Below are positions 1 through 64,000 of a stretch of 64,000 nucleotides of DNA, in pieces. This DNA comes from a virus. Lineage: Duplodnaviria > Heunggongvirae > Uroviricota > Caudoviricetes. A program made the position numbers and the translations under genes. How positions within the stretch are numbered: position 1 is the first letter of the stretch; each line of letters begins with the position of its first letter. The stretch is taken from IMG/VR virus record IMGVR_UViG_2667527592_000002, one strand, 5' to 3'. The notes beneath the pieces are model-generated. The model worked only from the letters and a program-made list of their open reading frames with translations. It made no database searches and was not told where the DNA came from.

Positions 1-280
1 AAGGGTAGCCATTGTTGTATGCCTCATACAGCTGAATCCCGGATGTCCCCTGCGCATTCGACGCCAGAGCAGTTACTCGACCGCGTGATACCAGAGTATT
101 GATATTAATGTCAGCCGAACCATCGAACCTGACGCCATTAATGTTTCTGGCTGTTTTCAATTTCGTCGCGGTATCGGCGTTCCCTGTCAGCGCCCCGGTG
201 ATCCCGCCGTTGAAAGTCTGGCGCGCACTCCATGTGTTAGCCGTGCTCAACAGGGGGATCTTTTCACCGCTGGTACCGAG
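1..280 (-). CDS. tail-fibre variable C-terminal segment, partial (runs off window), no own start codon
   Basis: minus-strand translation reads ...LSTANTWSARQTFNGGITGALTGNADTATKLKTARNINGVRFDGSADINI..., typical Mu/P1 S-type tail-fibre repeats; frame stays open through crossover site. Confidence 0.6.
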
Positions 281-306
281 TTCTCTTAAACCAAGGTTTA
301 GGATTG
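281..306. other. invertase crossover site (hix/gix/cix-like)
   Basis: TTCTCTTAAACCAAGGTTTAGGATTG: two half-sites around central AA, same pattern as hixL TTCTTGAAAACCAAGGTTTTTGATAA (recalled); overlaps invertase stop codon. Confidence 0.6.
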
Positions 307-858
307 AAATGATGACGCCGGAAACTTCTTATAAAGAGTGGAAACAGCCACATCATAGATGATTGCAACCTGCTTACGGGGGATGCCCTTCTCCAGCAAT
401 CGCCGCATTTGCTGCCATGTTTCTTCCTGGTATTTAGGCCGACGCCCACCTATTCGACCTTCTGCGCGAGCTGCATCAAGTCCAGCGCGTGTACGTTCAA
501 CAATAAGTTCACGTTCCATTTCTGCCAGCGCCCCCATTACGTGAAAGAAAAAGCGCCCCATTGGTGTACTGGTATCGATGGAGTCAGTGAGACTCCGGAA
601 GTTAATGCCTCTGTCACGCAGCTCTTCCACCAGCACAACTAAGTGACGCATGCTGCGCCCAAGACGATCTAACTTCCATACGACCAGGGTGTCGCCTCTG
701 GAAAGCATACGGAGAACCTTTTTTAACCCTGGGCGTTCAGCCTTTTTGCCGCTCGCCTTATCCTCAAAAATTAGCTCACATCCTGCGCTTTCAAGGGCGT
801 TTCGTTGTAAAGCGGTGTTTTGGTCATTAGTTGATACGCGAATGTATCCAATAAGCAT
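298..858 (-). CDS. serine DNA invertase (Hin/Gin/Cin/Pin family)
   Basis: MLIGYIRVSTNDQNTALQRNAL... N-terminal catalytic Ser motif, C-terminal HTH ...STLYKKFPAS; 186 aa. Confidence 0.9.
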   Translation of the reverse strand: MLIGYIRVSTNDQNTALQRNALESAGCELIFEDKASGKKAERPGLKKVLRMLSRGDTLVVWKLDRLGRSMRHLVVLVEELRDRGINFRSLTDSIDTSTPMGRFFFHVMGALAEMERELIVERTRAGLDAARAEGRIGGRRPKYQEETWQQMRRLLEKGIPRKQVAIIYDVAVSTLYKKFPASSFQS

Positions 859-963
859 ATGTCCCCCCTTGTATGTTAAGGGGGGAGATTTTAGAAGATG
901 TCCTGTAAGGAAATAACAAACTGACTAAGTTAGTGGCGCATTAGATGTTATTTCTGGAGGGGT

Positions 964-1290
964 ATGTTTGCAGATTATGAAAATCTGGCTGTAGTAGTCA
1001 TAACATCCCTACTAAGTGGAACCGGCGTATTCCTTCTCGGAGTTAGAGACGGGCGCATTTCTGCGTCCCTGCTCAATCTTGCGAGTGAATTGTTTACTGC
1101 GGTAACAGCCGGGCTTGCGGGGTATGGGGTGGCGGTTAGCCAAGAATGGCCTGAAGGTATCATTTTCTGCGTTGTTCTGATTGCCAGTAACAACGGTAGT
1201 GAAATTTTACAGGGCTTGAAGTCCAGAGCTAGTAACGTCTTGAATCTCTTAAGCGTAATAGCGAATGGGGGAAAAGGTGGAGAGAAATAA
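964..1290 (+). CDS. putative holin (LydA-like by position and size)
   Basis: 108 aa, about three hydrophobic helices, RBS GGAGGGG before ATG; first gene of operon next to invertase. Confidence 0.45.
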   Translation: MFADYENLAVVVITSLLSGTGVFLLGVRDGRISASLLNLASELFTAVTAGLAGYGVAVSQEWPEGIIFCVVLIASNNGSEILQGLKSRASNVLNLLSVIANGGKGGEK

Positions 1291-1736
1291 TGGGTAACTT
1301 TGGAAATTATTTCATTTTTATCATGGCATTTGTTGCCATCATTGACCGTTTCATTTTTCGTCGCAAGAGTGTTGAGATTTTGAGTATTGGTGACGCTGTA
1401 GTGAAAGAATCCGCTATAGCATTTCCTGTTTCGCTACGTGTTAAGCGAAGCTGGGTCAGCAATGCTCAAATCGAATATTGGTTGCAAGACCTGAAAAATC
1501 CATCTGTGGTTATTTCAGGGAAAACGCGACCAGTTGACGCCTCAAAACGCGGTGAGAGAGAAGAGTATTTGCTCATCGATACGAAATATCTTGAGCCAAC
1601 GAAGTGGGATCTGAAAGTCACATTGACTAACGGTAACTGTCGACTGAATCCGCTTTATCGCATTTTCCCTATCAATGACTGCATAGAGCGCCAGTTTACG
1701 ATCGAAAAGCGTGAAGGAGACTGGGATGTCAAATAA
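1290..1736 (+). CDS. hypothetical protein (LydB/antiholin position)
   Basis: 148 aa ORF, start overlaps upstream stop; no recognisable motif. Confidence 0.3.
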   Translation: MGNFGNYFIFIMAFVAIIDRFIFRRKSVEILSIGDAVVKESAIAFPVSLRVKRSWVSNAQIEYWLQDLKNPSVVISGKTRPVDASKRGEREEYLLIDTKYLEPTKWDLKVTLTNGNCRLNPLYRIFPINDCIERQFTIEKREGDWDVK

Positions 1737-2346
1737 GAATAATTATGTTCTTCTTAATTATGCTGAATTAAACGAAAAGGGGCTGGCAAAACTCGTCAAA
1801 GAAATCAGCAAAGGTGGTTACAAGATAGCGAGGGTGATCCCTGCAAGTAATGGCAGGAAGAAAGATGGGATCATGACGCGCACGTTTACCCTTATTGGTA
1901 TTGATGAACAGACAATGGAAGTTCAGGTTAACGATACCGGCGATATATCTGGGATCAAACTGAATGGTAAAACAGTACCGTTCAAGCCAGTAAAAACAAT
2001 GTCGGCTTTGGGGCAATCTCTTGCGGCTTTATTTAATCGCGGAGCAACTTCTTTCCAGAAGTCATTAGCTCGAAAACTTGCTCGTGCAGCAAAAAATATT
2101 GATGACGGAAATAAGAAGCGGCAGGGAGTTAAATCTAACGCTCAGAAATTAGCTGAAGCGAAAGAATCACGTGATGCACTCCGTGAAGATATCGCTAATG
2201 CTAACGACAAACTGTCTAAACTCCAGAGCAAGTCAGACAAAGTAATGCAAGATACGGGTAACGTTAAAGCTGCCTTGTCTCAGGAAGTAGCTAAGACACG
2301 TGCTCTTAAAGAAGAAATCGCGCGCCTGGAGGATGAGCATGATTAA
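1726..2346 (+). CDS. hypothetical coiled-coil protein (Hdf position)
   Basis: ORF track 1711..2346; ATG at 1726 preceded by AAGGAG; C-terminal heptad-rich region. Confidence 0.3.
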   Translation: MSNKNNYVLLNYAELNEKGLAKLVKEISKGGYKIARVIPASNGRKKDGIMTRTFTLIGIDEQTMEVQVNDTGDISGIKLNGKTVPFKPVKTMSALGQSLAALFNRGATSFQKSLARKLARAAKNIDDGNKKRQGVKSNAQKLAEAKESRDALREDIANANDKLSKLQSKSDKVMQDTGNVKAALSQEVAKTRALKEEIARLEDEHD

Positions 2347-4264
2347 CAATCCTTTACGAATTAATATTCAGTCTACTTTTGCTGATACGATCCCCGGCTA
2401 TATGCCAAGTCGCTGGTCTTCAGAAGAATTAAGCGAAGATGACCTGATTTTTGAGGCGGCGACCTTAGAAGATATTGAGCTTGCCTATATGGGCAATGAA
2501 ATTCTGGTTGTGTCTGACGAAGCTATGTTTGAGTCCATAACTACAACCAGAATTCGGTTAGCTCAAACAATGCGAGCTTTCGTCCGTGCGCTGAATCGTG
2601 GCCTGAATGGTACGAATATTATGGCAGGGACTGATGAAGCTGGGACCGATGAAAATGGACGTAATTGTATTGGTGGTGCGATTATCGGTCGTGTACGTCG
2701 GGTAGCTAATATCCCTGTTTTGACCGCGCAGATACCGCTTACTGACGGGCAGAGTACAAGCATAATTTTCCACTCTCCAACAGCTGACGGGGCAAAAATA
2801 AAGAGTAACGACGAGCTTGTTGCATTTCAGTTTTTACTTAATAAGCGTAACGTAACTCACGTTGTCGCCCCGATTGGTGGGAGAGATGTTTCTTTAAGCC
2901 AGGTATGCCAGGCGCTATCTAATTTGATTGAGCGTAACAGCGAAAAATTTAAGAAAGCAAAAGAGCGCCAGGACAAAATGAAGGCAGATATTGAGAGTTA
3001 TCTCAATGAAGCAGATAAACTGGCAGAAGAACGGTCAATAATGATTGATCAGGTGGAAGTTGCGCAACGTGGGCTGACTGAAAAGCGTGCTGCTCTTACG
3101 GAGATGCAAAAAAAACTTGATGCCCAGAAAGCCATCAACGAGGAATTACAAGCAAAACGCGATAAATTGTTGTCTGCTAAAGGTGAAAAAACGAAAGAAC
3201 GAGCGTTTAGTGACCAGCTGCGACATGTAAAACATAATCTTGCCATTGACGGAAAAACAGTGCTGGATAATGGCGCTGAAGTTAATTATGTCACGTCCGG
3301 CAGTGATAATTTCGTTACGATAGTAGCACCTGAAGGTAAATTCAGTATTGATGCCAGTGCTGTCAAAGGAGGCAGTTTGGCAGATGCTGCAACCAAATTA
3401 CTTAAAGCCTACCGAGAGCATAACGCAGATAAATATAAAGTTGATGTGTTACCAGGCCAGCTGGAAGACTCCGAACTACCACAGACAGACCCCGAAACGA
3501 ACCCAGTATTACAACCAGAGAGCCAAGATGTAGGTAAATACCACTATGCACTTCAATCTCGCCCGGCTGGTGTTGGTGCTGTTCCGGATGGAAATAAAGC
3601 CGTGCTTGATCGTCCTGACCAGGCTGATCAGTATTACGAATATGCTCGTCACGGTATCATTACGTATGACCGTAAACTGACAGATGAAGAAGTCAGCCAG
3701 TACGAGTTGCTTTATCTTCCTGATGAAGATGAGCTGAAAGATTTTGCAGGCCAATTGGTTGCGTCCAGCATGTCGAAACATATTGATGGCTATGTGGACC
3801 TGTTTGGCAGTGACCTGAAAACATTCAAGGCGCAAGTGAAAATTCTTTTCCGCAAAGCGTTTCCAAACGTGGCGTATCCACTTAGTGATGGGGAGAACCT
3901 TTTCATTATGGACGTGAATAACGCCCTTCAAAATCATTCAAGCGAAGTAAAAACAGAGCATGTGGTTGAGCCAGAATCACAACCACAACCAGCACCAGAA
4001 CAGGAGTCGGAGCCAGAAGAAGCGGGTGAATCAGCAAGTGAAGCTGATCAGGAAGCAGATAAAGCGCTGGAGTACCTGAAATCCGTGCCGGAGCAGTTTA
4101 CATCCCGCGATCTGACGGTCATCAGTGCTGAACTTGATCATGTGCAGGAAGCAGCGAACGCTCTAATCAGTGCAGGTCGATACGACGAGAACGAAGCCAC
4201 TGTGGGTGCAGCAGTTGACTACCTGATCAATATTCTGGCTGAAATTCAGCAGGGAGGTGTTTAA
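2333..4264 (+). CDS. DarA-like large protein (positional and size analogy only)
   Basis: about 640 aa, central coiled coil, acidic C-terminal region; sits in lyd-dar-like operon; start 2333 or 2339 uncertain. Confidence 0.35.
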   Translation: MSMINNPLRINIQSTFADTIPGYMPSRWSSEELSEDDLIFEAATLEDIELAYMGNEILVVSDEAMFESITTTRIRLAQTMRAFVRALNRGLNGTNIMAGTDEAGTDENGRNCIGGAIIGRVRRVANIPVLTAQIPLTDGQSTSIIFHSPTADGAKIKSNDELVAFQFLLNKRNVTHVVAPIGGRDVSLSQVCQALSNLIERNSEKFKKAKERQDKMKADIESYLNEADKLAEERSIMIDQVEVAQRGLTEKRAALTEMQKKLDAQKAINEELQAKRDKLLSAKGEKTKERAFSDQLRHVKHNLAIDGKTVLDNGAEVNYVTSGSDNFVTIVAPEGKFSIDASAVKGGSLADAATKLLKAYREHNADKYKVDVLPGQLEDSELPQTDPETNPVLQPESQDVGKYHYALQSRPAGVGAVPDGNKAVLDRPDQADQYYEYARHGIITYDRKLTDEEVSQYELLYLPDEDELKDFAGQLVASSMSKHIDGYVDLFGSDLKTFKAQVKILFRKAFPNVAYPLSDGENLFIMDVNNALQNHSSEVKTEHVVEPESQPQPAPEQESEPEEAGESASEADQEADKALEYLKSVPEQFTSRDLTVISAELDHVQEAANALISAGRYDENEATVGAAVDYLINILAEIQQGGV

Positions 4265-4632
4265 TGACCATCTCTGTTTTAGACCGCCTGAAATTAGGTA
4301 AAGAGCTATCAGATCTAATGCAGGCGCAGAAAACTGCGCCAGTATTGCAACGCGTCACCATTGGTAAGCAGATTGTTGATGTGATGCTGAAATTGGGCCT
4401 GGGGACTGCCGTGCAACCGGCAGCGGAACCGCAACAACAGGCTGATCCTGTTGTAGATGAAGTCCCTAAGATAGTGACTGACTTCCTGGGCGGTGTGTTC
4501 ACAAAGTCCACACAAATGGAATTTATTGATGCGCTGCGTGGGATCTCAAACTATGTTGGCGAGTTCCTTACGTTGGAGCAGGCTAAAGAGCAGACCATAA
4601 GCTGGGTGAAAGCTAACGGTTATGCCGGGTAA
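4264..4632 (+). CDS. hypothetical protein (DdrA position)
   Basis: 122 aa, ATGA start/stop overlap with upstream gene. Confidence 0.3.
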   Translation: MTISVLDRLKLGKELSDLMQAQKTAPVLQRVTIGKQIVDVMLKLGLGTAVQPAAEPQQQADPVVDEVPKIVTDFLGGVFTKSTQMEFIDALRGISNYVGEFLTLEQAKEQTISWVKANGYAG

Positions 4633-4714
4633 TCAAAAGGGGCTGAAATGCCCCTTTCACTTATCTGTTCTCACATAAATCACACACTTTTTACACTCAC
4701 AGCTTTCTCTATAG

Positions 4715-6112
4715 TTGGAGTGTATTTTGAACAAATCAGTTACTTCTGCGCTTTCCGAGGCCGCAGATATTAACAGCGTCATTGCTCTGGTTTCTTCATT
4801 AGAGAGGAAAGAAACACGCCTGGGGCGAAGTAGCTACGTAGTCACCAGCAAAGGTGCAGAGGTAAAGACGGCTTTTAAGGTCGTTGATGCCAGCAGTCTG
4901 ATCATTTCGAACAACCTTGACGGTACGATTAACCCGGCCTTCCCGGAAGAACTCCAACCACGAGATCGTACCCGGCTATCCAGCAAACTCCAGGTTAACC
5001 GTATTGCCTCCAATTTACGCCCGGCACAATTAACGGATTCCGGTATGAGCAGCCACGGAGCGCCTATAGTTGGTCCGGACAACGTTGTTGAATCCGGCAA
5101 CGGAAGGAGTATGGGTATCTGGCGTGCCTATGAGCAAGGACAGGCGGATGAGTATCGCCAGTACCTGATCGACCATGCGAAAGAGTTTGGTCTGAATCCT
5201 GACGAAATTTCGCAAATGTCTATGCCCGTACTGGTGCGAGAAAGACTCACAGATGTAGACCGCGCTCAATTTGCCCGCGATTCAAACATTAGTGATCTGC
5301 AAGAGATGGCAGCAAGTGAAAAAGCGTATGCGGATGCGCAATTTCTCACTGAGAGTGTCATGGCGCTATTTAATCCTTCAGATGATGGAAATCTGCTGGC
5401 GCGGTCCAATGATGCGTTTATTCGTGCGTTTTTGCGCGAAATTGGCGATACAGCGACGGCAGGCTTGCTTACTGCCGATGGGCGTCCCACGAAACAGCTT
5501 ATCGATCGCATCCAGAATGCAATTTTTGCCAAAGCGTACAAGGATGAAAGGCTTGTTAGGCTGGTGTCGGAAGAGCCAGATCCGGAAATGCGTAATATCC
5601 TGACCGCATTAAATACGGCAGCCAGCGATTTTGCGCAAATGCAGTCGCTGTCTGGCGACGCTCACCATGACGCAGTAACAGGCTTAGTGGACGGTATAGA
5701 GCAGGTTAATGGCCTGGATACACAGGCGATAGCAGCACTCCAAGAAGCAATTAATCTTGTACGTGAAGCCAAAGACAACGGTCAGGCCGTTGAAGAAGTG
5801 ATCGCCCAAAGGGGGTTATTCGGCGACAGTACACCGGAAGCTGAGGCATTGGCGTTATTCATCGTAGCAAATAATCGCAGTGCGAAGCGTATGGGGGCAG
5901 CATTCAAAAAAATGGCGCAAAAAATCAACGACGAGCTGACTCATAAACAACAGGCATTGGGCGATATGTTCGGCGGTGGCGATGTTGATCTGCGTCGTAT
6001 TTTGTCTGCTGTATCTGATGAAATTGAGGGTGAATTTGGCGAAGGGAAAGGTCTGAACTTTGCTATGTTTGAAAATTCTACAGATCTAAATAATTGCCGT
6101 ACGGAAAACTAA
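4715..6112 (+). CDS. ParB/Srx-like N-terminal domain protein (DdrB position)
   Basis: motifs ...EELQPRDR... and ...VESGNGRSMGIWRA... resemble ParB box I/II (QPR and GxxRxxA); alternative start likely. Confidence 0.4.
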   Translation: MECILNKSVTSALSEAADINSVIALVSSLERKETRLGRSSYVVTSKGAEVKTAFKVVDASSLIISNNLDGTINPAFPEELQPRDRTRLSSKLQVNRIASNLRPAQLTDSGMSSHGAPIVGPDNVVESGNGRSMGIWRAYEQGQADEYRQYLIDHAKEFGLNPDEISQMSMPVLVRERLTDVDRAQFARDSNISDLQEMAASEKAYADAQFLTESVMALFNPSDDGNLLARSNDAFIRAFLREIGDTATAGLLTADGRPTKQLIDRIQNAIFAKAYKDERLVRLVSEEPDPEMRNILTALNTAASDFAQMQSLSGDAHHDAVTGLVDGIEQVNGLDTQAIAALQEAINLVREAKDNGQAVEEVIAQRGLFGDSTPEAEALALFIVANNRSAKRMGAAFKKMAQKINDELTHKQQALGDMFGGGDVDLRRILSAVSDEIEGEFGEGKGLNFAMFENSTDLNNCRTEN

Positions 6113-6176
6113 ACCAACCGCTGAAATCACATACTGATTATGCTGCCGCAAAACTGGAAACAATTTGCGGTGATTC

Positions 6177-7859
6177 ATGGCAACGAAAGACAAAAACAAA
6201 GGCTTTCTGTCAGCATTGAAGAAAGCCTTCAACGGTGGTGATGTTACGCCCGCCGATCCGGTCGTTTTTACGAGCGGGCATAGTGTCGTTGCTCGTTCCG
6301 GCCTGTCTGCTTTACGTCCAGGTATACTGGGGAGCAACAGCGATGGCATGACGAGTGCAGCAGATTCAATTTCTTTATCCGCTGAACTGCCCGGCGAGCG
6401 CCTGCAAAAGTACAACATCCTGGAAACGATGGCTAAAAGCCCGACTATCTCGACGGCTTTAAATATTCACATTGCACATGCGCTTGCGCCTTCAAAAAAA
6501 ACCGGACAAGCATTCATCCTTTCGCCAAAGGATGGTTCCGATGCTGAGGCAGTAAGTAGATGTGAAGAGTTAACTGCTGATTTGGGGGCGATGATTAATG
6601 ACGGACTTCCTTCATGGGCCATGATTATGGCGATCTTTGGGGTGTCTTATGTCCGCCCTTATGCTGAACAGGGCAGGGGGATAACAGGCATTGAGTCCAG
6701 TTATTACACTCTGCCACACTTCGTCCAGGAGTTTTATCGTGGTAGCCAGCTGGTAGGTTTCAGTGGTGATTACATCCTGGATACGCATAGTTTGCGCAGA
6801 GTAATAACCGAACCGTGGAATCTGGTTTCCATGAAAAATCCCTATTGGACGCCGCAGCATAAAGTTATTCCGGTCAGCTACGGCACAAAAGGGTACTCAC
6901 TGTTAAGTGAGCAGGCTGATAAGCCGTTAATGGAGACGCAGAATTACGGAACTTCATTCCTTGAATACAGCTATGAACCTTACCTGAATTTATGTGCTGC
7001 GCTCGCCGCGCTGAAATCAACGCGAAATAATGCAGCCAAAATTGACCGCCTGATTGCTCTTACGACGAACACACTGGACCCGGTTAATGCGGCGAACTAT
7101 ACGCGTGGCGTCAGCCAGGCATTGAAGCGCCATAGTGACCTGGTGGCGCAAAGGTCGATTAATGCCAACGCTATTCCGACGGTGCTTAACCACCTGATAC
7201 CTGTTATGGGAGACGGGAAGAACGGTATCACTATTGATACGCAATCCATACCCGCAGATATCAGTGGTATCGAAGACGTTATGTTTCACCTCCGGCAGCT
7301 TGCTGCAAGCCTAGGCATTGACGCAACAATGCTTGGCTGGGCTGATCAGATGAGTGGTGGACTTGGGGAAGGCGGTTGGCAGCAAACAGCTATCCAGGCC
7401 GCATTACGTGCGAACTGGATCAGACAGGCCGCGCAGCGAACTATTTATCGGCTTCATGATATTCACCTCGCTTATAAATACGGGAAGGTTTACACCGAAA
7501 AAAACCGTCCTTATGACGTGCAATTCAACTCAATGAACACTGCTATCCAGGAAGAGGAAAACCGGGAACTGGATGCACGCGCCAACTTTGTTGCTGTCAT
7601 CTCCCAAATTATGGACCAGATCCAGAACAACCCGAAACTGGCTGGTAGTGACGCGTTTATGCGTTATCTGTTCACCGAGCAGTTGCACATCGACGATGAC
7701 ACTCTCAACACCATGATCAAAGAGTTTAAGGCGAATGAATCAGAGCAAAACAACGAGCATGGTATGTACGAATCCGCGCCGTTGTCGTCCGGTGACGATC
7801 CGGAAAACTGGACGCCAGAACAGTTAATAAACTTTGCAAAATTTGTGATGAGCAATTAA
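6177..7859 (+). CDS. putative portal / virion morphogenesis protein
   Basis: 560 aa, size and neighbourhood only; no diagnostic motif. Confidence 0.3.
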   Translation: MATKDKNKGFLSALKKAFNGGDVTPADPVVFTSGHSVVARSGLSALRPGILGSNSDGMTSAADSISLSAELPGERLQKYNILETMAKSPTISTALNIHIAHALAPSKKTGQAFILSPKDGSDAEAVSRCEELTADLGAMINDGLPSWAMIMAIFGVSYVRPYAEQGRGITGIESSYYTLPHFVQEFYRGSQLVGFSGDYILDTHSLRRVITEPWNLVSMKNPYWTPQHKVIPVSYGTKGYSLLSEQADKPLMETQNYGTSFLEYSYEPYLNLCAALAALKSTRNNAAKIDRLIALTTNTLDPVNAANYTRGVSQALKRHSDLVAQRSINANAIPTVLNHLIPVMGDGKNGITIDTQSIPADISGIEDVMFHLRQLAASLGIDATMLGWADQMSGGLGEGGWQQTAIQAALRANWIRQAAQRTIYRLHDIHLAYKYGKVYTEKNRPYDVQFNSMNTAIQEEENRELDARANFVAVISQIMDQIQNNPKLAGSDAFMRYLFTEQLHIDDDTLNTMIKEFKANESEQNNEHGMYESAPLSSGDDPENWTPEQLINFAKFVMSN

Positions 7860-7872
7860 CCGGAGGGAAATA

Positions 7873-8871
7873 ATGCAATCACTGAATACTGTTACGGATC
7901 GCTTCTCCCTGGTAGAGAAAATCCGCAAACACACACCGCAGAACAACCGAAATTACGTCATTCAGTCGGTACGAGACACATTCAACTCGCCAGAAACAAA
8001 AGAGCGTATCGCGCTGGGGGAGATGTATGGTTATTACGGTCATGGTCGCCGGGCGATGCACTATAACAAAACGAAAAGCCTGAACTTGCCGGAAGTCTCT
8101 GTTGTGATGGTAGATGGGAAGCCTGTTGTATTGGAGAATGTGCCGTCAAACAGGACTATCGACATTTCGATTGACGACAACGGCATTGTTACGCATACGC
8201 AGGAAATACTGGATACAGACACCGGGCGTATTGTTCAGGGCATGATTAATTCTGGTGCTGGTGGTTGGTCGTGGGCTACATCTGGTCCAGATTCATCGGT
8301 ATCCCTGGTAAAGTCTTTCCACGGCTTTGATTACGTAACTGTGCCTAACTATATCAGCCTCGACAAGAAAAGCCTGATGCTTGAATCAGCAGAAGAGCGC
8401 GATGCGGCTATTCATGCAGCACTTATCGAACAAGGTTTTACCGATAACGCTGCTACGGATCTGGTTCACCACTTTTCAGCAATGAAAAATCAGCAAGCCA
8501 TGCTCGAATCTGCACATCGTGAAGCCCTGGAATCAGAATTGATGCTCCTTGAAGTGGAAAACATACAGCTTCGAGATAAGCTGCGCGCTCAAACAGCGAT
8601 GATGGAAAGCCAGGGGGAAAATGCAAAGCAATGCCGCCGGATTTTGCGTGACGCTATCCAGGAAATGCCTGTTTTTATCAGCGCAGAACAGCGCCGGGCG
8701 CTCTGCCGTATGCAGTCTGAAGATGATGCCCGCATAGTGGCTGCGATGCTTGAATCTCTTGGGGCAAATGCTACTTATGGCTTACCGGTATCAGGCAAGA
8801 AAGAACCAGAGTTATCACCGAAGGAGAACAAAAACACCACCCCGTTACTCTTCGTTTCTAGAAGGGGGTAA
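7873..8871 (+). CDS. hypothetical protein (head protease/scaffold position)
   Basis: 332 aa, C-terminal coiled coil; position after portal-like gene. Confidence 0.25.
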   Translation: MQSLNTVTDRFSLVEKIRKHTPQNNRNYVIQSVRDTFNSPETKERIALGEMYGYYGHGRRAMHYNKTKSLNLPEVSVVMVDGKPVVLENVPSNRTIDISIDDNGIVTHTQEILDTDTGRIVQGMINSGAGGWSWATSGPDSSVSLVKSFHGFDYVTVPNYISLDKKSLMLESAEERDAAIHAALIEQGFTDNAATDLVHHFSAMKNQQAMLESAHREALESELMLLEVENIQLRDKLRAQTAMMESQGENAKQCRRILRDAIQEMPVFISAEQRRALCRMQSEDDARIVAAMLESLGANATYGLPVSGKKEPELSPKENKNTTPLLFVSRRG

Positions 8872-8889
8872 CCGCCTTGTTAAGTTAAA

Positions 8890-8899
8890 TTTCTAACAT
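8890..8899 (-). promoter_or_regulatory. TGTTAGAAAA-type recurrent motif (candidate operator)
   Basis: tttctaacat on + strand, followed by palindrome gtgtatttatatacac (8901..8916). Confidence 0.4.
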
Positions 8900-8984
8900 A
8901 GTGTATTTATATACACTGTTGATCCTGGTGGATGGGATCGAGTAGGATCGCGGTCACTGCTCCGGTAGCGACTGCCAAAAAAGC

Positions 8985-9009
8985 AAAAGCCGCTGAGAAG
9001 CGGCTTTTT
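8985..9009 (+). terminator. rho-independent terminator
   Basis: aaaagccgct-gaga-agcggctttt followed by T-run. Confidence 0.6.
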
Positions 9010-9071
9010 GGGTGTATAAATCCACTGCCATAGATTTATACGGTAGATAGATTTTTTCACGGAACTATCTG

Positions 9072-10034
9072 GTGAGTATTTTAAATTCAGTTTCAGTAAC
9101 TTTCAACACTTCTGAGTATAAAAACAACACTGAATACCACAAAAAAATCAAAGGTCATCAGTTGAGTTTTTTTGCTCGTCATAGCGGTCTTCTTTCCCCT
9201 TCACATAGCGCCATTATTGCCGAGTTCGCCAACCTGGCAGGGTCTACCGATGAATACATGATCCGTCGCTCATATGCTGATATGTCCGAGATTACAGGAC
9301 GCAGCATTTCTACTGTGCGCCGGGCATTTGCTGAAGCGACGAAGTGCGGAATGCTTGTTAAGCAACATCAGGTAGCGAATAACAATGCCCAGGTGTGTAA
9401 CGTATATCGGTTTACGACACAATTTCTCCACTTCATTCATGTAGCAATGGAGATAGGGGGTAAGCAGGGCATCAAATTTGCCAACGCCACAAAGCTGGTT
9501 AAGCAATTGATTTCAAAGGTACGTTATTTTTTTGAAACTGGGAACCCCCTGTTCAAATTGAACAAGTCCCCCCATGTTCAAAATGAACAGCCAATAGAAA
9601 ATAAGAGTCACTCTATAGCCAAAAGAAGAGAAAGATCATGCGCGGTTCAGCCAAAGGCTTCACTAGCAAATAGTTCTCAAGCGGATAATGGGTGGCTGGA
9701 TAAAAAACCAGTAATCAGGGAAGAACATACCAACCACTGCCTGGCGGCGGCAAAAGCGAGAGCTGCAAAGCGTCGTTCAGACGAGGGGCACGCAAAACGG
9801 CAGGCTCTGTATCGTACCGCTGAAAAGCTGGCAAAAAAATTTGCATGGATACGTAGTGCCGCTACCGCAGTGAATAAGCCTAAACAATCCAGCGCCCTGG
9901 ATTTCTCAATGGATTATTCTGGCTCCCAGGGGTGTGCAACCATTGGTGAAGCCTTTGACCTGATGAAACAGCGTGGCTATCGGTCTGAATTTGACCGTGA
10001 GGATTGGTCAATCCCTGCGGGATTTAGGGGATGA
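9072..10034 (+). CDS. HTH DNA-binding protein, possible lytic replication initiator (RepL-like; speculative)
   Basis: 320 aa; ...MSEITGRSISTVRRAFAEATKCGMLVK... HTH; two internal palindromes TGTTCAAATTGAACA / TGTTCAAAATGAACA at 9550..9589. Confidence 0.3.
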   Translation: MSILNSVSVTFNTSEYKNNTEYHKKIKGHQLSFFARHSGLLSPSHSAIIAEFANLAGSTDEYMIRRSYADMSEITGRSISTVRRAFAEATKCGMLVKQHQVANNNAQVCNVYRFTTQFLHFIHVAMEIGGKQGIKFANATKLVKQLISKVRYFFETGNPLFKLNKSPHVQNEQPIENKSHSIAKRRERSCAVQPKASLANSSQADNGWLDKKPVIREEHTNHCLAAAKARAAKRRSDEGHAKRQALYRTAEKLAKKFAWIRSAATAVNKPKQSSALDFSMDYSGSQGCATIGEAFDLMKQRGYRSEFDREDWSIPAGFRG

Positions 10035-10086
10035 CCTGTGTGTCTACAAAACATCCCAATGATCGGAAAATGCTCGCTCGATAATT

Positions 10087-10098
10087 TGTGTTAGAAAA
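10087..10098 (+). promoter_or_regulatory. TGTTAGAAAA-type recurrent motif
   Basis: tgtgttagaaaa; second partial copy tgtttctaaat about 10 nt downstream. Confidence 0.4.
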
Positions 10099-10447
10099 TT
10101 AATTTGCTGTTTCTAAATCGGAATGTATGATCTGCATCATCGACTGAAGTCATCCATTGCTGAAATTTTTAGTTGATCTTCCATGTTTTCAGGCTTATAT
10201 TCATGCCGTCGTAGCAAATTCTGCGACCGGGTTTGACAGCCTGAATACTTACGCGGACAACCGCACATTTCCGATATTGCGGTATTTTTGTGTCCGTAAA
10301 ACCACGTTACGCCCGAATTATGGTGGGGCGTGATGGGGAGGCTTCGGCCTGCTGGTTTCGTAAGTGCCAGTCTGTCAACCCTGTCACGTCCTGCCACCTG
10401 TTTGACAGCGGGTCGCAGGTTGTTTATCAACTTACGAGGCCGTAACT

Positions 10448-10672
10448 ATGGTTAATGCCAATCCTTGCTCACGTCCAGAATTCATCTGGCGTTTCCACTC
10501 CCTGCAAAAACACTGCGATCACTTCGCAATTGCCGCAACCGAAAAAGAAGCCCGTTCTCTGATCCCTGATCAGTATGGTGTTCTTACTGGTCGTTTCTCT
10601 ACTTCCCCACAACCAAACACTAATCCCTGGTATCGCAATATTACCAATCCCGGAATTGCGGAGGCACACTGA
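10448..10672 (+). CDS. Icd-like small protein (cell-division inhibitor family; copy 1)
   Basis: 74 aa, ...EFIWRFHSLQKH...AIAATEKEAR...; paralogue at 50569..50784; precedes Ant-like gene with ATGA overlap. Confidence 0.45.
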   Translation: MVNANPCSRPEFIWRFHSLQKHCDHFAIAATEKEARSLIPDQYGVLTGRFSTSPQPNTNPWYRNITNPGIAEAH

Positions 10673-11379
10673 TGGAAATCTGCATTCTTGAAAAGCCATC
10701 AATGACCAGCATTGAGATCGCGGAGCTGGTGGGAAGTCGCCCGGATAACGTTAAACGCACTATTGAACGCTTGAGTAAATCAGGTGTTATTCCACTTCCT
10801 CCAATGGAGGTTTCCGAAAATATCAATAACTTAGGATTTAAAGTTAAAAATTCACACTACGTCTTCGAAGGCGAGCAAGGCAAGCGTGACAGTATCATTG
10901 TCGTTGCGCAGCTTTCTCCCGAATTCACCGCCCGGCTGGTGGACCGCTGGCGCGAACTGGAAGAACAAGTACGCCAGCCGTTGACCGAAATAGAGATGAT
11001 CGCCGCAATGGCTGCAAATGCAGTTCAGCAGCAAAAGCGGCTTCATGTTGTTGAGTCAAAGGTTAGCCAGGTGGTAGAAACCGTCGAGCAAATCAAGAAG
11101 GGCAACATGCCGGAAGGTTACATTGGCTACCGCCAGCTGGCGGCGAAATGCGGCCTGACCGAAGCCAAATGCCGCAACCTTGTCAACGCTTACCGGATTC
11201 CCACCGATACGCATGAGTTTTTAACTCCAGAGGGGGTATTGTCGCGTCGTTCCATCGTCGCCTTATCTCCCTTCATGAATGCTTTTAACCGGATGATGTC
11301 GGAGGCTGAACACCGAGGAAAACGTTGGTATCACCCAAAAATGGGGCAATTCCAGGTGATCGGTTGGGGAGGTGAGTGA
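10672..11379 (+). CDS. Rha/Ant-family antirepressor (copy 1)
   Basis: N-terminal MTSIEIAELVGSRPDNVKRTIERL (phage Rha-type motif); paralogue of 50784..51725. Confidence 0.7.
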   Translation: MEICILEKPSMTSIEIAELVGSRPDNVKRTIERLSKSGVIPLPPMEVSENINNLGFKVKNSHYVFEGEQGKRDSIIVVAQLSPEFTARLVDRWRELEEQVRQPLTEIEMIAAMAANAVQQQKRLHVVESKVSQVVETVEQIKKGNMPEGYIGYRQLAAKCGLTEAKCRNLVNAYRIPTDTHEFLTPEGVLSRRSIVALSPFMNAFNRMMSEAEHRGKRWYHPKMGQFQVIGWGGE

Positions 11380-11576
11380 TGGACATCATGCAGGCGGTAA
11401 AAAAAATCAGGGAAGGACAGGCTGAAGTGTGCCGCCGTAAAGCATGGAGTGTTGGTGTATGGGCCTGGCCTGATAATTACTCTACTACCGGATGGTTTTG
11501 TATTAATGGACTCCAGATCCGGGAAGTTGATTTATCGACGGCTGATATAGTCGGTAATGATTGGATGGTGACTTGA
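11376..11576 (+). CDS. small DUF2829 (Tad2-type)-like protein
   Basis: 66 aa, ...KKIREGQAEVCRRKAW...DLSTADIVGNDWMVT; matches C-terminal extension of Ant copy 2. Confidence 0.4.
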   Translation: MMDIMQAVKKIREGQAEVCRRKAWSVGVWAWPDNYSTTGWFCINGLQIREVDLSTADIVGNDWMVT

Positions 11577-11584
11577 AGCGTGAT

Positions 11585-11609
11585 GCCCCGGCCTGGCCGG
11601 GGCTTTTTT
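11585..11609. terminator. bidirectional hairpin terminator
   Basis: gccccggcctggccggggc + TTTTTT between convergent genes. Confidence 0.6.
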
Positions 11610-12094
11610 CATGCCTCATTAGTTGAGGTTGCTGCGTCTCCGACTGGTAACAGCGCGGTATTGCGTGGTTCGCCAGCAGGCCAGCGATAGCCAGACACTC
11701 TTGATGTTGGGAATGCGCGAATATTAACCGCATCCCCCTGGTTCCCACCCAAGACAAGCAGATCGCCATTGGCGCGGCGTCCGACAACGAAGCCTACGTG
11801 CCCACCGCCTACGCGGGTAAATACAACGATACATCCGTATGCCGGTGTATCTAATTTCTCGCCCCAATCCAGATAGGATTTTGCCGACTCAAATCTTGTT
11901 GAGCGGATGCCTACACGTTCCAGCATTGCACCGACAAATGCTGCGCACCACGGCGTTTCATCGTCTTTAATTCCGCCGCGCTTGATGTCGCGCCAGAACT
12001 GAACGATTTCAGGGTTGTGTTTAGCGCCTTTTATTTCAGTCAGGCCAATGTGCTTACGGGCTTCAATTAGCCAGCGAGGTTCAATGTTTGCCAT
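11609..12094 (-). CDS. CHAP / NlpC-P60-like cell-wall peptidase
   Basis: ...TPWCAAFVGAML... Cys nucleophile context and ...GGGHVGFVVG... His motif; 161 aa. Confidence 0.55.
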   Translation of the reverse strand: MANIEPRWLIEARKHIGLTEIKGAKHNPEIVQFWRDIKRGGIKDDETPWCAAFVGAMLERVGIRSTRFESAKSYLDWGEKLDTPAYGCIVVFTRVGGGHVGFVVGRRANGDLLVLGGNQGDAVNIRAFPTSRVSGYRWPAGEPRNTALLPVGDAATSTNEA

Positions 12095-12244
12095 ATTTTT
12101 CTCCCGGTCATGGGTTAATAAGTAGGCAAACTATGGGGAGTATGTGATTTTGACGGTAGTATCGTCCCCCTGAAAATAACATTCTCCATACCCTCTCAAC
12201 CGTACCGCATAGCGGAATTTTTACGGTTTAGAGGGGGAAATCCT

Positions 12245-15200
12245 TTGGACAAACTACTTCATTCAATCAGTGAAGCCTCCAGCTTAGGCGAACTGATTGA
12301 AATTGTTAGTCGGTTGCATAAATTACGTGCTGTTGCGACCTTTGGCGTCAGGAAAGCCGATGGCGTCAGTATTCAGAAAACACGCCGGGCAGCAAACAAC
12401 GCCGCAGTAAATCTTCTTAATTCCCTTCCGCCCGGCTTCGATGGGGCGAAATTAACTGACGAACAACGTCAGATTCTTGCCGGGTATACCGGTGAAGGTG
12501 GCCTGACAGATGGTGAGGGCAGCCAATACGAATACTACACGCCACAGTTTATGGCTGAAGGTATATGGGATCTGTTTGCTGACTACGGTATTGATGGTGG
12601 GCACGTACTGGAACCATCAGCGGGCACAGGTATTTTCCAGGAGACAAAACGGCAGGGCATGATAATGACCAGCGCCGAACTGTCTCCGATTTCCGGTCGA
12701 ATAAACCAGCTTTTGCACCCGGAAGACGATGTGAATATCGGGGCGTTTGAGGCGCTGGCGGCGAAAGACGCAATGTATGACCACGCTGTTGGTAACGTAC
12801 CGTTTGGTGAAGGGCGTTCCGGCGTTGCCGGGCTTGATCCGGCATATGCAAACGAGAAGAACGTTGGCAATTACTTTGTGTTGCGCACGATCGACAAGGT
12901 TAAGCCTGGTGGACTAATTGTATTGGTGGTGCCGAATGGCATGACCGATGGTACGAAATACAAAAAATTGCGCGATAAAGTCAGCCGTAAAGCGGAATTT
13001 TTGGGCGCACATCGTATGCCTTCTGGTACGTTCAGCGAATCCGGTACAGATACCGTGGTGGACGTATGGGTATTGCGTAAACACCCGGAAACCTTCCTGG
13101 AGATGATCCCCGACACGGATGATGCAACGCTCAAATCGGCAAACGTCCTTTGGGATACCTTCCTCAAAGGGAAATGGTTTACAACCGAAGGGAAGCGATT
13201 TGTTTACGGCGACATGGAACGCACCAGCTTCCGCAATACCCTGGTGGTGAAAAAGGATGGTCGTGTATCCAATGAGTCGATGAAAACCGCGCTATCTCGT
13301 CGCTTTGATAGTCGCATCAATTGGGATTTGCTCGGCGTAACTACTCAGGCATGGCAGGGCGCGAAAGTGGGCGATAAACGCCTTGTAGGCGGTATCTGGC
13401 ATGAGTTTGATGGCCTGAAATGGGTTAAGGACACGACAACCAAATCCTCCGCGCTTGATGTAAGTCGATATGGTGTTTCGACGTTTGGCGATCTGCAGAT
13501 CGCGTTCCAGTCAACAAACGGGATTCTGGCTTTGTCATGGGACCAGATATCGGCGATCGCGTCCGACTATCCATCGGTTGTCAGTGATGAAGTGGCAGCA
13601 ATGATTCGCTTTGCTGGCAAGCAGCGAGAAAAAGACAGGGAGCGCGTTATGCGCGGTGCGCTGATAGGTCAGTTGATCAACAAGGCACTTGATTTGCGTA
13701 ACCTGGGTGTGAACGTTGATGACAAACTGGCAGATGCATCCCGCCTGGCGGCAGCAGAAGTTGCGAAGTATGGACCACCGCACGCGATTAAGCTGAATGG
13801 GCTTGCTGAAGCTGGCGCTAAAAACTGGATGACGTTCACTGGCAATGTGAAACAGGATGGTTCCACTTCTGACCTTCTGGCAGGGCGACTTGATGTAACG
13901 GATGGTGCTGCCGGTATTGACTTTACCCGTCCTGAACAAGTGATAGCACATCTTTTCAGTGATGTAGCCCTTAATCCTATAACGCTGGGAGACTTTCGTG
14001 AGGCGTTTGCTGGTGAACTGCCAGAGGACGACGACGCGGCCCTTGAATTCCTGGCGAAATTTGATGATATCGCTATTGATGGGTATGGCTGCCTGCTGCC
14101 GATGGACCGCGCCACCAGCGGCGATATTGCAACCAAAACAGCATTGCTGGTGGGCTGGCGTGATGCGTCAATAGGTGAGCAGAAAGCGAACTTTGAGCGT
14201 CAGTTGGCGAAAATCGAAGAGAAACGCATTTTCACGCCACTAAATAAAGTCACCGTTAATCTGAACGCCCGCTGGCTGGATCGCCGCTTGATAAAAGAGT
14301 TCCTGGCAGAGCAGGGCTATGACGAGTTTAAGTACACTGAACCTGATCTGAAGGTCGTCGATGGCATTCTGGTATCTCCGGACGATTACGAAGGTAAGGA
14401 CGGGGTATTTACCGGCTATCAGCTACGAACCGTAAACGGCAAAAACGGGAATGAGTTCAAGAAGGCCAACAATAAAGACGGCTTCCTGAACCAGTTAGAA
14501 AACTACCTGAACGGCGTCAAACCGCGCGGGCAGAACGCTAACGAGTACCTGGATAAGATTGCTCAACTTGAAGTTAGCTTTAACGACTGGTTACGCACTC
14601 ACCCGCAGGCTGATCAGATAGCCCGTGACTATAACGACGCATTCAATGGTTTCATTCCGTTCACGCATTCTGACGCACCGCTTGGCCTGGAAGGGCTTAG
14701 TGGAAAGCGCATTCCTCTTACTTATCAGAATGAAGAAGTTCGGCGCTTGTCAGAAGATGGGCGCGGCATCATGGGATTTGGTACCGGGCTGGGTAAAACC
14801 ACGACCGCGCTTGCGCTTGAGGCGTATAACTTCGAAACAGGTCGCACTAAACGCACGTGTATTGTTGTTCCGAAGGCGGTTTATCAGAACTGGTATCACG
14901 AGGCACAGAGTTTCTACAGTGCTGATGCCTTCGCCAATATGATGTTTATCGGTTTGGATGAAGTTCGTGATGACAGCGGAAATATTCTGACCGCGCCGGT
15001 GCTTGATGAAAATGGCGAACCACGCCTCGACAGTAACGGGCAGCCTCTTACCAGAAATGTTGTGAAAGAGTCCGCCAGCGCCGTTATCGTTCAGCGCATG
15101 AACATGATCCCGTCGTCAAATTGGCGAACGGTCATCATGACAAAAGAACAATTCGCGTCTATCCCGCTACGAGAAAAAACCATCGAGGAGAACTCACAGC

Positions 15201-18200
15201 AAGCTGTCTTTAATGCTGTGGAAATGGGGCGTCTTGACCTGGCGTCCGGTAAACACCGTGATGCGCAGAAGAAGAACAAGATTAAGGATCAGGCCGCGAA
15301 TACCGGTACAACGAAGAAGCAGAATATCCCGTACTTTGAGGATATGAACTTCGATAGCGTGATTGCCGACGAGGGGCATAACTACCGCAACTCCTTTAAT
15401 GCCGGGCGTGAAGCGGGACAACTGGCATATTTGCCTAATCCGGCAGTATCCAAGATGGCCCGCGACATGGCTGTAAAAGCTGCGTACATGATGAAACGCA
15501 ACAACGGGCGTGGTGTAGTCATGCTGACGGCAACTCCGCTGGTGAACAGTCCGATTGATGCCTTCAACATGCTGTCTACTGTCATTCCGCAGGAAGAGTG
15601 GATGCGCATGGGCATCATTACGCCTGATGATTTCGTTCGTGTGTTTGGCAAAACAGCCACAGTTCAGGTCCAGAAAATTTCCGGGGAAGTGGAAGAGAAG
15701 CAGGGGCTGGTGGGCTTCCAGAACCTTGACGGCCTGCGTGGTATTTTCCATCGTTGGACCACTCTGAAGACTGCTGCAGATGTCGGAGCGACGGTTAAAA
15801 TTCCCGACATCATTGAGAACACCTTGCAGATCCCGATGACAGGGGAGCAGGAGACTGCTTATGAAGAGCTTCGTAAGCGTGCTCAGGAGTTAAGTCGCAA
15901 TGATGAGCTGACAGTCGATGAAAACGGGCATATCACTAACGACAAACCAGATGATTTCATCTTCTCCATCATCCGTGACATGGACAAGGTTGCTATAGAC
16001 CCGGATCTGTATGCCAGTGCGATTACATTCCAGTTCCCCGTTGAGCTTGCAGACCAGGTAAAAGCTATTGCTGATGCCTTGCCAAAAGTAGCTGGCGGTA
16101 AAGTGGCAGATGATGTTGATGAGGCCGAGGAAGACGGCGCTGGCGGGCTGGTCAGTACGCGTACCAGCAAGGTAGTGAAGACCGCTTTTAGTGAACATCC
16201 GACGCATGTTGAAATACGTGCCAGCATTGAACTGGAAGCTGAAATACTGAAGGCCATTGCGGCTGCCGGTATTGATATGCAGCAGGTATCGCACCCCATC
16301 CCGCCGAAGTATGCCGCGCTGATCGAAAATCTTCGTGAAGGTCTGAAGAACGGTAAGCAGATCGTCTTTATTGATGAAAAAGCCCAGCACCAGAAGCTGC
16401 GCCGTATTATCGCCAGTGCACTGCAAATGCCGGAGCAGGAGATTGGCATTATCAATGCGACGACAGTTAGCCAGGCTGGCGGCATCAAGCTGAAGAAGGT
16501 GAATAAGCCGACCGAACCTACTCCAAACAAAAACGGTGAATACAAAGAAGGGGCATGGGAAACCTACTACAGCAAACTTGCACAATATGAGGATTATCTC
16601 TCAGCTAAAAATGATGCTGGCCTTGAGGGCATGGAAGGTATTGCCGCCGACTATAACGAAGGTCGCACGCGCATCATAATCTGTAACAAGAAGGCTGAAG
16701 TAGGTATTAACCTGCACATCGGGACAACCGATATCCATCACCTGACACTACCCTGGACACCAGCCAGTATCGACCAACGAAATGGGCGCGGTGCGCGCGT
16801 AGGTTCACCGCAAGAAAAGGTCAATGTTCACTACTATTGTGGCAAAGGCACATTCGATGACTTCCGTCTGGATACGCTGAAACGTAAGAAAGACTGGATC
16901 AAGATGGTGATGACATCCGACATGTCAGAGATCGCCAATGGTGATGCAGATGATGCTGATGAACGCGCCATTATGCTGGCGGCAAACCCGGAAGAACGCC
17001 GCGCAATCATGGCTCGCCAGGCGCAAGAGCGTGAAGAACGTCTGAAACTGAAAGCACAGCGCGAGGCCAACAATGCTCTCGATATCTACCTGAAAGCGGC
17101 AAACGCCGCCGGAAAAGATATCGGCATGATGGAGACAGAACTGAAAAGCGCGATGGAACAGATAGAGTATTACCAGCGCAATCTTGACGACCTGATAAAA
17201 GCGGGTACGAACAGGAATGGGCAAAAATACGCGCTTGAGCAGTTGAGTAGCTACAGAAAACGTGCGCGGGTGCTGCGGTTTGCGATCACCATGGCAAAAG
17301 ACGCGGATACCATAATGAAACGCTCTCGTGGTGATGTGGAGCGCGCTATTAAGTCTGGTGTGCTGGATATCAGTATCGATGTTATTCAGAACCCACAGGA
17401 ATATATGCGCACTGACAAGAATATCCTGTTGCATAAAGGTAGTTATTACCGTGCAGTCATTGATGATCGCGAAACAACAGCGATTGTCCGGGTGGAAAAA
17501 ATTGACGGTGAAAAAGCACAATACATCTGCCGTATCGCCTGGCTGGATAGAGCAAGTCGTTACGCTCGATCACCGGGGTCAATCGTTACATTGCCGTTTG
17601 ACTCTGTGATTGAAGCGGTAACTTTTGAAGAGGGGGTTGCTGAATCACGCGCAACGGCTGCGCGTGGTGTTCAGTGCCACCAGCTATCAACAATACTTAC
17701 TCGCGATCAGTTCTATGATGCTATTCGCAATGGGGTAATGAATGTTATTGCTGGTAAACCTGGTAATGCATGGGGCGGTGGATCAGCTATTAAATACTGG
17801 GCCTATCGCACAGATGATGGGCAGATCGCGCTGTCATCGACCTATGATGGCGTGATAGGCCAACAAATCGGGCGAGCATCGGATATAGCACCTGAACGAT
17901 GGATATATCCTGATGGCAACGACGAGGCGCTGAAGCGTGAAGTGGCAAAAATACAAGCCAGTGATAACCCGCTGAATATCGTGGACGGAGAGGGATTCCT
18001 CCAGGCATTGTATGGGTATGATTACATCCAGGGAATGCAGGCATGGGGCGCACAAGCGACGATGGATGATGTTGCCCAGGAGTTCGAAAACTGGATGGCT
18101 GGGCGTGGTCTGTCAGGTCGTTCGCTTAATAAAGTCACTTCTGAAGATATTCTTAGCTTGTTCCGTAAACCGTCCGGAGAAGGTCTGGAATCATTCTGGA

Positions 18201-19081
18201 GGACCGTGCTGGCATACCGTTTATTCCAGGGCAGGATGAAAGCCTTTAGCAATATCGATGATATTGAACGGATGTTTAATCAGGTCAAGATCGCGAAAAT
18301 TAAGGCGAAGATCGAAAAAACACGTTCTGCGCTGGTGGCCTGGCGCGATGCATTGTTTGAGCAATATAAATCACTCAGTGATGCAGATGGATGGGCGGCG
18401 CTGGAACAGTTGGCGAATAATGGGGTAGATGGAGCGAAACTCGCCATTGTCCAGGCTGATAACCCCCTGGAATCACCGGCAGCACAGTGGATTAAGGTGG
18501 GGGCTGTCATCAATGCATTTGATGAAAAACACATTAGTAAGGACGATTTTGCTGATGCTGTTTCTGTTAATCGCCTGGTAGAAATGGCTACCCGCCGCGC
18601 CCGTGAGTTGAAAGATGGCGACTATGTGAATGAGTTGCCGGATACGCTCAAATCGGCAACGTGGCAGGACTATGTATCGCTGAAAAACGGCGGGGCCACT
18701 GAATCAGAAATCGCGGAAAGGCTTGAGCAGGCTGAAAGCAAAAGAGAAGAGCAGGCGGCAGTGGCTGAAGCCAGAGCTGATGAAGCGGCAAATGATGACT
18801 ATATCATTGTGGTTAATGATAAGCCGATTCGCGCTAAGGCGCGTGTTCGCGGGCGCTGGTGGAGCGTCAGCGAGGACGTTGGCGCGGTTTATCTCATTGC
18901 CGACCAACCAGGTTCCTCGACAATAAGGAACGCCAAAGACGCGATTAAGAAGATTGGCGGGCGTTTCTGGAATTTTGAAGTGAATCCGGTCGCGGATGTG
19001 GACTTTGACCGTCCGGCGTGGATGGTATCTACGCGTTACTCGGTAGATGAACTGCGTAAAATAATCGCCGATGCGGCCTAA
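12245..19081 (+). CDS. darB: DarB-like giant antirestriction protein: N6-adenine methyltransferase + DExH/SNF2-type helicase
   Basis: 2278 aa; MTase motif I VLEPSAGTGIF and motif IV-like GNVPFG; helicase motifs GFGTGLGKTTTAL, VIADEGHNYRN, LTATPLVNS, IDQRNGRGARVG; TTG start. Confidence 0.8.
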   Translation: MDKLLHSISEASSLGELIEIVSRLHKLRAVATFGVRKADGVSIQKTRRAANNAAVNLLNSLPPGFDGAKLTDEQRQILAGYTGEGGLTDGEGSQYEYYTPQFMAEGIWDLFADYGIDGGHVLEPSAGTGIFQETKRQGMIMTSAELSPISGRINQLLHPEDDVNIGAFEALAAKDAMYDHAVGNVPFGEGRSGVAGLDPAYANEKNVGNYFVLRTIDKVKPGGLIVLVVPNGMTDGTKYKKLRDKVSRKAEFLGAHRMPSGTFSESGTDTVVDVWVLRKHPETFLEMIPDTDDATLKSANVLWDTFLKGKWFTTEGKRFVYGDMERTSFRNTLVVKKDGRVSNESMKTALSRRFDSRINWDLLGVTTQAWQGAKVGDKRLVGGIWHEFDGLKWVKDTTTKSSALDVSRYGVSTFGDLQIAFQSTNGILALSWDQISAIASDYPSVVSDEVAAMIRFAGKQREKDRERVMRGALIGQLINKALDLRNLGVNVDDKLADASRLAAAEVAKYGPPHAIKLNGLAEAGAKNWMTFTGNVKQDGSTSDLLAGRLDVTDGAAGIDFTRPEQVIAHLFSDVALNPITLGDFREAFAGELPEDDDAALEFLAKFDDIAIDGYGCLLPMDRATSGDIATKTALLVGWRDASIGEQKANFERQLAKIEEKRIFTPLNKVTVNLNARWLDRRLIKEFLAEQGYDEFKYTEPDLKVVDGILVSPDDYEGKDGVFTGYQLRTVNGKNGNEFKKANNKDGFLNQLENYLNGVKPRGQNANEYLDKIAQLEVSFNDWLRTHPQADQIARDYNDAFNGFIPFTHSDAPLGLEGLSGKRIPLTYQNEEVRRLSEDGRGIMGFGTGLGKTTTALALEAYNFETGRTKRTCIVVPKAVYQNWYHEAQSFYSADAFANMMFIGLDEVRDDSGNILTAPVLDENGEPRLDSNGQPLTRNVVKESASAVIVQRMNMIPSSNWRTVIMTKEQFASIPLREKTIEENSQQAVFNAVEMGRLDLASGKHRDAQKKNKIKDQAANTGTTKKQNIPYFEDMNFDSVIADEGHNYRNSFNAGREAGQLAYLPNPAVSKMARDMAVKAAYMMKRNNGRGVVMLTATPLVNSPIDAFNMLSTVIPQEEWMRMGIITPDDFVRVFGKTATVQVQKISGEVEEKQGLVGFQNLDGLRGIFHRWTTLKTAADVGATVKIPDIIENTLQIPMTGEQETAYEELRKRAQELSRNDELTVDENGHITNDKPDDFIFSIIRDMDKVAIDPDLYASAITFQFPVELADQVKAIADALPKVAGGKVADDVDEAEEDGAGGLVSTRTSKVVKTAFSEHPTHVEIRASIELEAEILKAIAAAGIDMQQVSHPIPPKYAALIENLREGLKNGKQIVFIDEKAQHQKLRRIIASALQMPEQEIGIINATTVSQAGGIKLKKVNKPTEPTPNKNGEYKEGAWETYYSKLAQYEDYLSAKNDAGLEGMEGIAADYNEGRTRIIICNKKAEVGINLHIGTTDIHHLTLPWTPASIDQRNGRGARVGSPQEKVNVHYYCGKGTFDDFRLDTLKRKKDWIKMVMTSDMSEIANGDADDADERAIMLAANPEERRAIMARQAQEREERLKLKAQREANNALDIYLKAANAAGKDIGMMETELKSAMEQIEYYQRNLDDLIKAGTNRNGQKYALEQLSSYRKRARVLRFAITMAKDADTIMKRSRGDVERAIKSGVLDISIDVIQNPQEYMRTDKNILLHKGSYYRAVIDDRETTAIVRVEKIDGEKAQYICRIAWLDRASRYARSPGSIVTLPFDSVIEAVTFEEGVAESRATAARGVQCHQLSTILTRDQFYDAIRNGVMNVIAGKPGNAWGGGSAIKYWAYRTDDGQIALSSTYDGVIGQQIGRASDIAPERWIYPDGNDEALKREVAKIQASDNPLNIVDGEGFLQALYGYDYIQGMQAWGAQATMDDVAQEFENWMAGRGLSGRSLNKVTSEDILSLFRKPSGEGLESFWRTVLAYRLFQGRMKAFSNIDDIERMFNQVKIAKIKAKIEKTRSALVAWRDALFEQYKSLSDADGWAALEQLANNGVDGAKLAIVQADNPLESPAAQWIKVGAVINAFDEKHISKDDFADAVSVNRLVEMATRRARELKDGDYVNELPDTLKSATWQDYVSLKNGGATESEIAERLEQAESKREEQAAVAEARADEAANDDYIIVVNDKPIRAKARVRGRWWSVSEDVGAVYLIADQPGSSTIRNAKDAIKKIGGRFWNFEVNPVADVDFDRPAWMVSTRYSVDELRKIIADAA

Positions 19082-19117
19082 CAGATAAGGAGCGGCCCCA
19101 ACCGGGGCCGAATTTGA

Positions 19118-19552
19118 ATGACGACATTAATTGACACTGTAAAACCGACGGAATCCTACCTTGAGGACATTTTGCCGCAGGCGCTCAATGGCAGGAGTGA
19201 AGAGGCGTTTCTGGATGCATATCTGAATGGCATGGTGGAAAGGCTGAAACGAGATCCACAGCTTTATCACCTTTATGGGCCGTGGTGGCCTGCGCTTAAA
19301 ACGTTATTGCTGGAGCGCGGCGACATATCATTTGGACAAGTTGTAGATAGTGATGTGGCAGAGATCTACAAAATGAGTCGCCCGGCGCTTACGGTTTTGG
19401 CTGGGCATCTGTATTCGAGCGATCGCCTGGAAAATGACGCGGTATACAATCCCGTTCATGCTCTGGAAGTCGCACCTTATGCTGATGATACAGAGCCATA
19501 CGTGTACACAAGTTACGACGAGTCTATAGAGAAATATCGAATCATGGGGTAG
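19118..19552 (+). CDS. hypothetical protein
   Basis: 144 aa ORF directly after DarB-like gene. Confidence 0.3.
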   Translation: MTTLIDTVKPTESYLEDILPQALNGRSEEAFLDAYLNGMVERLKRDPQLYHLYGPWWPALKTLLLERGDISFGQVVDSDVAEIYKMSRPALTVLAGHLYSSDRLENDAVYNPVHALEVAPYADDTEPYVYTSYDESIEKYRIMG

Positions 19553-19554
19553 CC

Positions 19555-19815
19555 ATGCGAAAGAATCGTAGGTTTACGGTCGAAGACCTAAAGGAATATT
19601 CCATATCGAAGGGGTATGTCCTTGAGTTCCACCGATACAAGAAGGTTTTTACGCTGCGAAAAGCAGAAAACCCCGCGAACTGGAGCTGGGTATACTTTCC
19701 TCACACCGATGATAAGTTGGTAGAACTTGTTGATGATTTAACCTATGAAGGTTGGTTGATCGCAATCGACAAGACAATCAGAGAATTATCCGAACAGGAT
19801 AAAATAACCCTTTAA
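19555..19815 (+). CDS. hypothetical protein
   Basis: 86 aa ORF, tight spacing. Confidence 0.3.
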   Translation: MRKNRRFTVEDLKEYSISKGYVLEFHRYKKVFTLRKAENPANWSWVYFPHTDDKLVELVDDLTYEGWLIAIDKTIRELSEQDKITL

Positions 19816-19951
19816 AAATAATAGGTTGGGTAAATGCCATGCGATTTACCCTCCTTGTTGATTAAGGTCACTCTTTACTCTAAAAGCAAATCCGACCTGT
19901 TGCATATAGACCATCCTTGAGTAGTATCTCTCTTGTTTTACAAATCTAACG

Positions 19952-20446
19952 TTGTTGTTATTATTTCGCATATTTACTATCAATAGGTATGTTAGAAAAA
20001 TATCGCGAAAGAGAAGGCGTCGCAGTGAATATTCTGAAACATCCCCACATGCCGCAGCTCTTAGAGAACTGGAGAAAAACCCAGATCTAATCAAAAGGAA
20101 CCATGAGCATTACGAGCAGGTTCGCGTCCTGGACTGGTTGTATCGCAATATGCGTTATGTGTATGAGCATACTCACGCCACTCCAAACGGTGGCCTGCGA
20201 GGCATAAGGACGGCAATAAAAATGGTGGCAGAGGGCCAAAAGAAGGGATATCCCGATCTTTCTATAGACCTTGCTTGTGGGGGATACCACGGAATGCGCA
20301 TTGAGATGAAACATGGGAGAAATCGCCTGACTCCCGAACAACTCGTCTGGATGACCCGCCTCACTGAAGCCGGTTACTACTGCTTTGAGGCGCGCAGTGC
20401 CGCTGAAGCCATAAAAGCTATCACGGAGTATGTTTGTCTTGATTAA
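19952..20446 (+). CDS. VRR-NUC domain nuclease (start uncertain)
   Basis: ...KKGYPDLSIDLACGGYHGMRIEMKHGRNRLTPEQLVWMTRLTEAGYYCF...; PD-(D/E)xK-type motif. Confidence 0.6.
   Translation: MLLLFRIFTINRYVRKISRKRRRRSEYSETSPHAAALRELEKNPDLIKRNHEHYEQVRVLDWLYRNMRYVYEHTHATPNGGLRGIRTAIKMVAEGQKKGYPDLSIDLACGGYHGMRIEMKHGRNRLTPEQLVWMTRLTEAGYYCFEARSAAEAIKAITEYVCLD
19988..20000 (+). promoter_or_regulatory. TGTTAGAAAA-type recurrent motif
   Basis: tatgttagaaaaa. Confidence 0.4.
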
Positions 20447-20460
20447 ACGGAGAAATCGTT

Positions 20461-20661
20461 TTGCGTTTACTTAACGTGGCAGAACTTATCCCTGCAGGAA
20501 CTAATGCTATCGCTCGTCGTCGCTCATGGCAGCAGGCTCTATGTATTGAGATCTCGAAACGTATCAATGGAAGTTTTGAAGCTCGCAATATTGTTACTGG
20601 CGATAAGGTTCACATAACCCCGGAAAGTGCAAGCGCTGATGATTGGGAGTTTGTACATTGA
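20461..20661 (+). CDS. hypothetical protein
   Basis: 66 aa ORF. Confidence 0.25.
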   Translation: MRLLNVAELIPAGTNAIARRRSWQQALCIEISKRINGSFEARNIVTGDKVHITPESASADDWEFVH

Positions 20662-20957
20662 GCAAAAAATATTATGTGAGTCTGGCGTTCGCTGACGATG
20701 CGGGGAGGACGCGGAGTATCACGTTGAGCACACCGGTTAAGGCTGTGACAGCGCCGTTAATCCGTGAAGCTCTCAGAGAGCTGGAATTGGGTGAAAACTC
20801 GGCACTGTTGTCGGTTAGTTGGTTAGGGAAAATGTCAGAGAAACAATACGTGGATGGAGTTACCCCAATAACAGTAATGAGGCTACTTTCATTGCTGCAA
20901 TGGGCCATCGTACCTGTATTTATCGCGTATCTTATTTATCAGGCTGCAACACAGTAA
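20643..20957 (+). CDS. hypothetical protein with C-terminal transmembrane helix
   Basis: 104 aa, C-terminal LLSLLQWAIVPVFIAYLIY; followed by terminator. Confidence 0.3.
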   Translation: MGVCTLSKKYYVSLAFADDAGRTRSITLSTPVKAVTAPLIREALRELELGENSALLSVSWLGKMSEKQYVDGVTPITVMRLLSLLQWAIVPVFIAYLIYQAATQ

Positions 20958-20965
20958 TTGCATAA

Positions 20966-20992
20966 AAACCCGCCAATTAGCGGGTTTTTTGT
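20966..20992 (+). terminator. rho-independent terminator
   Basis: cccgccaattagcggg + TTTTTT. Confidence 0.65.
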
Positions 20993-21030
20993 TTATTGCA
21001 TCTTCCGATACCGTCATCAAACTAATAAAA

Positions 21031-21043
21031 TATGTTAGAAAAC
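21031..21043 (+). promoter_or_regulatory. TGTTAGAAAA-type recurrent motif
   Basis: tatgttagaaaac about 30 nt upstream of 21071 start. Confidence 0.4.
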
Positions 21044-21070
21044 TAATTTAACAAAGTAACGGGAACAGCA

Positions 21071-22279
21071 ATGAGTCAACACACTGATACTTCTAATCTG
21101 GAAATTATCTCGACAGCAATTGAAACGCTGCGCACACAAATCGCTCTTATACAGAAACGGAATCCGGGTGATGACCTGTCAAAGCGACTGCACGAGAGTG
21201 TCATTGCCACTACAGATAACCTGGTGGCGGAAATCAACAAGCTGCTTGATGATGGGGCAGTTGATTACAATAAGCTGGTGGATCAGTTTGAGGAATACCA
21301 ACAAGCTGTTAATGATGGCTTGATCCGTTTTTCACAAGTCACAGGCGTATCAGCGACAGTTGAAAGCCTGGGTGATGCAGTTAATCAATTTGCCGCGAAT
21401 ATGCGTAATGAGATCGGCAATCTGGAAGCACGTCTTGAACAGGCAAATACACTGCGTAAATCTGCCGAAGCCGATTTGAACCGTTACAAAAAAGACTATC
21501 CGCCCAGCCTGACAAAGCGTCTGGATGTTGCGGAGAAGGATAACCGCGCGCTGAAAAGAGAGCGCCGGGAACTAAAAGAGCGTTTAACCAAGCTCAATCA
21601 GCAATGCATTGATTATCAAGGCGAAGGCGTCACACTGCGTAAAAAGTTAGCTACAGCGCAGAGCATTATCGAAACATTAAAGCGAGAGTGCTCACAGCTT
21701 GGTCACGATCTGAACCGTGCTTGTGGCATGGGACAAAGACCAGAGACATTTCCACTTATGTATGATGGAAGGGATGCCATTGCCTACATCCATGAGTATC
21801 CGCACGGCCTGGTTGCGGAAACTGGGCAGCGTGGCGAAGCACTGCTGACGGCTAATTACCATCAACAAATCAGAACCAATCGCCTGTTAACGATGGATGT
21901 GATCCCATCGGTATGGGGAACGCCGCTTTACTATCGCCTGCCGGGTTTCGAAAAGGACTGGAATACCGACATAGACGAATGTCTCGCAGATAAAATTATG
22001 GCGTACCTGGAGACGGATTTTCCGCGCTTATATCGCCGGATTATGGACTCTAAGGATGCGCCAATCGATGAATTAAAAATGCGTCCGGAGACGCTGGAGG
22101 CAATCAAGCAGACGGAGTTTGATACTGTATTCAGTGTGGCCTGCATTCCAAGCTGTTTCCATGAAAGCATCCCGTTCATGCAAGGAGATCGTCGTCAGGA
22201 AATCATTGACGCTTGCCGGGTATGGGCGAACGAATGGGATAAGAAGAATGGGGGTGTAGAAGATCTTTATGGGAAATAA
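21071..22279 (+). CDS. hypothetical protein, N-terminal coiled coil
   Basis: 402 aa ORF with RBS; no recognisable catalytic motif. Confidence 0.4.
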   Translation: MSQHTDTSNLEIISTAIETLRTQIALIQKRNPGDDLSKRLHESVIATTDNLVAEINKLLDDGAVDYNKLVDQFEEYQQAVNDGLIRFSQVTGVSATVESLGDAVNQFAANMRNEIGNLEARLEQANTLRKSAEADLNRYKKDYPPSLTKRLDVAEKDNRALKRERRELKERLTKLNQQCIDYQGEGVTLRKKLATAQSIIETLKRECSQLGHDLNRACGMGQRPETFPLMYDGRDAIAYIHEYPHGLVAETGQRGEALLTANYHQQIRTNRLLTMDVIPSVWGTPLYYRLPGFEKDWNTDIDECLADKIMAYLETDFPRLYRRIMDSKDAPIDELKMRPETLEAIKQTEFDTVFSVACIPSCFHESIPFMQGDRRQEIIDACRVWANEWDKKNGGVEDLYGK

Positions 22280-22290
22280 TGTGTTAGAAA
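22280..22290 (+). promoter_or_regulatory. TGTTAGAAAA-type recurrent motif
   Basis: tgtgttagaaa. Confidence 0.4.
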
Positions 22291-22436
22291 TCTAAAATCA
22301 CAATTCGAATGTATTGATTGTGGAGATAACTTAACATAGAATTTTCCTTGCTGGTGGGCGGTACCCACGTTTCGCTTGCTGGGCTTGATAGTCACTTATT
22401 GGTTATTGTTCGCCAACCAGCATTTAACAAATTAAA

Positions 22437-22448
22437 GTGTTAGAAAAG
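22437..22448 (+). promoter_or_regulatory. TGTTAGAAAA-type recurrent motif
   Basis: gtgttagaaaag. Confidence 0.4.
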
Positions 22449-23032
22449 TATGGTAATGCAAGAGCACGCTTTGGCACCGTGCAGGCCAAAGTTCAGCAGG
22501 TTTAGTGCGGAAAGTGGTTTCAGAGAGAGCACTTTGCGGAGTAAACGACAATACATGTTGAGCCACGGAAGGTCTTTTTAAGGTGTTCATTGATGATGGT
22601 CCGGCAGAGAGTAACGGTACATGCTGCATCTAATCATCAATGCACATCTTCAACATTAAGGAGGCATAGGGATTTTTGTGGCGGTTACCTTTTGCCCTGA
22701 GTCTCCTTAATGTTGCGGTAATGCACCTATGCGGATGTGGCCTTGCATTGTGTCTTGAAAGAATGGGGTAAGGCCGGGGATATCCCCAGGGGGAGGCACC
22801 CCCGCTGCAACGAACAGCCACAGACGGCAGTCGAGTGATGGAAACGTGTAAAGACTTTAAACCTCGTTACGGCTGGCGTGGCAAACGCGACAACCGAGAC
22901 AGAGCGGTGACGGGCGGAGAGAGTGCCGCATCAAGAAAGAAGCCGACTTGTGATCCCTTTCTGCGGGCATTTGAAAGTGAATCCAGCTCAGGCAGTCGGC
23001 TTCTTTCTTGTGTGAGATGTAGCGTATTTGCC

Positions 23033-23056
23033 CATCTTCGGGTGGGCTTTTTTAGG
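23033..23056 (+). terminator. hairpin with UUCG tetraloop plus T-run
   Basis: gcccatc-ttcg-ggtgggc + tttttt in ORF-free region upstream of tRNAs. Confidence 0.5.
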
Positions 23057-23513
23057 GTTTTCGTCATGGTTAGCGACTTTGCGGCGGTTTAGAAACCGAC
23101 CATTAAAGTAAATGCAAACGATGATCTGATGATGGTAGCGGCCTAAGAAGCCTGACGCCACGGGGTATGAGTCGTCCCCCGTCAAAAAATCGACCGCAGA
23201 GTGTCCCCGTCTGTGTATTAGGGAACGGGGAGGCATAACAGGCAAGGGCGCTGGTGTGATTAACCAGATGAATGAGAAGGGTCAGGTCTTTCTGGTCAGC
23301 GCCCTTACCTGTTACGTCCCTCCCGCGTAACAGCCATTGCTTGATGGTATATGGGAAAGTTTGTTGGTTACGGGTATATCCCGTCATGCTGAAGGCGCTA
23401 ATCACGCTGGAAGCCAGGGTTATGCATCCCCTGTTACTGAATTGCAGCCAGGGCGCGGTGCGCCGAAAAGCATACGGAGGTGGAAGCCCTCGCCGGAGAC
23501 GTACCCGGCAAGT

Positions 23514-23589
23514 GATGGTGTAGCTCAGCGGTTAGAGCGGTTGACTGTTAATCAACGGGTCGATGGTTCAAATCCATCCACCATCGCCA
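23514..23589 (+). tRNA. tRNA-Asn (anticodon GTT)
   Basis: 76 nt cloverleaf folded by hand; acceptor GATGGTG/CACCATC, T-loop TTCAAAT, anticodon loop CTGTTAA, encoded CCA. Confidence 0.9.
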
Positions 23590-23591
23590 AT

Positions 23592-23667
23592 GCCGGTTTA
23601 GCTCAGTTGGTAGAGCGCCTGCCTTGTAAGCAGGATGTCAGCGGTTCGAGTCCGTTAACCGGCACCA
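23592..23667 (+). tRNA. tRNA-Thr (anticodon TGT)
   Basis: 76 nt; acceptor GCCGGTT/AACCGGC, D-arm GCTCAGTTGGTAGAGC, anticodon loop CTTGTAA, CCA. Confidence 0.9.
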
Positions 23668-23677
23668 GCACAACAGG

Positions 23678-23757
23678 TAAGGGTATTTTGCGACGTCGGA
23701 GATCGCCGAGCTTGGCAGAGGGTTCGAATCCCTACGAAGTACCCTTACCGTTGTGAT
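23678..23757 (+). ncRNA. tRNA-like degenerate hairpin module (unit A)
   Basis: GGTAAGGGTA...GGTTCGAATCCC...TACCCTTACC: acceptor-like stem and T-loop-like element but no canonical cloverleaf and no CCA. Confidence 0.3.
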
Positions 23758-23889
23758 GAATGCGCAGGCTGATGCGCGAAAGACATTGCAGCTATTGCGG
23801 AAAAGAGCTGTCCGGCGGGGCAATTAAACGCCCGTGAGAGTCTGAAATAACCGCAAGCCGGAGATCAGCACCGGTCATCACAACACAAC

Positions 23890-23950
23890 AGGTAAGGGCA
23901 TTCTCCCTTATGGGGCTTGGCTTAAATGCATCGAGTGCTCTTACCGTTGT
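23890..23950 (+). ncRNA. hairpin module (unit B) sharing leader and trailer with unit A
   Basis: GGTAAGGGC...GCTCTTACC stem of about 9 bp; flanked by ggagatcagcacc leader and cgttgtgatgaa trailer. Confidence 0.25.
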
Positions 23951-24337
23951 GATGAAGTGCAGCTCTTTGAAGCAACCAGAAGATAAGCATCTGGCTTCAC
24001 AACATAAACCGCAGGAACGACCAATAAACGGTAGTCCGTATGGAGAACACCCCGTTGAGGAAGAGGCCTGGCCGGAACCGTAACCGGCACTACAACGTTG
24101 AGAACACTGGCGTAACGGGGTCATATCCCAATCTACGAATAAATGTTGCGTTGCAGCGTGACAACCAGTGTTCTCAACATTGTGGTGAATGCGTGTTGCT
24201 GGCGCGCAAGTCCGCCCTATGGCAACGAGGCGGCGTAGTAAATATCGATGCCTCAGTCATCAAGCGCACTGACCGGCCTTATGGGCTATGAAAAAAAGAG
24301 GCGCAGTCGGAGATCAGCACCGACCACCACAATCAAT

Positions 24338-24424
24338 GGAGAGTAGGGAGCATGGTGCTCAAGCGGTCTTGAAAACCGTCCCATTGCGCAAGCGATGATG
24401 GTTCGATTCCATTACTCTCCGCCA
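24338..24424 (+). tRNA. tRNA-Ser-like (anticodon TGA), long variable arm, atypical D-arm
   Basis: acceptor GGAGAGT/ACTCTCC, anticodon arm GCGGTCTTGAAAACCGT, T-loop TTCGATT, CCA; D-arm non-canonical. Confidence 0.6.
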
Positions 24425-24584
24425 TCGCAACGTTAAGAGTATTTGGCTAATTAAGCGAATGCCGGAAGCAGAACCGGATCACCAAATGCGTACAGGCGTC
24501 ATCGCCGCCCAGCCAGCCAAGTGCTCTTACCATTGCGGTGAATGCGGCTAAGCGCACGCGGAACAGTTAAAACAATCCTCCTTA

Positions 24585-24908
24585 GTGGTTAAGTCAAACA
24601 TCCCGGCGTTAATTGTTAACTGGTTAACGTCACCTGGAGGCACCAGGCACCGCAATCTAATAAAGTTTCAAGCAATGGGGTTTTTGTTGTCAGACTTCAG
24701 ATATAGATGGTTGTGGAAGGAGAGCCTGTACATAGTGCAGTTATTTCTTCCGCTATTTGTCTGCTTTGTCATGCTTCCTGAGCTGAAATACGCAATTTCA
24801 GACACTTTAAGCACTATCGTTACTTTTGTGTTTTATCTTTACTTTGATTACTTATTGAGCACTAAAATCAATGAATTATCCGAGGAAATGCAAGGTGGCT
24901 GTAAGTGA
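24585..24908 (+). CDS. small hydrophobic protein (start uncertain)
   Basis: ORF between tRNAs with two predicted TM helices. Confidence 0.25.
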   Translation: MVKSNIPALIVNWLTSPGGTRHRNLIKFQAMGFLLSDFRYRWLWKESLYIVQLFLPLFVCFVMLPELKYAISDTLSTIVTFVFYLYFDYLLSTKINELSEEMQGGCK

Positions 24909-24909
24909 T

Positions 24910-25038
24910 GGATTTTTGGGCGTTTGCCGATAAGAACCCTGGTTGGACATTTTTATTTTTGCTGGTGGTTGCATATGGGGTCGAGCAAGCGGCTAAAGCC
25001 TTACGCGGTTCTGGCAAAAAGCGTAAGCGGAATTAACA
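24910..25038 (+). CDS. small membrane protein (42 aa; below ORF-track cutoff)
   Basis: MDFWAFADKNPGWTFLFLLVVAYGVEQAAKALRGSGKKRKRN; one TM helix, basic tail. Confidence 0.25.
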
Positions 25039-25045
25039 GTAATCT

Positions 25046-25121
25046 GGCCCTTTAGCTCAGTGGTTAGAGCAGGCGACTCATAATCGCACGGTCACCGGTT
25101 CAAATCCGGTAGGGGCCACCA
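25046..25121 (+). tRNA. tRNA-Ile2-like (anticodon CAT, lysidine type) or tRNA-Met
   Basis: 76 nt; near-identical arms to E. coli ileX as recalled: GGCCCTTTAGCTCAGTGGTTAGAGCAGGCGACTCATAATCGC... Confidence 0.9.
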
Positions 25122-25575
25122 TATTTGGTTGTAACACGGCGTATGGCACATGCGTCGTTAGCGGTCTGGTGTAGCTGTTAGGTACCTTACTAACACTGCA
25201 TGGGCACATCAGGTAGCCGGAATGTGCAAGTCACCGCTGGAGGGATAGCGGACTCAGGGACTCACCATCCTGGCGATTCGGTGTGACAGCCGGAATAGCA
25301 CGGCGCACAACAGGAAAAGGCGTTTAATTAACGCGAGCGCCGTTTCCGTTGTGGTAATTGCGGCTATGCGCTCGTGACGAAGCCATTTTCATTCACTACG
25401 TTCTGATAAGTGACGTCGCCGGGAGTGGCTAACCTGGCAGGTGGAGGCACCACCGCCACAACTCCTTTCAATTCATCATATAGCCGCTCAGGCTGTACCC
25501 CTTAATTAATACGAAGTTACGACATCACTACCGGTACTTCCGGGGGATAGTCGCGCGTGTAAAAAAGGAGACGTT

Positions 25576-26151
25576 ATGTTAATGGCGAACGATAACGCAT
25601 ATGCAGAAGAAGATCTCATTTTGAGTGACTTCATAGGGAAGCGGGAACGCTGGACCCAAAAGCGAGAGGAACTTTACGCCTCATTAGTTCGCAAAGGCGT
25701 CAATATCGAAACCGCACAAAGCGGCGATATGACAGTGGTAAGCGTTGGATTGCACGGTGTAAGCGTGTCAGCAATCAATCATGAGCCATACGTTGCGTTA
25801 TCCGAGTCAATGGTAAGGTTAGTTAAGTTCCTGAAGTACACAGAAGCGAATAATGTAATCATTGGCAAAAAGAATATCCCTTTTTCCTCGGCTTTTTACT
25901 GGATGATGAAAGGGCTTGATGCCCGGCGGACATCATGGCCTAAAGGGAGCTATATATCGATGTTCCGTGGCAGCATTGGCAGCAAAGAAAAGCTCTTCGA
26001 ATTCTTGCCGGAAGAGGCATTCGATATTGTGGAAGGGTGCGATGTGATGGTGATGCCTCGCCTGGTAATGATGAATGGGGATTTACAGGCGCAGACAGAC
26101 TGGTTTGCAACTGGTGTGGATATTATCGCGACTGACTGGGAGGCTTTCTGA
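25576..26151 (+). CDS. hypothetical protein with DUF2829-like C-terminal region
   Basis: ...AFYWMMKGLDARRTSWPKGSYISM...QTDWFATGVDIIATDWEAF. Confidence 0.35.
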   Translation: MLMANDNAYAEEDLILSDFIGKRERWTQKREELYASLVRKGVNIETAQSGDMTVVSVGLHGVSVSAINHEPYVALSESMVRLVKFLKYTEANNVIIGKKNIPFSSAFYWMMKGLDARRTSWPKGSYISMFRGSIGSKEKLFEFLPEEAFDIVEGCDVMVMPRLVMMNGDLQAQTDWFATGVDIIATDWEAF

Positions 26152-26543
26152 TGTACGGGACTACCAAATTAAGCACTCAACAGGCCACCAATATGGAGTG
26201 GTCTATCGCTAACTGTAAGATTGTGTCATGCAATGCCACGCGTACTGATGTGGGCCATAAAAGCACTATAACAGGCTATCTAGTAATGACCACCAGGGGG
26301 ATGAGGGTTAGATTTCGCTGGAAAGCAGAGCAAGTAACGCCATTCAGAGAGCCATCAATGCCGCTGCAGGTTGAGCAGGATTATCTATGTTTACCAGAAA
26401 TAGATGGAGGAATGCTGGTGGAGTCTGATGGTAGTAAGGCTGATTTTGAAGCCAATTTGAAGCTGGCACAGGCCGTAATCAATAGTTATCGCGGAAAGTG
26501 GATCGCAAAAGTGAAACATGTTGTTCGTTTGTCTCGCTGGTAG
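26151..26543 (+). CDS. hypothetical protein
   Basis: 130 aa ORF, ATGA overlap with upstream gene. Confidence 0.3.
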   Translation: MYGTTKLSTQQATNMEWSIANCKIVSCNATRTDVGHKSTITGYLVMTTRGMRVRFRWKAEQVTPFREPSMPLQVEQDYLCLPEIDGGMLVESDGSKADFEANLKLAQAVINSYRGKWIAKVKHVVRLSRW

Positions 26544-26651
26544 CGTTAGGTATTTAATATTAGTTTTCTAATATAATCATCTTTTTACCAGTCTATACAG
26601 TTTTAACATTCTCATTATCATCCCCTCGGTCATTTCCTGCCCGGGGGATTA

Positions 26652-27044
26652 ATGGAACAAATCAGCAGCGCAGAAATTGCGGATATCATGATCAGGGCTG
26701 ACTGCTATCTGACAGTCACTGAAATTACCACTCTCGCCAAAGAAAAATACCCTCATCTCCATGTTTCACGAGTAAGTGTAACTAACATCATTCGTCATTT
26801 TGTTCGTTCAAGCAGGGCAATCTGTGAGCTGGATGATCGTGTGTATCCACGAAAATACTGGCTACATGGTCTGAACGGATATCAGTTCAAGGTGCGCGGG
26901 CGCACGCCTGAATACGGTAGCTTACTGGTTAAAAACTGTAGCAGGAAATCAGTCGAACAGGCGCGAAAAGAGCAACGAGAGCTGGTGGACATGGCGAATA
27001 AGCTGTGGAATGCCGCCGTTAAAAAGCGTGGTGTTGCTTTATGA
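26652..27044 (+). CDS. hypothetical protein (late-activator position upstream of terminase genes)
   Basis: 130 aa; position only. Confidence 0.3.
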   Translation: MEQISSAEIADIMIRADCYLTVTEITTLAKEKYPHLHVSRVSVTNIIRHFVRSSRAICELDDRVYPRKYWLHGLNGYQFKVRGRTPEYGSLLVKNCSRKSVEQARKEQRELVDMANKLWNAAVKKRGVAL

Positions 27045-28405
27045 GTCTGGTTAATTGGGAGGAGCACCGCGCCCGCTTTATAGCGTTGCGTGAAGAAAAA
27101 GGGATCACTGTAAAGGAATACTGTGAGGAGCATGGCCTTAGCTTCAATACAGCCAGAAAGCATCTCAATATGAAAAAAAATGAGGTGCGGTCGCAGGTAA
27201 AGACAACAAAAAAAAGCACCAAATCACCTGAAAAAAAACGGGCGGGAAGAGCAACAAAAAAGCTGGAAGAGGGTGCAGAAAAAACAAAATTTACAGAAAT
27301 TGACAATTCGCAGGGTGCAGGTTCTTTCCGAAGTATGCCAAGAAAGAAAACTTCGGATCATGAAAGTAATTCCAATAATAACAATGAGATAAAAGAATCT
27401 GTCAGGAGATCATTGCGCGAAAAAATGGCGAAAATGATCCCCGAAGAAGATAAAAGCGCCCCAAAAATTGAGGGATCTTCAGCAATGATCCCTGGCGGTG
27501 CTGTGCAACGTGCCACATTGCCCACTACGAATGTGGCTCGCGACATGATGAAGAACGGCGCAGAAGAACACCTGCGGTTAGCAATTCAAATGGCGCAAGA
27601 GCGCGCACTTCAGTATCAAAGCATTGTTGATCAGGAGGCCGAACGTCTACAGGCGGAAATAGACGCCTTGGGCGATAAAGAGCCAGAAGGAATGCACCCT
27701 GGGCAGCGCCTTCTCGGTCTAATCAGTGACGCGGCCTACTACATGAATGATTTTATCAGTAGGTTGGCAGCTATATATCAGTCCGAACAAAAGCTGCGAC
27801 AGGGGGATGAAAAGCTTCGTCAGAGCGCTCGCCAGCAAGCATTCAAAGAGGCTGAGGCCAGAGAAAAACTCGAATTAGCACGCCTACAGGCCGAACAGCG
27901 TGGCAAAGAGATTGAATATCGCATTGGCGCTGACGCACGCGCTGCCAGAGTTATCGCCGCCGCTATACGTATGCGTGAGCGCGAGGAACTGGATGATATC
28001 GGTGTTGCTGAATACATCGAGCGCCAGGGGGTCAGCGTCCCGGCTATCCTCGCGGCGCGCGCGGCGAAAGCTATCACTCTTCTCGAACCACCTGTTTCTG
28101 ACGTCAATGATGTTGATGATGAACAGCTGGACAAAGAGGCAAGGGAGTTTGCAACGCTTCAGGCTAACCATCCGCAATGGCTGGCAGAGCGCCGGGCGGA
28201 TGTGGCAACCATTGTTGAAGAATTGGGGTGCGGAGATTACGACCGCAATGGCGAGCGTAAAGCTGGAGAATTCGAGGCCAGCGACGAAGAGCTGGATATT
28301 GACCCTTCGGCAACGGCTGAAATTTACGGTGATTATGATGCATCTGATGCAGGGTATGACGCCGGAGATGATGATATCGCGATAGAACCGCCGGAGGATG
28401 ATTAA
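27041..28405 (+). CDS. terminase small subunit-like (PacA-like)
   Basis: 454 aa, N-terminal HTH-like region, basic linker, acidic C-terminus; directly upstream of large terminase. Confidence 0.45.
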   Translation: MSLVNWEEHRARFIALREEKGITVKEYCEEHGLSFNTARKHLNMKKNEVRSQVKTTKKSTKSPEKKRAGRATKKLEEGAEKTKFTEIDNSQGAGSFRSMPRKKTSDHESNSNNNNEIKESVRRSLREKMAKMIPEEDKSAPKIEGSSAMIPGGAVQRATLPTTNVARDMMKNGAEEHLRLAIQMAQERALQYQSIVDQEAERLQAEIDALGDKEPEGMHPGQRLLGLISDAAYYMNDFISRLAAIYQSEQKLRQGDEKLRQSARQQAFKEAEAREKLELARLQAEQRGKEIEYRIGADARAARVIAAAIRMREREELDDIGVAEYIERQGVSVPAILAARAAKAITLLEPPVSDVNDVDDEQLDKEAREFATLQANHPQWLAERRADVATIVEELGCGDYDRNGERKAGEFEASDEELDIDPSATAEIYGDYDASDAGYDAGDDDIAIEPPEDD

Positions 28406-29913
28406 TGGCTGGCGGGCGCAAGATTAAATGCGTCACCAGCGATCCACGCTGGCGCGATATGGTAATCAAATACCGCTACAACTTTACCCAGGCTGTTGTC
28501 GATATTTTTGGGATGTTCCCCTCCCACCAGCAGCAGCAGATCATTCAGTCAGTGCAGGAAACGGGGAGTAGGACGACCGTCACGTCCGGACACGGAACGG
28601 GGAAGTCGTCCCTTACCGCGATGTTGCTGTTGATTTTTATGATCCTGTTCCCCGATGCCCGTGTCATCATTGTTGCTAACAAGATAGGCCAGGTAAAAAC
28701 AGGCGTATTCAAATACGTTAAACAGTATTGGGCGAATGCAGTTAAGCGTCATGGGTGGTTGCAGACCTATTTTGTCCTCTCTGACACCATGTTTTATGAG
28801 CGCTCCCGTAAGGGGATTTGGGAAGTTCTCTGCAAAGGTTATCGACTCGGCAACGAAGAAGCGCTGGCGGGGGAACACGCGGCACATTTGCTTCTAATTC
28901 TGGACGAAGCATCTGGTATATCTGATAAGGCGATCGGCGTAATGACCGGTGCTCTTACTGAAGAAGATAACCGGATGTTGATGCTATCCCAGCCAACAAG
29001 GCCAAGTGGTTATTTCTACGATTCGCACCATTCTCAAGCAAAAACCCCAGACAACCCGAAAGGGATCTGGACAGCAATTGTTCTTAACTCGGAAGAATCA
29101 CCGTTCGTCACACCACAATTCATCAAGCAGAAGCTTCTGGAATATGGCGGGCGCGATTCTATTGAGTACATGGTCAAGGTGCTTGGTCAGTTCCCACGAG
29201 AAATTAACGGCTATTTGCTTGGTCGTGATGAATGCGATCGCGCTGCTCGCCGCAAGGTGTTGTTGGAGAAAAACTGGGGATGGGTGGCAACGGCTGACGT
29301 TGGTAATGGGCGAGATAAGTCGGTCCTCAACATCTGCAAAGTATCTGGTCACAGGGATAAGCGGCGCGTTGTTAACTTTAAGGTAATGGAGATGCCTGGC
29401 ACTATGGACCCATTGGCCTTTGCTGACTTCATATATAACGAATGTACGCCGGAAAAATACCCGAATATAACAATCGCGGTTGATGCTGATGGTTTTGGTT
29501 CTGATACGTGTGCGCAGTTGGTGCGTCGTGGTGCGAACCCGGTACGTATTCGGTGGGGAAAACCCATGTTTGCGAACAAAGACAGGGAGCGATTTGTTAA
29601 TCAGCGTGCCTACGCAAATATTATGGCGCGTGATGCCATAAAGTCAGGGCGTATGCGGATAGACAGTGACCCTAAAACGGCAGAGCAAGCGTCAAAAATC
29701 CCCTTTTTACTGAATGAAGAAGGGAAAATGGCGATGATGCGCAAAGAGCACATGCGGCAAAAGCTAAACATCAAATCGCCTGACCGATGGGATACCTACT
29801 GCTTCACTATGCTGGTGGACTATGTGCCTGCTAATGAAGATATTGGTGCCGAAATGGCAACTTTCCGAGATCAGGTTCTGGCGGATATCGAAATGCCGGA
29901 TCTGGATATATAA
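28405..29913 (+). CDS. terminase large subunit (PacB-like ATPase)
   Basis: Walker A TSGHGTGKSS, Walker B LLLILDEASG; 502 aa. Confidence 0.75.
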   Translation: MAGGRKIKCVTSDPRWRDMVIKYRYNFTQAVVDIFGMFPSHQQQQIIQSVQETGSRTTVTSGHGTGKSSLTAMLLLIFMILFPDARVIIVANKIGQVKTGVFKYVKQYWANAVKRHGWLQTYFVLSDTMFYERSRKGIWEVLCKGYRLGNEEALAGEHAAHLLLILDEASGISDKAIGVMTGALTEEDNRMLMLSQPTRPSGYFYDSHHSQAKTPDNPKGIWTAIVLNSEESPFVTPQFIKQKLLEYGGRDSIEYMVKVLGQFPREINGYLLGRDECDRAARRKVLLEKNWGWVATADVGNGRDKSVLNICKVSGHRDKRRVVNFKVMEMPGTMDPLAFADFIYNECTPEKYPNITIAVDADGFGSDTCAQLVRRGANPVRIRWGKPMFANKDRERFVNQRAYANIMARDAIKSGRMRIDSDPKTAEQASKIPFLLNEEGKMAMMRKEHMRQKLNIKSPDRWDTYCFTMLVDYVPANEDIGAEMATFRDQVLADIEMPDLDI

Positions 29914-29940
29914 AGCCCCGCGATGCGGGGCCGGTTGTGA

Positions 29941-30978
29941 TTACCAGAGCTTCGCGGCGTACTGCGTTTGGGGGAATGTGTATCCGTAACGTTCTTCGAT
30001 TGCTTTGCCGTATTTTTTACGAGCTTCATTCAGTTTAATGCCGGTCAGGTCGTCTCCAGAGGCCATCATTACCTCTAACAATTCCAGATCCATTTTATCC
30101 AGCCTTGCCATTGCTTCACGTGATGTACGTATCTTACGCTCAATGATATGGCGAATAGCCGGATCGGCATCCTCCAGCATCTTAGCGGATTTCTGCTTAA
30201 GGCTTTCATTGCGAATATCGATGTTCCTTAAGATGTACGACTTCGCAACGTAGCTTGGCTGGTGTTTTTCCAGGTCACGAACACGATATAAGTTAAAATC
30301 GCCGAGAAGGCTGCAAGGTACCGATTCGACGCCAGAATAAATTGTAATGCTCCGGCGTTCACCAACATTATTGACAACGGGGATCGTTGTCTTCGGTAGT
30401 CTTGCGAAAACCAATGCGCCATGTGCGCCAACTCTAAAGCGAGAAAGGGCATTGCTGCCTTCGATGTTTGTTGTCAGCACAACATCTGTATATGCCTCTT
30501 TACGCGCCCGGTAGATCTCGCCTTCAGGCTCAGCTTCAAAGAAGCGCTGTTCTTCTTCAAGAGCGCCTACGATTTGAGAAAAAACCCTATTTTTCAGGCT
30601 TTTCTTTATGATTTTGTCGTATTTTTTGAGCAATTGTTCACGTGTAAATGTACGTGTTGTTGTAGCGCTTTGCACAACAACATGCGTGCTTTGATTGGTG
30701 TCCTCAATGATGAATGGGATCGGAGAATATACAGACTCAACAATGTTCGACGCTTTGCCGTCGGCATCGCGGCACATGTCAACGAAGGCTTTCCATTCAG
30801 CAAGACATTTTTCAGCTTCTTCTAATATGTTTTGGTCATGCGTTAATGCAACATGGCGGAATTCCTCGCCAGCATAACTGGTATCATGGAAAACAGAGTT
30901 TGCGACCACCAGCTCTTTCCACCGTTCAGCGGTTTGCAGGAACCGTTTGTACTCTTTCTCGATCGACTTCTTACTCAT
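29941..30978 (-). CDS. hypothetical protein (occupies P1 c1-repressor position; unverified)
   Basis: 345 aa ORF with bidirectional hairpin after stop; motif site 19 nt upstream of start. Confidence 0.4.
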   Translation of the reverse strand: MSKKSIEKEYKRFLQTAERWKELVVANSVFHDTSYAGEEFRHVALTHDQNILEEAEKCLAEWKAFVDMCRDADGKASNIVESVYSPIPFIIEDTNQSTHVVVQSATTTRTFTREQLLKKYDKIIKKSLKNRVFSQIVGALEEEQRFFEAEPEGEIYRARKEAYTDVVLTTNIEGSNALSRFRVGAHGALVFARLPKTTIPVVNNVGERRSITIYSGVESVPCSLLGDFNLYRVRDLEKHQPSYVAKSYILRNIDIRNESLKQKSAKMLEDADPAIRHIIERKIRTSREAMARLDKMDLELLEVMMASGDDLTGIKLNEARKKYGKAIEERYGYTFPQTQYAAKLW

Positions 30979-30996
30979 TATTCCTACTCGATTTAG

Positions 30997-31007
30997 TTTT
31001 CTAACAT
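30997..31007 (-). promoter_or_regulatory. TGTTAGAAAA-type recurrent motif
   Basis: ttttctaacat on + strand. Confidence 0.4.
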
Positions 31008-31187
31008 AAAATTACTATGACAAATTTATGTCGAATAACAGAGTGAGTAAAGGATCGAACTGTGATTTTTTGTCATCAATTTTAGAAAACCAACCGTAGA
31101 AACCACACTTCGCAAATTAAAGACCATGAAGGCAACGTGTTACTGGTCATCATCAATCTATGATGGATTTAAAAAAATCGGCATTTT

Positions 31188-31221
31188 ATAACTTTAAATA
31201 ATTGGCATTATTTAAAGTTAG
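31188..31221. other. lox-like recombination site (13-8-13)
   Basis: ATAACTTTAAATA-ATTGGCAT-TATTTAAAGTTAG; arms inverted 12/13; first 7 nt identical to loxP arm ATAACTT; about 150 bp upstream of cre. Confidence 0.75.
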
Positions 31222-31372
31222 GCTATAATCATGTGTAGATGAACAGTGTTGACATCACTGAAAATACGTGCCTCGAATCAAAGGCTTGTATTTTGAAAAT
31301 TAACTTATAGCTACCCTGTCATTTTTATATTTTTCGCGTAGCGTCATCTGTATATAGAGGTGTAATAGTTTC

Positions 31373-32401
31373 ATGGGTGAATTAATTATCTCTGGCAGTT
31401 CCGGTGGTTTTCTGCGCAACATTGGCAAAGAGTACCAGGAAGCCGCAGAAAACTTTATGCGGTTCATGAATGACCAGGGGGCTTATGCGCCGAATACTCT
31501 GCGCGACCTCCGGTTGGTGTTTCATTCCTGGGCGCGCTGGTGTCACGCTCGCCAGCTTGCCTGGTTTCCGATCTCACCAGAAATGGCCCGCGAGTATTTT
31601 CTTCAGCTGCATGATGCCGATCTGGCTTCGACCACCATTGATAAGCACTACGCCATGCTGAACATGCTGCTTTCGCATTGTGGCCTTCCGCCACTTTCGG
31701 ATGATAAAAGTGTTTCTCTGGCTATGCGGCGCATCCGGCGCGAAGCAGCAACTGAAAAAGGCGAACGAACAGGCCAGGCTATACCGCTGCGGTGGGACGA
31801 TCTGAAACTGCTCGACGTCCTGTTGTCCAGGTCAGAACGGCTGGTGGACCTGCGCAACCGGGCTTTTCTCTTTGTTGCATACAATACGCTGATGCGTATG
31901 TCGGAAATCTCGCGTATTCGTGTAGGAGATCTGGACCAGACAGGTGACACTGTCACGCTACATATTTCACACACGAAGACAATAACGACCGCCGCCGGGC
32001 TTGATAAGGTGCTTTCCCGTCGCACTACCGCTGTGCTGAATGACTGGCTGGATGTTTCCGGGCTTCGCGAACATCCTGACGCAGTGCTGTTCCCGCCGAT
32101 ACACCGTAGCAATAAGGCCAGGATCACGACAACGCCCCTTACTGCACCTGCAATGGAGAAAATATTCAGCGACGCCTGGGTGTTGCTGAATAAAAGAGAT
32201 GCTACGCCAAACAAAGGAAGATACCGGACGTGGACCGGGCATAGTGCACGCGTCGGGGCCGCTATTGATATGGCTGAAAAGCAGGTGTCTATGGTGGAGA
32301 TCATGCAGGAAGGAACCTGGAAGAAACCGGAAACACTTATGCGGTATCTTCGCCGTGGCGGCGTGTCTGTGGGGGCTAATAGCCGCCTGATGGATTCGTA
32401 A
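31373..32401 (+). CDS. cre: Cre-like tyrosine recombinase
   Basis: colinear with P1 Cre as recalled: ...SLAMRRIRRE..., ...AYNTLMRMSEISRIRV..., ...GHSARVGAAIDMA..., ...EIMQEGTWKKPETLMRYLR (catalytic R-H-R-W-Y positions conserved). Confidence 0.92.
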   Translation: MGELIISGSSGGFLRNIGKEYQEAAENFMRFMNDQGAYAPNTLRDLRLVFHSWARWCHARQLAWFPISPEMAREYFLQLHDADLASTTIDKHYAMLNMLLSHCGLPPLSDDKSVSLAMRRIRREAATEKGERTGQAIPLRWDDLKLLDVLLSRSERLVDLRNRAFLFVAYNTLMRMSEISRIRVGDLDQTGDTVTLHISHTKTITTAAGLDKVLSRRTTAVLNDWLDVSGLREHPDAVLFPPIHRSNKARITTTPLTAPAMEKIFSDAWVLLNKRDATPNKGRYRTWTGHSARVGAAIDMAEKQVSMVEIMQEGTWKKPETLMRYLRRGGVSVGANSRLMDS

Positions 32402-32407
32402 ATTAAA

Positions 32408-32418
32408 TTTCTAACACA
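32408..32418 (-). promoter_or_regulatory. TGTTAGAAAA-type recurrent motif
   Basis: tttctaacaca. Confidence 0.4.
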
Positions 32419-32474
32419 TCTTTTTAGATTAACGCCTTTGCTGTAAAGTACCCTCGCCTATTTAGGAGGGTGCT

Positions 32475-32819
32475 TTGCAGAGTCAAATCACGGAATCAAG
32501 ACGCTTCAAGGTGGATGGTTACACCGTAACCTTCGCCGCTGGTGTTAAGAACAGTCATGCTGTCGTTGTGTTCGGCATCATGACCGGGCTTGAGGCCGTC
32601 CCTGTGTTTACCCTCGAAAAAAACTGGCGAAATCTGGAGGAAGCAGAAAGCTACGTCCGGAAAGTAACCATCATTGCCGCCGAAAAACTCCTGGCCCACT
32701 ATCAGGAAAATTATCGCACTATGGTCGAGAAGATTAATCTCGCTTTCACTCGCCCCACTACCGGCTTTATTGCACCGGATACTAATGCAGGTCGATATCC
32801 TGCAAGGGGGCGTCGGTGA
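32475..32819 (+). CDS. hypothetical protein
   Basis: 114 aa ORF after cre. Confidence 0.3.
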   Translation: MQSQITESRRFKVDGYTVTFAAGVKNSHAVVVFGIMTGLEAVPVFTLEKNWRNLEEAESYVRKVTIIAAEKLLAHYQENYRTMVEKINLAFTRPTTGFIAPDTNAGRYPARGRR

Positions 32820-33292
32820 AAACTTATTACCCATCTCTGAATTGTTACCCGTCTTCCTATCCAGAATTATCCGGGAAGCTGTTAGCTCTATTAGCTAAAG
32901 CACCTACGGAATGGTTTAAGCCAGTCGTTATCAATCCACACTTCCTGGATTACGGATCTGTTCGCACTCGTAACGAACTCAAAAACCTACTGGCGCATGG
33001 ATTCATTCGACACCGTGCCGGGAAAGGCTATCAGTTAGCGATTGCGCCAGAAGAGGCCATGCGGCTATTCGCATATCGTGACAGCCAGACAAAAGCTCGG
33101 GTAATAGCTCAAATACTTCATAACGGCAGCACCTATGCCCGCCAGTTTGGCGGCGACACGTCGCAGTTCTTGCGGGCGGTGCGATCGCTGGAGGAGCAAG
33201 GAGTTATTGAAAGTTCCTGTCTTCCTGTTCCTACCGTTCCACATATCAAACGTCGGGTTTACACCTTCACGCAGAGAGCTAAAAAACAATGA
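32816..33292 (+). CDS. hypothetical protein
   Basis: 158 aa ORF, overlapping stop/start. Confidence 0.3.
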   Translation: MKTYYPSLNCYPSSYPELSGKLLALLAKAPTEWFKPVVINPHFLDYGSVRTRNELKNLLAHGFIRHRAGKGYQLAIAPEEAMRLFAYRDSQTKARVIAQILHNGSTYARQFGGDTSQFLRAVRSLEEQGVIESSCLPVPTVPHIKRRVYTFTQRAKKQ

Positions 33293-33783
33293 TTTACGTA
33301 AAAGTGAAACGCCTACATCCGGCAGCAAAACTTCCAGCTTATGCCACCTCCGGATCGGCGGCGATGGATTTTGAGGCTGTTGAAATAACACCATGCGTCG
33401 ATAGCAATGGTGAAATTTCCTCAAGCTGGTGGGTGCATACCGGACTGGCTATGGAGATCCCGCCCGGCTGGTGTCTGAAACTCTATCCGCGATCCGGATT
33501 GGGCTGCAAAAAACATACTCGCCTGGCTAACTGCGTAGGAATTATCGACTCCGATTATCGCGGTGAAATCATGGCAAAACTGATTACTGATCCCGGCGGG
33601 GAAGGCGTTTGTCTCAAGCCTGGAATGGCTGTCATGCAAGGCATTTTTGAGCGTGTTGAACAAGTCTCACTAGTCGAGGTTGAGGAACTCAACGAAACGG
33701 AACGTGGTGCTGGTGGCTTTGGTAGCACATCGGAAGGCCACTTTGAAATTAAGCGTTCACCGCTTCAGTACGAAAAGTTATAA
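33289..33783 (+). CDS. dut: dUTPase
   Basis: motifs ...GIIDSDYRGE... and C-terminal ...RGAGGFGSTS... Confidence 0.85.
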   Translation: MIYVKVKRLHPAAKLPAYATSGSAAMDFEAVEITPCVDSNGEISSSWWVHTGLAMEIPPGWCLKLYPRSGLGCKKHTRLANCVGIIDSDYRGEIMAKLITDPGGEGVCLKPGMAVMQGIFERVEQVSLVEVEELNETERGAGGFGSTSEGHFEIKRSPLQYEKL

Positions 33784-33797
33784 GCAGAGAAAAGACT

Positions 33798-34475
33798 ATG
33801 AATAACATGACAACGAAAGAGCTTTTGACGGCACTTCCAAAATACAAAAGCCATAAAACAGTTCGTGCCTCAAAAATCAAAGATATCGAAATTATCGCCC
33901 TAATGGATGTGGTCCTTCTTTGCAACATCGAAGTCGTTGAGCCAGAAGGGGTAAAAGTCCATGTTGATAAAATGTTTTTGCAAAAACACCGACCAGAAAT
34001 TGGCGGATATCTGGTCGCTTATGAGGACGGATCTCTGTCCTATTCACCAGAAAAAACATTTGAAGAAGGCTTTAGTCGGACTAACGACTTCTTCGAAAAT
34101 GGGGCATTGCTCAGCATTGAAGGTCACAATGGGGTGACATTCATTACAGCCAGGGACGTAACTATTTCTGCTGGCGGTATCGCTACTCTACAAGAAGAAA
34201 TCGACCTTGAAGCAGCCGACTTTTCTGACGCGCTGATGTGGCTGAAGGATGGCAAGAAAGTTGCTCGACGCGGGTGGAACGGCGAAAACCAATTCTGCTG
34301 GCTGGTTCCTGAAGGACAGTACCCGGCACGAATGGAAGCCATTAAGGGATATTTCCCCGGCGACCTCGTTCCGTATGGTGCTTATTTCGCCTTAAAAAAT
34401 GCACAAGGTGTAGTTGTTCCGTGGGTTCCTTCTGTAGGCGACTTACTGGCATGTGACTGGTTTGTAGTGGAGTAA
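33798..34475 (+). CDS. two-domain protein with C-terminal DUF2829 (Tad2-type)-like domain
   Basis: ...DALMWLKDGKKVARRGWNGENQFCWLVPEG...VVPWVPSVGDLLACDWFVVE. Confidence 0.5.
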   Translation: MNNMTTKELLTALPKYKSHKTVRASKIKDIEIIALMDVVLLCNIEVVEPEGVKVHVDKMFLQKHRPEIGGYLVAYEDGSLSYSPEKTFEEGFSRTNDFFENGALLSIEGHNGVTFITARDVTISAGGIATLQEEIDLEAADFSDALMWLKDGKKVARRGWNGENQFCWLVPEGQYPARMEAIKGYFPGDLVPYGAYFALKNAQGVVVPWVPSVGDLLACDWFVVE

Positions 34476-34481
34476 TTTGAC

Positions 34482-35288
34482 ATGGAAAGCACCAAAACAA
34501 TTCAATACCGCTTGCGTAATGGCCTGCTGGTGGCTGTTAACGCCGACATGTCACTGCCGTTTGACACGATTGAACGCACTATCATGACGTATCTCGGCTT
34601 TAATGAAGAACTGAATGAAGAGCATGGCGTAGCTATATGGAGTGATGCAGACAGCGGCGTTCGTCGTTACATCACCGCCAGGGGCAAAGACTACTCTCTG
34701 GAAGAACTGTTTGCCCTTGCGCAGTCTTTCGAATGTGTAGCATTAGACCTGTTTAATGATCCTGCTATAGCGCAACGACTTATACGCGAGCTTGGGCTAT
34801 CCGTTACACCAATTATCTTTAAAAATGGCAGCCTGACTGGCACATGGCGCGTAGAACGCATCTCAAACTACCTTCCATATAACCGACAGTTAAATGGAGT
34901 AATCTCCGGCGTTAATCAGCCCGTAGCGTGTGAAAATGTAAATCTGGTTGTCGCTGTTTTGGCAACCGCATGTCGTGTTATCGGTTTGGCTAAACAGGCA
35001 TTTATTCATTTCCCAAATGGTGCAGAAGGTAGCGCAGAGATTATCGCGTGTGATTTCGAATTTACCTGGATGCTACGCGAATATCTGGACCAAACAGTGT
35101 TCCGCGCCGAAGAACTGGATATGTATATCACGTCAACGATTCCTGATGATGTGCGTGCTGAAGCAATCGCCACAGCAAGGGCCAAATGCCGTGCGGCGAT
35201 TGCAGAACAGGCCAAAGAAGAACAGTCCGATGAAGTCGCGGCAGATGTGGAGGCAGAGGTAGCGGAGGATGCTGATGCTGACGCCTAA
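34482..35288 (+). CDS. hypothetical protein with acidic C-terminal tail
   Basis: 268 aa; C-terminus ...EEQSDEVAADVEAEVAEDADADA. Confidence 0.35.
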   Translation: MESTKTIQYRLRNGLLVAVNADMSLPFDTIERTIMTYLGFNEELNEEHGVAIWSDADSGVRRYITARGKDYSLEELFALAQSFECVALDLFNDPAIAQRLIRELGLSVTPIIFKNGSLTGTWRVERISNYLPYNRQLNGVISGVNQPVACENVNLVVAVLATACRVIGLAKQAFIHFPNGAEGSAEIIACDFEFTWMLREYLDQTVFRAEELDMYITSTIPDDVRAEAIATARAKCRAAIAEQAKEEQSDEVAADVEAEVAEDADADA

Positions 35289-36375
35289 AAACATCACCGA
35301 ATTACCAGAGTGGAGAGAGCTGGTAAGCAAATATAGCCATGACTGGGCATTAGCAGCAGAAGAGTTGATGGGTGTTAAGTTAACCCACCAGCAAAAGCTA
35401 ATTGTTGAGGCGATTCAACAAAAAGGTTCAGCAGTCAGCGTCACCACTCCTGAAGGGATAGGCCAAAAGACGGTTATCGCTATAATTAGTATTCTTTATA
35501 CAATCCTGATGCCTGAGTCTAAAACGGTTATTGTTTCCCCAAAGTTCTATAATTGTCGCAGGCAAGTTATCCAATACATAAGTACGTATTGGGATAGAGT
35601 CAGTAACAGAATCCCATTGCTGGGAGAATATTTTAAAGTCGATGGAAACGGCATCAATCATCGTTACCGGGAATATTGGGGCTGCGAAATTAAGCCATAT
35701 CACCGAAATTATGAGGAAGGTTTCGGTGGATATTATGCTGAACATCTTTTAATCATTGTTACGGAGGCGGCTCTTGCTGGCGATCGGCTATTCAGCATGT
35801 TAAGAGCATCGTTAGTAAGTGACGATTCACGTATACTTTTAATGTCCGCTCCTTCAGAGGAGGAGCATGGACACTTTTACGATTCCCATCATGGTCGTGC
35901 TAAATCAGAAGAAAATCCATGTGGTATTTATACAGCCATCAAGCTGAACGCAGAAGATACCCCCATTATTTCTCAAGGTTATCTTGATAACATTGCAGAA
36001 ATATATGGTGGTAAAAACAGCGATTACTACCGTCGTATGGTTCTTGGTGAGTTTCCTGGTATTAGGGGGGCTGTTCTTGAATCAGATATGCCGAAGACAA
36101 TGCGCTTTTCGATGCCTGATGGTAGTGAATGGATAATGCCATTACGAGTGATAGCCCGGCATCATGCACAGCACCACGCCAAAAAACATGGCGTTACAAC
36201 ATTGGAGTGGTTGAAATCGCACACCATTCCACTCTTCACTGCAGATCACAATGCTATCGTTGAGTGGGCAAAAACAATTCCGTGGGAGAATGTTGCTGAA
36301 TACGCCCACATGCTAAAACCGCCGAAAGACAGGCAAGAAATTAGCTGGCTGACAGCAGAAAAAATCATTGAGTGA
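35269..36375 (+). CDS. terminase-large-subunit-like ATPase-domain paralogue, degenerate Walker motifs
   Basis: shares ...HFYDSHHG.AK...NP.GI.TAI.LN.E..P...QG.L...AEIYGG... with PacB-like 28405..29913; Walker A TPEGIGQKT, Walker B LLIIVTEAA (DE replaced by TE). Confidence 0.5.
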   Translation: MLMLTPKNITELPEWRELVSKYSHDWALAAEELMGVKLTHQQKLIVEAIQQKGSAVSVTTPEGIGQKTVIAIISILYTILMPESKTVIVSPKFYNCRRQVIQYISTYWDRVSNRIPLLGEYFKVDGNGINHRYREYWGCEIKPYHRNYEEGFGGYYAEHLLIIVTEAALAGDRLFSMLRASLVSDDSRILLMSAPSEEEHGHFYDSHHGRAKSEENPCGIYTAIKLNAEDTPIISQGYLDNIAEIYGGKNSDYYRRMVLGEFPGIRGAVLESDMPKTMRFSMPDGSEWIMPLRVIARHHAQHHAKKHGVTTLEWLKSHTIPLFTADHNAIVEWAKTIPWENVAEYAHMLKPPKDRQEISWLTAEKIIE

Positions 36376-36381
36376 TAGTAG

Positions 36382-36412
36382 GAAGCCCGCCTGGTTGAGC
36401 GGGCTTCTTTTC
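36382..36412. terminator. bidirectional hairpin terminator
   Basis: gaagcccgc-ctggttga-gcgggcttc + ttttc between convergent genes. Confidence 0.55.
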
Positions 36413-36791
36413 AAATATTGGAACCATATAGTTCACGTAGTTTTTCCGCTACTGAAGATACGGGGATTTCACCAGTTGCAGCCCCCACCGCAAGTTCCAC
36501 CAGCACGGGAGAATCATATACCTGTATACCGTTACGGCGTAGAAATAGCAGCGCACTGTTTAGCGCGGTACGCTTATTGGCATCATTGAATATATGCCCT
36601 CTCGCAGTAGCCACCAGGTAGGTTGCGGAGACTTCGAAAAGGTCGGTGATCTCTTCGTAGGCAACTCTGGCCTGAACTCTCCCGATAATGGCCTCTGCCC
36701 TACCCGGATCTGACATTCCCGGCAGGCCGCCGTAGCGGCTTATATTCGCATCATGAAGCGCAATAAGTTCTTCCGGTGATATATGCCTCAT
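36411..36791 (-). CDS. doc: Doc toxin (Fic-fold kinase)
   Basis: [40 protein letters not shown]... near-identical to P1 Doc as recalled. Confidence 0.95.
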
Positions 36792-37018
36792 TATCGGTTA
36801 ACCAGTTCCTTGTTGGTGGAGTCCAGGGTGTCAAACAGGGATGCAAATTCAGCATCCAGCGCCGCCTTTTTGTAGGCTTCGAAAGTAGCCTTGCTGACAA
36901 TTACTGCTGGTTCACGGCCTCTGCGGGTGATTTCAACCTCTTCCCCGGCTTCAACATTGTTGAGCAATTCAGAAAGGTTGCCGCGCGCGGTACGGAAGTT
37001 AATGGACTGCATAAACAC
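36791..37018 (-). CDS. phd: Phd antitoxin
   Basis: ...[49 protein letters not shown]...; likely true start at ATG 37012; stop overlaps doc start. Confidence 0.95.
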
Positions 37019-37084
37019 CTCGTGTACTCGTTATGTGTACACAATCATAAACTTCACAGGCATAAAGCACCAGCACTTTGCAGC

Positions 37085-37474
37085 TTAAATGACCGGACAA
37101 TCATCAAACTCCCCACTTCGGGCATCATTGATGACATGAGTGATCACACCAAAAACAGCATTACTACCCGTGTAACCATCGTCATCTACTGGTAACGCCT
37201 CTTTCTTCCCGGTGCTTAAATCCTCCAGGTGCTGGCGCGGATACTTTCGGTATCTCTTTATGCGATATTCACCCTCCATAGCGCACACAAGCAGCGAACC
37301 ATCAACTGGAGTAAGCGAAGAATCAACCACCAGCAAAGCACCCTGCAATATTCCCTCACGGTGATGGCTGTCTGCCGCCCGCATGAAGTATGTCGCTGAT
37401 GGATGCCTGATTAGTTGCTGATCAAGAGAAATTCTGCTTTCAACATAGTCCGCCGCAGGAGAAGGGAAGCCCAT
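37085..37474 (-). CDS. humD: HumD (UmuD'-like SOS mutagenesis subunit homologue)
   Basis: MGFPSPAADYVESRISLDQQLIRHPSATYFMRA... colinear with UmuD from GFPSPAADY onward. Confidence 0.85.
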   Translation of the reverse strand: MGFPSPAADYVESRISLDQQLIRHPSATYFMRAADSHHREGILQGALLVVDSSLTPVDGSLLVCAMEGEYRIKRYRKYPRQHLEDLSTGKKEALPVDDDGYTGSNAVFGVITHVINDARSGEFDDCPVI

Positions 37475-37561
37475 AGCGTTTTCACCTCAATAATACTGTT
37501 CATTTATACAGTATACATTAAAGAGACACCTTTGGTGCAAACGCGTTATCGCCGGTCATCA

Positions 37562-37846
37562 TTAACTCCTACATTCAGGGCAAGAGTTCCCTTCCGCAAA
37601 ATAGGGGAAACTGCTATCAAGCTCATCACACCATCTGCGATGGTCGTAGCACCAAAACGCCTCCCACGGTGCACGGAAATACTTCATCCACCAGGACACT
37701 CGATCAGGTATATCTGCTGGTGGCAGCTCTTCTGGCAATAATTTGCCTGATAATTCCCTTTCCGCCCGCGCCAGCATTCCTTTTAGACTCGCATTCTCTT
37801 TTTCAAGAATCTCTATGCGCGCCTGTAACTCAGCTTTCGTTGGCAT
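37562..37846 (-). CDS. hypothetical protein (start trimmed to MPTKAELQ...)
   Basis: ORF track 37562..37918 overlaps upstream gene; internal Met resolves overlap; coiled-coil. Confidence 0.3.
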   Translation of the reverse strand: MPTKAELQARIEILEKENASLKGMLARAERELSGKLLPEELPPADIPDRVSWWMKYFRAPWEAFWCYDHRRWCDELDSSFPYFAEGNSCPECRS

Positions 37847-38597
37847 GGTCCGCCTCATGTTTATCAGCCACCAGCGGCAATAAAGCCTTCGCCATTTCAT
37901 GAACCAACATGGCATCAATGACGCCTAGCGTATGGCCCGGCTTAATCTTTAATGCGGCCTCAAGATAGCCTCTTTCCAGAGTGGTTTTTACGCTTTTCCT
38001 GGGCGCTTGTTGGGAACTATCCGGAAAATCCGGATGGTTCCCAGCCTCATAAGCTACCCGCAACCAGTGCATGAATGTTTCCGCAGACACACAACCGCAG
38101 TCCACATCGATTTTCCCGCGTTGCTGTTCCAGCCATTGCTCAAAATCTAACTTGTAAGCCTTACTTTCAGACTTAACTTTCTGAGACGCTATGCGAGCTG
38201 CTTCATACTGTTCACGAGTGACAACCGATGTAAACGCACTGCGATCAAGGTCACTGATATCGCAAATAATGCCATCAATGGAATAATTCTTTGATGATTG
38301 GTAATTTTTATGGCGCGTACCAAAAAGAACCGTAGCGCGACTACTACCTGGCATCGTAATGGATAGATGGCAAAAATCTTTTCCATCAGGCCATCCACGC
38401 CCCTTAGATAATTCCTTCACTAACAAGTCAATCAGTGTCATAGCTTTACCATCCTTGCAAGGCGCTAAAGCTATTTTGGCAAGCTCCAATACTTCATCTG
38501 CTGTGTATCCAGCACCGTGACCATACATTTCGATACGGGAAATAATATCTGAAATACGCTCTTTAGTGATTCTTGTCATAGTTTTATTTCCTTGCAT
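37830..38597 (-). CDS. hypothetical protein
   Basis: 255 aa ORF. Confidence 0.35.
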   Translation of the reverse strand: MQGNKTMTRITKERISDIISRIEMYGHGAGYTADEVLELAKIALAPCKDGKAMTLIDLLVKELSKGRGWPDGKDFCHLSITMPGSSRATVLFGTRHKNYQSSKNYSIDGIICDISDLDRSAFTSVVTREQYEAARIASQKVKSESKAYKLDFEQWLEQQRGKIDVDCGCVSAETFMHWLRVAYEAGNHPDFPDSSQQAPRKSVKTTLERGYLEAALKIKPGHTLGVIDAMLVHEMAKALLPLVADKHEADHANES

Positions 38598-38785
38598 GGT
38601 TCGCCTTTACGGCAAACAGCTACACGGTCATTTCTTACATTAACCACAGTCACCGTTCCGTCATCGCATTGAATAACGATGAAAGAGTGTTCATTCTCTT
38701 TTGTGCAATGTTGCTGTTCCCCTGCTGTAACAGTGAGGGGAATTAATAAAATAATAATTACTGCGAATTTACTAAATGTTGCCAT
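38576..38785 (-). CDS. small secreted protein / putative lipoprotein
   Basis: N-terminal signal-like MATFSKFAVIIILLIPLTVTAG, four Cys. Confidence 0.3.
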   Translation of the reverse strand: MATFSKFAVIIILLIPLTVTAGEQQHCTKENEHSFIVIQCDDGTVTVVNVRNDRVAVCRKGEPCKEIKL

Positions 38786-38809
38786 AGCAATCTTTCTTTC
38801 TGTTTTTCA

Positions 38810-39103
38810 TTATGGTTGAATCCAGTTATCTTCAATAGCAATGCTCAATCTTTGTAACCATTCTGCTAATTTCAGCATTGCTTCTCTTTCGCTTAAACCA
38901 CGAGGAAAATCATCAAGCGATATTGTTGGCTTGAAGTTTCCCAAATTATCCATTTCAACGGTCAGATTTTGCTCCAGCACGGTATTCCTTACGCGGCTAT
39001 TGTGCCGAAGCAAATATACTGAACGTGATTTATTGGTTTTGTGGTCGAACGTATATTCGGTAAGTATCATCTGGCTTCCGCCATGATTATTACCGCGCCA
39101 CAT
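38810..39103 (-). CDS. hypothetical protein
   Basis: 97 aa ORF. Confidence 0.3.
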   Translation of the reverse strand: MWRGNNHGGSQMILTEYTFDHKTNKSRSVYLLRHNSRVRNTVLEQNLTVEMDNLGNFKPTISLDDFPRGLSEREAMLKLAEWLQRLSIAIEDNWIQP

Positions 39104-39410
39104 AATTACTCCGTGTTAATTTTACCTTTATCGCGAACACCTTTACCGGTTTATCGCCGAAGTGCGGGTGTGTGATTATCTTGATTTCATAGCCGTCATA
39201 CGGAACATCAATTCTGCGGCTGGAATCGTCGCGCTTCGGATATCCCTTTGTGATAATCAGGCGGTCATACTTACGGTTAACGAGGCGCTTATTCCAGTAG
39301 TCATTACACAGGCGATACTCTTCCGTTTTCTCCCCGCGAATCATGGCATCGAAGTATTCACCTTTAACGGCAAGTTGCAGGTTAGCCATTACCTCACCTC
39401 CAGTCTCCAT
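39090..39410 (-). CDS. hypothetical protein
   Basis: 106 aa ORF. Confidence 0.3.
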   Translation of the reverse strand: METGGEVMANLQLAVKGEYFDAMIRGEKTEEYRLCNDYWNKRLVNRKYDRLIITKGYPKRDDSSRRIDVPYDGYEIKIITHPHFGDKPVKVFAIKVKLTRSNYVAR

Positions 39411-39649
39411 ACCGCCTGACCAATCCGGCTGGCATGGGTATCTTTGGATACTGTTCCGTCTTTAGCCAGCTCCATAAGAATTTTGCGCAAATCTGCCGAA
39501 CGCCATTCTTCATCAGGAAATTCCTTCTCCATTGCCAACCGCAGATTCCAGGTTGCCATCCTGAATGGATATTCCCCGCCGAGAGCTTTATCTTGCAGGG
39601 CAGCCCGGGAACGCATCACCTGCAAAACCTTCTCTTTTACATCCATCAT
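39389..39649 (-). CDS. hypothetical protein
   Basis: 86 aa ORF. Confidence 0.3.
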   Translation of the reverse strand: MMDVKEKVLQVMRSRAALQDKALGGEYPFRMATWNLRLAMEKEFPDEEWRSADLRKILMELAKDGTVSKDTHASRIGQAVWRLEVR

Positions 39650-40659
39650 TTCGCCTCCTGCGGCGGTTCTGGTAGCGGCATCCAGTGAGTTACTTTCGAT
39701 GCCGGTTCTTCCCCATCGTCAGTAACTGCCCACCATTTGTTTCTCGACCAATCGTAATACCCTTCGAAGGTATTGCACTCAGTCCAGCCGTAAGACTTAC
39801 CCCAACACCAAACATACTGTTTATCGTTCGGCATTCGCTCACTACAGCTTATCCAACTATCCGGAATGACCGGAGAGTTGCCAGTCAGTCTACGCAAAAT
39901 AGCCTTAACAGCCTCAATACGGTCATCATCGCAACTTTCCAGCGTATCTATGCGATCGAGCATGATGATGGCGTTATCAATATCAGGATTGCCGGTCCAC
40001 TCATTACCGCGATTGGATTCGGCAGTCTGGTTGCCGCGTACTGGTTGATTCTCGGCTTTACCCTGTCTGTCGTTGCTGCATGAATGCCCTTCCAGCCAGG
40101 CCAATGCTTGTCGCATGAAATACGCAATATGTTTGCCGTGGTAATCGTCTTCATTGATGTGAAAAGCGATACTGCGGATGTATTCAATTGCGTTTTCAAT
40201 GGCCTCCGGCGTTATCGGCGCTGACATATTTTGATTTTGGAGTGCCAAGACGCGGCTGGCATCCTCAACACCTTTAACGGCATCTGCGCAGTAGTTATAG
40301 CGATTGCATTCCACTAACTTTTGCTTTAGGTTTTCAATTGCTTGCGCGACATCAGCCTGTATTACCGGCGCTGGCGGTGCGGTATAAAACTTCGTCCCCA
40401 ACGGCAACAACTTCATCGCTTTTTCTCCCTTAATGATGCGATAAGTTGATTTCCCGCCAAGGTCTACCGTTCCATCCATAACAAGGCCATATCGCTTCTC
40501 TGAAACTTCACCAATAGGCTCTGCTTCCAGCGATGCCAGTGCGATACGAAACACATTGGCAAGCAGGCTGTCTGAAGATTGGTTATCGTGCGCCGGGTCG
40601 CTCAGGAAACCAGTGATGAATGATTTAATCTCCGCGTTTTCTCTGGTAATAGTGATCAT
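39646..40659 (-). CDS. hypothetical protein with DUF551-like C-terminus
   Basis: C-terminal ...DKQYVWCWG...VTHWMPLPEPP. Confidence 0.4.
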   Translation of the reverse strand: MITITRENAEIKSFITGFLSDPAHDNQSSDSLLANVFRIALASLEAEPIGEVSEKRYGLVMDGTVDLGGKSTYRIIKGEKAMKLLPLGTKFYTAPPAPVIQADVAQAIENLKQKLVECNRYNYCADAVKGVEDASRVLALQNQNMSAPITPEAIENAIEYIRSIAFHINEDDYHGKHIAYFMRQALAWLEGHSCSNDRQGKAENQPVRGNQTAESNRGNEWTGNPDIDNAIIMLDRIDTLESCDDDRIEAVKAILRRLTGNSPVIPDSWISCSERMPNDKQYVWCWGKSYGWTECNTFEGYYDWSRNKWWAVTDDGEEPASKVTHWMPLPEPPQEAK

Positions 40660-40865
40660 TTGTTAATCCTTAAAACTTTATGCCCTGGCGCAAAAGCACG
40701 TGTTTTGTCTTTGCTTATTCGCCACCCGTCTTTACGGGCCTCTTTTGCACAACCAGACCATGACGTACCGATATACTCACCGAAGTCTGGCACTGGATAT
40801 ACACCTTCCGTACACTGGCGGCAGTCACAATAGAGATGCATGGTGTAACTTGCGGCAATAGCCAT
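40656..40865 (-). CDS. hypothetical Cys-rich small protein
   Basis: 69 aa; CDCRQC...C pattern. Confidence 0.3.
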   Translation of the reverse strand: MAIAASYTMHLYCDCRQCTEGVYPVPDFGEYIGTSWSGCAKEARKDGWRISKDKTRAFAPGHKVLRINK

Positions 40866-40866
40866 A

Positions 40867-41058
40867 TCAGTCTCCTTTAGTGCGCAGGTGGTTTTTCCAG
40901 CGGTTTTGCGCCGCGCTGCGCTTATCTTTTACTCCCTCTCTGGCAATTCCAGAATATAAGTACAACACCACACGGCGATTGCTAACTCTCAACCACTGGC
41001 TGGGATAGCAACGTCTGTATACACGGGAAATAAGCATCTTTGCTTTACGGTTTTTCAT
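40867..41058 (-). CDS. small basic protein (paralogue 1)
   Basis: MKNRKAKMLISRVYRR...; 63 aa. Confidence 0.3.
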   Translation of the reverse strand: MKNRKAKMLISRVYRRCYPSQWLRVSNRRVVLYLYSGIAREGVKDKRSAAQNRWKNHLRTKGD

Positions 41059-41231
41059 CTTACTGCGTACCCTTTCTTCCGCCTGTTCTGTGACGCGCTA
41101 GGCTTACGCTTTGCGGCAAAAGCCACCTGACCAAATGGATGGAGTACCGCTATCTTATGGTTGCTGATAACCAGCTCCACCACACGCACAGGTCGCTGTA
41201 AAAAAAGTCGTTTTGCTTTACGGTTTTTCAT
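41055..41231 (-). CDS. small basic protein (paralogue 2; 58 aa, below ORF-track cutoff)
   Basis: hand translation MKNRKAKRLFLQRPVRVVELV...; same start context tgctttacggtttttcat; ATGA overlap with paralogue 1. Confidence 0.25.
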   Translation of the reverse strand: MKNRKAKRLFLQRPVRVVELVISNHKIAVLHPFGQVAFAAKRKPSASQNRRKKGYAVR

Positions 41232-41403
41232 CGTTTTGCTCTCCTGCGTTTCTTTGCTGCTCGTCGTGCCGCCGCAATACCTGTATGGCGGCGCTTTGGT
41301 GCCGGGATGATGTTGTCAGCCATCAGGACATGCGGCTTTGTAATTAGCGCAGAAGCCCAAAAACGAGTCGGATACGGTAACAAGCCGATACATGCCACAC
41401 GCA

Positions 41404-41883
41404 TTACTCACCTTCTTTGATGCGAATGCCTGCGGCGCGTGGCACATTAACTTCCACGATGCGCACTGTTGGTTTGTACATCTCAATCGCTGTCAGCCAG
41501 TCAGCGCCGGTCATACGCTTTTCTGCATCGCCATTAGTCCACTTAACCGGTACACCAATAGCCTTCATCGCAATTTCTATTTCCCCGGCAATGGCGCTTT
41601 TCCCGCAACCAGTAAAACCAGATACAACGACAAGAACTTCGCCTTTTGCTGGTTTTATTTCCCGCGCCTCCACCTCTGCAATTCGGCACATAGCATCGAT
41701 ATTTGTGTCTTCCTGGCGTTTAACTTCATCCAATAATGCCAACGCGATATCTGGCGAAAAGTGCTTCATAAAATCGTTAAGCGCATTAATTCGCTGATCG
41801 AAAGGCATTACAGGCGCTTCACCAGCAATTTTTGTTTTTTCAGCAATTTCACGAAGCTTTTGATAGTCAATTTTGTTTGTCAT
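41404..41883 (-). CDS. P-loop protein
   Basis: ...VVVSGFTGCGKSAIAGE... Walker A-like. Confidence 0.35.
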   Translation of the reverse strand: MTNKIDYQKLREIAEKTKIAGEAPVMPFDQRINALNDFMKHFSPDIALALLDEVKRQEDTNIDAMCRIAEVEAREIKPAKGEVLVVVSGFTGCGKSAIAGEIEIAMKAIGVPVKWTNGDAEKRMTGADWLTAIEMYKPTVRIVEVNVPRAAGIRIKEGE

Positions 41884-42758
41884 GCCACTACCTCTTCGAA
41901 TTTCAACTCCAATTGGTCACCCCAGATTTCACATGATTCGGAACACGAACCAGTATCAAACCGCTTGGCCTGCACCATCGCCTGATACAAATTTCTGTAG
42001 TCGCTGTCGGCATACATTCTGGCAATCCCGTCAAGCGTCAGGTGACCACGGTACATAACGTCTTTACCTGTTCTGCGATGACCATCCCTGACGTGTTTGC
42101 CTGTAACCAGTTCATTAAAAACCCGCATCAGACCTGGTTCGTCTTTACATGCAAGCCCCAGCTTTTGCGTTGACTTTTTGATGCAAAAAACACAGTTCCC
42201 GAGGTGCTCCGGGATTTGCAAATCAAAAGGTTGTTTTCGCCACCACCGGATAACATCCGACTTATCAAAATCTGACAGCTCGGCAAGATACCGGACGCCC
42301 GGTTTCGGTTTCAGCCTACGGGGTTCGTCCGCACGAATACCCAGCCATGTGATGTAATTCCCTCGCCCAAAATGGTCATCGCAATATTTCGTGAAAGGGG
42401 TGAGTTTTAGCCTGTCAGTACAGAACGCGCCGCCGATGTATGGCGTACCGTACTTTTTAACCATGTCCATAAACGGTTTAAGCACCGGCATTCGCGTCTG
42501 AATATCCTTTGGTTCCCATTCCGTATAACCATTTGGCTGCCCAAGTTCTGGATTTATATCGACCTGCAACACCGTTAGCGGTACATTCCAGAACTTCACA
42601 ACCTCACGAATAAAGCGATACGTCAGAGGATGTTCACAGCCGGTATCCATAAAAATGAAATGGACGCTAGCGCCAGCTTTTCGCTGTGCTTCCATCAGAT
42701 GAACGAGATAAGCCGATGTTCGTCCACCTGAAAAGCTGACGACTTGATGCATACTCAC
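41880..42758 (-). CDS. pap: PAPS-reductase-like / PP-loop ATP pyrophosphatase family (Pap-like)
   Basis: N-terminal VVSFSGGRTSAYL PP-loop motif; 292 aa; near phd-doc as in P1. Confidence 0.75.
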   Translation of the reverse strand: MSMHQVVSFSGGRTSAYLVHLMEAQRKAGASVHFIFMDTGCEHPLTYRFIREVVKFWNVPLTVLQVDINPELGQPNGYTEWEPKDIQTRMPVLKPFMDMVKKYGTPYIGGAFCTDRLKLTPFTKYCDDHFGRGNYITWLGIRADEPRRLKPKPGVRYLAELSDFDKSDVIRWWRKQPFDLQIPEHLGNCVFCIKKSTQKLGLACKDEPGLMRVFNELVTGKHVRDGHRRTGKDVMYRGHLTLDGIARMYADSDYRNLYQAMVQAKRFDTGSCSESCEIWGDQLELKFEEVVA

Positions 42759-42761
42759 GGT

Positions 42762-43454
42762 TTATTCCTGAACGCGCTTAAACTCGATTACCCATACCCA
42801 CGGGTTAGATAGCCAGTTATCCTGCCCGTAAATACTGCGCCAGATATCACCAAAACCAACGCGATAAACAGCTTCCGGCGGCGTAATTTTGTACATCGCC
42901 GGAGATGCGCCTTCTGCTTTAGCATCTGCCTCGCTCATATCACGCAGCCGTTCCACACGCACGTCGGTAATTTCCAGCAAAATGCGCGATGCCCAGCGCG
43001 GCATGTGAATTGATGGACGCCACCCGCCATCAAATTTTTCATTCACAGTGTGAGGTTTCCAGTCGGCATCATCGGGTATCGACCACAAGCCGTAATCACC
43101 CGGCTTTTGCTCACAACTGGCCCGATAAATCCTTGCTGCGTTCTTCTCATCGCCACGACAAAGGTTGTCGTTCCAGTCCACACTGCAACCATCCTCATTG
43201 CCTAATATCGCCCACGCCTCACGGACCCATATGCGATCACCAACGTTACCGAACGGGCATAAACCATGTTCAGGTGCATCCATAACGTGGGTATAGACAC
43301 CATTGCGTTTCTTGGTCGGTTTACGGATAACCAGGCAGTTATCGGCCCTGACATTTTTTACAGGTCGGCGAGTCTGCGTCTTCCTTCCTTCGAGGATGGC
43401 CCTGACCATCTCATCGTTAAAAATCATCCCGCGTTCTTTCATTTTTTGATCCAC
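42762..43454 (-). CDS. hypothetical protein (ASCH-like N-terminus?)
   Basis: ...MIFNDEMVRAILEGRKTQTRR... Confidence 0.35.
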   Translation of the reverse strand: MDQKMKERGMIFNDEMVRAILEGRKTQTRRPVKNVRADNCLVIRKPTKKRNGVYTHVMDAPEHGLCPFGNVGDRIWVREAWAILGNEDGCSVDWNDNLCRGDEKNAARIYRASCEQKPGDYGLWSIPDDADWKPHTVNEKFDGGWRPSIHMPRWASRILLEITDVRVERLRDMSEADAKAEGASPAMYKITPPEAVYRVGFGDIWRSIYGQDNWLSNPWVWVIEFKRVQE

Positions 43455-43458
43455 CTCA

Positions 43459-44454
43459 TCAGTTATTGAACGTGATCACTCCGCGCTCGATGGCGAAGTC
43501 GAAAAGCTGGTTAGCTGCTACGTAAAGGCGTATGCCATGTGCTTTTTCCCATGCCCGGACATCGTTTTCTGCGCTTCTGGCGCAGTCATCGCAAAGAGGA
43601 ACAGCCCAGCGGTCGTGTTCGTTTAACGAGCGGGCGCGGTACATGAATGGGTGATTAACCTTGCCGCCGCAGCCTACACACGGGCGAGACACCACAAACC
43701 GGAGATAAGCCGGGCTTTTTCCGAGTAAGGTTTTTGGACGGCGCATATATAGGAGGCCAGAATCTTCATCGACGGACAGATTGACGATCTGCTCTGCGGA
43801 AATATCCACCAGCTCGCGGGTACTATGCTCCCAGGTAATATCCGACTCTTTCAGAGTGCCGGTAGGGATTTCAGTTTTTGGCTGACAAAATGCAATGCGA
43901 CCAGCTTCATCAGGCAGTTCGTCTTTAAGATTCCGGCGAATGGCCCAAAAGGTGAGTTCAACCATGCTCAGATCGCGATCTGGCGGAAGTTTTAACTCGC
44001 TGGCAGCCCAGTTCATAATCCAGTTGGCGCGATTCAGTGACAGTTGGTCTTCCAGCTTGCCGTATCCCTTCATCATGTATTCCGCATCATGCTTCCAGCA
44101 CAGGCGAACGGCAGAACCGTTATAGAAATGGGTGGTTAACTGGTGGCTGCAATCGCGCTTATCATGCGCCTGGCAATCGTGAATGTTGGTGCTAACCCAG
44201 TGAACGAGAGAATCCTCACCACCTAACGCGTTAAATACGCGCTCACTTTGAAAAAAGGGTGCCAGTGACTGGTTGGTAACCAGTGAATAATTCAGGTCAA
44301 CGACACCATCAGGGGTGTTTTCAGCCTGTTCACGCGGCAATGGGGATATAAGAAAACGACGTCCTGCGCCGATGTAATTGCTGGTGGGCTTATCTACAGG
44401 AAAGACAGCCACACCAGTTTCATTTACGACATATGGGGTGATTATTGCACTCAT
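43459..44454 (-). CDS. hypothetical protein with C-terminal Cys-rich motif
   Basis: ...RPCVGCGGKVNHPFMY...AVPLCDDCARS... Confidence 0.35.
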   Translation of the reverse strand: MSAIITPYVVNETGVAVFPVDKPTSNYIGAGRRFLISPLPREQAENTPDGVVDLNYSLVTNQSLAPFFQSERVFNALGGEDSLVHWVSTNIHDCQAHDKRDCSHQLTTHFYNGSAVRLCWKHDAEYMMKGYGKLEDQLSLNRANWIMNWAASELKLPPDRDLSMVELTFWAIRRNLKDELPDEAGRIAFCQPKTEIPTGTLKESDITWEHSTRELVDISAEQIVNLSVDEDSGLLYMRRPKTLLGKSPAYLRFVVSRPCVGCGGKVNHPFMYRARSLNEHDRWAVPLCDDCARSAENDVRAWEKAHGIRLYVAANQLFDFAIERGVITFNN

Positions 44455-44494
44455 AATGCATACCGACTCTGTTTTGTTCCGAGTGGTAAAATAA

Positions 44495-44507
44495 TATGTT
44501 AGAAAAC
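44495..44507 (+). promoter_or_regulatory. TGTTAGAAAA-type recurrent motif
   Basis: tatgttagaaaac, with degenerate inverted copy tgttctaacgca at 44517..44528. Confidence 0.4.
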
Positions 44508-44551
44508 TAAAATCAATGTTCTAACGCATTTTGAGTGCGTAAATGATTTGA

Positions 44552-45232
44552 TCAGACTTTAAGCTGCCCTCCCTTCACATGCATTAGCGTCAGATTTCCG
44601 CAAAAAACCGCGCCCGTGTCTATGTAGTGCTGATTCCAGTATGCTTTTGGTCTTCGTACCGGTGTGTGCCCAAAGATAAAGCGATCTGCGCCTGTGATTT
44701 CTCCACCAATGCCATCTATCGAATCACCGACGCGACTGCGCGACCAGACAACATCAAAAAGCGACACATCCTTACCGAACTGGTACTCTCCACCTGGATA
44801 GTCGGCATGGGCTATAACGATAGTTTCATGCCCGGTGTTCAACTCAATGATATAGGGCAGACGTCTTACCAGCTCCACCAGCGCCCTGGCTAATATTTCC
44901 CGATCAGCGTCCAGCATGAAGAACCATTGACCACCATTCATTAGCCAGTTATTCACGTTGCCTGCGGGACTTAACGCATCGATCATTAATCGCTCGTGGT
45001 TTCCCATAACCGACCGAAACCAGGGCATCTGCAATAGCTCCAGGCATTCAACATTTTCGGTGCCGCGATCGATAAGGTCGCCAACCGATATCAGTAAATC
45101 CTGCGCCGGGTCAAAATCCACACGATGGAGTTCGGACATCAGTCTGGTGTAGCAACCATGCAGATCACCAACAACCCATATGTTTCTGTAGCCAGAACCA
45201 TCAATACGGCTATATAAATTCACTTCATGCAT
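44552..45232 (-). CDS. ppp: Ser/Thr protein phosphatase (lambda PPase family; Ppp-like)
   Basis: ...[13 protein letters not shown]..., ...[11 protein letters not shown]..., ...GNHE...; ORF track start 45274, likely true start at internal Met. Confidence 0.85.
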
Positions 45233-45240
45233 AGCCTGGA

Positions 45241-45552
45241 TCATGCGGCAACCTTCTCCCGCAGCCAGATACAAACTGGACCATCTTCAGTGTCATGGAT
45301 AGAGCCAACAAACCAGCCTTCACCCTCTGGTCGCTCCGGTTCCCAGGCGGCAATATCGGGTCCATCTGCGTCCAGATCAAAATCATCTTCATCCATACTG
45401 CGAATAGTCCACTGAAGATTATTTTCCTTCATCCAGGCGTCAAATTCCTCAGTGGAAATATATTCACGACCTGCGCAAAACTTCTCATACTCCGGATGTG
45501 TCCAGCAGCCATATTCATCACGTTCTACCGGCATTTTTTTAATGATGCTCAC
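45241..45552 (-). CDS. hypothetical protein
   Basis: 103 aa ORF. Confidence 0.3.
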
Positions 45553-45773
45553 TCTTCATCCTCCAAGTCGGCAACGGCCTCCATCACATCAGAACCGCGA
45601 ATAACCTCAAAAGCACGGCAGGCCATTTCAAACACCTGTTGTTCTTGCGGATGCGGTGACTCCCAATACTTAAAACCAGGTCGATGCTCGTAACCCATCA
45701 TGGAATAAAAATCGCCAGCAAGTTCAATCGCGGCATCAACAAGTTCGCGATTTGTCATCGTCTGTTCTGTCAT
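45549..45773 (-). CDS. hypothetical protein
   Basis: 74 aa ORF. Confidence 0.3.
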   Translation of the reverse strand: MTEQTMTNRELVDAAIELAGDFYSMMGYEHRPGFKYWESPHPQEQQVFEMACRAFEVIRGSDVMEAVADLEDEE

Positions 45774-46045
45774 TTGGTTTTCTCCTGTCTGAACATCACT
45801 ATCATCAGGTCGCCTTTTGTCGCTATCCTGGCTGTTGTGCCTGGTTCAATGCGGCTAAGTTCAAATGCGTCATAGAACGCTTCTAATGCCTTCTGGCGTA
45901 GTTCCTGTTTGCGCCGTTTTTTCCACTCTTTTAGGAAAATGGAACCCAGCCATCGCCAGGTACGGGACATGATGTAAAGCCAACCGAAAAGTGCCAGACC
46001 GGTATTTAGGGCCGTATCGATTGTTATCGTGGTGTCGATATTCAC
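45770..46045 (-). CDS. hypothetical membrane protein
   Basis: 91 aa; hydrophobic N-terminal half. Confidence 0.3.
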   Translation of the reverse strand: MNIDTTITIDTALNTGLALFGWLYIMSRTWRWLGSIFLKEWKKRRKQELRQKALEAFYDAFELSRIEPGTTARIATKGDLMIVMFRQEKTK

Positions 46046-46290
46046 TGTGGTGGCTCCTGCTTTTCTGCCTTCAATACCATGCGCGAACCATCATCCAGCT
46101 CCCAATTAATTTCACCGCCTTCAGCCATGACTAGATGCCAAACGAGTTGTGCGGCCTCGTTGGTTACATCACGACCGCGATCATTGCCGACACGACGTTT
46201 TGTTCCATCCCCTAAGTCACGCATTTTTGCCAACACGATGGTTTTTGATAGCGGTGAAAAACCAAGCTGTAGTCGTGCGGTATTACTCAC
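46042..46290 (-). CDS. hypothetical protein
   Basis: 82 aa ORF. Confidence 0.3.
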   Translation of the reverse strand: MSNTARLQLGFSPLSKTIVLAKMRDLGDGTKRRVGNDRGRDVTNEAAQLVWHLVMAEGGEINWELDDGSRMVLKAEKQEPPQ

Positions 46291-47084
46291 TGTTTACCTC
46301 CTTTTCGAAGCTGTTCGGCGATATCTTCGAGAACGCCATCAGAGAATGAGCGGTCAAAATCGCCTTCCCGCGCATTAGCCATAAACTCAGTAGAGGTAAG
46401 AATCATCCGGGCAATATCCGCGGCGTTCTTCGCAGTATCATCAATAAAACCAGCTTCCCAAGCAGCCAGCATCCTGTTCGCCACAAAGTAAGCGCCCTCC
46501 TTGCGTGCTTCAGTCTTCACTTCATCCAGGAAAGTGTCGGTCGCAGGAGTGGTTTTTTGTGGTGATAGGGCGATACGAATTGTTTCAAGAGCTGGATCTA
46601 TTTCCACTGTTGGCACCTTGATAAAACCAAGCTGCACGCCATTCATAATGAACGTGCGGCGATCCTCACATATCGCCTTCAGTCTCGCATTCTCCGCAGC
46701 CAGCGCCGCGCGATTACCCTCCAGCTCTGCAATGCGCTGTTTTGCGGCATCAAGTTCAATCGATAATTTTTCCAACTGCTCTTTATGCTTCTTGTATTCC
46801 TGATATGCGTGCCAAGACTGACCTTTGCGCACACTATCAGTAATATCAGTAATCTGTTCTGGTGTTAGCGTGGTCAGTGGCTGTGCTGGGAAAATCAGCA
46901 CTTTCCCGGAATCCCAATCAAAACCAGCGTGAATTGACTGAACCTCAACTGAGGGTGTTGAACCAATGCTGCCAGGCGAATGAACAACGATCGTTACATC
47001 CATATCGCGACGATGGCTGTGGTTATTGGACAAAATACGATTCACCAACTCAGAAAATTTGGAGAATTTCATGCGGAGCCTCAA
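46287..47084 (-). CDS. coiled-coil protein, paralogue of 47488..47991
   Basis: shared C-terminal block ...FL.E...EAR.EG......R.LAA...GFI......R..DV.RMIL...E..AN... Confidence 0.35.
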   Translation of the reverse strand: MRLRMKFSKFSELVNRILSNNHSHRRDMDVTIVVHSPGSIGSTPSVEVQSIHAGFDWDSGKVLIFPAQPLTTLTPEQITDITDSVRKGQSWHAYQEYKKHKEQLEKLSIELDAAKQRIAELEGNRAALAAENARLKAICEDRRTFIMNGVQLGFIKVPTVEIDPALETIRIALSPQKTTPATDTFLDEVKTEARKEGAYFVANRMLAAWEAGFIDDTAKNAADIARMILTSTEFMANAREGDFDRSFSDGVLEDIAEQLRKGGKQ

Positions 47085-47491
47085 TATGCAAAATAGACAG
47101 TTGCCACACCGTTATAGTGATCAAACGATACGGCGTTTACTTCATAGCTGGCAGGAAGCTTCGAGCCGAGAACGTATCCGGGCCACGTTTTCCATGGAAT
47201 TTCTCTACTCTCACTATCCCCATATACCGTACATCCAAGCGAACCTACAGCCTCGTCAGAACGTTTGCCGCATGTTATGAAACCTATATTTTTCTTGCTG
47301 GCCTTAATGGCGATTGGGTGAACACTGGCTGATGCATTGGCAGCACGCTGTGACTGTTGGTTTGCGATATTCGCAGAGTTCGCAGCAGCTACAGCAGCCG
47401 TGGTCGCGGCGGTAGATGCCACAATAACTGCTGAAGCCTGCGCCTGTTGGGTAATGGTCAGCAATGCCGCCACAAAAATCATCTTCTTCAC
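47081..47491 (-). CDS. secreted protein with signal peptide
   Basis: MKKMIFVAALLTITQQAQA signal-like N-terminus. Confidence 0.35.
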   Translation of the reverse strand: MKKMIFVAALLTITQQAQASAVIVASTAATTAAVAAANSANIANQQSQRAANASASVHPIAIKASKKNIGFITCGKRSDEAVGSLGCTVYGDSESREIPWKTWPGYVLGSKLPASYEVNAVSFDHYNGVATVYFAY

Positions 47492-47991
47492 TTGTCAGCT
47501 CCTTTGCGAATCTGTTCCGCCCATTCTTCAAGGGATTTCTCCGCATATTCACCGGACAGGCCATCAATCGGGTGCGATTCATTAGCCAACTCTTCTTTCG
47601 CTGACAGAATCATGCGCGTAACGTCGAAAACTTCACGTAAAGACTTATTGATAAATCCGTGGTTGAAAGCAGCAGCAAGACGGCTTGCGGTATAGTTAAT
47701 CCCCTCGTTGCGAGCCTCCGCACGAATTTCAGCCAGGAAAGCATCGGTGACTGGCATATTTCCTGTTGCCTTCATGGCCTCCAAAATAACCAGAACGCCA
47801 TCTCTCCCTACCACCTCGCAGATAACCTCGGTGTTGTCGCCAACAACATCGCAGAATGCCTGAACTGCTTTACGAGCAAGTGCATTCTCCGCCGCTAGCG
47901 CAGCACACGCTTTCTCAAGTCGGGAAATTTCCGTTACATACTCAGCGTTACGCTCTGCCAGTTGCGCGGGCGTTAAACCTTCAGACTTCAT
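47488..47991 (-). CDS. coiled-coil protein, paralogue of 46287..47084
   Basis: 167 aa; shared C-terminal domain. Confidence 0.35.
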   Translation of the reverse strand: MKSEGLTPAQLAERNAEYVTEISRLEKACAALAAENALARKAVQAFCDVVGDNTEVICEVVGRDGVLVILEAMKATGNMPVTDAFLAEIRAEARNEGINYTASRLAAAFNHGFINKSLREVFDVTRMILSAKEELANESHPIDGLSGEYAEKSLEEWAEQIRKGADK

Positions 47992-48298
47992 ACACTCTCC
48001 TTTCGAAATAAACGTACTGATTAATCATGCCCAGGGGCATTTCGAGTTTTTCCGCGATCTCACGGCGGGGAACGCCACACTGATGAAGCTGCCGCGCCAG
48101 CTCTATATCGCTCTGCCGGTATTTGGCTGACTGGTGAAAGTCACCTTTCAGAATCATGCTGATCCCAAGCTCTCGCGCTTTAGTCCTGACGGCATCACCG
48201 GTACGACCGATCAGCTTCCCAATACTCTCGACCGTCATAGTTCCGGCGCACTGGCGGAGTATCATGACTTCTGCCCTTCCCCATCCCCGCCAGCTCAC
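47981..48298 (-). CDS. putative DNA-binding protein
   Basis: 105 aa; HTH-like ...TVESIGKLIGRTGDAVRTKAREL... Confidence 0.3.
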   Translation of the reverse strand: MSWRGWGRAEVMILRQCAGTMTVESIGKLIGRTGDAVRTKARELGISMILKGDFHQSAKYRQSDIELARQLHQCGVPRREIAEKLEMPLGMINQYVYFERRVYEV

Positions 48299-48933
48299 GC
48301 AGAACTCCTTCTAACCAAAAGAACGCCATCTTCAGAAACAACGTTGCAGGACTTCAGGTAATTCATTGCCTCTTTCGGTAATGGATTCTTTGGATCGGCG
48401 TTTGCCAGGGATTTCGATAACCTCATGATAAATTTGATCATTACCTTCTGGCGGAGCTTGTGCTCATGAGATAAAGAAAGGTAATAGGAAATGGTATGGG
48501 CTAAACGCTCACGAAGCTGTTCTGTGCCGTGATATACAGCAGCGATATCACGCAGTGCATTGACCAGTTCCCGGTAAATATGTGGAGCAACCTGGCATTC
48601 AATGTTGGTTGGTGACTCATAAATTACAGTCAGCCCCAGCTTTTCAGCCAGCGCGTGCTCTGCACGAGCACCAACCGATTCTTCCCATCGATTGAGCAAA
48701 TAGATCGCATCAGCAGAACGCACCATTGCCAGGCAAATATCCATGTATTCACTCTGGCAAAGGCCACCAGGTAACACCGCTGGATTCAGAACGATATGCC
48801 CTTCAGCCATCAGCTCGCTCGCTTTCGCATTAAACGCCGCACGGTTGTAATCTGGATAACCAGTCATCGGCCCCGCGATGTAAATTTTCAAAACACGTTT
48901 CACCATCAAAATTTCCCCAAAATCGTGACGCAA
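48295..48933 (-). CDS. DUF4406 / nucleoside 2-deoxyribosyltransferase-like N-terminal domain protein
   Basis: ...KIYIAGPMTGYPDYNRAAFNAKASELMAEGHIVLNPA... Confidence 0.35.
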   Translation of the reverse strand: MRHDFGEILMVKRVLKIYIAGPMTGYPDYNRAAFNAKASELMAEGHIVLNPAVLPGGLCQSEYMDICLAMVRSADAIYLLNRWEESVGARAEHALAEKLGLTVIYESPTNIECQVAPHIYRELVNALRDIAAVYHGTEQLRERLAHTISYYLSLSHEHKLRQKVMIKFIMRLSKSLANADPKNPLPKEAMNYLKSCNVVSEDGVLLVRRSSA

Positions 48934-49098
48934 AACATAAGCACTGCGAAAAGCTCAATACCAAGCTCAAGTAGCGCCAACGCCCCGAAAAACAACACAT
49001 AGAACAGGCCAATCTCATTCACAGATGGCTGGTGGATCGCACTTAAAGCTATAAGCATCATGTCCTCCAAACAGTTATCAGGAATGATATTAATGTTT

Positions 49099-49110
49099 TG
49101 TGTTAGAAAA
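49099..49110 (+). promoter_or_regulatory. TGTTAGAAAA-type recurrent motif
   Basis: tgtgttagaaaa, about 70 nt upstream of 49179 start. Confidence 0.4.
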
Positions 49111-49178
49111 TCAATTTTGAATATCTAACTATTTTGATCAATCATAGAAAAATCGCTGAAAAGTAAGAGGCAGCCATC

Positions 49179-49757
49179 ATGCAGAAACAGAGCTATTGGG
49201 AGAAACAGAGACAAAAAGCCATGCAAAAATTGGCTGACCCGGCCTGGCGAGAGGAACAAAGGGCAAAGCGCCTTCAACAAGCTCAACGCCAGCAGCAGCG
49301 AGCGAGAGAAAAAGCCGCATCGCCTGAATATCGGCAAAAAAAAATTGAAAAAGCAAAGCAATATGACCAGCGGAGAAAAGAGAAAGCTGTATCCGCTCCG
49401 TCCAAAAAAACACGCACGTCACGCGGCCTGAAGGGCAGATCACTCACAGCCGATGAGCGCCGGATACAGACCGCTATCGGTACTCTCCCCTGCATTGCCT
49501 GCCATATTCACGGGCAACATAGCCCAGTAGTATCCCTGCACCATATCTTCGGGAGAACGGCAGAGAACGCGCATAAATATGTCCTCCCTTTGTGTAAATG
49601 GCACCACCAGTACGCAGCGCCAGCCGAGGTCCGAGAACAATATCCCTGGCTGGTCCCTGTTCATGCTGATGGAAAAATAGGCGGAAAAGCAGATTTCATA
49701 CGGCACAATGCCGATGAAATGGCGTTGTATCAGATGGCAATTGAATTGATAAATTAG
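49179..49757 (+). CDS. ref: HNH endonuclease with highly charged N-terminal region (Ref-like)
   Basis: N-terminal about 80 aa K/R/Q/E-rich; C-terminal ...LPCIACHIHG...HHIFGR...LPLCKWHH... HNH-type Cys/His pattern. Confidence 0.55.
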   Translation: MQKQSYWEKQRQKAMQKLADPAWREEQRAKRLQQAQRQQQRAREKAASPEYRQKKIEKAKQYDQRRKEKAVSAPSKKTRTSRGLKGRSLTADERRIQTAIGTLPCIACHIHGQHSPVVSLHHIFGRTAENAHKYVLPLCKWHHQYAAPAEVREQYPWLVPVHADGKIGGKADFIRHNADEMALYQMAIELIN

Positions 49758-49768
49758 TTTTCTAACAT
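49758..49768 (-). promoter_or_regulatory. TGTTAGAAAA-type recurrent motif
   Basis: ttttctaacat. Confidence 0.4.
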
Positions 49769-50087
49769 TTTAAGTTGAATTGAAAATTTCTCCGATGTAC
49801 ATTCACTACCGATTGGCACACCGGTCAACTTTTTGAGACAAACTATTTAGTTTTTCGTATTATTGCCGCCGCCATACCTATGGCGGTGCAATATAGGTGG
49901 CTGAAAAGCCCCCGTTGACTCACGGTGTTCCAGCCTTTATTGCGCCGCCACCAGACCGTGGAACAGTCGATGGCGGCTCCGAAAGCAAGGAGTCACTACA
50001 CTATGAACAACTACAGTCTTTTCCCATCACTCGTCGTCCACCACTCACGCGATAATCTGCATTCTTTACTCGCGCTGGGGGTGTCAA

Positions 50088-50255
50088 AATGACTGTTCGC
50101 TACCTCAACTTTCAAATCAAGAACATTACTGGCGGTTGCTATGACTGGTTTGTCACTCTCGGAAAAGAAGTGATCACCGGGAAGCTGGATGAAGTGAAAG
50201 CTAAAGCAATGGCCTACGCCTGCAAGCAAGCCCGGAAAAAATCCGCCAAAGCATA
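50088..50255 (+). CDS. small hypothetical protein (55 aa; below ORF-track cutoff)
   Basis: hand translation MTVRYLNFQIKNITGGCYDWFVTLGKEVITGKLDEVKAKAMAYACKQARKKSAKA; RBS present. Confidence 0.3.
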
Positions 50256-50353
50256 AAATACTGACTGTTGCGCCCTGGCATTATCGTGGGGTATATTTCT
50301 ACGGCACCTTAGAAAAACGGGTGCCGGGATTGGAACCCCGGATAATGCAAAAG

Positions 50354-50376
50354 GCGACACAGACGCCGAAAGCGTC
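50354..50376 (+). terminator. rho-independent terminator
   Basis: gacgccgaaagcgtc + ttttttt. Confidence 0.6.
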
Positions 50377-50568
50377 TTTTTTTGTGTCATGCCATCGCAC
50401 AGCCATACGTAGCGTTTAGCTCAGAGATCAATGGTAGTGCTGGCTGGGCTGCCGAAAGGCAGGCCGGTTCCCTTTTGCGCCGGTAGTTCCAACCCAGTCA
50501 GTGCTACCGCCATTGAGATTGGAACCTCACGCGGTAGCTCCTTAAATTAGCAAAAGGAGGCTGCCAAT

Positions 50569-50784
50569 ATGGCTACTATCCCTACCCCAACTCATTCTGA
50601 ATTTATCTGGCGTTTCTATTCCTGCCAAAAACACCTGTATATCTGCGTAATGGCTGCTACCGAAGCAGAAGCTCGTTCATACCTTCCTGAAGAACCCTGC
50701 ATTTTTGCCGCACGCTTCACTCTTGATGCGATGGAGATCCTCAATTACTGGAATCTGCCGATGAACTGCGTGGAGGTGCACTGA
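50569..50784 (+). CDS. Icd-like small protein (copy 2)
   Basis: ...EFIWRFYSCQKH...VMAATEAEAR...; paralogue of 10448..10672. Confidence 0.45.
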   Translation: MATIPTPTHSEFIWRFYSCQKHLYICVMAATEAEARSYLPEEPCIFAARFTLDAMEILNYWNLPMNCVEVH

Positions 50785-51725
50785 TGAATCTGCCCATCTC
50801 TCGCAAAGCGACAATGACCAGTATTGAGATCGCGAAACTGGTGGGAAGTCGTCACTCTGATGTTAAACGCAGCATCGAAAGACTTGTTGCTAAAGGTGTT
50901 ATCCAACATACGCCATTGGCTACAGTTGAGAATAATCAATCACTTAGCCCTAATAAATACACAAAAGCCTATGTCTTCGAAGGCGAACAAGGCAAACGAG
51001 ACAGTATCATTGTCGTCGCACAGCTCTCTCCGGAATTCACCGCCCGGCTGGTGGACCGCTGGCGCGAACTGGAGAATGCCAGGGGACCGTTAAAATCAAA
51101 AGCCGAAATCCTGGCTGAAATGGCGCAAATGCATCTTGAGCATGAACGCCGGATCAACGCCGTAAATGCCCAGGTAGCCGAGGTATCAGCACAAGTATCG
51201 ATGGTTGCTGAAACACTCGAGCAAATAAAGAAAGGCAATATTCCGGAAGGCTACATTGGCTACCGCCAGCTGGCGGCGAAATGCGGCCTGACTGAAGCCA
51301 AATGCCGAAACCTGGTCAACGCTTACCGGATTCCCACCGATACGCATGAGTTTTTAACTCCAGATGGTTTGCTTGCGCGACGCTCCATTGTGGCCCTGGC
51401 CCCCTTCCGGAAAGCCTTTAAGCAGGTGATGTCGGAGGCAGAACCACGCAATAAACGCTGGTATCATCCAAAGATGGGGATGTTTCAGGCAATCCACCAT
51501 CCTGTGCCTGAAAGCCCAAAGGATAATCTGTCACTACATACCGCCAGAGAGAAGATCAGGACTGGATACGCAACAGTGTGTCGTCGTTCTTCCTGGCCTG
51601 AAGGTGTATGGGTATGGCCCGAAGGTGGATCACGAAAGCACTGGCGCACCATCCGGGACGGAAAAATCCATGCTATTGATTTAGCTCCAAAGGATGTTAT
51701 TGCTATGGACTGGATTGTTAGTTAA
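50784..51725 (+). CDS. Rha/Ant-family antirepressor (copy 2) with DUF2829-like C-terminal extension
   Basis: MTSIEIAKLVGSRHSDVKRSIERL; C-terminal ...KIRTGYATVCRRSSWPEGVWVWP...IHAIDLAPKDVIAMDWIVS aligns with standalone 11376..11576. Confidence 0.7.
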   Translation: MNLPISRKATMTSIEIAKLVGSRHSDVKRSIERLVAKGVIQHTPLATVENNQSLSPNKYTKAYVFEGEQGKRDSIIVVAQLSPEFTARLVDRWRELENARGPLKSKAEILAEMAQMHLEHERRINAVNAQVAEVSAQVSMVAETLEQIKKGNIPEGYIGYRQLAAKCGLTEAKCRNLVNAYRIPTDTHEFLTPDGLLARRSIVALAPFRKAFKQVMSEAEPRNKRWYHPKMGMFQAIHHPVPESPKDNLSLHTAREKIRTGYATVCRRSSWPEGVWVWPEGGSRKHWRTIRDGKIHAIDLAPKDVIAMDWIVS

Positions 51726-51784
51726 ATGCTGCATCCCCGGCGACTCCGGGGATTTAACTGCCAAATAATCGGATTATCCGCACG

Positions 51785-52096
51785 ATGAAAAAAATAGATT
51801 TCACTTATTCTGCCGCCACAATCCAGCGACGTTTCAGTCTCATAAGGGAAGTGGAACTATCAAAAAACTTGTATCAAATTCTACTGGATGAAGAGTTTTC
51901 ACTGATGGTTATAGCAGAAAAATTAGCTATGCCGAACGACCGGCACAAGGTCATAGCCAGCCTCGATCTGGTGACAAACAGATACTGGGAGAAAGAGGAA
52001 CTACATGAGGCGGGAGTAATTCGTGACCTGATGGAGAATTCCGTTCCCCGCCGCTATCGTGCAGGGAACGGCATCTCCGTGGTTAAAGGTGTTTAA
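51785..52096 (+). CDS. hypothetical protein
   Basis: 103 aa ORF. Confidence 0.3.
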   Translation: MKKIDFTYSAATIQRRFSLIREVELSKNLYQILLDEEFSLMVIAEKLAMPNDRHKVIASLDLVTNRYWEKEELHEAGVIRDLMENSVPRRYRAGNGISVVKGV

Positions 52097-52485
52097 AGCT
52101 CACCTGCGCGCTGTTTTTCAAGCACAGATTTAACATTTGGCGCTTTCCCTTTAAAAGAATGGAAAGTGCCACATTTTTCTGTTTTAACCTCGCGCAGAGC
52201 TTCGCCATCGGCGTTCTGCCATTGATGGGATAATGTCATATCACCGCGAGAAGGAACATCCAGCGAGTACAGCGTGTAAGTTCCCCCCATCTCCGCATAC
52301 TCCTGGAACACATAGCTCATTACGTCAGATTCAGTTTTTCGGTGTGCGTTATCAACCTTATTCCCATTCAGAAATATGGCATCTGGATAGATTTTTATAT
52401 CAAACCGACCGCACTTAACTTGTAAATTTCCGGCGCTCGCGATCAAAGGGAAAGACGCCAGTAAAGCAATAGCCAATCTTTTCAA
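52093..52485 (-). CDS. secreted / periplasmic protein
   Basis: signal-like MKRLAIALLASFPLIASA. Confidence 0.35.
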   Translation of the reverse strand: MKRLAIALLASFPLIASAGNLQVKCGRFDIKIYPDAIFLNGNKVDNAHRKTESDVMSYVFQEYAEMGGTYTLYSLDVPSRGDMTLSHQWQNADGEALREVKTEKCGTFHSFKGKAPNVKSVLEKQRAGEL

Positions 52486-52505
52486 TTCTGCCTCCGCTGC
52501 GTAAC

Positions 52506-53129
52506 TTATTGCCCGTATTTTTTACACCATTGCTCTGCCATTTGTTTGGCTAAAGGCCCGGCTACTGCACTGTATTCTGCTGTTTTACTTTGCACACATG
52601 AAGCAGATGGTTTTTTATTTCGCTGCTCGGTTAGTTTGCGCTCATAAGCCATCATGCTATCGAACCCGGCAATATCACTTTGGCGAAGCATTCCCTTTTT
52701 AACCAAAAATTGCTGCCCCTCTGGCACCAACGCAAGCATAAAAAGTGGTTGCAATAACTCACCTAATCCTTGCTGGCGATACACTTCGAATTGCTGCCAT
52801 CCCTGACTTAATCTGGAAAGAGTATCTTTGGTTGAATAACCTGTTTTTGTTATAGCTTTGTCCGTCAGATATGCTGTATATGCAAAAACGCAAAAGTCAG
52901 TTTTACCAATAAACTGAGTTCCAACAGGCCGTAATGGAATGCCCTCCCTCTTGCAAAAGTCCATAATTGCCGCTTGTGAATGATCCCCACCAGCGTTATT
53001 CATAACCTGCTGCCCTGCCCTGAATTGTGCAGGTAACGCAGTTGCATTGGCAGTATTAACAGATACGCATCCCAACATAGCCGCGAGCGCGGCCCCTAAA
53101 ACCCTTAACTTCACTACACCATCCTTCAT
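52506..53129 (-). CDS. secreted / periplasmic protein (possible superinfection-exclusion type; speculative)
   Basis: N-terminal signal-like region, 207 aa; position near immI-like module. Confidence 0.35.
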   Translation of the reverse strand: MKDGVVKLRVLGAALAAMLGCVSVNTANATALPAQFRAGQQVMNNAGGDHSQAAIMDFCKREGIPLRPVGTQFIGKTDFCVFAYTAYLTDKAITKTGYSTKDTLSRLSQGWQQFEVYRQQGLGELLQPLFMLALVPEGQQFLVKKGMLRQSDIAGFDSMMAYERKLTEQRNKKPSASCVQSKTAEYSAVAGPLAKQMAEQWCKKYGQ

Positions 53130-53345
53130 GTAAACAAAATGAAGTTTTATGTTATAAAAACAATTAACTACATCAACATGATTTAGGCCAAATTTCGGTC
53201 AAAAAATAAAATCCACAAAAAGTGGTTGACACTATTTTGGAAATCACAAACTACACATAATCCATCGCGCTAACGGCTCCCGTTGAAGGTTCTTTTGACG
53301 ATTAACTTTCAGCCGAAGCGCGGTAGGGAGTCATAACGCCAAAGC

Positions 53346-53370
53346 AGGCCGCCATGTGCGGCCTTTTTTT
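53346..53370 (+). terminator. hairpin + T-run (terminator or attenuator) just upstream of 53398 gene
   Basis: aggccgc-catgt-gcggcct + tttttt. Confidence 0.5.
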
Positions 53371-53397
53371 GTATCCGTCATCCGTGAAGGAAGGACA

Positions 53398-54051
53398 ATG
53401 GAAAAGATCGCAATATTCAGCCTGACCACCAGCAAGCCTCAAATGCTCACTGCAATACTGAAAGACGGTGCTCTCATTATTAACGAAGTAAAACCCCTTC
53501 CCGCGTCAGCATTGGAGCAAAAGCAAAAAATTCCTCCAGCTATAGCAGCCCTGCGGAAAAGCAAATTTAAGGTACTGGTAGACGAAATTACGCCAACGAT
53601 CTCCGCTGGCACCGGAGCAAGCCAGGTGACTCTCAAGACCCGTCATGCCGATGGCAGAGCAGCAATCATCGTCGGGATGGAAAGATACAGAGAGTTAAAA
53701 CTCCAGAAGCTATTATCCCTGCCGCAAAATAACAAAGGTGCTTTCGAAATCCCCGACTCTATCGTTGATACCGAATACAACGGTAACGGAGAAGAAGTCT
53801 ACAGGGTGAACTGGCAGGATATCAGGCCGGAGCATATTCTGATGATCCTGTGTTGCTACGCGACCGTATACCAAAACGTTGCCAGTGCAGATTACGTAGA
53901 GCAGATGACCGGGACAGTCGAGAAAGAGCAAAAAACAAGCATACTCGCTTCGTTCCTTTCCATTATTGGGCATGAAAAAGTTAAAGCAGGCACCTCCCAG
54001 CCAAAGTCACTGGCTGGGAAAGAAGTTGATGAAGATACCGTGATACTTTGA
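53398..54051 (+). CDS. hypothetical protein
   Basis: ATG at 53398 preceded by GAAGGAAGG; ORF track starts earlier inside the hairpin. Confidence 0.35.
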   Translation: MEKIAIFSLTTSKPQMLTAILKDGALIINEVKPLPASALEQKQKIPPAIAALRKSKFKVLVDEITPTISAGTGASQVTLKTRHADGRAAIIVGMERYRELKLQKLLSLPQNNKGAFEIPDSIVDTEYNGNGEEVYRVNWQDIRPEHILMILCCYATVYQNVASADYVEQMTGTVEKEQKTSILASFLSIIGHEKVKAGTSQPKSLAGKEVDEDTVIL

Positions 54052-54379
54052 TCACATTAGTAGCTTTGTTAACTCCCTCAATACCAGGTAGAAGAGTAAC
54101 AAAAATATTGACGCGAGTATTTGAGTGGTCAATGAAGCGTTCATAAACAGATCAATTAGCATTAATAATTCGAAGATAACATCCATGTCATTCACTCCGT
54201 TTAATTTTTAATCTAATGCCAGCAAAGGAAGCTGGCCCCCGCATAAAGATTAATGAAAGTCACTTGTCACCAGTGAGGGGATTTATGAACCACATCCCCC
54301 TGAACTGGTGGCCTGTCTGTTTCTCGCATTTCACACCCTGCATACAGTTTCCCCCAGGTTATGACTGAGAGGCTTTGTT

Positions 54380-54709
54380 ATGGGCTATAGCAGACTCGAC
54401 GATAGGTACATTGAAGACGATATTTTTCGTGCGCTGTTTCACCAGGAAATGATTAAGCGGGTATCGGAGTATCACTCTGATAATTTCCAGTACACGATAA
54501 AGATTGATGAAGTATATCGTTCAGACCTTGCAGCCTACAGGGCGTATGGCAATGCAGATTTGCGCTGGGTATTCCGGGTGCTGGTGGGCCATGAGTCAGA
54601 AATGGAAGAAATGCCCGCCGGGACCACGTTAACTCTTCCTGATGTGGCATGGCTGAGGAACAAGATCCGTGATTACGCGAGCGCGGAACCGGAGATAGAA
54701 AATGCCTGA
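54380..54709 (+). CDS. hypothetical protein
   Basis: 109 aa ORF. Confidence 0.3.
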   Translation: MGYSRLDDRYIEDDIFRALFHQEMIKRVSEYHSDNFQYTIKIDEVYRSDLAAYRAYGNADLRWVFRVLVGHESEMEEMPAGTTLTLPDVAWLRNKIRDYASAEPEIENA

Positions 54710-55895
54710 TTTCCTGAAAAACCAGGACGGGCGCTATATCACTGACGGCCTGTCCTCTAAGGACTTCACGCGTTTATTCGACCTTATCAGGAAAGAACAA
54801 ACCCGTAAGCGCCGACAAGCTCACCGGACGCTGACGCCAGGCAGACTTAGGAACAAATCCGCCGAAGATATTCTCAAGTTAGGGAAGAAAAAAGGCGGCA
54901 CGTTCTTCACGCGAGACGACCTGAAAGGTTTCGAAAAGCTACGGAGTAAAACGCGCGAAAAATATGACAGCAAGACGGCTGGCATCACATACGCCCAGCT
55001 GGTGGCATCCAGCCAGGCAATCGATATTAAGCGTGCAAATAACGCCGTGGATGACGGATCTGGTATCAAAAGAGCTACACCCGTATCTCTTCGCCACAAT
55101 GTGATTAATATCCGCGTAGAAGCATCGGATATATCCGTCCACCAGCACCATATCGTCCGGATACGCTTTGAAGAATGGGATCAGATGGTTGATGACATCG
55201 CAGAAGACGATAAATCAGCTCTCAAAATAACTAAATCACTGTGCGCCGGGCGAGTGTCTTTCGATTGTGACTGTGGTCGCCATCAATACTGGTATCGCTA
55301 CATCGCCACTGCGGGTAACTTTGCCCTGGCACCGCCAAAAGAATACGCCTATCCAAAAGTTCGCAACCCTAAGCTGCAAGGTGTCGCCTGTAAACACGTG
55401 ATTCACGCAATGACGCGGTTACAGTCCGCCAGTTGGCAAATGAGTATTGCTCGTGCGCTACAAAAGGCTGCAACGCAAATTGCATTTGGTGACGATCGCC
55501 GCCGTACAACCAAACACTTCTCAAAAGAAGACGAGAAGGAGTTTAATCGCAATCGTAGCAGTAAAACGAACGTTGAAGCCGCCAAACGCGAATGGAGGCT
55601 CTATCAGAAGCGCCAGGCAGCTTTAAGTACAAAACTGGCAAAGGACAACGGCAAGATCGACAAACTACGTGACCAATTGACCAAGGCCAGAAAGTTGTCA
55701 GACGCACAGAAAAAACGGGCGGCAGCAAAAGAAGCGGCCTTGCAACGTGAGAAACAGAAAAACAAGGAGCTTCAGCAACGCCTTGCCGATCAGTTCGCAC
55801 TGAAGAAGCAGGCGTTCATTGATGCGCTTGTCATGGCTGGAACACCACCAGCACAAGCTGAAAAAATGTTCATGGAGTATGTAAAAAAAGCATAA
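54702..55895 (+). CDS. hypothetical protein with SWIM-like zinc-finger motif and basic coiled-coil tail
   Basis: ...SFDCDCGRH...GVACKHVIHA... (CxC...CxH). Confidence 0.35.
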   Translation: MPDFLKNQDGRYITDGLSSKDFTRLFDLIRKEQTRKRRQAHRTLTPGRLRNKSAEDILKLGKKKGGTFFTRDDLKGFEKLRSKTREKYDSKTAGITYAQLVASSQAIDIKRANNAVDDGSGIKRATPVSLRHNVINIRVEASDISVHQHHIVRIRFEEWDQMVDDIAEDDKSALKITKSLCAGRVSFDCDCGRHQYWYRYIATAGNFALAPPKEYAYPKVRNPKLQGVACKHVIHAMTRLQSASWQMSIARALQKAATQIAFGDDRRRTTKHFSKEDEKEFNRNRSSKTNVEAAKREWRLYQKRQAALSTKLAKDNGKIDKLRDQLTKARKLSDAQKKRAAAKEAALQREKQKNKELQQRLADQFALKKQAFIDALVMAGTPPAQAEKMFMEYVKKA

Positions 55896-55928
55896 ACCAC
55901 ACATAGCCTAGCTGCCTAGGCTAGGCTT

Positions 55929-56657
55929 TCATCTTTTTGAAAAATCAATTTCCGTTTTATCAAATAAATTTGAAATATCAGCAACCAATTTATTAAAATC
56001 ATGATCGCCATTATAAAGCGAAGTCTTCTTTATTGCCATTACAAAATCATATAACTTTTCTGGGGAGTCAATACCAACCCCTCTACTTTTAAAAAGCTCA
56101 ATGATAACTCCAACATCATCATATAATAACTTTATTGCCGCTATAATCTCTTTTTGCTGCCTAAGAAATCTCTCAAGTTCATTTTTATTTTCATCCATAA
56201 TTCTTTTGTTGAATTGTGTATCATTAATACTTTTTATTATTTCAGTCTCTTTTATTTGCAACGCCTTTCTTTTATTTTGATCCATGTCGGCATCCAAATA
56301 CCTTATCTCTGTATATATTTTACTTGTTAGCTTTGATACGCAAAGAGTGACAATCGGAGCTGCAATTGATGCAATAATTCCAAAAATAAATGGCAAGCCA
56401 AAATGATAAAACCAAGGAGACAAAACGCCTTCATAAACTAGAGGAATCTTACCTCCAACAAATGTTACAGATAAAGTATATAGGATATCATCCTTTGACT
56501 TCATCAATATTAGTATATCTTTCCAATTAATAATTAAAAAAGAAATGAATATATATGCAAACACTTTATTAAAAAGCTTGTCTTTTATGGCATCTCCAAA
56601 AGATACTTTGATTAGATCATTTTCAGTCAATTTTTCTGTTGATGAATCTGTATTCAT
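55929..56657 (-). CDS. membrane protein encoded by strongly AT-rich DNA
   Basis: 242 aa; two predicted TM helices then K/E-rich helical domain; base composition visibly more AT-rich than flanks. Confidence 0.5.
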   Translation of the reverse strand: MNTDSSTEKLTENDLIKVSFGDAIKDKLFNKVFAYIFISFLIINWKDILILMKSKDDILYTLSVTFVGGKIPLVYEGVLSPWFYHFGLPFIFGIIASIAAPIVTLCVSKLTSKIYTEIRYLDADMDQNKRKALQIKETEIIKSINDTQFNKRIMDENKNELERFLRQQKEIIAAIKLLYDDVGVIIELFKSRGVGIDSPEKLYDFVMAIKKTSLYNGDHDFNKLVADISNLFDKTEIDFSKR

Positions 56658-56719
56658 ATAAACTACCGGGATTACTAATATCTATTTTATGAAAATAGCG
56701 GTCATCCAGACCGCCAAAC

Positions 56720-57079
56720 TCAAATACCAACCAAGCTTTCAAGAGGAATGCCAAACTGGGAATGTAAACGGCGAATCATAGGTAACGTCAAATTTCGTGT
56801 CCCATTTAGCACTTCGTAAACACGATTTGACTTACCAATCGCCGGTTCCAGATCCTTCACGGTCAGCCCTTGCTGTTCCATACGGAATTTAATGGCCTCA
56901 ATAGGTGATGGTGGCTCAATTGGGTAATGTTTTTTCTCGTACTCCTCAATGAGAAGACACATGACCTCAAAGAAATCACCTTCCGGGGTGTTCATTTCCG
57001 GTTCGTTATCGAACATCGGTTCGACCGCACGCAGTGCGGCCTCATAATCTTGTTCTGTACGGATAGGTTTAATGTTCAT
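56720..57079 (-). CDS. higA: HigA-family antitoxin (HTH)
   Basis: ...LTVKDLEPAIGKSNRVYEVLNGTRNLTLPMIRRLHSQFGIPLESL...; downstream of toxin (hig order). Confidence 0.75.
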   Translation of the reverse strand: MNIKPIRTEQDYEAALRAVEPMFDNEPEMNTPEGDFFEVMCLLIEEYEKKHYPIEPPSPIEAIKFRMEQQGLTVKDLEPAIGKSNRVYEVLNGTRNLTLPMIRRLHSQFGIPLESLVGI

Positions 57080-57082
57080 GAT

Positions 57083-57388
57083 TTACTCCAGTTCTATTGT
57101 ATCCGCGTCAATGGCATCGTATTCCTTGTGTGTTCCAATAAATTTAACGAACATCCATCCTCGCTGATAAGCAATTGCGACAATTAACCTGTAATCATTT
57201 CCCTTAATATTGAACACCACGCGCCTGTTTTTAAGGATGCTGGCTGTCCGGTACTGTTCTTTGATCTCAGCCGGATTTTTCCAGTCAGCCTTTGTTGCTT
57301 CATCAACCCATGCCTTTAATGGCTGTTCTGCATCGGGATTCTTCGCCCAGAAATCCCTTAGTGTCTTTACCGAAATTATTTTCATCAC
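57083..57388 (-). CDS. higB: HigB-family toxin (RelE/ParE superfamily)
   Basis: ...RRVVFNIKGNDYRLIVAIAYQRGWMFVKFIGTHKEYDAI... Confidence 0.75.
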   Translation of the reverse strand: MMKIISVKTLRDFWAKNPDAEQPLKAWVDEATKADWKNPAEIKEQYRTASILKNRRVVFNIKGNDYRLIVAIAYQRGWMFVKFIGTHKEYDAIDADTIELE

Positions 57389-57415
57389 AGATTCCTTCTT
57401 TCTGAAAGTATAGTA

Positions 57416-57460
57416 GTCCCAATATGGGACAATGTAAAGTACTTTAGTCCCATGCTGGGA
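57416..57460. promoter_or_regulatory. paired palindromes upstream of higB (candidate HigA operator)
   Basis: GTCCCAATATGGGAC (57416..57430) and TCCCATGCTGGGA (57448..57460). Confidence 0.4.
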
Positions 57461-57530
57461 TATGAATTGAAATCACAATCTCCAGACAATGCACCCTCGA
57501 TACCTGATAAATCGACCTTTGAGGATGCTT

Positions 57531-58322
57531 ATGGGCCGTTTTGACGAATGGTTTGCTGACGATGCAAACCTGGCAAGTAAGGAGTCAGAACATGACAGCA
57601 CGCAGAGAGAAACGCCAGCGGCGGTTGAAGCGGATGCAGGAAGCGCGCCGGAACATGGCAATGCCGGACCGGATTCATTCAGCATTCTGGAAGAGCAATC
57701 CACCGCCGAAGCTGATAGCCATGATAATTTTGCTGATAGCAACGGTGGCCTTACTCCGGACGCTGGCGAATCAAATATAGCCATACTTCCACCTTCCCTG
57801 GCTGGCAGAGAACCGACTCCACAGCTAAAAGCACGCTATAACGGGCATAAAGCCTTTAACGACCAAATCCGCGCAGACTGGATGCTGATTATTGAATCCA
57901 GCCCAGACGCGTTTCAGGCTCTCTTATATCGACCAGATGTTGGCACATATGGGGTAGTCAGCGACGAAACAGGAGAAGAGTCATTCACTGAACTGGATAA
58001 CAACCAACGCGAACTGACTTACCAGGAACCTGAAATCGTTTATGTGCTGGATAACCCGGACGGGCGTGACTCTTTCCATGCGATTGACGCAGACGGTGAG
58101 CAGGATGGCTTAACCGATGATGTTCTGATTCTGCGTATTGCAGCAAATAACGTCCCCGTCGGATCAATTCTTGAATGGAATGAAGAGATGGTAAACGGCG
58201 TAGCCCGCCGCTGGTTGTACGTGCACCGTATTTTTAGCTACGGCACACAGCATGTTGGTTCGCTTTACTACTGCATACCGGCCAGGAATTTTGATACGAC
58301 TCAAAACGGAGTGATCGAATGA
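57531..58322 (+). CDS. hypothetical protein, acidic N-terminal half
   Basis: ATG at 57531 with GAGGA RBS; ORF track starts earlier. Confidence 0.35.
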   Translation: MGRFDEWFADDANLASKESEHDSTQRETPAAVEADAGSAPEHGNAGPDSFSILEEQSTAEADSHDNFADSNGGLTPDAGESNIAILPPSLAGREPTPQLKARYNGHKAFNDQIRADWMLIIESSPDAFQALLYRPDVGTYGVVSDETGEESFTELDNNQRELTYQEPEIVYVLDNPDGRDSFHAIDADGEQDGLTDDVLILRIAANNVPVGSILEWNEEMVNGVARRWLYVHRIFSYGTQHVGSLYYCIPARNFDTTQNGVIE

Positions 58323-59086
58323 CTTCAAATAAAACCCTCCTGGCGCGAACAGGTGAATGGCAAACCTCACGCACAGGAAAATTCCAGACCACGGGCTTTG
58401 AAAGCGTGGATAACGCGTTTGCTACGCTAATCAGCAATATCTTTTCTGATATCTTACTGGTGGCCCCCGCGCCGGAAGAAAAACGCTTTGCGTCATTCCT
58501 GAATCGTCCACCAGCAGAGCGTGTCTATGTGGCCCGTTTCGACAATGCGATCGAGTTTCTTAAAGCAGTTCGTCGCGCAAATGCCGGGCAAGGGAGAAAA
58601 CCTGAAAACCAGAACATTAACCGGGATGCTCTCCCCCTGGTCAATATCTCACGCACTATGGATATCAATTATATCAACGATGATCAGCAGATTGACCGCA
58701 AAAAAGTAGCCAGTTTTTGCGAACCGGATACCGGAATGCCTTTAGCAGAACTGGAATACACCCAGGCCATTCTGACGTATGACGTTACGTTAATGGCAAC
58801 TGATAAAGCGACCATGAGTCTGATGTGTAATTCGCTGGGCGCACGGCTTCGCCTGATGACAGGTACACAATTTGAAGCAACCACTCACCTTGTTCGTGTC
58901 CCGGTCCCGCTGATTTGCTCGATACAGGATGCCAAAGAAGTCGGCTTTACGGATGTTTCAGCACCAATTGGAGAAGAGCGTATTTATGCCACACAAGCGC
59001 CGATAAGTGTGATTGCAGACGTGATCACAGCATGGGAGTTGGACGCAAAACGTATTATTACCGAAACCTCGATATCTATGGGGTGA
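58319..59086 (+). CDS. hypothetical protein (possible virion component)
   Basis: 255 aa, overlapping start; same operon as gpV-like gene. Confidence 0.3.
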   Translation: MTSNKTLLARTGEWQTSRTGKFQTTGFESVDNAFATLISNIFSDILLVAPAPEEKRFASFLNRPPAERVYVARFDNAIEFLKAVRRANAGQGRKPENQNINRDALPLVNISRTMDINYINDDQQIDRKKVASFCEPDTGMPLAELEYTQAILTYDVTLMATDKATMSLMCNSLGARLRLMTGTQFEATTHLVRVPVPLICSIQDAKEVGFTDVSAPIGEERIYATQAPISVIADVITAWELDAKRIITETSISMG

Positions 59087-59089
59087 TAA

Positions 59090-60070
59090 GTGGCCCAGGA
59101 GTTACAACAATATTTTCTACAGTCAGTGCTCATTAACGATAACAAAGTGCCACGAGACTGGATTTTTACCGCAGTATATGTAGAAAAAACCAGCCTCAAA
59201 GCCCCTTTGCTAAAACTGGAAATTCATGACGCTACCGGCACCGTAATTGATGACTGGAAAGCCAAATACGGTGCATCGCTGGTGGCTGAAATGGGCGATC
59301 CAAACGGTAATGCAGGCACTTTTAAAACAGATTTCTTTGTTACGTCTGCAATGCTGGCTGGTGATGTTGTTACCGTTATTGCTGTCAGTGAAGACGTGCG
59401 CAGGTTTAAGATCCCCTCCCCGCGCACAAATTTACATACCAACAAAACACCAGACGCTATATTCAAGGCATATTCCGGCAAGCTTAAAATTACCAGCAGC
59501 GTGCTAAAACGCGCAGTTACATATCATCTGAATGCTGGTGACAAACCGTCAAAAATGCTTTCGGAGATAGCGCGAGACAAAGGTGCATTGTGTTGGGTAT
59601 GTCGGGGGGAATTTAACTTTTACACCCTGGCTGATCTGATGAAGCAAACGCCATCATTTACCTACGAGGGGAATAACCCTAAAGCAGAATACACTTTGTC
59701 AAAAATGCGCCTACTCCAACAGGAACATGCGTCAACAGCAAAGAATCAATATCGTTTTGTTGGGTATTCCATGACCGATGGCTACGTCGAATATGGCGAT
59801 AGCTCACTCCCAGTGCGTTATATATCCGACTCTGATATGGAAACTCTTCGCAATATGCAGCTGTCTCTCGTCCCCAAAATGGATATAGAAGTCGCAGGCA
59901 ATCCTGATATAAAACCGGGGATGGTAATAGAGATTATCGTATACCGCTATGACCAGGAAAACCGCATTGATGAATCAATGCCCCGTAAGCTGATAGTAAA
60001 AAATGTTGCGCACTTTGAGGACCGCGTAGGCTACACAACACGAATGATATTGGGAGTGCCGAACAAATGA
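59090..60070 (+). CDS. hypothetical protein (possible baseplate component)
   Basis: 326 aa, immediately upstream of gpV-like gene. Confidence 0.3.
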   Translation: MAQELQQYFLQSVLINDNKVPRDWIFTAVYVEKTSLKAPLLKLEIHDATGTVIDDWKAKYGASLVAEMGDPNGNAGTFKTDFFVTSAMLAGDVVTVIAVSEDVRRFKIPSPRTNLHTNKTPDAIFKAYSGKLKITSSVLKRAVTYHLNAGDKPSKMLSEIARDKGALCWVCRGEFNFYTLADLMKQTPSFTYEGNNPKAEYTLSKMRLLQQEHASTAKNQYRFVGYSMTDGYVEYGDSSLPVRYISDSDMETLRNMQLSLVPKMDIEVAGNPDIKPGMVIEIIVYRYDQENRIDESMPRKLIVKNVAHFEDRVGYTTRMILGVPNK

Positions 60071-60720
60071 AGCGTAGAGCGCAAATTGTTGGAACTGTGC
60101 ACCCGGCAGGGCTTATGCGTGCTCAAGTCCGTGTTTTACCTGACTGGAATGGCGTTCCTGATGACGATCTCCCATGGGCAGAATACCTGTTACCCATAGG
60201 TAACGCGTTTGTACCTACAGTAAAAGGCGACCTAGTATGGGTAGAGTTTCCTTATCTGGATGTTAATGGTCGAATTGATACCAGACGCCCAATGATAGTT
60301 GGCGCGGCTCAGGATGCGCCAGGCGGAATTCCAAACGTTGCACCAGAAGCATCTGGCAAAGGCAACGGCTGGACGCCGCCGGAAGTAGATGGAGCACCTC
60401 CCCGCCCCCAAATCTCAGCAACGAAAGACTTCGTTATTCACCGCAACAATATTCTTGAAGTACGAACTGCTGGTGGCGGCTATGAAATTGCCAATACGGC
60501 AGCTGGCTCAAGGATTGGCATGAATGAGTCCGGGCAGATATATATCATTGGTCCGGCTGATGTAATCGTGAATGCAGGAGGGAGTGTTAACGTCAAATCA
60601 GCCAACAACATCAATGTTAATGGGGAAAATATAGCTGTCACCGCTAACGGGGACATAGCTTTCAAGGCAGGAGGAACCTTTCAGGCCACTGCTGGCAACT
60701 TCGATTTCAAGAAAGGATAG
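60067..60720 (+). CDS. baseplate spike/hub protein (P2 gpV-like)
   Basis: N-terminal OB-fold pattern ...GTVHPAGLMRAQVRVLPDWNGVPDDDLPWAEYLLPIGN...VKGDLVWVEF..., Gly-rich beta-helix-like C-terminus. Confidence 0.5.
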   Translation: MKRRAQIVGTVHPAGLMRAQVRVLPDWNGVPDDDLPWAEYLLPIGNAFVPTVKGDLVWVEFPYLDVNGRIDTRRPMIVGAAQDAPGGIPNVAPEASGKGNGWTPPEVDGAPPRPQISATKDFVIHRNNILEVRTAGGGYEIANTAAGSRIGMNESGQIYIIGPADVIVNAGGSVNVKSANNINVNGENIAVTANGDIAFKAGGTFQATAGNFDFKKG

Positions 60721-60730
60721 AAAACGCACC

Positions 60731-60773
60731 CATTTGTGTTAGATAATTAACATGCATTTTCTAACACAAATGG
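60731..60773. promoter_or_regulatory. perfect 12-bp inverted repeat pair containing the TGTTAGA motif (candidate operator)
   Basis: catttgtgttag...ctaacacaaatg separated by about 19 bp, immediately upstream of rdgC-like start. Confidence 0.5.
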
Positions 60774-60779
60774 TGAGAC

Positions 60780-61685
60780 ATGAGATCAGTCGCTTTCAAA
60801 AATATCTTCATCTATCGTCTTTCACGCGAAGTTAACTGGGATACCGCAGAAGTAAATGCTGCCCTTAGCAAGTTTGTGTTTACCCCATGCGGTTCTCAGG
60901 ATATTGCTAAAGCTGGTTGGACCCCCGTCCTTGGCGACAACCTCACCCATGAATACAAGGGTTTTCTTCTGATACAGCATAAACGAGAGGAAAAAATCCT
61001 ACCTTCTCAAGTGCTCAAAGAAGAGCTACAGAAAAAAATCCTGAAACTTGAAGAAGAACAAGACAGAAAGCTGAAGAAGACCGAAAAAGATTCGCTGAAG
61101 GATGAAGTGCTTCACTCTCTTCTTCCTCGTGCTTTCACGAGAAAATCAGTCGCTAAAATCCTGATAGACCGAAGCAATCATCTGGTTTTTGTCGAGGCGA
61201 GCAGTGCTAAAAAAGCAGAGGATCAGCTGGCTTTGTTACGGAAATCTCTTGGCAGCTTGCCCGTTGTCCCCTTCTCTCCGAAAGACCCATTAGAACTGAC
61301 CATCACTGGCTGGATTAAAAATGGCTTCCCGAACGGTTTCCGTGCCGGTGAGGAAGCGACCTTAAAAGCATTGCTTGATGATGGCGGCGCGGTCCGCTGC
61401 AAAAAAGTGGACCTGCTATCCGACGAGATCATGAGTCATATAGAAGCTGGTAAGGTTGCAACCACAGTTGCGGTTAACTGGCAAGACCGTGCATTTTTCA
61501 GACTGAATGACGATATGAGTATCAAGGCTTTGTCGTTCAGCGACGAATTGTACGACCAGAACGACGATATTGATCGAGAGGATGTTGCTCAACGATTTGA
61601 CGCTGACTTTATCCTGTTTACTGCTGAATTATCAGCGATGTTCACTTCGCTGGTGGAGGCCGTTGGTGGTGAAGCAGAACGTTAA
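60780..61685 (+). CDS. rdgC: RdgC-like recombination-associated protein
   Basis: ...[12 protein letters not shown]..., ...FTPCGSQD..., ...[21 protein letters not shown]..., ...[16 protein letters not shown]... colinear with E. coli RdgC as recalled. Confidence 0.85.
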
Positions 61686-61698
61686 CAATAGACCTCTT

Positions 61699-62349
61699 AT
61701 GGTGAGTCTTTGTGATTTCACGGGGAAAATGGTCGCCCCCTGGCTGGAGCATGGTATAGATGCTGTTATCGTCGATCCACAACACGCAAAGACCACAGAT
61801 GAGCTGATGCAATCAGGCGCAGTTCTGACACGTATCAGTGCGATTATCGATAGTGATGAAGTTTATGCTTTTCTCCGAAATAATTTACAACGTATTGTGT
61901 TTTTAGCTGGTTTTCCGCCGTGCACGGACCTTGCTGTTTCCGGTGCGCGCTGGTTTGCACATAAGGCTGACAAAGATCCGGTTTTCCAGTTCAAAGCGAT
62001 GCAAGTCGTCTGGCAGTGTTACGACATTGCAAAGATGATTGGTTGCCCGTACATGATTGAAAACCCGGTCAGCCAAATATCGACATTCTGGCGTAAACCT
62101 GATCACATCTTCCATCCTTACCACTTCACTGCATATTGCAAGGAAGACAATTACACCAAAAAAACATGCCTCTGGAGCGGGCAGGGCTTTGTCATGCCTG
62201 ATGCCCTAATGGACGAATCATTAGGCAAGCCAGATAACAGAATCCATACCGCGCCACCTGGGCCTGAAAGGGCTAATTTTCGAAGTGCTACTCCGAATGG
62301 ATTCGCAAAAGCAGTTTTCGAAGCAAATAAGGGGGTGCTCTATGAGTAA
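61699..62349 (+). CDS. short C5-cytosine methyltransferase-like protein (atypical motifs)
   Basis: ...LAGFPPCTDLAVSGARW... (PC motif IV-like) and ...MIENPVSQ... (ENV-like motif VI); only 216 aa; motif I degenerate. Confidence 0.4.
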   Translation: MVSLCDFTGKMVAPWLEHGIDAVIVDPQHAKTTDELMQSGAVLTRISAIIDSDEVYAFLRNNLQRIVFLAGFPPCTDLAVSGARWFAHKADKDPVFQFKAMQVVWQCYDIAKMIGCPYMIENPVSQISTFWRKPDHIFHPYHFTAYCKEDNYTKKTCLWSGQGFVMPDALMDESLGKPDNRIHTAPPGPERANFRSATPNGFAKAVFEANKGVLYE

Positions 62350-63247
62350 ATCTCTAGTAAGCACAGCCATAGAAAGACATGATTCGATGGCGGAAATTAG
62401 CTATATGCGCACCATTCGGACTCCGGATGAATACGAGCGTCCGATCTTCAAATGGGTAGGCGGTAAATTTTCAGAGTTGCCTATAGTGCTTGAGCATCTA
62501 CCACACGGTAAGCGGTTAATAGAACCATTCGTTGGTGGCGGTTCCGTATTTACGAATGCAGGATTTCGCCACAACCTGCTTAATGATATTAACGGTGACT
62601 TGATTAACTTCTATCAGACATTGCAGCGAGAAAGACATTCTCTAGTCACGCTGTCATATAGTTTTTTCCAAAATTACAACAACGCTGACGCTTACCTCGA
62701 AGTGCGTGAGGCATTTAACAGAGGAAAGTATGACCAACTACATCATGCTGCTGCCTTTTTGTACCTTAATCGGCACTGTTTTAATGGCGTAACACGGTAC
62801 AACCAAAATGGCGAGTTCAACGTAGGGTATGGTAAATACAAAGCGCCCTACTTCCCACATGCAGAGATGGAGGCATTTTTGGCTGATGACGTACTCAAAA
62901 ACACTTCCTTTGTATCAGGTGACTTTGCTGGCGTCATCGAGGCGGCTGGTGAAGGCGATGTGATTTTTTGCGATCCGCCGTATGAACCGCTGCCGGATAC
63001 AGAAGGGTTTACCAGTTATTCAGGAAATAGCTTCCGTTTCGACGAACAGAAACGGCTGGTATCTCTATTGGTGGAAGCCCACCAGCGCGGCGCTAAGGTA
63101 GTGATTACAAATAGTGGTGCTCCAAACATCCGTGAACTATATGAAGGAAACGGGTTTAAAGTACATCATATGGCAGCCAGACGGTCGGTTTCCTGCAAGG
63201 CGTCAACACGTGTAGTTGCTAACGATATAATTGCAATAATGAAGTAA
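62342..63247 (+). CDS. Dam-like N6-adenine DNA methyltransferase
   Basis: ...IFKWVGGKF..., ...EPFVGGGSV..., ...FCDPPYEP...; start overlaps upstream gene. Confidence 0.8.
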   Translation: MSKSLVSTAIERHDSMAEISYMRTIRTPDEYERPIFKWVGGKFSELPIVLEHLPHGKRLIEPFVGGGSVFTNAGFRHNLLNDINGDLINFYQTLQRERHSLVTLSYSFFQNYNNADAYLEVREAFNRGKYDQLHHAAAFLYLNRHCFNGVTRYNQNGEFNVGYGKYKAPYFPHAEMEAFLADDVLKNTSFVSGDFAGVIEAAGEGDVIFCDPPYEPLPDTEGFTSYSGNSFRFDEQKRLVSLLVEAHQRGAKVVITNSGAPNIRELYEGNGFKVHHMAARRSVSCKASTRVVANDIIAIMK

Positions 63248-63249
63248 AA

Positions 63250-63277
63250 AACGCCGCAGTAGCGGCGTTTACTTTTT
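63250..63277. terminator. bidirectional hairpin terminator between Dam-like gene and glnS
   Basis: aacgccgc-agta-gcggcgtt flanked by A-run and T-run. Confidence 0.6.
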
Positions 63278-63295
63278 CATGTGGCGAAATACCTA

Positions 63296-64000
63296 TTAAC
63301 CTAACTTCGCCCAGGTATCACGCAGCCCAACGGTGCGGTTAAATACCGGTTTTTCCGCCGTAGAATGGCGGCTGTCGAGGCAGAAATAACCTTCACGCTC
63401 AAACTGGAATGCTTTACCCGCTACCGCTTCTTTCAGCGACGGTTCAGCAAAGCCTTGTTTGATCACCAGCGATTCCGGGTTAATCACCGACAGGAAATCA
63501 TCCGCAGCACCTGGGTTCGGTACACTGAACAGACGGTCGTACAGGCGAATTTCAACCGGCAGCGCATGTGCCGCGCTCACCCAGTGAATAACGCCTTTCA
63601 CTTTACGACCATCTGCCGGATCTTTGCTTAAGGTGTCGGCGTCATAAGTACAGAAGATGGTGGTGATATTGCCTTCGGCATCTTTCTCCACGCGTTCAGC
63701 CTTAATGACGTAAGCATTACGCAGACGCACTTCTTTACCCAGCACCAGACGTTTGTACTGCTTGTTAGCTTCTTCGCGGAAATCGGCGCGGTCGATCCAA
63801 ATCTCACCGCTAAACGGCACCTGACGGCTACCCATTTCCGGTTTGTTTGGATGGTTCGGCATGGTGACCATTTCGCCTTCGCCCTGGTAGTTTTCGATAA
63901 CCAGTTTCACCGGATCGATAACCGCCATTGCGCGCGGGGCATTTTCGTTGAGATCTTCACGGATGCAGGATTCCAGCGACGCCATCTCAATGGTGTTGTC
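63296..64000 (-). CDS. glnS: glutaminyl-tRNA synthetase, C-terminal part (gene continues beyond window)
   Basis: ...[46 protein letters not shown]...[15 protein letters not shown] matches E. coli GlnS C-terminus as recalled. Confidence 0.9.

What the first reader, a model, noticed from the sequence alone, without database searches (positions are those of the whole stretch)
23668..25375. tRNA island interleaved with repeated leader/trailer motifs and tRNA-like hairpin modules
About 3.3 kb (22300..25575) has almost no coding capacity. Besides four tRNAs it carries at least five copies of a trailer motif, cRTTGyGGTGAATGCG (near 23749, 23943, 24179, 24531, 25349). A leader motif GCCGGAGAyCAGCACCG recurs near 23491, 23848, 24307 and 24461. 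Between leader and trailer sit long hairpins whose base is CACAACAGG...CCGTTGTG. Unit A has a T-loop-like GGTTCGAATCCC but no cloverleaf. The Ser-like tRNA sits in the same leader/trailer frame. This looks like a modular array of tRNA-derived structured RNAs, or protein-binding sites, rather than simple spacers.
Basis: seen in the sequence. Interest (0 to 1): 0.7.

Follow-up and report, generated by a model that had tools for sequence, protein, structure and literature searches.

The report
Modular phage RNA cassettes between tRNAs
The gene-poor island of this P1/D6-like phage-plasmid is an array of conserved, self-folding RNA cassettes threaded between four tRNA genes. The cassettes include four relatives of the prophage small RNA STnc100 and, just upstream, an unannotated tmRNA-like tag module that phage P1 also carries.

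Summary
The 'trailer' and 'leader' motifs are the 5' and 3' ends of one three-helix RNA, which I call the E element. Four complete copies lie on the + strand at 23751-23883, 24180-24332, 24533-24655 and 25349-25461. They alternate with long-stem modules of roughly 13-24 paired positions and with four tRNA genes.

The structure rests on covariation: 96.7% of cells paired and 14 of 18 pairs with compensatory changes across 96 distinct sequences. A 23-nt core occurs exactly in at least 120 viral contigs. One copy is present, unannotated, in 845 of 5,426 complete E. coli genomes.

E belongs to the same architectural superfamily as the Hfq-bound prophage sRNA STnc100. No window copy reaches Rfam's cut-off for that family.

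Cassettes are gained and lost at module boundaries, and they are shared with lambdoid phages. There they sit just after cI or between Q and the holin gene.

Upstream, 23066-23207 is a tmRNA-like module: a 10-codon tag (ANDDLMMVAA) followed by a covarying pseudoknot. No tRNA-like acceptor domain was found for it. It is conserved in at least 100 phage contigs and in P1.

Function is inferred, not shown. The most likely reading is a co-transcribed precursor that host RNases cut into tRNAs and stable scaffolded sRNAs.

The parts
23066..23207 (+). tmRNA-like tag module. 5' stem-loop (CUUUG...CAAAG around GGUUU...AAACC), then UAAAU, then the 10-codon frame GCA AAC GAT GAT CTG ATG ATG GTA GCG GCC TAA (23111-23143, ANDDLMMVAA*), then a hairpin plus pseudoknot.
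   Evidence: Model R2, built from 22 IMG/VR sequences without the window, scores 76.3 bits, E about 9e-18. The tag is always 10 codons with synonymous variation in 104 distinct phage copies. The pseudoknot is 100% paired with 2 of 4 pairs compensatory. Rfam tmRNA_permuted scores 24.1 bits, below its cut-off of 47.
23236..23312 (+). Long-stem module H0 (ACAGGCAAGGGCGC...GCGCCCUUACCUGU).
   Evidence: Folding z = -4.64, 0 of 200 shuffles. Same stem family as.
23334..23519 (+). Possible divergent E-like element (E0). Ends CCAUUGCUUG / CAAGUGAUGG pair, and a P3-like hairpin GCCGGAGACGUACCCGGC lies at 23491. The 3' strand overlaps the first bases of tRNA-Asn.
   Evidence: Only the MFE fold pairs the ends. 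Model R1 does not detect it. Inferred and weak.
23514..23589 (+). tRNA-Asn (GUU)
   Evidence: ARAGORN; Rfam tRNA 74.5 bits.
23592..23667 (+). tRNA-Thr (UGU)
   Evidence: ARAGORN; Rfam tRNA 74.9 bits.
23669..23757 (+). About 20 paired positions, capped by a tRNA-like insert: a D-arm-like hairpin GCGA[CGUCGGAGA]UCGC and a T-arm-like AGGG[UUCGAAU]CCCU. It has no anticodon arm.
   Evidence: z = -6.12. No tRNA call. The same insert is conserved after tag modules in other phages (L080 and L207).
23751..23883 (+). E element copy 1, class 1. P1 GUUGUGAUG/CAUCACAAC; P2 GCGCA[GGCUGA]UGCGC; variable centre; P3 GCCGG[AGAUCAGCA]CCGG.
   Evidence: R1 scores 88.1 bits, but this copy was in the seed. It is 97-98% identical to the PL-leader copy of lambdoid phages, with a compensated G-C to A-U change in P1. 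It is absent from D6 and P1, bounded by a 23-nt direct repeat.
23876..23955 (+). Long-stem module H_B (CAUCACAAC...GUUGUGAUG enclosing GGUAAGGGCAUUC.../...GAGUGCUCUUACC).
   Evidence: z = -6.89. Near-identical module upstream of tag modules in IMG/VR loci (L112).
23946..24003 (+). GUUGUGA...UCACAAC encloses one small hairpin; there is no P2 or P3.
   Evidence: Sequence. Folding z = -0.73, not significant. Not detected by R1.
24088..24186 (+). Long-stem module H_C (CACUACAACGUUGAGAACACUGG...CCAGUGUUCUCAACAUUGUGGUG).
   Evidence: z = -7.06. Conserved in D6 and P1.
24180..24332 (+). E element copy 3, class 1. P1 AUUGUGGUG/CACCACAAU.
   Evidence: R1 scores 62.5 bits, seed member. Homologous copies in D6 (L001 4705-4848) and P1 (L002 3964-4063).
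24338..24424 (+). tRNA-Ser (UGA). It sits between the 3' strand of E3's closing helix and the 5' strand of module H_D.
   Evidence: ARAGORN. Rfam's best model is tRNA-Sec, 44.6 bits against a cut-off of 47.
24425..24540 (+). Long-stem module H_D (UCGCAAC.GUUAAGAGUAUUUGGCU...AGCCAAGUGCUCUUACCAUUGCG). Its cap is a third E-like variant carrying hairpin GCCGG[AAGCAGAA]CCGG.
   Evidence: z = -4.29. The same insert occurs as a P1-closed element in IMG/VR loci L142, L143 and L185.
24533..24655 (+). E element copy 4, class 2 (STnc100-like). P1 UUGCGGUG/CACCGCAA; 3' hairpin CCUGG[AGGCA]CCAGG.
   Evidence: Rfam STnc100 scores 39.4 bits, E 3.5e-6, against a cut-off of 47. R1 scores 48.1 bits, seed member.
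25046..25121 (+). tRNA with CAU anticodon (ARAGORN calls it Met; annotated as Ile2 in P1 and in RefSeq relatives).
25124..25300 (+). Leader-like segment. Its first ~46 nt (UUGGUUGUAACACGGCGUAUGGCACAUGCGUCGUUAGCGGUCUGG) match the start of the PL leader of mEp460/Stx2a-type lambdoid phages.
25305..25356 (+). Short long-stem module H_E (GCACAACAGGAAAAGGCG...CGCCGUUUCCGUUGUGG).
   Evidence: MFE fold. Same base motif as H_A and H_B.
25349..25461 (+). E element copy 5, class 2. P1 GUUGUGG/CCACAAC; 3' hairpin GGUGG[AGGCA]CCACC. It lies directly upstream of a Tad2-family gene.
   Evidence: R1 scores 23.0 bits, E 0.001, seed member. MFE equals the centroid fold with all helices. Tad2 annotation in relatives.

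Best explanation
From about 23.07 to 25.46 kb the + strand encodes one co-oriented chain of self-folding RNA cassettes that share a transcript with four tRNA genes. Three kinds of cassette alternate.

(1) E elements, about 115-155 nt here. A closing helix P1 has a variable outer part plus GGUG/CACC. Three unpaired bases (AAU) follow, then a D-arm-like hairpin P2, then a hypervariable centre, then a hairpin P3 that abuts the 3' strand of P1.

(2) Long-stem modules of roughly 13-24 paired positions. The 3' strand of each runs straight into the 5' strand of the next P1. Their caps hold tRNA-like or other small inserts.

(3) Genuine tRNAs.

E belongs to the same architectural superfamily as the Hfq-bound prophage sRNAs STnc100 and PasD.

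Shown here: the elements exist, their helices covary as RNA, they are widespread in phages, and they are exchanged as cassettes at module boundaries.

Inferred: the array is made as one long precursor (in P1 it lies in the leader of the C1-repressed ban operon). Host RNases then cut it, RNase III in the long stems and RNase P or RNase E at tRNA and tRNA-like junctions, much as rRNA-tRNA operons are processed. The cuts would release the tRNAs and stable, stem-closed E RNAs. Each E RNA would use its conserved scaffold for stability, processing or Hfq handling, and its variable centre to base-pair with host or phage RNAs in trans.
For: One element, not two motifs. The 5' and 3' motifs are linked by a helix whose outer part changes in step, for example UUGAUCUGGUG/CACCAGAUCAA, GUGUAGGUG/CACCUACAC and UUGCGGUG/CACCGCAA.

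Covariation. In alignment A1, 97.4% of cells pair and 12 of 22 pairs have double changes. No shuffle of 500 reached the observed value, and slid controls gave 28-54%. In A2, 96 distinct sequences aligned by the covariance model give 96.7% paired, 14 of 18 pairs with double changes, G-U pairs present, and slid controls at 29-56%.

Spread. The exact 23-mer occurs in at least 120 IMG/VR contigs. It is found in Ackermannviridae, Klebsiella siphophages, coliphage ep3 and lambdoid phages. E1 is present in 845 of 5,426 E. coli genomes and is never annotated.

Independent sRNA-gene form. In ep3 and in a true STnc100 locus the core has its own promoter-like site and terminator. An intrinsic terminator lies within 60 nt downstream in 20 of 87 copies, against 1 of 79 controls.

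Link to STnc100. Rfam STnc100 matches E4 at 39.4 bits. Model R1, built almost wholly from class-1 copies, finds a 143-bit STnc100 at E 0.006. STnc100 and PasD are reported as abundant Hfq-associated prophage sRNAs (bioRxiv 10.64898/2026.05.13.724894; PMC12370729).

Variable centre on a fixed scaffold.

Processing-stem analogy. The long stems fold with z = -4.3 to -7.1. They have a conserved bulged A, a U-U mismatch and a U-G wobble, and compensatory variants exist.

Cassette exchange. The 174-nt E1 block is present here but absent from D6 and P1, and it is bounded by a 23-nt repeat at the module edge. Relatives swap tRNA sets and cargo genes within the same frame.
Against: No transcript, processing or Hfq data exist for these copies. 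All functional steps are inferred.

None of the four window copies has a terminator of its own, and no strong sigma-70 promoter was found inside the array.

The E elements themselves are only modestly more stable than shuffled sequence: z = -1.6 to -2.5.

The window copies were in the seed of R1, so their R1 scores are not independent. Independent support comes from Rfam for E4 and from homologues elsewhere.

The outer 3-6 nt of P1's 5' strand can also pair with the 5' base of the preceding long stem, and both partners covary. This three-way competition is not explained by simple processing.

Only about 12% of E elements in other phages lie near tRNAs. The tRNA link is therefore local to this kind of island.
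Confidence: 0.4

Rival explanations
1. Cis-acting transcription elements. The folded E RNA, alone or with the preceding stem, would modify RNA polymerase or block Rho. That would let transcription traverse a long, untranslated, highly structured array and its downstream terminators. This is functionally like the HK022 put RNAs or the rRNA antitermination leaders.
For: In lambdoid relatives E lies just after cI, in a roughly 700-nt gene-free PL leader where lambda has nutL and N. A terminator-like hairpin follows, and only then the early-left genes.

The commonest upstream neighbours are cI-like repressors (13) and Q antiterminators (9); the commonest downstream neighbours are holins.

A terminator lies within 60 nt downstream in 23% of copies.

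In this window more than 2 kb of untranslated RNA precedes the next long ORFs, a natural Rho target. The array begins right after a strong terminator at 23030-23054.
Against: There is no sequence or model similarity to HK022 putL or putR. R1 finds nothing there, and the sequences read are unrelated.

E also occurs as the body of short terminated sRNA genes, namely STnc100 and the ep3 locus.

Where Q is present, Q itself explains read-through.

Four to five copies in one array are more than a single loading site needs.
Confidence: 0.2
2. tRNA-like molecules acting in translation. In this reading E (P1 + P3 as an acceptor/T-arm stack, P2 as a D-arm) and the T-arm-bearing stem caps are tRNA mimics. 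They could serve as decoys for tRNA-targeting host defences. Alternatively they could be the missing tRNA-like partner of the upstream tmRNA-like tag module, giving a split trans-translation system.
For: Layout: P3 abuts P1 with no spacer, as the T-stem abuts the acceptor stem in a tRNA. P1 is 7-9 bp in 70 of 92 copies.

The P2 loop starts with GG, and GCUG in that loop is complementary to the nearly invariant CAGC of the P3 loop.

CCA lies within 5 nt after P1 in 24 of 79 copies, against a 5.4% background (p about 2e-12). An exact NCCA occurs in 11 of 79.

Tag modules are followed at fixed spacing by a long-stem module (48 of 104) and by an E element 160-210 nt later.

The array sits among real tRNAs and next to anti-defence cargo (Tad2).
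Against: No E or stem cap scores as a tRNA or tmRNA.

No G3:U70 pair is present in any inferred acceptor stem (sequence reading).

None of the four window copies has NCCA.

The tag lies 5' of E, a topology unlike both one-piece and permuted tmRNAs.

No conserved pairing partner was found for the 5' end of the tag module.

The class-2 P3 loop has only 5 nt.

The CCA counts come from related, CA-rich sequences.
Confidence: 0.15
3. DNA-level repeats. The inverted repeats would be transposon-like ends (MITE) or recombination or protein-binding sites that shuffle tRNA and cargo cassettes. Any RNA structure would be incidental.
For: The E1 cassette is gained or lost between 23-nt direct repeats. Nearly identical cassettes are shared by P1-like and lambdoid phages. 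Relatives carry different tRNAs and cargo genes in the same frame.
Against: All three helices show compensatory changes and G-U/U-G pairs, which would be A-C mismatches on the other strand. All copies share the transcribed strand with the tRNAs. The internal hairpins P2 and P3 are conserved, not only the ends. No transposase or integrase is associated with them. Recombination at the repeats is better read as a by-product of sequence identity.
Confidence: 0.05
4. Decayed tRNA duplications or plain processing spacers with no function of their own.
For: One stem cap keeps a T-arm-like hairpin (23721-23732). Two degenerate hairpins (23491, 24461) and one truncated copy (23946-24003) look like decay.
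Against: An exact 23-nt core is kept in at least 120 viral contigs from unrelated phage groups. Covariation is strong. About 88% of copies are not near any tRNA.
Confidence: 0.02
5. Sponge for the host sRNA GcvB. The CA-rich strands (CACAACA) would mimic GcvB R1 targets, as the prophage anti-sRNA AgvB does.
For: CACAACA occurs 5 times on the + strand of the island, against 0.46 expected from its share of the window. It is the GcvB R1 target consensus used by AgvB (PMC4104026). The 5' strand of E1's P1 (GUUGUGAUG) equals the start of GcvB R1 as I recall it; I did not verify that sequence here.
Against: Nearly all of these motifs are base-paired within P1 or the long stems. In other family members the same positions covary to unrelated sequences. 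Rfam AgvB does not match the window.
Confidence: 0.05

Closest known systems
STnc100 (Rfam RF02076) and PasD: Hfq-associated sRNAs of lambdoid prophages
   Same: Same core. A closing helix ends in GGUG/CACC, followed by (G)AAU and a 5' hairpin. The middle is variable. A 3' hairpin with a GGAG-containing loop abuts the closing helix. The genomic niche is also shared (next to Q and the lysis genes). E4 matches the Rfam model at 39.4 bits. My class-1 model finds a genuine 143-bit STnc100.
   Different: No window copy reaches the Rfam cut-off of 47 bits, and class-1 copies give no Rfam match at all. The window copies have no leader, terminator or U-tail of their own. They are chained with long stems and tRNAs. 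Class 1 has different loops, GGCUGA and AGAUCAGCA. The function of STnc100 and PasD is itself unknown.
tmRNA (SsrA), including two-piece permuted forms and phage-borne variants
   Same: This applies to the upstream module only. The frame starts GCA AAC GA, is 10 codons long and ends in hydrophobic-A-A/V-A plus a stop, like ANDENYALAA. It is preceded by UAAAU and followed by a covarying H-type pseudoknot.
   Different: No acceptor stem with G3:U70, no T-arm/CCA end paired to a 5' end, and no call by ARAGORN or by Rfam at threshold. Local alignment to E. coli ssrA scores no better than shuffled sequence. The 2025 tmRNA database reports CDS-less tRNA-domain-only forms, such as that of phage DS6A. 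The reverse, a tag module without a tRNA-like domain, is not mentioned in the passages of that paper I retrieved (PMC11915505).
HK022 putL/putR antiterminator RNAs
   Same: In lambdoid relatives the position is the same: a structured RNA in the leader just downstream of the early promoter and upstream of terminators, in phages with no N gene annotated or evident at the position lambda has it.
   Different: No sequence or structural-model similarity. E also forms free-standing terminated sRNA genes and occurs several times per array.
P1/P7 C4 and P4 CI RNAs (Rfam C4, RF01695)
   Same: Small phage RNAs cut out of a longer leader transcript. From my own knowledge, their maturation by RNase P depends on a tRNA-like shape. 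The same phage family is involved.
   Different: This is a different family. The window's C4 and isrK matches lie at 10195-10401 and 49876-50514, not in the island. C4 acts by antisense pairing within its own operon.
rRNA-tRNA operons and the T4 tRNA cluster with its two stable RNAs of unknown function (established knowledge)
   Same: Structured RNAs and tRNAs are made as one precursor. Long stems formed by flanking sequences bracket the products and serve as RNase III sites. In T4, extra stable RNAs are co-processed with the tRNAs.
   Different: No homology was tested or claimed. Here the bracketing stems are themselves a conserved sequence family with a bulged A and a U-U mismatch.

Membership tests
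STnc100 (Rfam RF02076) | Covariance-model score at or above the gathering cut-off (47 bits) | tested here: not met
   E4 scores 39.4 bits. E1, E3 and E5 give no match at E up to 1. A true member in L103 scores 143 bits.
STnc100 (Rfam RF02076) | Core architecture: closing helix ending in GGUG/CACC, GAAU, a 5' hairpin, and a 3' hairpin GGAGGCACC abutting the helix | tested here: met
   E4 aligns to model positions 31-147. E5 has the same 3' hairpin. R1 and STnc100 recognise each other's members.
STnc100 (Rfam RF02076) | Free-standing sRNA gene with its own 5' leader and Rho-independent terminator | tested here: not met
   No terminator follows any window copy. Model positions 1-30 and 148-206 are unmatched.
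STnc100 / PasD | Hfq association and trans base-pairing | not testable with these tools
   Known only from the literature, and only for other members.
E-element superfamily (defined here) | P1, P2 and P3 helices supported by covariation | tested here: met
   Caveat: the four window copies were in the seed alignment.
tRNA | Cloverleaf detected by ARAGORN or by Rfam tRNA (29 bits or more) | tested here: not met
   Met only by the four annotated genes. H_A, the other stem caps and the E elements give nothing above E about 2.
tmRNA | Tag reading frame with an alanine resume codon, a hydrophobic ..AA-type C-terminus and an in-frame stop | tested here: met
   23111-23143 encodes ANDDLMMVAA*. In 104 distinct phage copies the tag is always 10 codons, with synonymous and stop-codon variation.
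tmRNA | Pseudoknot(s) flanking the tag | tested here: met
   The downstream H-type pseudoknot is 100% paired, with 2 of 4 pairs compensatory. A second one is suggested by the CACUG/CGGUG to CAGUG/CGCUG change. The upstream element is a nested stem-loop, not a proven pseudoknot.
tmRNA | tRNA-like domain: acceptor stem formed by the 5' and 3' ends with G3:U70, a T-arm and NCCA | tested here: not met
   ARAGORN finds no tmRNA in the window or in any locus scanned. Rfam scores of 11-27 bits fall below cut-offs of 47-84. No conserved partner for the 5' end was found.
tmRNA | Alanylation, SmpB binding and tagging of stalled proteins | not testable with these tools
   Needs experiments.
HK022 put RNA | Two-stem put fold and sequence | tested here: not met
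   R1 finds no match at putL or putR. The sequences read directly are unrelated.
HK022 put RNA | Acts in cis on RNA polymerase (beta' zinc-binding domain) to suppress termination | not testable with these tools
   Only the positional analogy in lambdoid relatives is available.
C4 / P4 CI antisense RNA (RF01695) | Rfam C4 model match | tested here: not met
   C4 matches lie elsewhere in the window (10316, 49876, 50427). None is in the island.
MITE / integron attC-like DNA repeat | Conserved terminal repeats acting as DNA, strand-independent, with an associated transposase or integrase | tested here: not met
   The terminal repeats covary rather than stay fixed, and they include G-U pairs. No such enzyme is found among the neighbours.

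The most novel reading that the evidence does not exclude
P1-like, lambdoid, Klebsiella sipho- and Ackermannviridae phages would carry a split, non-canonical trans-translation system. One part is a tag-encoding, pseudoknotted 'mRNA-like' module without an acceptor domain (window 23066-23207, also in phage P1). The other part is supplied separately, by the tRNA-shaped E elements or by the T-arm-bearing stem caps that follow the tag at fixed spacing. Together they would let the phage rescue or re-tag stalled ribosomes, or subvert host tmRNA-SmpB, during infection.
Probability: 0.12. Interest if true: 0.92.

Novelty: new variant of a known kind. Interest (0 to 1): 0.7.

Why it matters
Four points.

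1. Phage P1 and its relatives are among the most studied phages. Even so, this array, the tag module and their relatives in about one in six complete E. coli genomes carry no annotation. Two predicted P1 ORFs (plp, upl) lie antisense to it.

2. STnc100 and PasD stop being oddities of pathogenic E. coli. They become members of a much larger phage RNA superfamily with a fixed three-helix scaffold and a hypervariable centre. That makes their unknown function approachable by comparison and by swapping centres.

3. The array shows how phages package tRNAs, small RNAs and anti-defence cargo as exchangeable cassettes.

4. The tag module is either a new form of tmRNA or a new kind of tmRNA mimic. Either would bear on how phages deal with ribosome stalling and host quality control.

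Tried and rejected
- **put-like homology.** I fetched the HK022 immunity region, read putL and putR, and ran R1. There was no match.
- **Obligatory tRNA linkage.** Only about 12% of E elements in viral contigs have a same-strand tRNA within 300 nt.
- **A tRNA-like domain for the tag module.** ARAGORN on all loci, Rfam at permissive thresholds, a duplex search for a partner of the conserved 5' GUUUUCG segment (positions inconsistent) and local alignment to E. coli ssrA (no better than shuffles) all came up empty. An apparent CAGCUCCAC match to the ssrA 3' end turned out to be part of a covarying hairpin.
- **Alternative reading frame over the tag.** The overlapping AUG frame (MQT...) varies in length from 5 to 9 codons and is broken by changes that are synonymous in the GCA frame. 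Rejected.
- **AgvB-type GcvB sponge.** The motif is enriched but base-paired, and it covaries away in other members.
- **CsrA-site or Shine-Dalgarno mimicry by the GGA(G) of P3.** Considered from the sequence only. The GG is paired. Not pursued.
- **Extra trailer-like motif at 29222.** Not an E element by R1.
- **Literature.** No paper in the held library contains the core motifs or the tag peptide as text. The PasD sequence was not retrievable. The P1 genome paper could not be read.
- **Thermodynamics alone.** It does not establish the E fold (z = -1.6 to -2.5). The case rests on covariation.

Full report
**Setting.** The window is a P1-like phage-plasmid. Its closest phage record is D6: 96.8% identity over 80% of 22280-25575. 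About 71 E. coli plasmids carry most of the same island. In D6 the island lies between pmgS and the lpa/pacA block. In P1 the homologous stretch is the long leader of the C1-repressed ban operon: Pban, a 'dicF-like region', trnA, trnT, tciABC, trnI, ban.

**Checking the observation.**
- ARAGORN and Rfam confirm four tRNA genes on the + strand.
- The 'trailer' motif has four good copies (23750, 24179, 24532, 25348) and one copy that shares only its first 11 nt (23946).
- The 'leader' motif has two good copies (23857, 24306). Two further sites are degenerate hairpins of the same shape (23491, 24461). Two have a different 3' hairpin, GGAGGCACC (24636, 25443).
- The long hairpins and the T-loop-like GGTTCGAATCCC are present.
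- So the features are real and co-oriented, but the stated copy numbers are generous.

**Re-parsing the motifs.** Rfam gave the first clue. A sub-threshold STnc100 match (39.4 bits against a cut-off of 47) spans 24534-24654. It starts at a 'trailer' and ends at a GGAGGCACC hairpin, with the two ends paired. The other copies are built the same way.
- A closing helix P1 has a variable outer part plus GGUG/CACC.
- Then come AAU, hairpin P2 (GCGCA[GGCUGA]UGCGC), a variable centre, and hairpin P3 (GCCGG[AGAUCAGCA]CCGGC), which abuts the 3' strand of P1.
- Complete copies lie at 23751-23883, 24180-24332, 24533-24655 and 25349-25461.

**Is the fold real?**
- The 23-mer GGTGAATGCGCAGGCTGATGCGC occurs exactly in at least 120 IMG/VR contigs. 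Parts of it are about 94% identical in unrelated phages: Ackermannviridae, Klebsiella siphophages, coliphage ep3 and lambdoid phages.
- The position of the 3' strand of P1 is fixed by the adjacent conserved P3. At that position the sequence changes in step with the 5' strand, for example UUGAUCUGGUG/CACCAGAUCAA and GUGUAGGUG/CACCUACAC.
- On a MAFFT alignment of 38 sequences, 97.4% of cells pair and 12 of 22 pairs show double changes. None of 500 shuffles reaches this, and sliding one strand gives 28-54%.
- On 96 distinct sequences aligned with covariance model R1, the figures are 96.7% paired, 14 of 18 pairs with double changes, and 29-56% when slid. G-U pairs are present. That marks selection on RNA, on this strand.
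- Two caveats. I chose seed sequences partly by P1 pairing, and A2 is fitted to the model. The fixed anchor next to P3 and the P2/P3 covariation are independent of that choice.
- Thermodynamic stability of E alone is unremarkable: z = -1.6 to -2.5.
- GCUG in the P2 loop is complementary to the nearly invariant CAGC in the P3 loop. This suggests a loop-loop contact. It is untested, because the sampling fixed the P2 loop.

**Relation to known RNAs.**
- R1, built almost wholly from class-1 copies, detects a genuine STnc100 that scores 143 bits in Rfam (E 0.006). That RNA has the same core plus its own leader and terminator.
- Conversely, class-1 copies get no Rfam match at all.
- A 2026 preprint reports structural homology between STnc100 and PasD. 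It describes both as abundant Hfq-associated prophage sRNAs next to Q and lysis genes, with function unknown. Another paper places STnc100 75 nt downstream of stx2.
- E is therefore a much broader superfamily that includes STnc100. The window copies fail the formal Rfam membership test.
- HK022 put RNAs are unrelated in sequence and by model. C4 and isrK RNAs occur elsewhere in the window.

**The second module type.** The long stems form a family of their own. The consensus is CACAAC-A-GG-U-AAGAGCAUUG on the 5' side and CAGUGCUCUU-U-CC-GUUGUG on the 3' side.
- The stem has a bulged A, a U-U mismatch and a U-G wobble. Compensatory variants occur, such as UAAGAUAACUG/CAGUUAUCUUA and UAAGCUGCUUG/ACAGGCAGCUUU.
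- The five window copies that were folded have z = -4.3 to -7.1.
- The caps differ. H_A has a D-arm-like and a T-arm-like hairpin but no anticodon arm, and the same cap recurs in other phages. H_D encloses a third E-like variant. H_B and H_E have small caps.
- The 3' strand of each stem runs directly into the 5' strand of the next P1. The outer 3-6 nt of P1 can therefore pair either upstream or downstream, and both partners covary. I have no tested explanation for this three-way arrangement.

**Cassette behaviour.**
- Compared with D6 and P1, the window has an extra 174 nt (23761-23934: the E1 body plus the start of H_B). The block is bounded by a 23-nt direct repeat at the module edge.
- E1 is 97-98% identical to a copy in the PL leader of mEp460/Stx2a-type lambdoid phages, with one compensated change in P1.
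- E1 is present, unannotated, in 845 of 5,426 complete E. coli genomes.
- Relatives carry Arg-Tyr-Thr instead of Asn-Thr, and tciA/B/C or an SPFH gene between E4 and the last tRNA.
- The gene after E5 belongs to the Tad2 anti-Thoeris family.

**Context elsewhere.**
- In viral contigs the commonest same-strand upstream neighbours of E are cI-like S24 repressors (13) and Q antiterminators of two Pfam families (9). Downstream neighbours are holins (10) and Tad2-like proteins (4).
- Twenty of 87 copies have an intrinsic terminator within 60 nt, against 1 of 79 controls.
- Only about 12% lie near tRNAs.
- E is thus typically a leader or sRNA module at the start of the early-left and late operons. 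The tRNA-interleaved form seen here is one deployment of it.

**Mechanism.** Nothing here shows function. I favour (0.4) a co-transcribed precursor that host RNases cut at the long stems and at tRNA-like junctions. The cuts would yield tRNAs plus stable E RNAs whose fixed scaffold carries a variable, target-specifying centre.
- This fits the free-standing sRNA forms, the Hfq literature on STnc100 and PasD, the hypervariable centre, and the analogy with rRNA operons.
- Cis-acting antitermination or anti-Rho action (0.2) fits the positions after PL and Q, the downstream terminators, and the length of untranslated RNA. It lacks any likeness to put.
- A tRNA-mimic role (0.15) fits the layout: P1 of 7-9 bp stacked on P3, and CCA within 5 nt after P1 in 24 of 79 copies against a 5.4% background. 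But nothing scores as a tRNA, and the window copies lack CCA.
- DNA-level repeats, decayed tRNAs and a GcvB sponge are unlikely, for the reasons given under each rival.

**Noticed upstream: a tmRNA-like module.** Position 23111-23143 reads GCA AAC GAT GAT CTG ATG ATG GTA GCG GCC TAA (ANDDLMMVAA*).
- A pattern taken from three phages found 112 viral stretches. In 104 distinct copies the frame is always 10 codons. There are 11 peptides of the form AN(D/E)xxxL(A/M/I)(A/V)A. Third-position changes are synonymous, and all three stop codons are used.
- The module has a conserved 5' stem-loop, UAAAU before the resume codon, and a downstream H-type pseudoknot that is 100% paired with 2 of 4 pairs compensatory.
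- A model built without the window scores 76.3 bits on 23066-23207. It also finds the module in phage P1 itself (NC_005856, about 68896-69037), in D6 and in two plasmids.
- ARAGORN calls no tmRNA, and the Rfam tmRNA models stay below threshold.
- I found no acceptor/T-arm domain or pairing partner for it.
- In the passages I retrieved, the 2025 tmRNA database paper lists 79 phage tmRNAs and some forms with only the tRNA domain, and mentions no tag-only form.
- In 48 of 104 copies a long-stem module starts about 79 nt after the stop, and an E element follows at +160-210. The tag, stem and E modules are therefore often one unit. Whether they cooperate is open.

**Verdict.** The finding is real and more interesting than 'spacers'. 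It is a conserved, exchangeable array of structured phage RNAs. It extends a known but uncharacterised sRNA family and sits next to a non-canonical tmRNA-like module. Function remains inferred.

Noticed in passing
window 23066-23207 (+); tag frame 23111-23143; also P1 NC_005856 ~68896-69037 (L002 3042-3183): An unannotated tmRNA-like tag module: a 10-codon ANDDLMMVAA* frame plus a covarying pseudoknot, with no detectable tRNA-like domain. It is conserved in at least 100 phage contigs, in phage P1 and in D6. Standard tmRNA tools do not call it.
   Followed up: yes
P1 locus L002 3618-4187 (plp, upl, - strand); window ORFs 23638-23823 and 23792-24124 (-): The predicted P1 genes plp ('putative lipoprotein') and upl lie antisense to the conserved long-stem and E RNAs. 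In this window the ORF is split by the 174-nt E1 cassette. They may be spurious ORFs.
   Followed up: partly
window 24338-24424 (+): The tRNA-Ser(UGA) aligns best to Rfam's tRNA-Sec model (44.6 bits, cut-off 47), with a long acceptor stem and a 6-bp D-stem. ARAGORN places the anticodon at position 33, and the D6 record notes that tRNAscan-SE could not call it. It may be a Sec-like ('allo-tRNA'-type) fold carrying a serine anticodon.
   Followed up: no
window 22923-23054 (+): An sRNA-like long hairpin followed by a strong intrinsic terminator (GCCCATCTTCGGGTGGGCTTTTTT, 23030-23054). It is homologous to P1's annotated 'dicF-like region'. The tag module starts immediately after its T-run. The only sigma-70-like site in the island is at 22314-22342.
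   Followed up: partly
window 25576-26151 (+): The first ORF after E5 is annotated in RefSeq relatives as a Thoeris anti-defence Tad2 family protein. Tad2-like genes also follow E elements in four IMG/VR loci.
   Followed up: partly
window 10195-10401 and 49876-50514 (+): There are two separate sets of C4 antisense RNA, isrK and c4-a1b1 matches (76.7, 69.6 and 40.2 bits for C4). That means two immI-like antisense control loci in one window.
   Followed up: no
window 23857-23874 (+) and other P3 hairpins: The P3 hairpin GCCGGAGAUCAGCACCGG is nearly identical to positions 30-47 of Rfam's rydB model (GCCGGAGAUAAGCGCCGG). The core-genome sRNA RydB may carry a relic of this hairpin.
   Followed up: no
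window 23669, 23879, 23884, 23998, 25306 (+): CACAACA, the GcvB R1 target consensus used by the prophage anti-sRNA AgvB, occurs five times in the island (0.46 expected). Almost every copy lies within a helix.
   Followed up: partly
L004 2360-3139 and L003 2360-3082 (Stx2a_1447 and mEp460): These lambdoid phages have a roughly 700-nt gene-free PL leader (conserved 5' segment, hairpin module, E element, terminator-like long hairpin) where lambda has nutL and N. No N-like gene is evident before the terminator.
   Followed up: partly
L006 650-2720 (Klebsiella phage Magnus): About 2 kb annotated as a string of tiny hypothetical proteins is in fact a chain of tag, long-stem, E and other structured RNA modules, including T-arm-like hairpins and 20-bp perfect stems.
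   Followed up: partly
window 29222-29236 (+): An isolated trailer-like 15-mer (GTCGTGATGAATGCG, 2 mismatches) lies outside the island. Model R1 does not detect it as an E element.
   Followed up: partly

Follow-up and report, generated by a model that had tools for sequence, protein, structure and literature searches.

A two-domain Tad2-family protein with a non-canonical ligand pocket in a D6-like phage-plasmid

The gene at 25576..26151 of a phage-plasmid sequence raises the question of whether a Tad2-family protein that has retained one part of a known ligand pocket and lost another still acts as a sponge for an immune signal, and if so, for which one. Tad2 sponges are a major phage route to silencing Thoeris, CBASS and Pycsar signaling. 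Specificity drifts between the homologs, which vary in their action on type I, II and IV Thoeris, CBASS and Pycsar, and a second pocket is usable (bioRxiv 10.1101/2025.08.24.671296; 10.1101/2024.01.03.573942). The window analyzed here is the whole 64,000-nucleotide stretch of DNA from a Caudoviricetes record of IMG/VR (IMGVR_UViG_2667527592_000002). The region around the gene shared 97.6% identity with the P1-related phage-plasmid Escherichia phage D6, and the local order was pmgS, tRNA-Asn/Thr/Ser, tciA/B-like ORFs, a CAT-anticodon tRNA, D6 orf6 (the gene in question), orf5, lpa, pacA, pacB and c1. An earlier note on this DNA had described the gene as the first one after the tRNA island, and orf6 is indeed the first sizeable gene past the last tRNA (25046..25121). 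The features that concern orf6 and its relatives in the window are as follows.

25565..25570, + strand: Shine-Dalgarno sequence AAGGAG, 5 nt before the ATG of orf6 (read from sequence)
25576..26151, + strand: D6 orf6 homolog, complete gene for a two-domain Tad2-family protein (191 aa, 21.6 kDa, pI 5.0; corresponds to YP_009914683.1)
25576..25869, + strand: N-terminal domain (aa 1-98), alpha-alpha-beta-beta-beta-alpha, with a dsRBD-like or 'phage ABA sandwich'-like fold
25882..26145, + strand: C-terminal DUF2829/Tad2-like domain (aa 103-190)
26151..26543, + strand: downstream ORF, D6 orf5 (130 aa, phrog_7004), translationally coupled to orf6
33798..34475, + strand: canonical DUF2829 paralog (225 aa) with pocket motifs GWNGEN and PWVPSVGDLLACDW

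The orf6 product was 100% identical in amino acid sequence to the D6 protein, with three synonymous differences at the DNA level, and matched phrog_7362 over its full length (E 8.5e-136). AAGGAG was also kept upstream of the Shigella homolog. Comparison with an E. coli plasmid allele of 92% identity gave dS of 0.45 and dN of 0.038 (dN/dS 0.083), and the ratio was 0.045 for the C-terminal and 0.113 for the N-terminal domain. The Shine-Dalgarno sequence, the identity to D6 and the low dN/dS therefore demonstrate that orf6 is a real gene under strong purifying selection. Its product is acidic and soluble (GRAVY -0.07), with no hydrophobic segment (the Kyte-Doolittle maximum over 19 residues was 1.2). 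A promoter scan found no sigma-70 consensus on the + strand upstream of the gene, and the P1 C1 operator consensus, with up to 3 mismatches, had no match anywhere in the window. C1-type early control of orf6 could thus not be shown, and early expression is no more than a possibility.

When 1.84 billion cluster representatives were scanned exhaustively with phmmer, only 16 proteins were detected at E <= 1e-3; the orf6 proteins therefore form a small, divergent clade, whose full-length members share the two-domain layout down to about 20-25% identity. Homologs from Shigella (54% identity), Enterobacter (43%) and Pantoea (25%) were all encoded directly upstream of lpa, in each case on a non-mobilizable D6-like plasmid of 80-90 kb; in the window, Lpa was confirmed at 26652..27044 (Pfam PF25716, E 5e-57). 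The orf6 gene was present in 98 of 5,426 complete E. coli genomes (about 2%), where it was always plasmid-borne and its carriers were always D6-like phage-plasmids. In PLSDB the family was found on 125 plasmids, with Escherichia, Salmonella, Shigella, Pantoea and Enterobacter as hosts, and within the phage collection it was found only in D6. When aligned with the Shigella plasmid, the orf6-orf5 block was 48-68% identical, versus 79-98% (25100-25499) and 80-89% (lpa, pacA) for its flanks. The block is a divergence island that holds its position, which is typical of counter-defense genes.

The start codon of orf5 overlaps the TGA of orf6 (TGATG, 26149..26153). D6 and the Shigella plasmid have this gene, and the relatives from Enterobacter, Pantoea and E. 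coli (MINF_7C) lack it. Because several orf6-bearing relatives lack it, orf5 was rejected as an obligate partner of orf6. Its product had no match in Pfam, NCBIfam, PADLOC or the PDB, and it may be a second accessory or counter-defense gene in the same variable slot.

The earlier note had proposed a DUF2829-like C-terminal region in the orf6 product, quoting two segments of it, AFYWMMKGLDARRTSWPKGSYISM and QTDWFATGVDIIATDWEAF, which correspond to aa 106-129 and aa 173-191 of the 191-aa protein. The proposal was borne out by Pfam: PF11195, the former DUF2829 that is now named 'Thoeris anti-defense 2-like domain', matched aa 103-190 with 39.1 bits (E 1.1e-9; profile positions 3-72 of 73), above the gathering cut-off of 25 bits. 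The same profile scored 80.3 bits on the paralog at 33798..34475, in agreement with the expectation that orf6 would be the weaker match. The K/R-R-x-W spacing suggested for both proteins held in part, in that R118 aligns with the canonical Arg; the exact spacing is R-R-x-x-W in orf6 (R117, R118, T119, S120, W121) versus R-R-x-W in the paralog. A precomputed PF11195 assignment was also present on close relatives of the orf6 protein, and NCBIfam and PADLOC gave no matches for the protein itself.

A search of the PDB with the single sequence returned only chance matches to malate dehydrogenase (E 0.6-1.9), and a family profile was needed. The clade profile matched every solved Tad2 in the PDB, with E-values of 1.3e-10 for AcrIIA7 (9KZR, a 158-residue chain), 1.4e-10 for SptTad2 (8WJD), 1.7e-10 for HgmTad2 (8KBI, deposited as "Inhibitor of Type II CRISPR-Cas system" / apo-AcrIIA7) and about 3e-8 for ModTad2 and SPO1 Tad2. 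An AF2 model built with the clade alignment (mean pLDDT 88.3) consisted of two domains, and the top seven Foldseek matches of the model in the PDB were Tad2 structures (TM 0.73 for SPO1 Tad2). The Tad2 protomer fold was recognized in the model, with an N-terminal helix alpha1, an antiparallel beta-sheet, an insertion after beta2 and a short C-terminal helix before the last strand. The profile matches and the top Foldseek hits thus establish, by sequence and predicted structure, that the orf6 protein belongs to the DUF2829/Tad2 fold family.

RefSeq already makes this family assignment, correctly, its current (PGAP) name for the same gene being 'Thoeris anti-defense Tad2 family protein', and in terms of annotation the gene is ordinary. 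What is not routine is confined to its non-canonical pocket, its clade-restricted N-terminal domain and its co-occurrence with a canonical paralog. Three names were observed across records for this one family: 'hypothetical protein' (also in D6), 'MW1434 family type I TA system toxin' and the Tad2 name given above. A gene labeled 'Tad2 AcrIIA7 (anti-Thoeris)' was reported in 93% of D6-like and 56% of P1-like clinical phage-plasmids, in a count that does not specify which of the paralogs was detected (bioRxiv 10.1101/2025.09.12.675607). A search of the accessible supplementary files of an 84-sponge screen recovered neither the orf6 protein nor its paralog (bioRxiv 10.1101/2025.08.24.671296).

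Pocket residues were mapped using HMMER and MAFFT alignments to HgmTad2, SptTad2, ModTad2 and SPO1 Tad2. The two pocket motifs of the orf6 protein, and the residues corresponding to the published ligand contacts of SPO1 Tad2 and HgmTad2, are listed below.

25936..25947, + strand: altered beta1-beta2 ligand loop, W121-P122-K123-G124 (canonical W-N-G-K-G; N changed to P, one residue missing)
26101..26121, + strand: second pocket motif, W176-F-A-T179-G-V181-D182 (canonical W-x-x-S-x-T/S-D; W and D retained, S changed to T, T changed to V)
SPO1 W25, HgmTad2 W21: W121, retained
SPO1 N26, HgmTad2 N22: P122
HgmTad2 G23: missing, the loop being one residue shorter (W-P-K-G versus W-N-G-K-G)
SPO1 W73, HgmTad2 W87: W176, retained
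SPO1 S76, HgmTad2 S90: T179, a conservative change
SPO1 T78, HgmTad2 T92: V181, hydroxyl lost
SPO1 D79, HgmTad2 D93: D182, retained

The ligand-stacking Trp pair is retained as W121 and W176, both of which were invariant in a 15-member clade alignment, and R118 was likewise an invariant residue of the clade. The position following the first Trp held P, R, D, M, N, G or H in different members, i.e., it is unconstrained, and the orf6 protein lacks the Asn-Gly that contacts the diphosphate. Among 108 parsable DUF2829 proteins (from the top 120 identified with a broad profile, a sample biased to Bacteroides HgmTad2-like proteins), 106 had W-N-G and 103 had S..T-D. G-W-N-G was present in the paralog at 33798..34475, HgmTad2, SptTad2, ModTad2 and, in the HMMER alignment, SPO1 Tad2. 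In HgmTad2, gcADPR binding was lost in the W21A/N22A and S90A/T92A/D93A mutants, and a non-canonical gcADPR site was described in only about 1% of Tad2 proteins, which were estimated to be non-functional for gcADPR binding (Li et al.).

A second site also differed. Cyclic-dinucleotide binding by HgmTad2 is abolished by mutating R31, S47, F70 and N85. The orf6 protein has the long HgmTad2-like insertion after beta2, but the four key residues are absent, aligning with F130, F143, M160 and T174, in an alignment that is of limited reliability within the insertion; by this alignment, the protein falls outside the HgmTad2-type cyclic-dinucleotide subclass. Given the altered W-N-G loop and the changed dinucleotide residues, neither known Tad2 pocket appears to be conserved in the orf6 protein at the sequence level. 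The clade has conserved residues of its own, W109, G132, P145 and P161, which are absent from canonical Tad2.

Characterized sponges differ from the orf6 protein in several ways. The long-insertion sponges HgmTad2 (AcrIIA7; 8KBI-8KBM, 8WJC, 9KZR) and SptTad2 (8WJD) have the W-N-G loop instead of the shorter W-P-K-G, and the orf6 protein adds a structured 98-aa N-terminal domain. ModTad2 (9EIB, 8V3E), which binds His-ADPR of type II Thoeris and cUMP/cCMP of Pycsar, is a single-domain protein of about 87 aa that retains G-W-N-G-K-G and W-T-P-S-V-S-D. SPO1 Tad2 (gp34.65; 8SME-8SMG, 8WJE), the founding 3'cADPR sponge, is a member of the same family with a short insertion and without an N-terminal domain; besides the contact positions listed above, its H71 corresponds to T174.

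The closest point of comparison within the window is the paralog, which belongs to the same C-terminal domain family and is likewise a longer protein with an N-terminal extension on the same phage-plasmid. BLASTP found no significant similarity between the two proteins, which are connected by profiles alone. Unlike orf6, the paralog has canonical pocket motifs and twice the Pfam score, and the N-terminal regions of the two are unrelated (different PHROGs). Proteins of the P1-like phages Ro157c2YLVW and SJ46 matched the paralog end to end with 98% identity, and D6 matched only aa 100-225 of its product (86.5%); the element is therefore a mosaic of the D6 and P1 groups, and the N-terminal half of the paralog is in turn a swappable module.

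Taken as a whole, we consider it probable, with some reserve, that the orf6 protein is an oligomeric sponge for a nucleotide-derived immune signal, with a ligand or binding mode unlike that of the canonical 3'cADPR Tad2 and with the paralog covering the classical target. The C-terminal Tad2-fold half of this soluble, acidic, two-domain protein would assemble into a homo-oligomer (in the solved Tad2 cases a tetramer, built as a dimer of V- or X-shaped dimers), whose inter-subunit pockets would bind and sequester a small nucleotide-derived signal that the host makes on infection. Candidate signals include the cADPR isomers or His-ADPR of Thoeris, the cyclic oligonucleotides of CBASS and the cNMPs of Pycsar. 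With the signal sequestered, the host effector would stay off and the D6-like phage-plasmid would be protected. That the ligand, or the way in which it is held, differs from canonical 3'cADPR-binding Tad2 is suggested because the two Trp and the Asp are kept and the Asn-Gly diphosphate loop is lost and variable in the clade. The classical 3'cADPR specificity is probably covered by the paralog. The combination of retained stacking Trp, lost phosphate loop and a coexisting canonical paralog provides a convenient natural setting in which to ask how a sponge is re-targeted by changes in its pocket, and also whether phage-plasmids accumulate several sponges as a means of persisting in clinical Enterobacteriaceae.

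The N-terminal domain was modeled confidently on its own (aa 1-98, pLDDT 89.2) and was seen only in its own family in a profile search of 5.8 billion proteins. A BFVD search with this domain gave nothing at E <= 1e-3, the best-shaped match being to a protein labeled 'Phage ABA sandwich domain' (TM 0.64), with DRBM proteins next. Pfam searches with the N-terminal domains of 12 members gave nothing consistent, and a PDB profile search with the domain gave only spurious ankyrin and MoaC matches (E >= 0.008). Known structures that resemble this domain alone include 1R7L, a B. cereus prophage protein of the 'phage ABA sandwich' type, and dsRBD/HPF folds. The resemblance to dsRBD extends neither to sequence similarity nor to RNA-contact motifs, and such a common small fold does not establish homology. 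Neither a dsRBD profile match nor a basic RNA-contact surface was found; the domain is acidic (pI 5.6), without a basic helix start or basic patch, and is therefore not read as an RNA-binding domain. It is more likely to be an oligomerization or partner-binding module than an RNA binder and, being located beside the tetramerization helix alpha1, could alter assembly. We tentatively suggest, as a possibility that goes beyond the sponge reading above, that the clade represents a distinct, clade-restricted class of two-domain Tad2-fold proteins that has dispensed with both the Asn-Gly diphosphate loop and the HgmTad2 dinucleotide pocket and sequesters a different, possibly undescribed, enterobacterial immune signal, with a pocket perhaps shaped by the N-terminal domain, alongside the canonical paralog. 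If true, one element would neutralize two signaling pathways.

The main alternative, which we regard as rather unlikely, is that the Tad2 fold is kept without signal sequestration, with DUF2829 serving as a scaffold for protein-protein or nucleic-acid interaction, possibly via the dsRBD-like N-terminal domain; the site just upstream of the late activator gene lpa might then link the protein to replication or late-gene control. The observations that speak for a scaffold are that both experimentally defined pockets are altered and the clade shows no constraint on the position following the first Trp, that an extra conserved domain with dsRBD/HPF-like topology is present, that W109, G132, P145 and P161 are conserved in this clade, and that some Tad2 proteins are estimated to be non-functional with respect to gcADPR (the 1% of Li et al.).

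Less probable still, and by a wide distance from the sponge with an altered ligand or binding mode, is a canonical type I Thoeris inhibitor that binds 3'cADPR (1''-3' gcADPR) as SPO1 Tad2 does, with the loop change being neutral. Family membership and fold, the retained W, W and D, the conservative S to T change and the fact that most tested Tad2 homologs inhibit type I Thoeris all fit this possibility. However, the diphosphate loop combines an Asn to Pro change with a one-residue deletion, T is replaced by V at the adenine-contacting position, and the presence of a canonical-motif paralog in the same element argues for a division of labor rather than redundancy.

A type I toxin-antitoxin toxin ('MW1434 family') or an AcrIIA7-type anti-CRISPR is hardly credible, even though relatives carry the toxin label in RefSeq and PLSDB and HgmTad2 was first published as AcrIIA7: a 191-aa, acidic, soluble protein without a hydrophobic segment is not a small hydrophobic membrane-active peptide, PADLOC gave no match, and the anti-Cas9 activity of HgmTad2 could not be reproduced. 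Type II-A CRISPR is not known to occur in E. coli or Salmonella hosts. The MW1434 label can be traced to a set of S. aureus prophage genes that was compiled on bioinformatic grounds alone (PMC6266405). The family now has a different name in RefSeq, and the toxin label looks like an old annotation error that continues to spread.

The region between the tRNA genes and orf6 contained additional features.

24338..24424: tRNA-Ser, anticodon UGA, with a long variable arm
25046..25121: CAT-anticodon tRNA, designated tRNA-Met by ARAGORN
25122..25575, + strand: non-coding stretch between the last tRNA and orf6, about 455 nt

The non-coding stretch was much better conserved than orf6; relative to the Shigella plasmid, identity was 79-98% over 25100-25499 and 53-67% over orf6 and orf5. 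No Rfam family, + strand sigma-70 consensus or sizeable ORF was found in it, and its possible roles are those of a leader, a promoter/operator region or a small RNA. Its first ~190 nt were shared with P1, where they lie downstream of trnI. This P1 homolog of the CAT-anticodon tRNA is annotated as tRNA-Ile2 (ileX-like, with a lysidine-modified CAT), and the tRNA at 25046..25121 is therefore probably an AUA-reading isoleucine tRNA. The tRNA-Ser at 24338..24424 scored 44.6 with the Rfam tRNA-Sec model, just below the gathering threshold of 47, and in the D6 record tRNAscan-SE would not call the amino acid of the matching tRNA. In the tciA-like region, 24534..24654 had a sub-threshold match to Rfam STnc100, a gammaproteobacterial sRNA (39.4 bits versus a gathering threshold of 47, E 3e-6). 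The alignment of 24400..27100 with D6 was broken into two pieces covering 86%, and neither the ORF at 24585..24908 (107 aa) nor that at 24905..25036 (43 aa) has the size of D6 tciA (435 nt) or tciB (165 nt); the tciA/B-like segment therefore seems to be rearranged relative to D6.

Follow-up and report, generated by a model that had tools for sequence, protein, structure and literature searches.

The palindrome at positions 31189 to 31220 of the window, by which we mean the whole 64,000-nucleotide stretch of viral DNA that was analyzed, is almost certainly the rox site of a D6-like plasmid prophage of the P1 family, and the gene to its right, which begins 152 nt away as it does in D6, almost certainly encodes the Dre recombinase. 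A base-by-base alignment matched the palindrome at 32 of 32 positions to the feature "region of crossover (rox) site for Dre recombinase" of phage D6 (AY753669.1, 4909 to 4940), and the open reading frame (ORF) at 31373 to 32401 matched Dre (AAV84949) at 341 of 342 residues with no gaps, the sole change being S2G. In the D6 record, the palindrome lies under the rox feature and the ORF under "dre: tyrosine recombinase." A megablast search against phage records returned Escherichia phage D6 at 97.6% identity, a nucleotide divergence of ~2.4% over the locus. Furthermore, the site used in Dre assays is printed as (A)TAACTTTAAATAAT TGGC ATTATTTAAAGTTA(G), which is the same 34 nt, including the two native boundary bases (PMC3082901). 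The features of the locus and of its left-hand neighbors are as follows.

27041 to 28405, plus strand: pacA, packaging (terminase), 454 amino acids (aa), with length and order as in AY753669
28405 to 29913, plus strand: pacB, packaging (terminase), 502 aa, with length and order as in AY753669
29941 to 30978, minus strand: c1-type phage repressor gene, left neighbor of rox, with position and length as for c1 of AY753669 (3661 to 4698, minus strand)
31189 to 31220, no strand assigned: rox, the 32-bp recombination target of Dre, annotated as misc_recomb in AY753669.1 and unique in the window
31189 to 31202, plus strand: left 14-nt arm of rox, TAACTTTAAATAAT, one half of an inverted repeat that is 100% complementary
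31203 to 31206, plus strand: asymmetric 4-nt core, TGGC, delimited by the repeat finder and variable among relatives
31207 to 31220, plus strand: right 14-nt arm of rox, ATTATTTAAAGTTA, the other half of the inverted repeat
31202 to 31229, plus strand: putative sigma-70-like promoter facing dre, TTGGCA-16 nt-TATAAT, agreeing with the consensus at 11 of 12 positions
31373 to 32401, plus strand: dre, Cre-like tyrosine recombinase, 342 aa, 341/342 identical to Dre AAV84949

At the sequence level, the locus has all the features that define Dre/rox, as well as those that define Cre-like tyrosine recombinases. Compared with the Dre/rox of D6 itself (AY753669, MF356679), the window shares the 32 positions of rox, the boundary bases, 341 of the 342 residues of Dre, the 152-nt spacing between rox and the start codon, c1 at the left, and orf2, orf3, and dut at the right; it differs in the conservative replacement of Ser by Gly at Dre residue 2. 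The preliminary description of this DNA had proposed a lox-type site that serves the adjacent Cre-like recombinase, the two forming an orthogonal pair. This reading was correct, because the site is the published rox and the recombinase is Dre apart from S2G, and it agrees with published work on the pair (PMC3082901, PMC3553980, PMC12331466). The Dre/rox system is thus one that is already known, and the description arrived independently at a tool that had been published and is in wide use. Dre/rox was reportedly described by Sauer and McDermott in 2004 (Nucleic Acids Res 32:6086). It is used routinely beside Cre/loxP in mice, zebrafish, cell lines, and bacteria, and the present case is one in which a genuine orthogonal recombinase/site pair was recognized from raw sequence alone.

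The 34-nt string on which that description was built, ATAACTTTAAATAATTGGCATTATTTAAAGTTAG, proved to be real when the letters were read, being present letter for letter at 31188 to 31221. Its assignment to the 13-8-13 architecture of loxP has to be revised. The repeat finder returned a perfect inverted repeat at 31189 to 31202 and 31207 to 31220, with 14-nt arms that are 100% complementary on either side of the asymmetric core TGGC, and the symmetry of the site is therefore 14-4-14. Dividing it as 13-8-13 is a loxP-style reading that puts two bases of each true arm into the spacer and leaves its own outermost pair, A31188 and G31221, unpaired. Even with three mismatches allowed, a search of the window gave just one copy of the 32-mer, against an expectation of 0 from 100 shuffles, and this copy is the sole perfect inverted repeat in the 64 kb with arms of at least 11 nt and a spacer of 2 to 10 nt. 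Any repeat of these dimensions arose in only 2 of 30 first-order Markov simulations, with the longest at most 12 nt. A better site elsewhere, which had been named as a finding that would count against the pair, was not encountered: the window, ~64 of the roughly 90 kb of the replicon, holds no second or better rox. One further half-site-like match, with two mismatches, lies at 10833 to 10846, which does not exceed what chance would give.

A 24-nt direct repeat adjoins rox (31169 to 31192 versus 31193 to 31216, 75% identical) and includes a sequence resembling the rox core region, AAAAAAT-CGGC-ATTTTAT. We treat this repeat as lineage specific or due to chance, because it occurs only in left flanks of the D6 type and is absent from other lineages.

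The encoded protein had been called homologous to Cre yet diverged from it, and this was borne out. Dre residues 22 to 341 aligned with residues 21 to 340 of the Cre chain 1nzb_A in a HMMER search of PDB chains (E = 5e-69), and the window Dre is ~40% identical to P1 Cre. All catalytic residues are kept: R175, E178, K202, H290, R293, W316, and Y325 of Dre align with R173, E176, K201, H289, R292, W315, and Y324 of Cre, and the HMMER alignment to Cre chains from PDB gives the same correspondence. The same catalytic residue numbers are listed for Dre in PMC4777119. A search of PDB sequences with the window Dre returned no Dre structure, every match being Cre or a Cre derivative. The protein has the two-domain architecture of Cre, with an N-terminal helical domain and a C-terminal integrase catalytic domain. 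The Pfam phage integrase catalytic domain, PF00589, scored 62.6 bits against a cutoff of 27.1, and PF02899 scored 21.6 bits, slightly under its cutoff of 22.3.

At the level of the site, rox and loxP match at 21 of 34 positions, namely, arm positions 1 to 7 and 11 to 13 and the first two spacer bases. The observation that the first 7 nt of the arm are shared with loxP is confirmed by this alignment, in which ATAACTT stands at the arm ends of both sites. The accompanying claim of a different inner arm and spacer holds for arm positions 8 to 10 and for the center; it does not hold for positions 11 to 13 and the first two spacer bases, which match. The P1 and D6 systems further have in common a tyrosine recombinase of roughly 340 aa with identical active-site residues and a short palindromic site beside its gene, in the pac-c1 region of a plasmid prophage. 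They differ at arm positions 8 to 10, in the center, and in their symmetry, which is 14-4-14 for rox and 13-8-13 for loxP. With agreement at 21 of 34 site positions and ~40% protein identity, the locus does not belong to Cre/loxP itself, and by these alignments Dre/rox is a homologous but distinct pair relative to Cre/loxP.

Cre/loxP and Dre/rox do not recombine one another's sites in either direction (PMC3082901, PMC12331466). When Cre, Dre, VCre, SCre, and Vika were each tried on the others' sites, no cross-reaction was seen, and Dre/rox in particular showed no cross-reactivity with Cre/loxP, VCre/VloxP, SCre/SloxP, or Vika/vox (PMC3082901, PMC3553980, PMC12331466). VCre/VloxP, SCre/SloxP, Vika/vox, Nigri/nox, and Panto/pox resemble Dre/rox in that each pairs a recombinase of the Cre family with a short palindromic site of its own, and all are used as mutually orthogonal tools. 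In contrast to rox, the sites VloxP, SloxP, vox, nox, and pox have a 13-8-13 architecture and arms of unrelated sequence. The reported identity of Vika to Dre is 23%, and the reported similarity of vox to rox is 33% (PMC3553980).

Dre recombines rox efficiently (PMC3082901, PMC3553980, PMC12331466), and it both excises and integrates DNA between rox sites in E. coli and in other cells (PMC3553980). Mutagenesis of the core and adjacent bases indicates that site compatibility depends on the bases on either side of the 4-bp core, and the authors of that study infer that the functional crossover region of rox is about as long as that of loxP, with cleavage at equivalent positions (PMC4777119). We likewise treat the exact cleavage positions in rox as inferred. 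By analogy with Cre/loxP, each 14-nt arm would be the binding site of one Dre monomer, and four monomers would synapse two rox sites. Tyr325 would then act as the nucleophile that cleaves and exchanges the first pair of strands, giving a Holliday junction, and the second pair would be exchanged within the central region, with the asymmetry of the TGGC core setting the direction of the site. If the analogy with P1 extends to the life of the phage, recombination at rox may circularize the terminally redundant infecting DNA and may resolve dimers of the plasmid prophage, allowing the low-copy plasmid to segregate. Given the identical site and the data on D6 Dre, the S2G allele of the window would be expected to recombine rox and not loxP.

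A scan for the two arms around any 4-nt core recovered 23 viral contigs. Our comparison comprises 26 loci, the window included, that carry a full-length recombinase ORF; at four more viral loci, the DNA was too short to hold the ORF. The recombinase start lay 152 to 153 nt from the site in 26 of 26 loci. Both arms were unchanged in all of these loci except two (L003 and L006), a count shaped by the way that the viral loci were gathered, which was through an exact-arm search with a site finder limited to one mismatch per arm. The independent evidence on arm conservation is that of the five plasmid loci, since these were fetched by overall DNA similarity and the viral loci by their arms. The arms were kept while recombinase identity to the window fell to 94%, to 89%, and, in L012, to 69.6%. 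Most loci have the core TGGC, and the variant alleles are the following.

L002, 2501 to 2532: rox allele with core TAGT
L003, 2411 to 2442: rox allele with core TAGT and a single arm change
L006, 1779 to 1810: rox allele whose left arm has a single A-to-G change, the right arm being unchanged
L012 (IMGVR_UViG_3300009011_000012), 3706 to 3737: rox allele with core TAGC and both 14-nt arms identical, beside a recombinase 69.6% identical to Dre
L019, 12405 to 12436: rox allele with core GGGG

Variation falls mostly in the 4-bp core. Fixed arms with a variable core appear as expected for the site of a tyrosine recombinase, since the arms would be read by the protein, while the core need just match that of the partner site. 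It is conceivable, although we lean against it, that the core, which as TGGC also lies in the −35 element of a putative dre promoter, has two jobs: that the alleles TGGC, TAGT, TAGC, and GGGG define which D6-like plasmid prophages can recombine when they share a host, as compatibility groups, and that they also set dre transcription or let Dre autoregulate it. If this were true, compatibility groups would limit or permit cointegration and module swapping at rox, and nature would already supply heterospecific rox sites in the form of the core alleles. The rox core variants, and the Dre alleles with as little as 70% identity whose sites still have the rox arms, are a possible source of variant tools.

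A consensus scan of 30900 to 31450 found one promoter-like match, at 31202 to 31229. Its −35 element, TTGGCA (31202 to 31207), spans the core plus the innermost base of each arm, and its −10 element, TATAAT, lies at 31224 to 31229. Most lineages, L012 among them, have TATAAT after rox, and L003 has TGTAAT instead. The promoter-like sequence may drive dre, and Dre bound to rox could, in principle, affect its own transcription. The overlap of a near-consensus promoter with the palindrome also lends itself to another reading, in which the palindrome is mainly transcriptional, as an operator/promoter of dre or a hairpin terminator on the c1 side, and merely resembles a lox site. The same reading draws on a palindrome with identical arms in a metagenome-assembled genome (MAG) of Clostridia, where the arrangement is A-run, hairpin, and T-run and AT-rich palindromes are seen to arise in other ways. 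However, the identical sequence is an experimentally used target of Dre (PMC4777119, PMC3553980, PMC12331466, PMC3082901), and the palindrome has neither a G+C-rich stem nor a T-run and drew no terminator call. Moreover, the variant cores weaken the −35 element (to TTAGTA and TGGGGA) while the arms stay as they are, which argues that selection acts on the arms. We consider a mainly transcriptional palindrome very improbable; as the sole function, a transcriptional role is refuted by the published recombination assays, whereas a promoter role could coexist with recombination without replacing it. Least probable of all is the reading that the AT-rich palindrome arose by chance, or that it is a dead remnant next to a recombinase gene in decay. 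The AT-richness of the intergenic region is the sole point in favor of this reading, which is refuted by conservation and by identity to a functional site: the chance expectation of 32-mer matches is none, no other perfect inverted repeat in the 64 kb has arms of at least 11 nt, the dre ORF is intact with all catalytic residues, site and gene occur together in 26 of 26 loci, and matching DNA is found in 154 plasmids and 124 complete E. coli genomes.

The Clostridia palindrome was the single match of an arm search in a species-representative genome collection (L030, 6381 to 6412 of OZ007016.1, core TAAT). It is not a rox site: the genes on either side of it converge, an A-run and a T-run border it, and there is no recombinase in its vicinity, all of which mark it as a coincidental terminator-like hairpin in AT-rich DNA. 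This hairpin serves as a caution for rox searches based on pattern only. Between rox and dre, a TTGACA hexamer is found at 31248 to 31253 within an 11-nt block, CAGT-TTGACA, that has one variable position (A or G). The hexamer is invariant in 7 of 7 aligned lineages; it has no acceptable −10 element at 16 to 18 nt and was not called by the promoter scan.

The surroundings of the rox-dre locus are those of a D6 relative. The gene order lpa-pacA-pacB-c1-rox-dre-orf2-orf3-dut, in which orf2 and orf3 are two small ORFs, is that of the D6 immC region, and the rest of the window is 95 to 98% identical to the complete D6 genome, the record of which was opened within rox ("right half of rox site (lox in P1)"). 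We read the window as a D6-like P1-family plasmid prophage that is not D6 itself, some segments being without a counterpart in D6. A P1-type pac site was not recognized, in that no cluster of TGATCA/G hexamers was present in or near pacA; just three scattered copies of the hexamer occur there, so that no pac-to-rox distance was obtained.

Two other regions of the window deserve mention. The stretch from 23027 to 24664 is ~95% identical to the tRNA-Asn/tRNA-Thr region of P1, P7, and RCS47, and outside it positions 1 to 25000 match D6 alone among the matches listed; we take this stretch to be a P1-type module common to the family. At 35269 to 36375 (plus strand), an ORF of 368 aa is paralogous to the N-terminal half, the ATPase half, of the terminase large subunit PacB. 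It is 34% identical to PacB residues 8 to 275 (E = 1e-52) and is without the C-terminal half. Its Walker motifs look degenerate by eye (GIGQKT versus GTGKSS and IIVTEA versus LILDEA), and it had no Pfam match. Of the region around it (33300 to 40300), half matches phage D6.

We also aligned the intergenic region across seven lineages, in which homology is clear to the right of rox and ends at its left edge. In L006 (1779 to 1810) and L029 (2148 to 2179), the 1.2 kb to the right of the site, on the dre side, is 97 to 99% identical to the window, versus 84.5% for the 1.2 kb to the left, of which the last ~100 nt is unalignable. This step in similarity fits natural exchange at rox between co-resident relatives and suggests that natural crossovers there may shuffle immunity and downstream modules. 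Alternatively, the step may reflect a fast-evolving immunity region that ends at rox by chance.

DNA matching a 3.4-kb query from c1 to orf3 (29900 to 33300) was found in 154 PLSDB plasmids, whose hosts are Escherichia, Salmonella, Shigella, and one Enterobacter. The rox-dre segment (31100 to 32450) was found in 124 of 5,426 complete E. coli genomes (about 2.3%), where 124 of its 127 places were on plasmids. One of the plasmid loci, in the 179-kb IncFIB/IncHI1B plasmid pHS30-1 (L005, 2519 to 3731), consists of rox and a Dre-like gene that is 89.5% identical. In this plasmid, and also in H70 and H72, rox-dre lies between IS26 and IS903B on large resistance-type plasmids and not in D6-like prophages. 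The homology of L005 to the window begins within ~20 nt of rox, and the locus looks like a captured rox-dre module, possibly one that serves as a dimer-resolution system.

Follow-up and report, generated by a model that had tools for sequence, protein, structure and literature searches.

The 225-residue protein encoded at positions 33,798 to 34,475 of the window (the whole 64,000-nucleotide stretch of viral DNA that was analysed) joins an N-terminal OB-fold domain to a C-terminal Tad2 (DUF2829) domain. The Tad2 assignment is correct and places the protein in a well-known family; it is not new, because public databases already list this very protein as DUF2829/Tad2-like. What is new is the association of the OB domain with sponges: this domain, for which Pfam has no model, has been fused repeatedly and independently to four sponge families. 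We consider it likely that the protein is a modular counter-defence protein of D6/P1-type phage-plasmids, in which a Tad2 signal sponge would be combined with an OB module that is either accessory or binds a second ligand.

The gene and its surroundings

The window is related to D6, an Escherichia phage and phage-plasmid of the P1 family, and the 6.5-kb stretch around the gene is 96% identical to D6. The open reading frame (ORF), recovered exactly as first described together with its quoted C-terminal sequence, runs from an ATG at 33798 to a stop codon at 34473-34475; the longest ORF on the opposite strand across it is 72 aa, leaving no long competitor. PHROG 872 matches it over its full length (E 5.3e-60). 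An identical protein, named ‘DUF2829 domain-containing protein’, is found on 814 contigs in public collections, and the 225-residue protein is annotated as DUF2829 in both RefSeq and UniRef.

Table 1 Features of the OB-Tad2 gene, its product and its neighbours (positions in the window)
Feature	Position	Strand	Basis
Second, divergent Tad2-like domain, aa 103-190 of ORF 25576-26151	25882..26145	+	Pfam 39.1 bits, E 1.1e-9
Sigma-70-like promoter match, TTGGCA-16-TATAAT, 11/12	31202..31229	+	Consensus scan only
Dre/Cre-type recombinase (dre)	31373-32401		
dUTPase gene	33289..33783	+	PF00692 E 2.3e-14; PHROG 135 E 1.3e-62
OB-Tad2 ORF: Dec-like OB domain, stalk-like linker, Tad2 domain; 225 aa plus stop	33798..34475	+	ORF list and sequence
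N-terminal OB-fold domain, aa 12-97; large phage family without Pfam model	33831..34088	+	
Beta-rich linker, aa 98-135, resembling part of the Dec trimeric stalk/tail-fibre repeat (…VTFITARDVTISAGG…)	34089..34202	+	
Tad2 (DUF2829, PF11195) sponge domain, aa 136-225	34203..34472	+	
W160-N161-G162, beta1-beta2 loop of putative ADPR-signal pocket	34275..34283	+	Alignments; codons checked
Beta2-beta3 insertion, aa 170-195	34305..34382	+	Cassette census
W209-V-P-S212-V-G214-D215, second half of putative pocket	34422..34442	+	Alignments
isaA-like protein (268 aa) and 368-aa protein with weak terminase-like similarity	34482..36375	+	PHROG 2326, PHROG 5902
Terminator-like hairpin, directly after last gene of the dre...368aa string	36389..36404	+	Consensus scan only
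phd/doc	36411-37018		

The gene sits in a closely packed, partly overlapping string on the + strand, dre-orf-orf-dut-(OB-Tad2)-isaA-like-368aa, which ends at 36375 (Table 1). Between the stop of the dUTPase gene, whose adjacency had been pointed out in the initial annotation, and its own start lie 15 nt, and 7 nt separate it from the gene that follows. Upstream of the string the consensus scan gave a single strong sigma-70-like match on the + strand. Judged from consensus matches only, co-transcription of the OB-Tad2 gene with the dre-dut string is plausible. Further P1-type genes are present in the region. The OB-Tad2, isaA-like and 368-aa genes form a three-gene module that travels as a unit, being located after ssb in the P1-like plasmid pE2865-1 and after dut in D6. 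A PADLOC scan of the OB-Tad2 gene and its neighbours gave no matches, which is expected because the gene would be anti-defence.

The gene is present in 213 of 5426 complete E. coli genomes (~4%), and 213 of the 220 places in which it occurs are on plasmids of ~95-100 kb. Full-length copies are also carried by phages SJ46 and vB_EcoM-Ro157c2YLVW; P1 and P7 are absent among the best matches to the gene.

The Tad2 domain and its putative ligand pockets

The Pfam family PF11195 (Tad2-like, formerly DUF2829) matches residues 141-224 with E 1.6e-22 and 80.3 bits, against a cut-off of 25, and positions 2-73 of the 73 in the profile are covered. The best match among solved structures is MoTad2/ModTad2 from a Myroides odoratus prophage (9EIB, 8V3E; phmmer E 6e-20 and 6e-21), which is identical to the domain at 40 of 89 positions (45%) with one 1-residue gap; an E value of 6e-20 lies well outside what chance would give. 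HgmTad2/AcrIIA7 (8kbi, E 4e-10; 9kzr), SPO1 Tad2 and SptTad2 are matched as well; SPO1 Tad2 (Gp34.65; 8SME/F/G) and HgmTad2/AcrIIA7 (8KBI-M) share the PF11195 family with the window protein at ~33-41% identity. An AlphaFold model from the single sequence (pLDDT 35) was discarded and replaced by one based on an alignment of 63 sequences. The resulting model has a mean pLDDT of 85.4, rising above 90 over residues 141-225, and Foldseek matches it to 9EIB with E 1.4e-9. It displays the N-terminal helix, the antiparallel β-sheet and the short helices in the β2-β3 and β4-β5 loops that make up the Tad2 fold. Both the profile search and the structural comparison had been proposed in the initial annotation as checks on its reading of a two-domain protein with a strong DUF2829/Tad2-type C-terminus, and both bear that reading out; the absence of a DUF2829 match together with another fold, named there as grounds for giving the assignment up, is not what was found.

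Yirmiya et al. located the 1''-3' gcADPR pocket of SPO1 Tad2 at W25, N26, W73 and D79, with T78, I63 and T65 at the adenine and D67, H71 and S76 holding waters; the equivalent pocket of HgmTad2 is formed by W21/N22/G23, W87, L88, S90, T92 and D93 (Li et al.). In HMMER alignments the HgmTad2 set corresponds to W160/N161/G162, W209, V210, S212, G214 and D215 of the window protein. W160-N161-G162 is thus the counterpart of W25/N26 in SPO1 Tad2, and W209/S212/G214/D215 that of W73/S76/T78/D79. The core pocket elements, Trp/Asn and Trp…Ser…Asp, are intact: the gcADPR-pocket residues that are kept are SPO1 W25/N26/W73/S76/D79, which are HgmTad2 W21/N22/W87/S90/D93. The pocket motifs of MoTad2, GWNG and W.PS..D, are also those of the domain described here. 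The adenine-contacting Thr (SPO1 T78, HgmTad2 T92) is replaced by Gly-214 in the window protein and by Ser in MoTad2, which counts against a sponge reading. The same is true of the cyclic-dinucleotide site of HgmTad2 (R31, S47, F70, N85), which is not conserved. The position of R31 is taken by V170 and that of F70 by Y193, and the shorter insertion of the window protein leaves S47 and N85 opposite gaps. The protein lacks these features of the HgmTad2-type Tad2 proteins, which bind cyclic dinucleotides and have a long β2-β5 insertion.

In HgmTad2 and MoTad2 the β2-β3 insertion builds a second (cyclic-nucleotide) pocket, which in MoTad2 binds cUMP/cCMP (Hadary et al.). MoTad2 binds His-ADPR and so inhibits type II Thoeris; it inhibits Pycsar too. 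The C-terminal domain of the window protein is like MoTad2 in fold, in length and in the length of this insertion, the difference being that MoTad2 is a stand-alone protein of 88 residues whereas the window protein has a 135-residue N-terminal extension. Given the equal insertion length, a MoTad2-like ligand specificity is our best guess, drawn from overall similarity only. Comparison of 50 full-length alleles, made in blocks of 15 residues, revealed that the flanks of the Tad2 domain share 85-98% identity with the window protein, and that the insertion itself occurs as three discrete cassettes of differing length: PEGQYPARMEAIKGYFPGDLV; LAGSVNLHDIQV; PDKQGASRLTPIKHAANGELEINFDSPLA. Conservation across alleles is far lower in the N-terminal region (0.32-0.72 per 15-residue block) than in the Tad2 core (0.85-0.98).

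Four DUF2829-like domains had been claimed for the window, a density described as unusual for one phage. Only two are verified: the domain described above and that of ORF 25576-26151, both of which exceed the Pfam threshold. The latter also matches a purpose-built Tad2 HMM (E 5.2e-8), with its pocket motif altered to SWPKG in place of GWNG. Two such domains per phage-plasmid are notable, not extraordinary.

The other two candidates were not accepted as verified Tad2 members; one is ORF 11376-11576 and the other the C-terminal part of 50784-51725, a Rha-like protein. The former scores 15.1 bits (E 0.035) against PF11195, under the cut-off of 25, and the latter has no Pfam match at E<=1; the purpose-built HMM gave E 0.79 and 5.9, respectively, and hhalign of these domains with their few homologs against Tad2 gave a probability of 10% (P 0.003). 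The two are paralogous to each other. The search for homologs gave only three, all of them lacking a Pfam domain, and by sequence the pair would at best be very remote relatives of Tad2.

The OB domain, its family and its fusion partners

The N-terminal ~140 residues had been regarded as unrelated to Tad2, and the N-terminal ~135 residues indeed form a distinct region with a Dec-like OB fold. A Pfam scan of residues 1-140 found nothing. The profile of the 63-sequence alignment matches the decoration protein Dec of phage L (PDB 6E3C) with E 1.3e-7, as does a profile of 142 family representatives from which the window protein was excluded (E 9.7e-4). A profile of D6-clade N-termini does so with E 8.7e-6, and here the alignment extends into the Dec stalk, where …VTFITARDVTISA… of the window protein corresponds to INLTGSVTISA in close alleles and ITLTGAVTGSA in Dec. 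The alignment-based model gives the OB fold a pLDDT of >90. Its topology (β0, β1-3, αOB, β4-5, α2) matches that of Dec, and the two proteins have in common the motif KPE.GGYL…AFE..Y; a stalk-like β segment appears to follow in both. The linker has a pLDDT of ~50 in the monomer model; its residues 99-135 align to Dec chain positions ~99-121, and it is variable or missing in other OB-Tad2 proteins. The Dec stalk is disordered in the monomer and has been modelled as a trimeric β-helix on capsids. No more copies of the OB domain were found within the window.

An exhaustive HMMER search with residues 1-140 returned 2546 cluster representatives (50% identity) at E<=1e-3, nearly all of them matching over residues ~12-97. 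With an OB profile, at least 5561 clusters (90% identity) were recovered; the 120 top-scoring ones all have lengths of 81-141 residues and lack a Pfam domain, although this search listed the best-scoring canonical stand-alone members only and so speaks for prevalence, not for fusion statistics. By sequence, the family appears to consist mostly of stand-alone phage proteins of ~90 residues. Its members share the consensus LP.Y.CHK.V.A.KI…KH.P..GGY.V.YEDGY.SYSP..FE.GY, in which a dozen positions are invariant.

Stand-alone members keep 30-33 of 33 family-conserved positions and Dec only 13, and the constraint on the family is not capsid binding of the Dec type; Dec looks like a divergent offshoot. 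The OB domain of the window protein keeps 25 of the 33 but has lost an invariant Tyr (DGY to DGS), and certain phage-plasmid alleles retain 11-13. In the laboratory phage D6 the OB core (aa ~21-99) has been lost through an in-frame deletion. In view of the lost Tyr, the eroded alleles and the D6 deletion, the OB module in the window lineage may be dispensable, re-purposed or decaying. Other alleles are altered too: that of phage RCS47 is cut off by IS26 at aa 152, P0056 is an in-frame dUTPase-Tad2 deletion-fusion, and in P0023 a tail-fibre repeat precedes the protein.

A Pfam scan of the 142 OB representatives identified four sponge families as the only recurrent partners: Tad2-like PF11195 (7), crAss001_48 PF21825 (Sequestin; 7), Phage_gp49_66 PF13876 (Acb4; 4) and the Acb2/Tad1 hairpin PF24729 (3). 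PF21825 and PF13876 are the Sequestin and Acb4 sponge families of Tal et al. 2025 (bioRxiv 10.1101/2025.07.12.664507), who discovered Sequestin through its fusion to Tad2 and Acb4 and found Acb4-Tad2 fusions to be experimentally active. By analogy, Tad2 sponges tolerate fusion, which favours a sponge reading of the OB-Tad2 protein. In Acb4-Tad2 (Pasteurella phage Pm86) and Tad2-Sequestin, as here, Tad2 is flexibly linked to a small phage module; the partners there are sponges, whereas the partner here is a Dec-like OB domain. The sample also contains OB+Sequestin and OB+Acb4 proteins without Tad2 and one OB+Acb4+Sequestin protein, and the OB domain is found on either side of Tad2. Among 120 homologs of the window protein, 84 have the OB+Tad2 architecture and a further six carry a C-terminal extension, which is Sequestin where checked (P0061, P0062, P0073).

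Being absent from Pfam, the OB domain is invisible to a Pfam-based fusion survey. Hadary et al. removed Tad2 homologs with PF21825 or a PDB 6E3C-like domain from their functional screen, and beyond this exclusion note we found nothing in the literature searched on a ‘6E3C-like’ or OB-fold sponge, nor a paper there that characterises the OB-Tad2 architecture. The contexts of OB and OB-Tad2 genes are early or accessory and non-structural. In Klebsiella phage SopranoGao the OB-Tad2 gene follows divergent cI/cro-like regulators; stand-alone OB genes lie in small-ORF arrays, one of which also contains a stand-alone Tad2.

Proposed function and alternative readings

In the mechanism we favour, the C-terminal Tad2 domain would assemble as a homotetramer, as suggested by its 45% identity to tetrameric MoTad2, and the inter-protomer pockets (W160/N161, W209/S212/D215) would capture ADP-ribose-derived alarm molecules produced by bacterial TIR (Thoeris) enzymes. 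With the signal sequestered, the Thoeris effector would never be activated and the phage-plasmid would evade Thoeris-type abortive infection. Cyclic mononucleotides (Pycsar signals) might be sequestered too, at a second pocket built by the insertion as in MoTad2. Since the OB family is repeatedly fused to four unrelated sponge families, we infer that the OB domain and linker are a functionally linked accessory module that serves either to bind a second ligand or partner or to bring about oligomerisation. Of the sponge homologs that have been assayed, roughly one in four failed to inhibit any of seven systems, which counts against the sponge reading.

The role of the OB domain allows two further interpretations. 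It may itself be a sponge, making the protein a tandem double sponge in which the OB domain would oligomerise and sequester a different immune signal. Such an arrangement has precedents in the Acb4-Tad2 and Tad2-Sequestin fusions, triple OB-Tad2-Sequestin proteins exist, and the same guilt-by-fusion logic led to Sequestin. The profile of the family (short, phage-borne, mostly stand-alone and independently fused to the four sponge families) would fit, and its strongly conserved residues (H, K, KH.P, GGY, Y.DGY.S.SP, FE.GY) are polar or aromatic, as for a nucleotide pocket, and differ from the capsid-contact residues of Dec. However, the window allele lacks the invariant Tyr, the motif is degenerate in related alleles and D6 has the domain deleted, and we regard a second sponge as rather unlikely. 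The same deletion, with the P0056 fusion, the eroded conserved positions and the lower conservation of the N-terminus, is what would be expected if the OB domain were an inert or decaying passenger left over from the fusion of adjacent genes, and only the Tad2 domain mattered. We give this some credence but doubt it: full-length two-domain proteins predominate by a wide margin among the 120 homologs, the exact sequence recurs on the 814 contigs, the OB fold is confidently predicted and most of the key motif residues are kept.

The resemblance to Dec raises the possibility that the N-terminus is a genuine capsid decoration module, with a stalk trimer on the virion displaying DUF2829 outward in adhesion or another extracellular role. 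Homology to Dec in sequence and fold does reach the stalk region, the linker is of low confidence in the monomer model like the Dec stalk, and in one phage an OB-family protein carries the annotation ‘capsid decoration protein’. The Dec residues that contact the capsid (K30, Y31, Y49; Y71, E73) are nevertheless not conserved. K30/Y31 lie in a region that is variable in the family and are E31/I32 here (the alignment there is uncertain), and the Y71/E73 loop, SQYGE in Dec where the family has its invariant YEDGY, is YEDGS here. Dec is a virion protein; the window gene lies among recombinase and nucleotide-metabolism (dUTPase) genes, away from head genes, and encodes a cytoplasmic sponge domain. 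Members of the OB family are found in phages whose capsids are unrelated, lie in early small-ORF arrays and have intracellular sponges as fusion partners. A trimeric stalk fits badly beside a tetrameric Tad2, and a sponge on the capsid exterior would be unable to reach the cytoplasm. We consider a decoration role very improbable. Least probable of all, to the point that we give it almost no weight, is an AcrIIA7-like anti-CRISPR activity of the DUF2829 domain, even though AcrIIA7/HgmTad2 is a relative in both structure and sequence. E. coli is not known normally to carry type II-A CRISPR-Cas, which speaks against this role. In the hands of Li et al., neither HgmTad2 nor its homologs could be shown to inhibit Cas9 as had been described, and sponge activity was demonstrated instead.

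A modular protein built on a Tad2 sponge remains our preferred reading, and it places a probable Thoeris/Pycsar-type sponge on P1/D6-type phage-plasmids found in ~4% of complete E. coli genomes; these phage-plasmids occur in clinical lineages too and carry resistance cargo. The near-invariant Tad2 core with its three insertion cassettes amounts to a natural experiment in ligand specificity. We suggest, tentatively and with more doubt than conviction, that the OB domain defines a large unrecognised phage family acting on immune signalling, either as a further sponge family or as a universal sponge accessory module. If this is true, OB members could be used, like Tad1, Tad2 and MoTad2, to fish out unfamiliar bacterial alarm molecules, and the window protein would be a two-specificity sponge in ~4% of sequenced E. 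coli. As a lead, the association of OB domains with sponges is real and testable; published screens have left it aside, and it offers a route like that of Sequestin to a new anti-defence module.

Distribution and alleles of the OB-Tad2 gene

The OB-Tad2 gene travels jointly with the isaA-like gene and the 368-aa ORF as a three-gene module (window 33798-36375; 4001-6554 in the P1-like plasmid pE2865-1, L009). The 368-aa ORF belongs to PHROG 5902 and has weak similarity to the terminase large subunit (E 1.9e-10). The module sits 3′ of dut in D6-like elements and 3′ of ssb in P1-like plasmids, and the region that holds it also accumulates IS elements. A phd/doc toxin-antitoxin pair (see table) directly follows the terminator-like site (36389-36404) that closes the OB-Tad2 gene string.

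Several alleles of the gene are rearranged. In orf114 of the reference phage D6 (L001 2594-3034) an in-frame deletion has removed the OB core, leaving the N-terminal 20 aa together with the stalk-like linker and Tad2. In RCS47 (L010 3001-3466) the gene is cut by IS26 at aa 152. The homolog P0056 (241 aa) is an in-frame dUTPase-Tad2 fusion allele.

Variation is also seen within the Tad2 domain. Comparison of otherwise near-identical alleles from E. coli and Salmonella phage-plasmids revealed that the β2-β3 insertion (aa 170-195 of the window protein; 34305-34382) is present as one of three discrete cassettes, which are 12, 21 and 29 residues long. Judged from these sequences, the pattern looks like cassette exchange within the segment from which the second ligand pocket of Tad2 is built.

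Further Tad2-like sequences in the window

A second Tad2-like protein is encoded in the window, its domain preceded by around 100 N-terminal aa. The pocket motif is altered, with SWPKG in place of GWNG and WFATGVD in place of WVPSVGD. Close by downstream lie a 130-aa ORF, the late promoter activator gene lpa (PF25716, 26652-27044) and pacA/pacB-like genes.

Two ~60-aa modules, paralogous to each other, resemble DUF2829 over their full length at sub-threshold scores (Pfam E 0.035; hhalign probability 10%). Each accompanies a Rha-like protein, in one case as a separate ORF and in the other fused to it, thus a single architecture is observed once split and once fused.

Coordinates of the Tad2-like sequences and the toxin-antitoxin pair
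Feature	Position	Strand	Remarks
~60-aa module, separate ORF	11376-11576	+	overlaps stop of Rha-like protein 10672-11379
Second Tad2-like protein, 191 aa	25576-26151	+	domain aa 103-190, Pfam 39.1 bits
phd/doc pair, intact	36411-37018	-	~95% identity to P1
~60-aa module, C-terminus of ORF 50784-51725	51540-51725	+	fused to end of second Rha-like protein

Partners of the OB family

The metagenomic phage contig ERZ2485795 (L005, 1-54 and 5001-5303) carries a stand-alone OB-family gene and, some 5 kb away, a stand-alone Tad2 gene. Both belong to one array of small ORFs that all lie on one strand, as would fit a cluster of accessory or anti-defence genes. Outside the window, triple-module homologs combine OB with Tad2 and Sequestin, or with Acb4 and Sequestin (P0062, P0099, P0110, P0114; P0267). 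Around 60 further OB-family proteins are extended by 45-200 aa at the C- or N-terminus; these extensions, which have no Pfam match and mostly none among themselves, are candidates for unknown partner modules.
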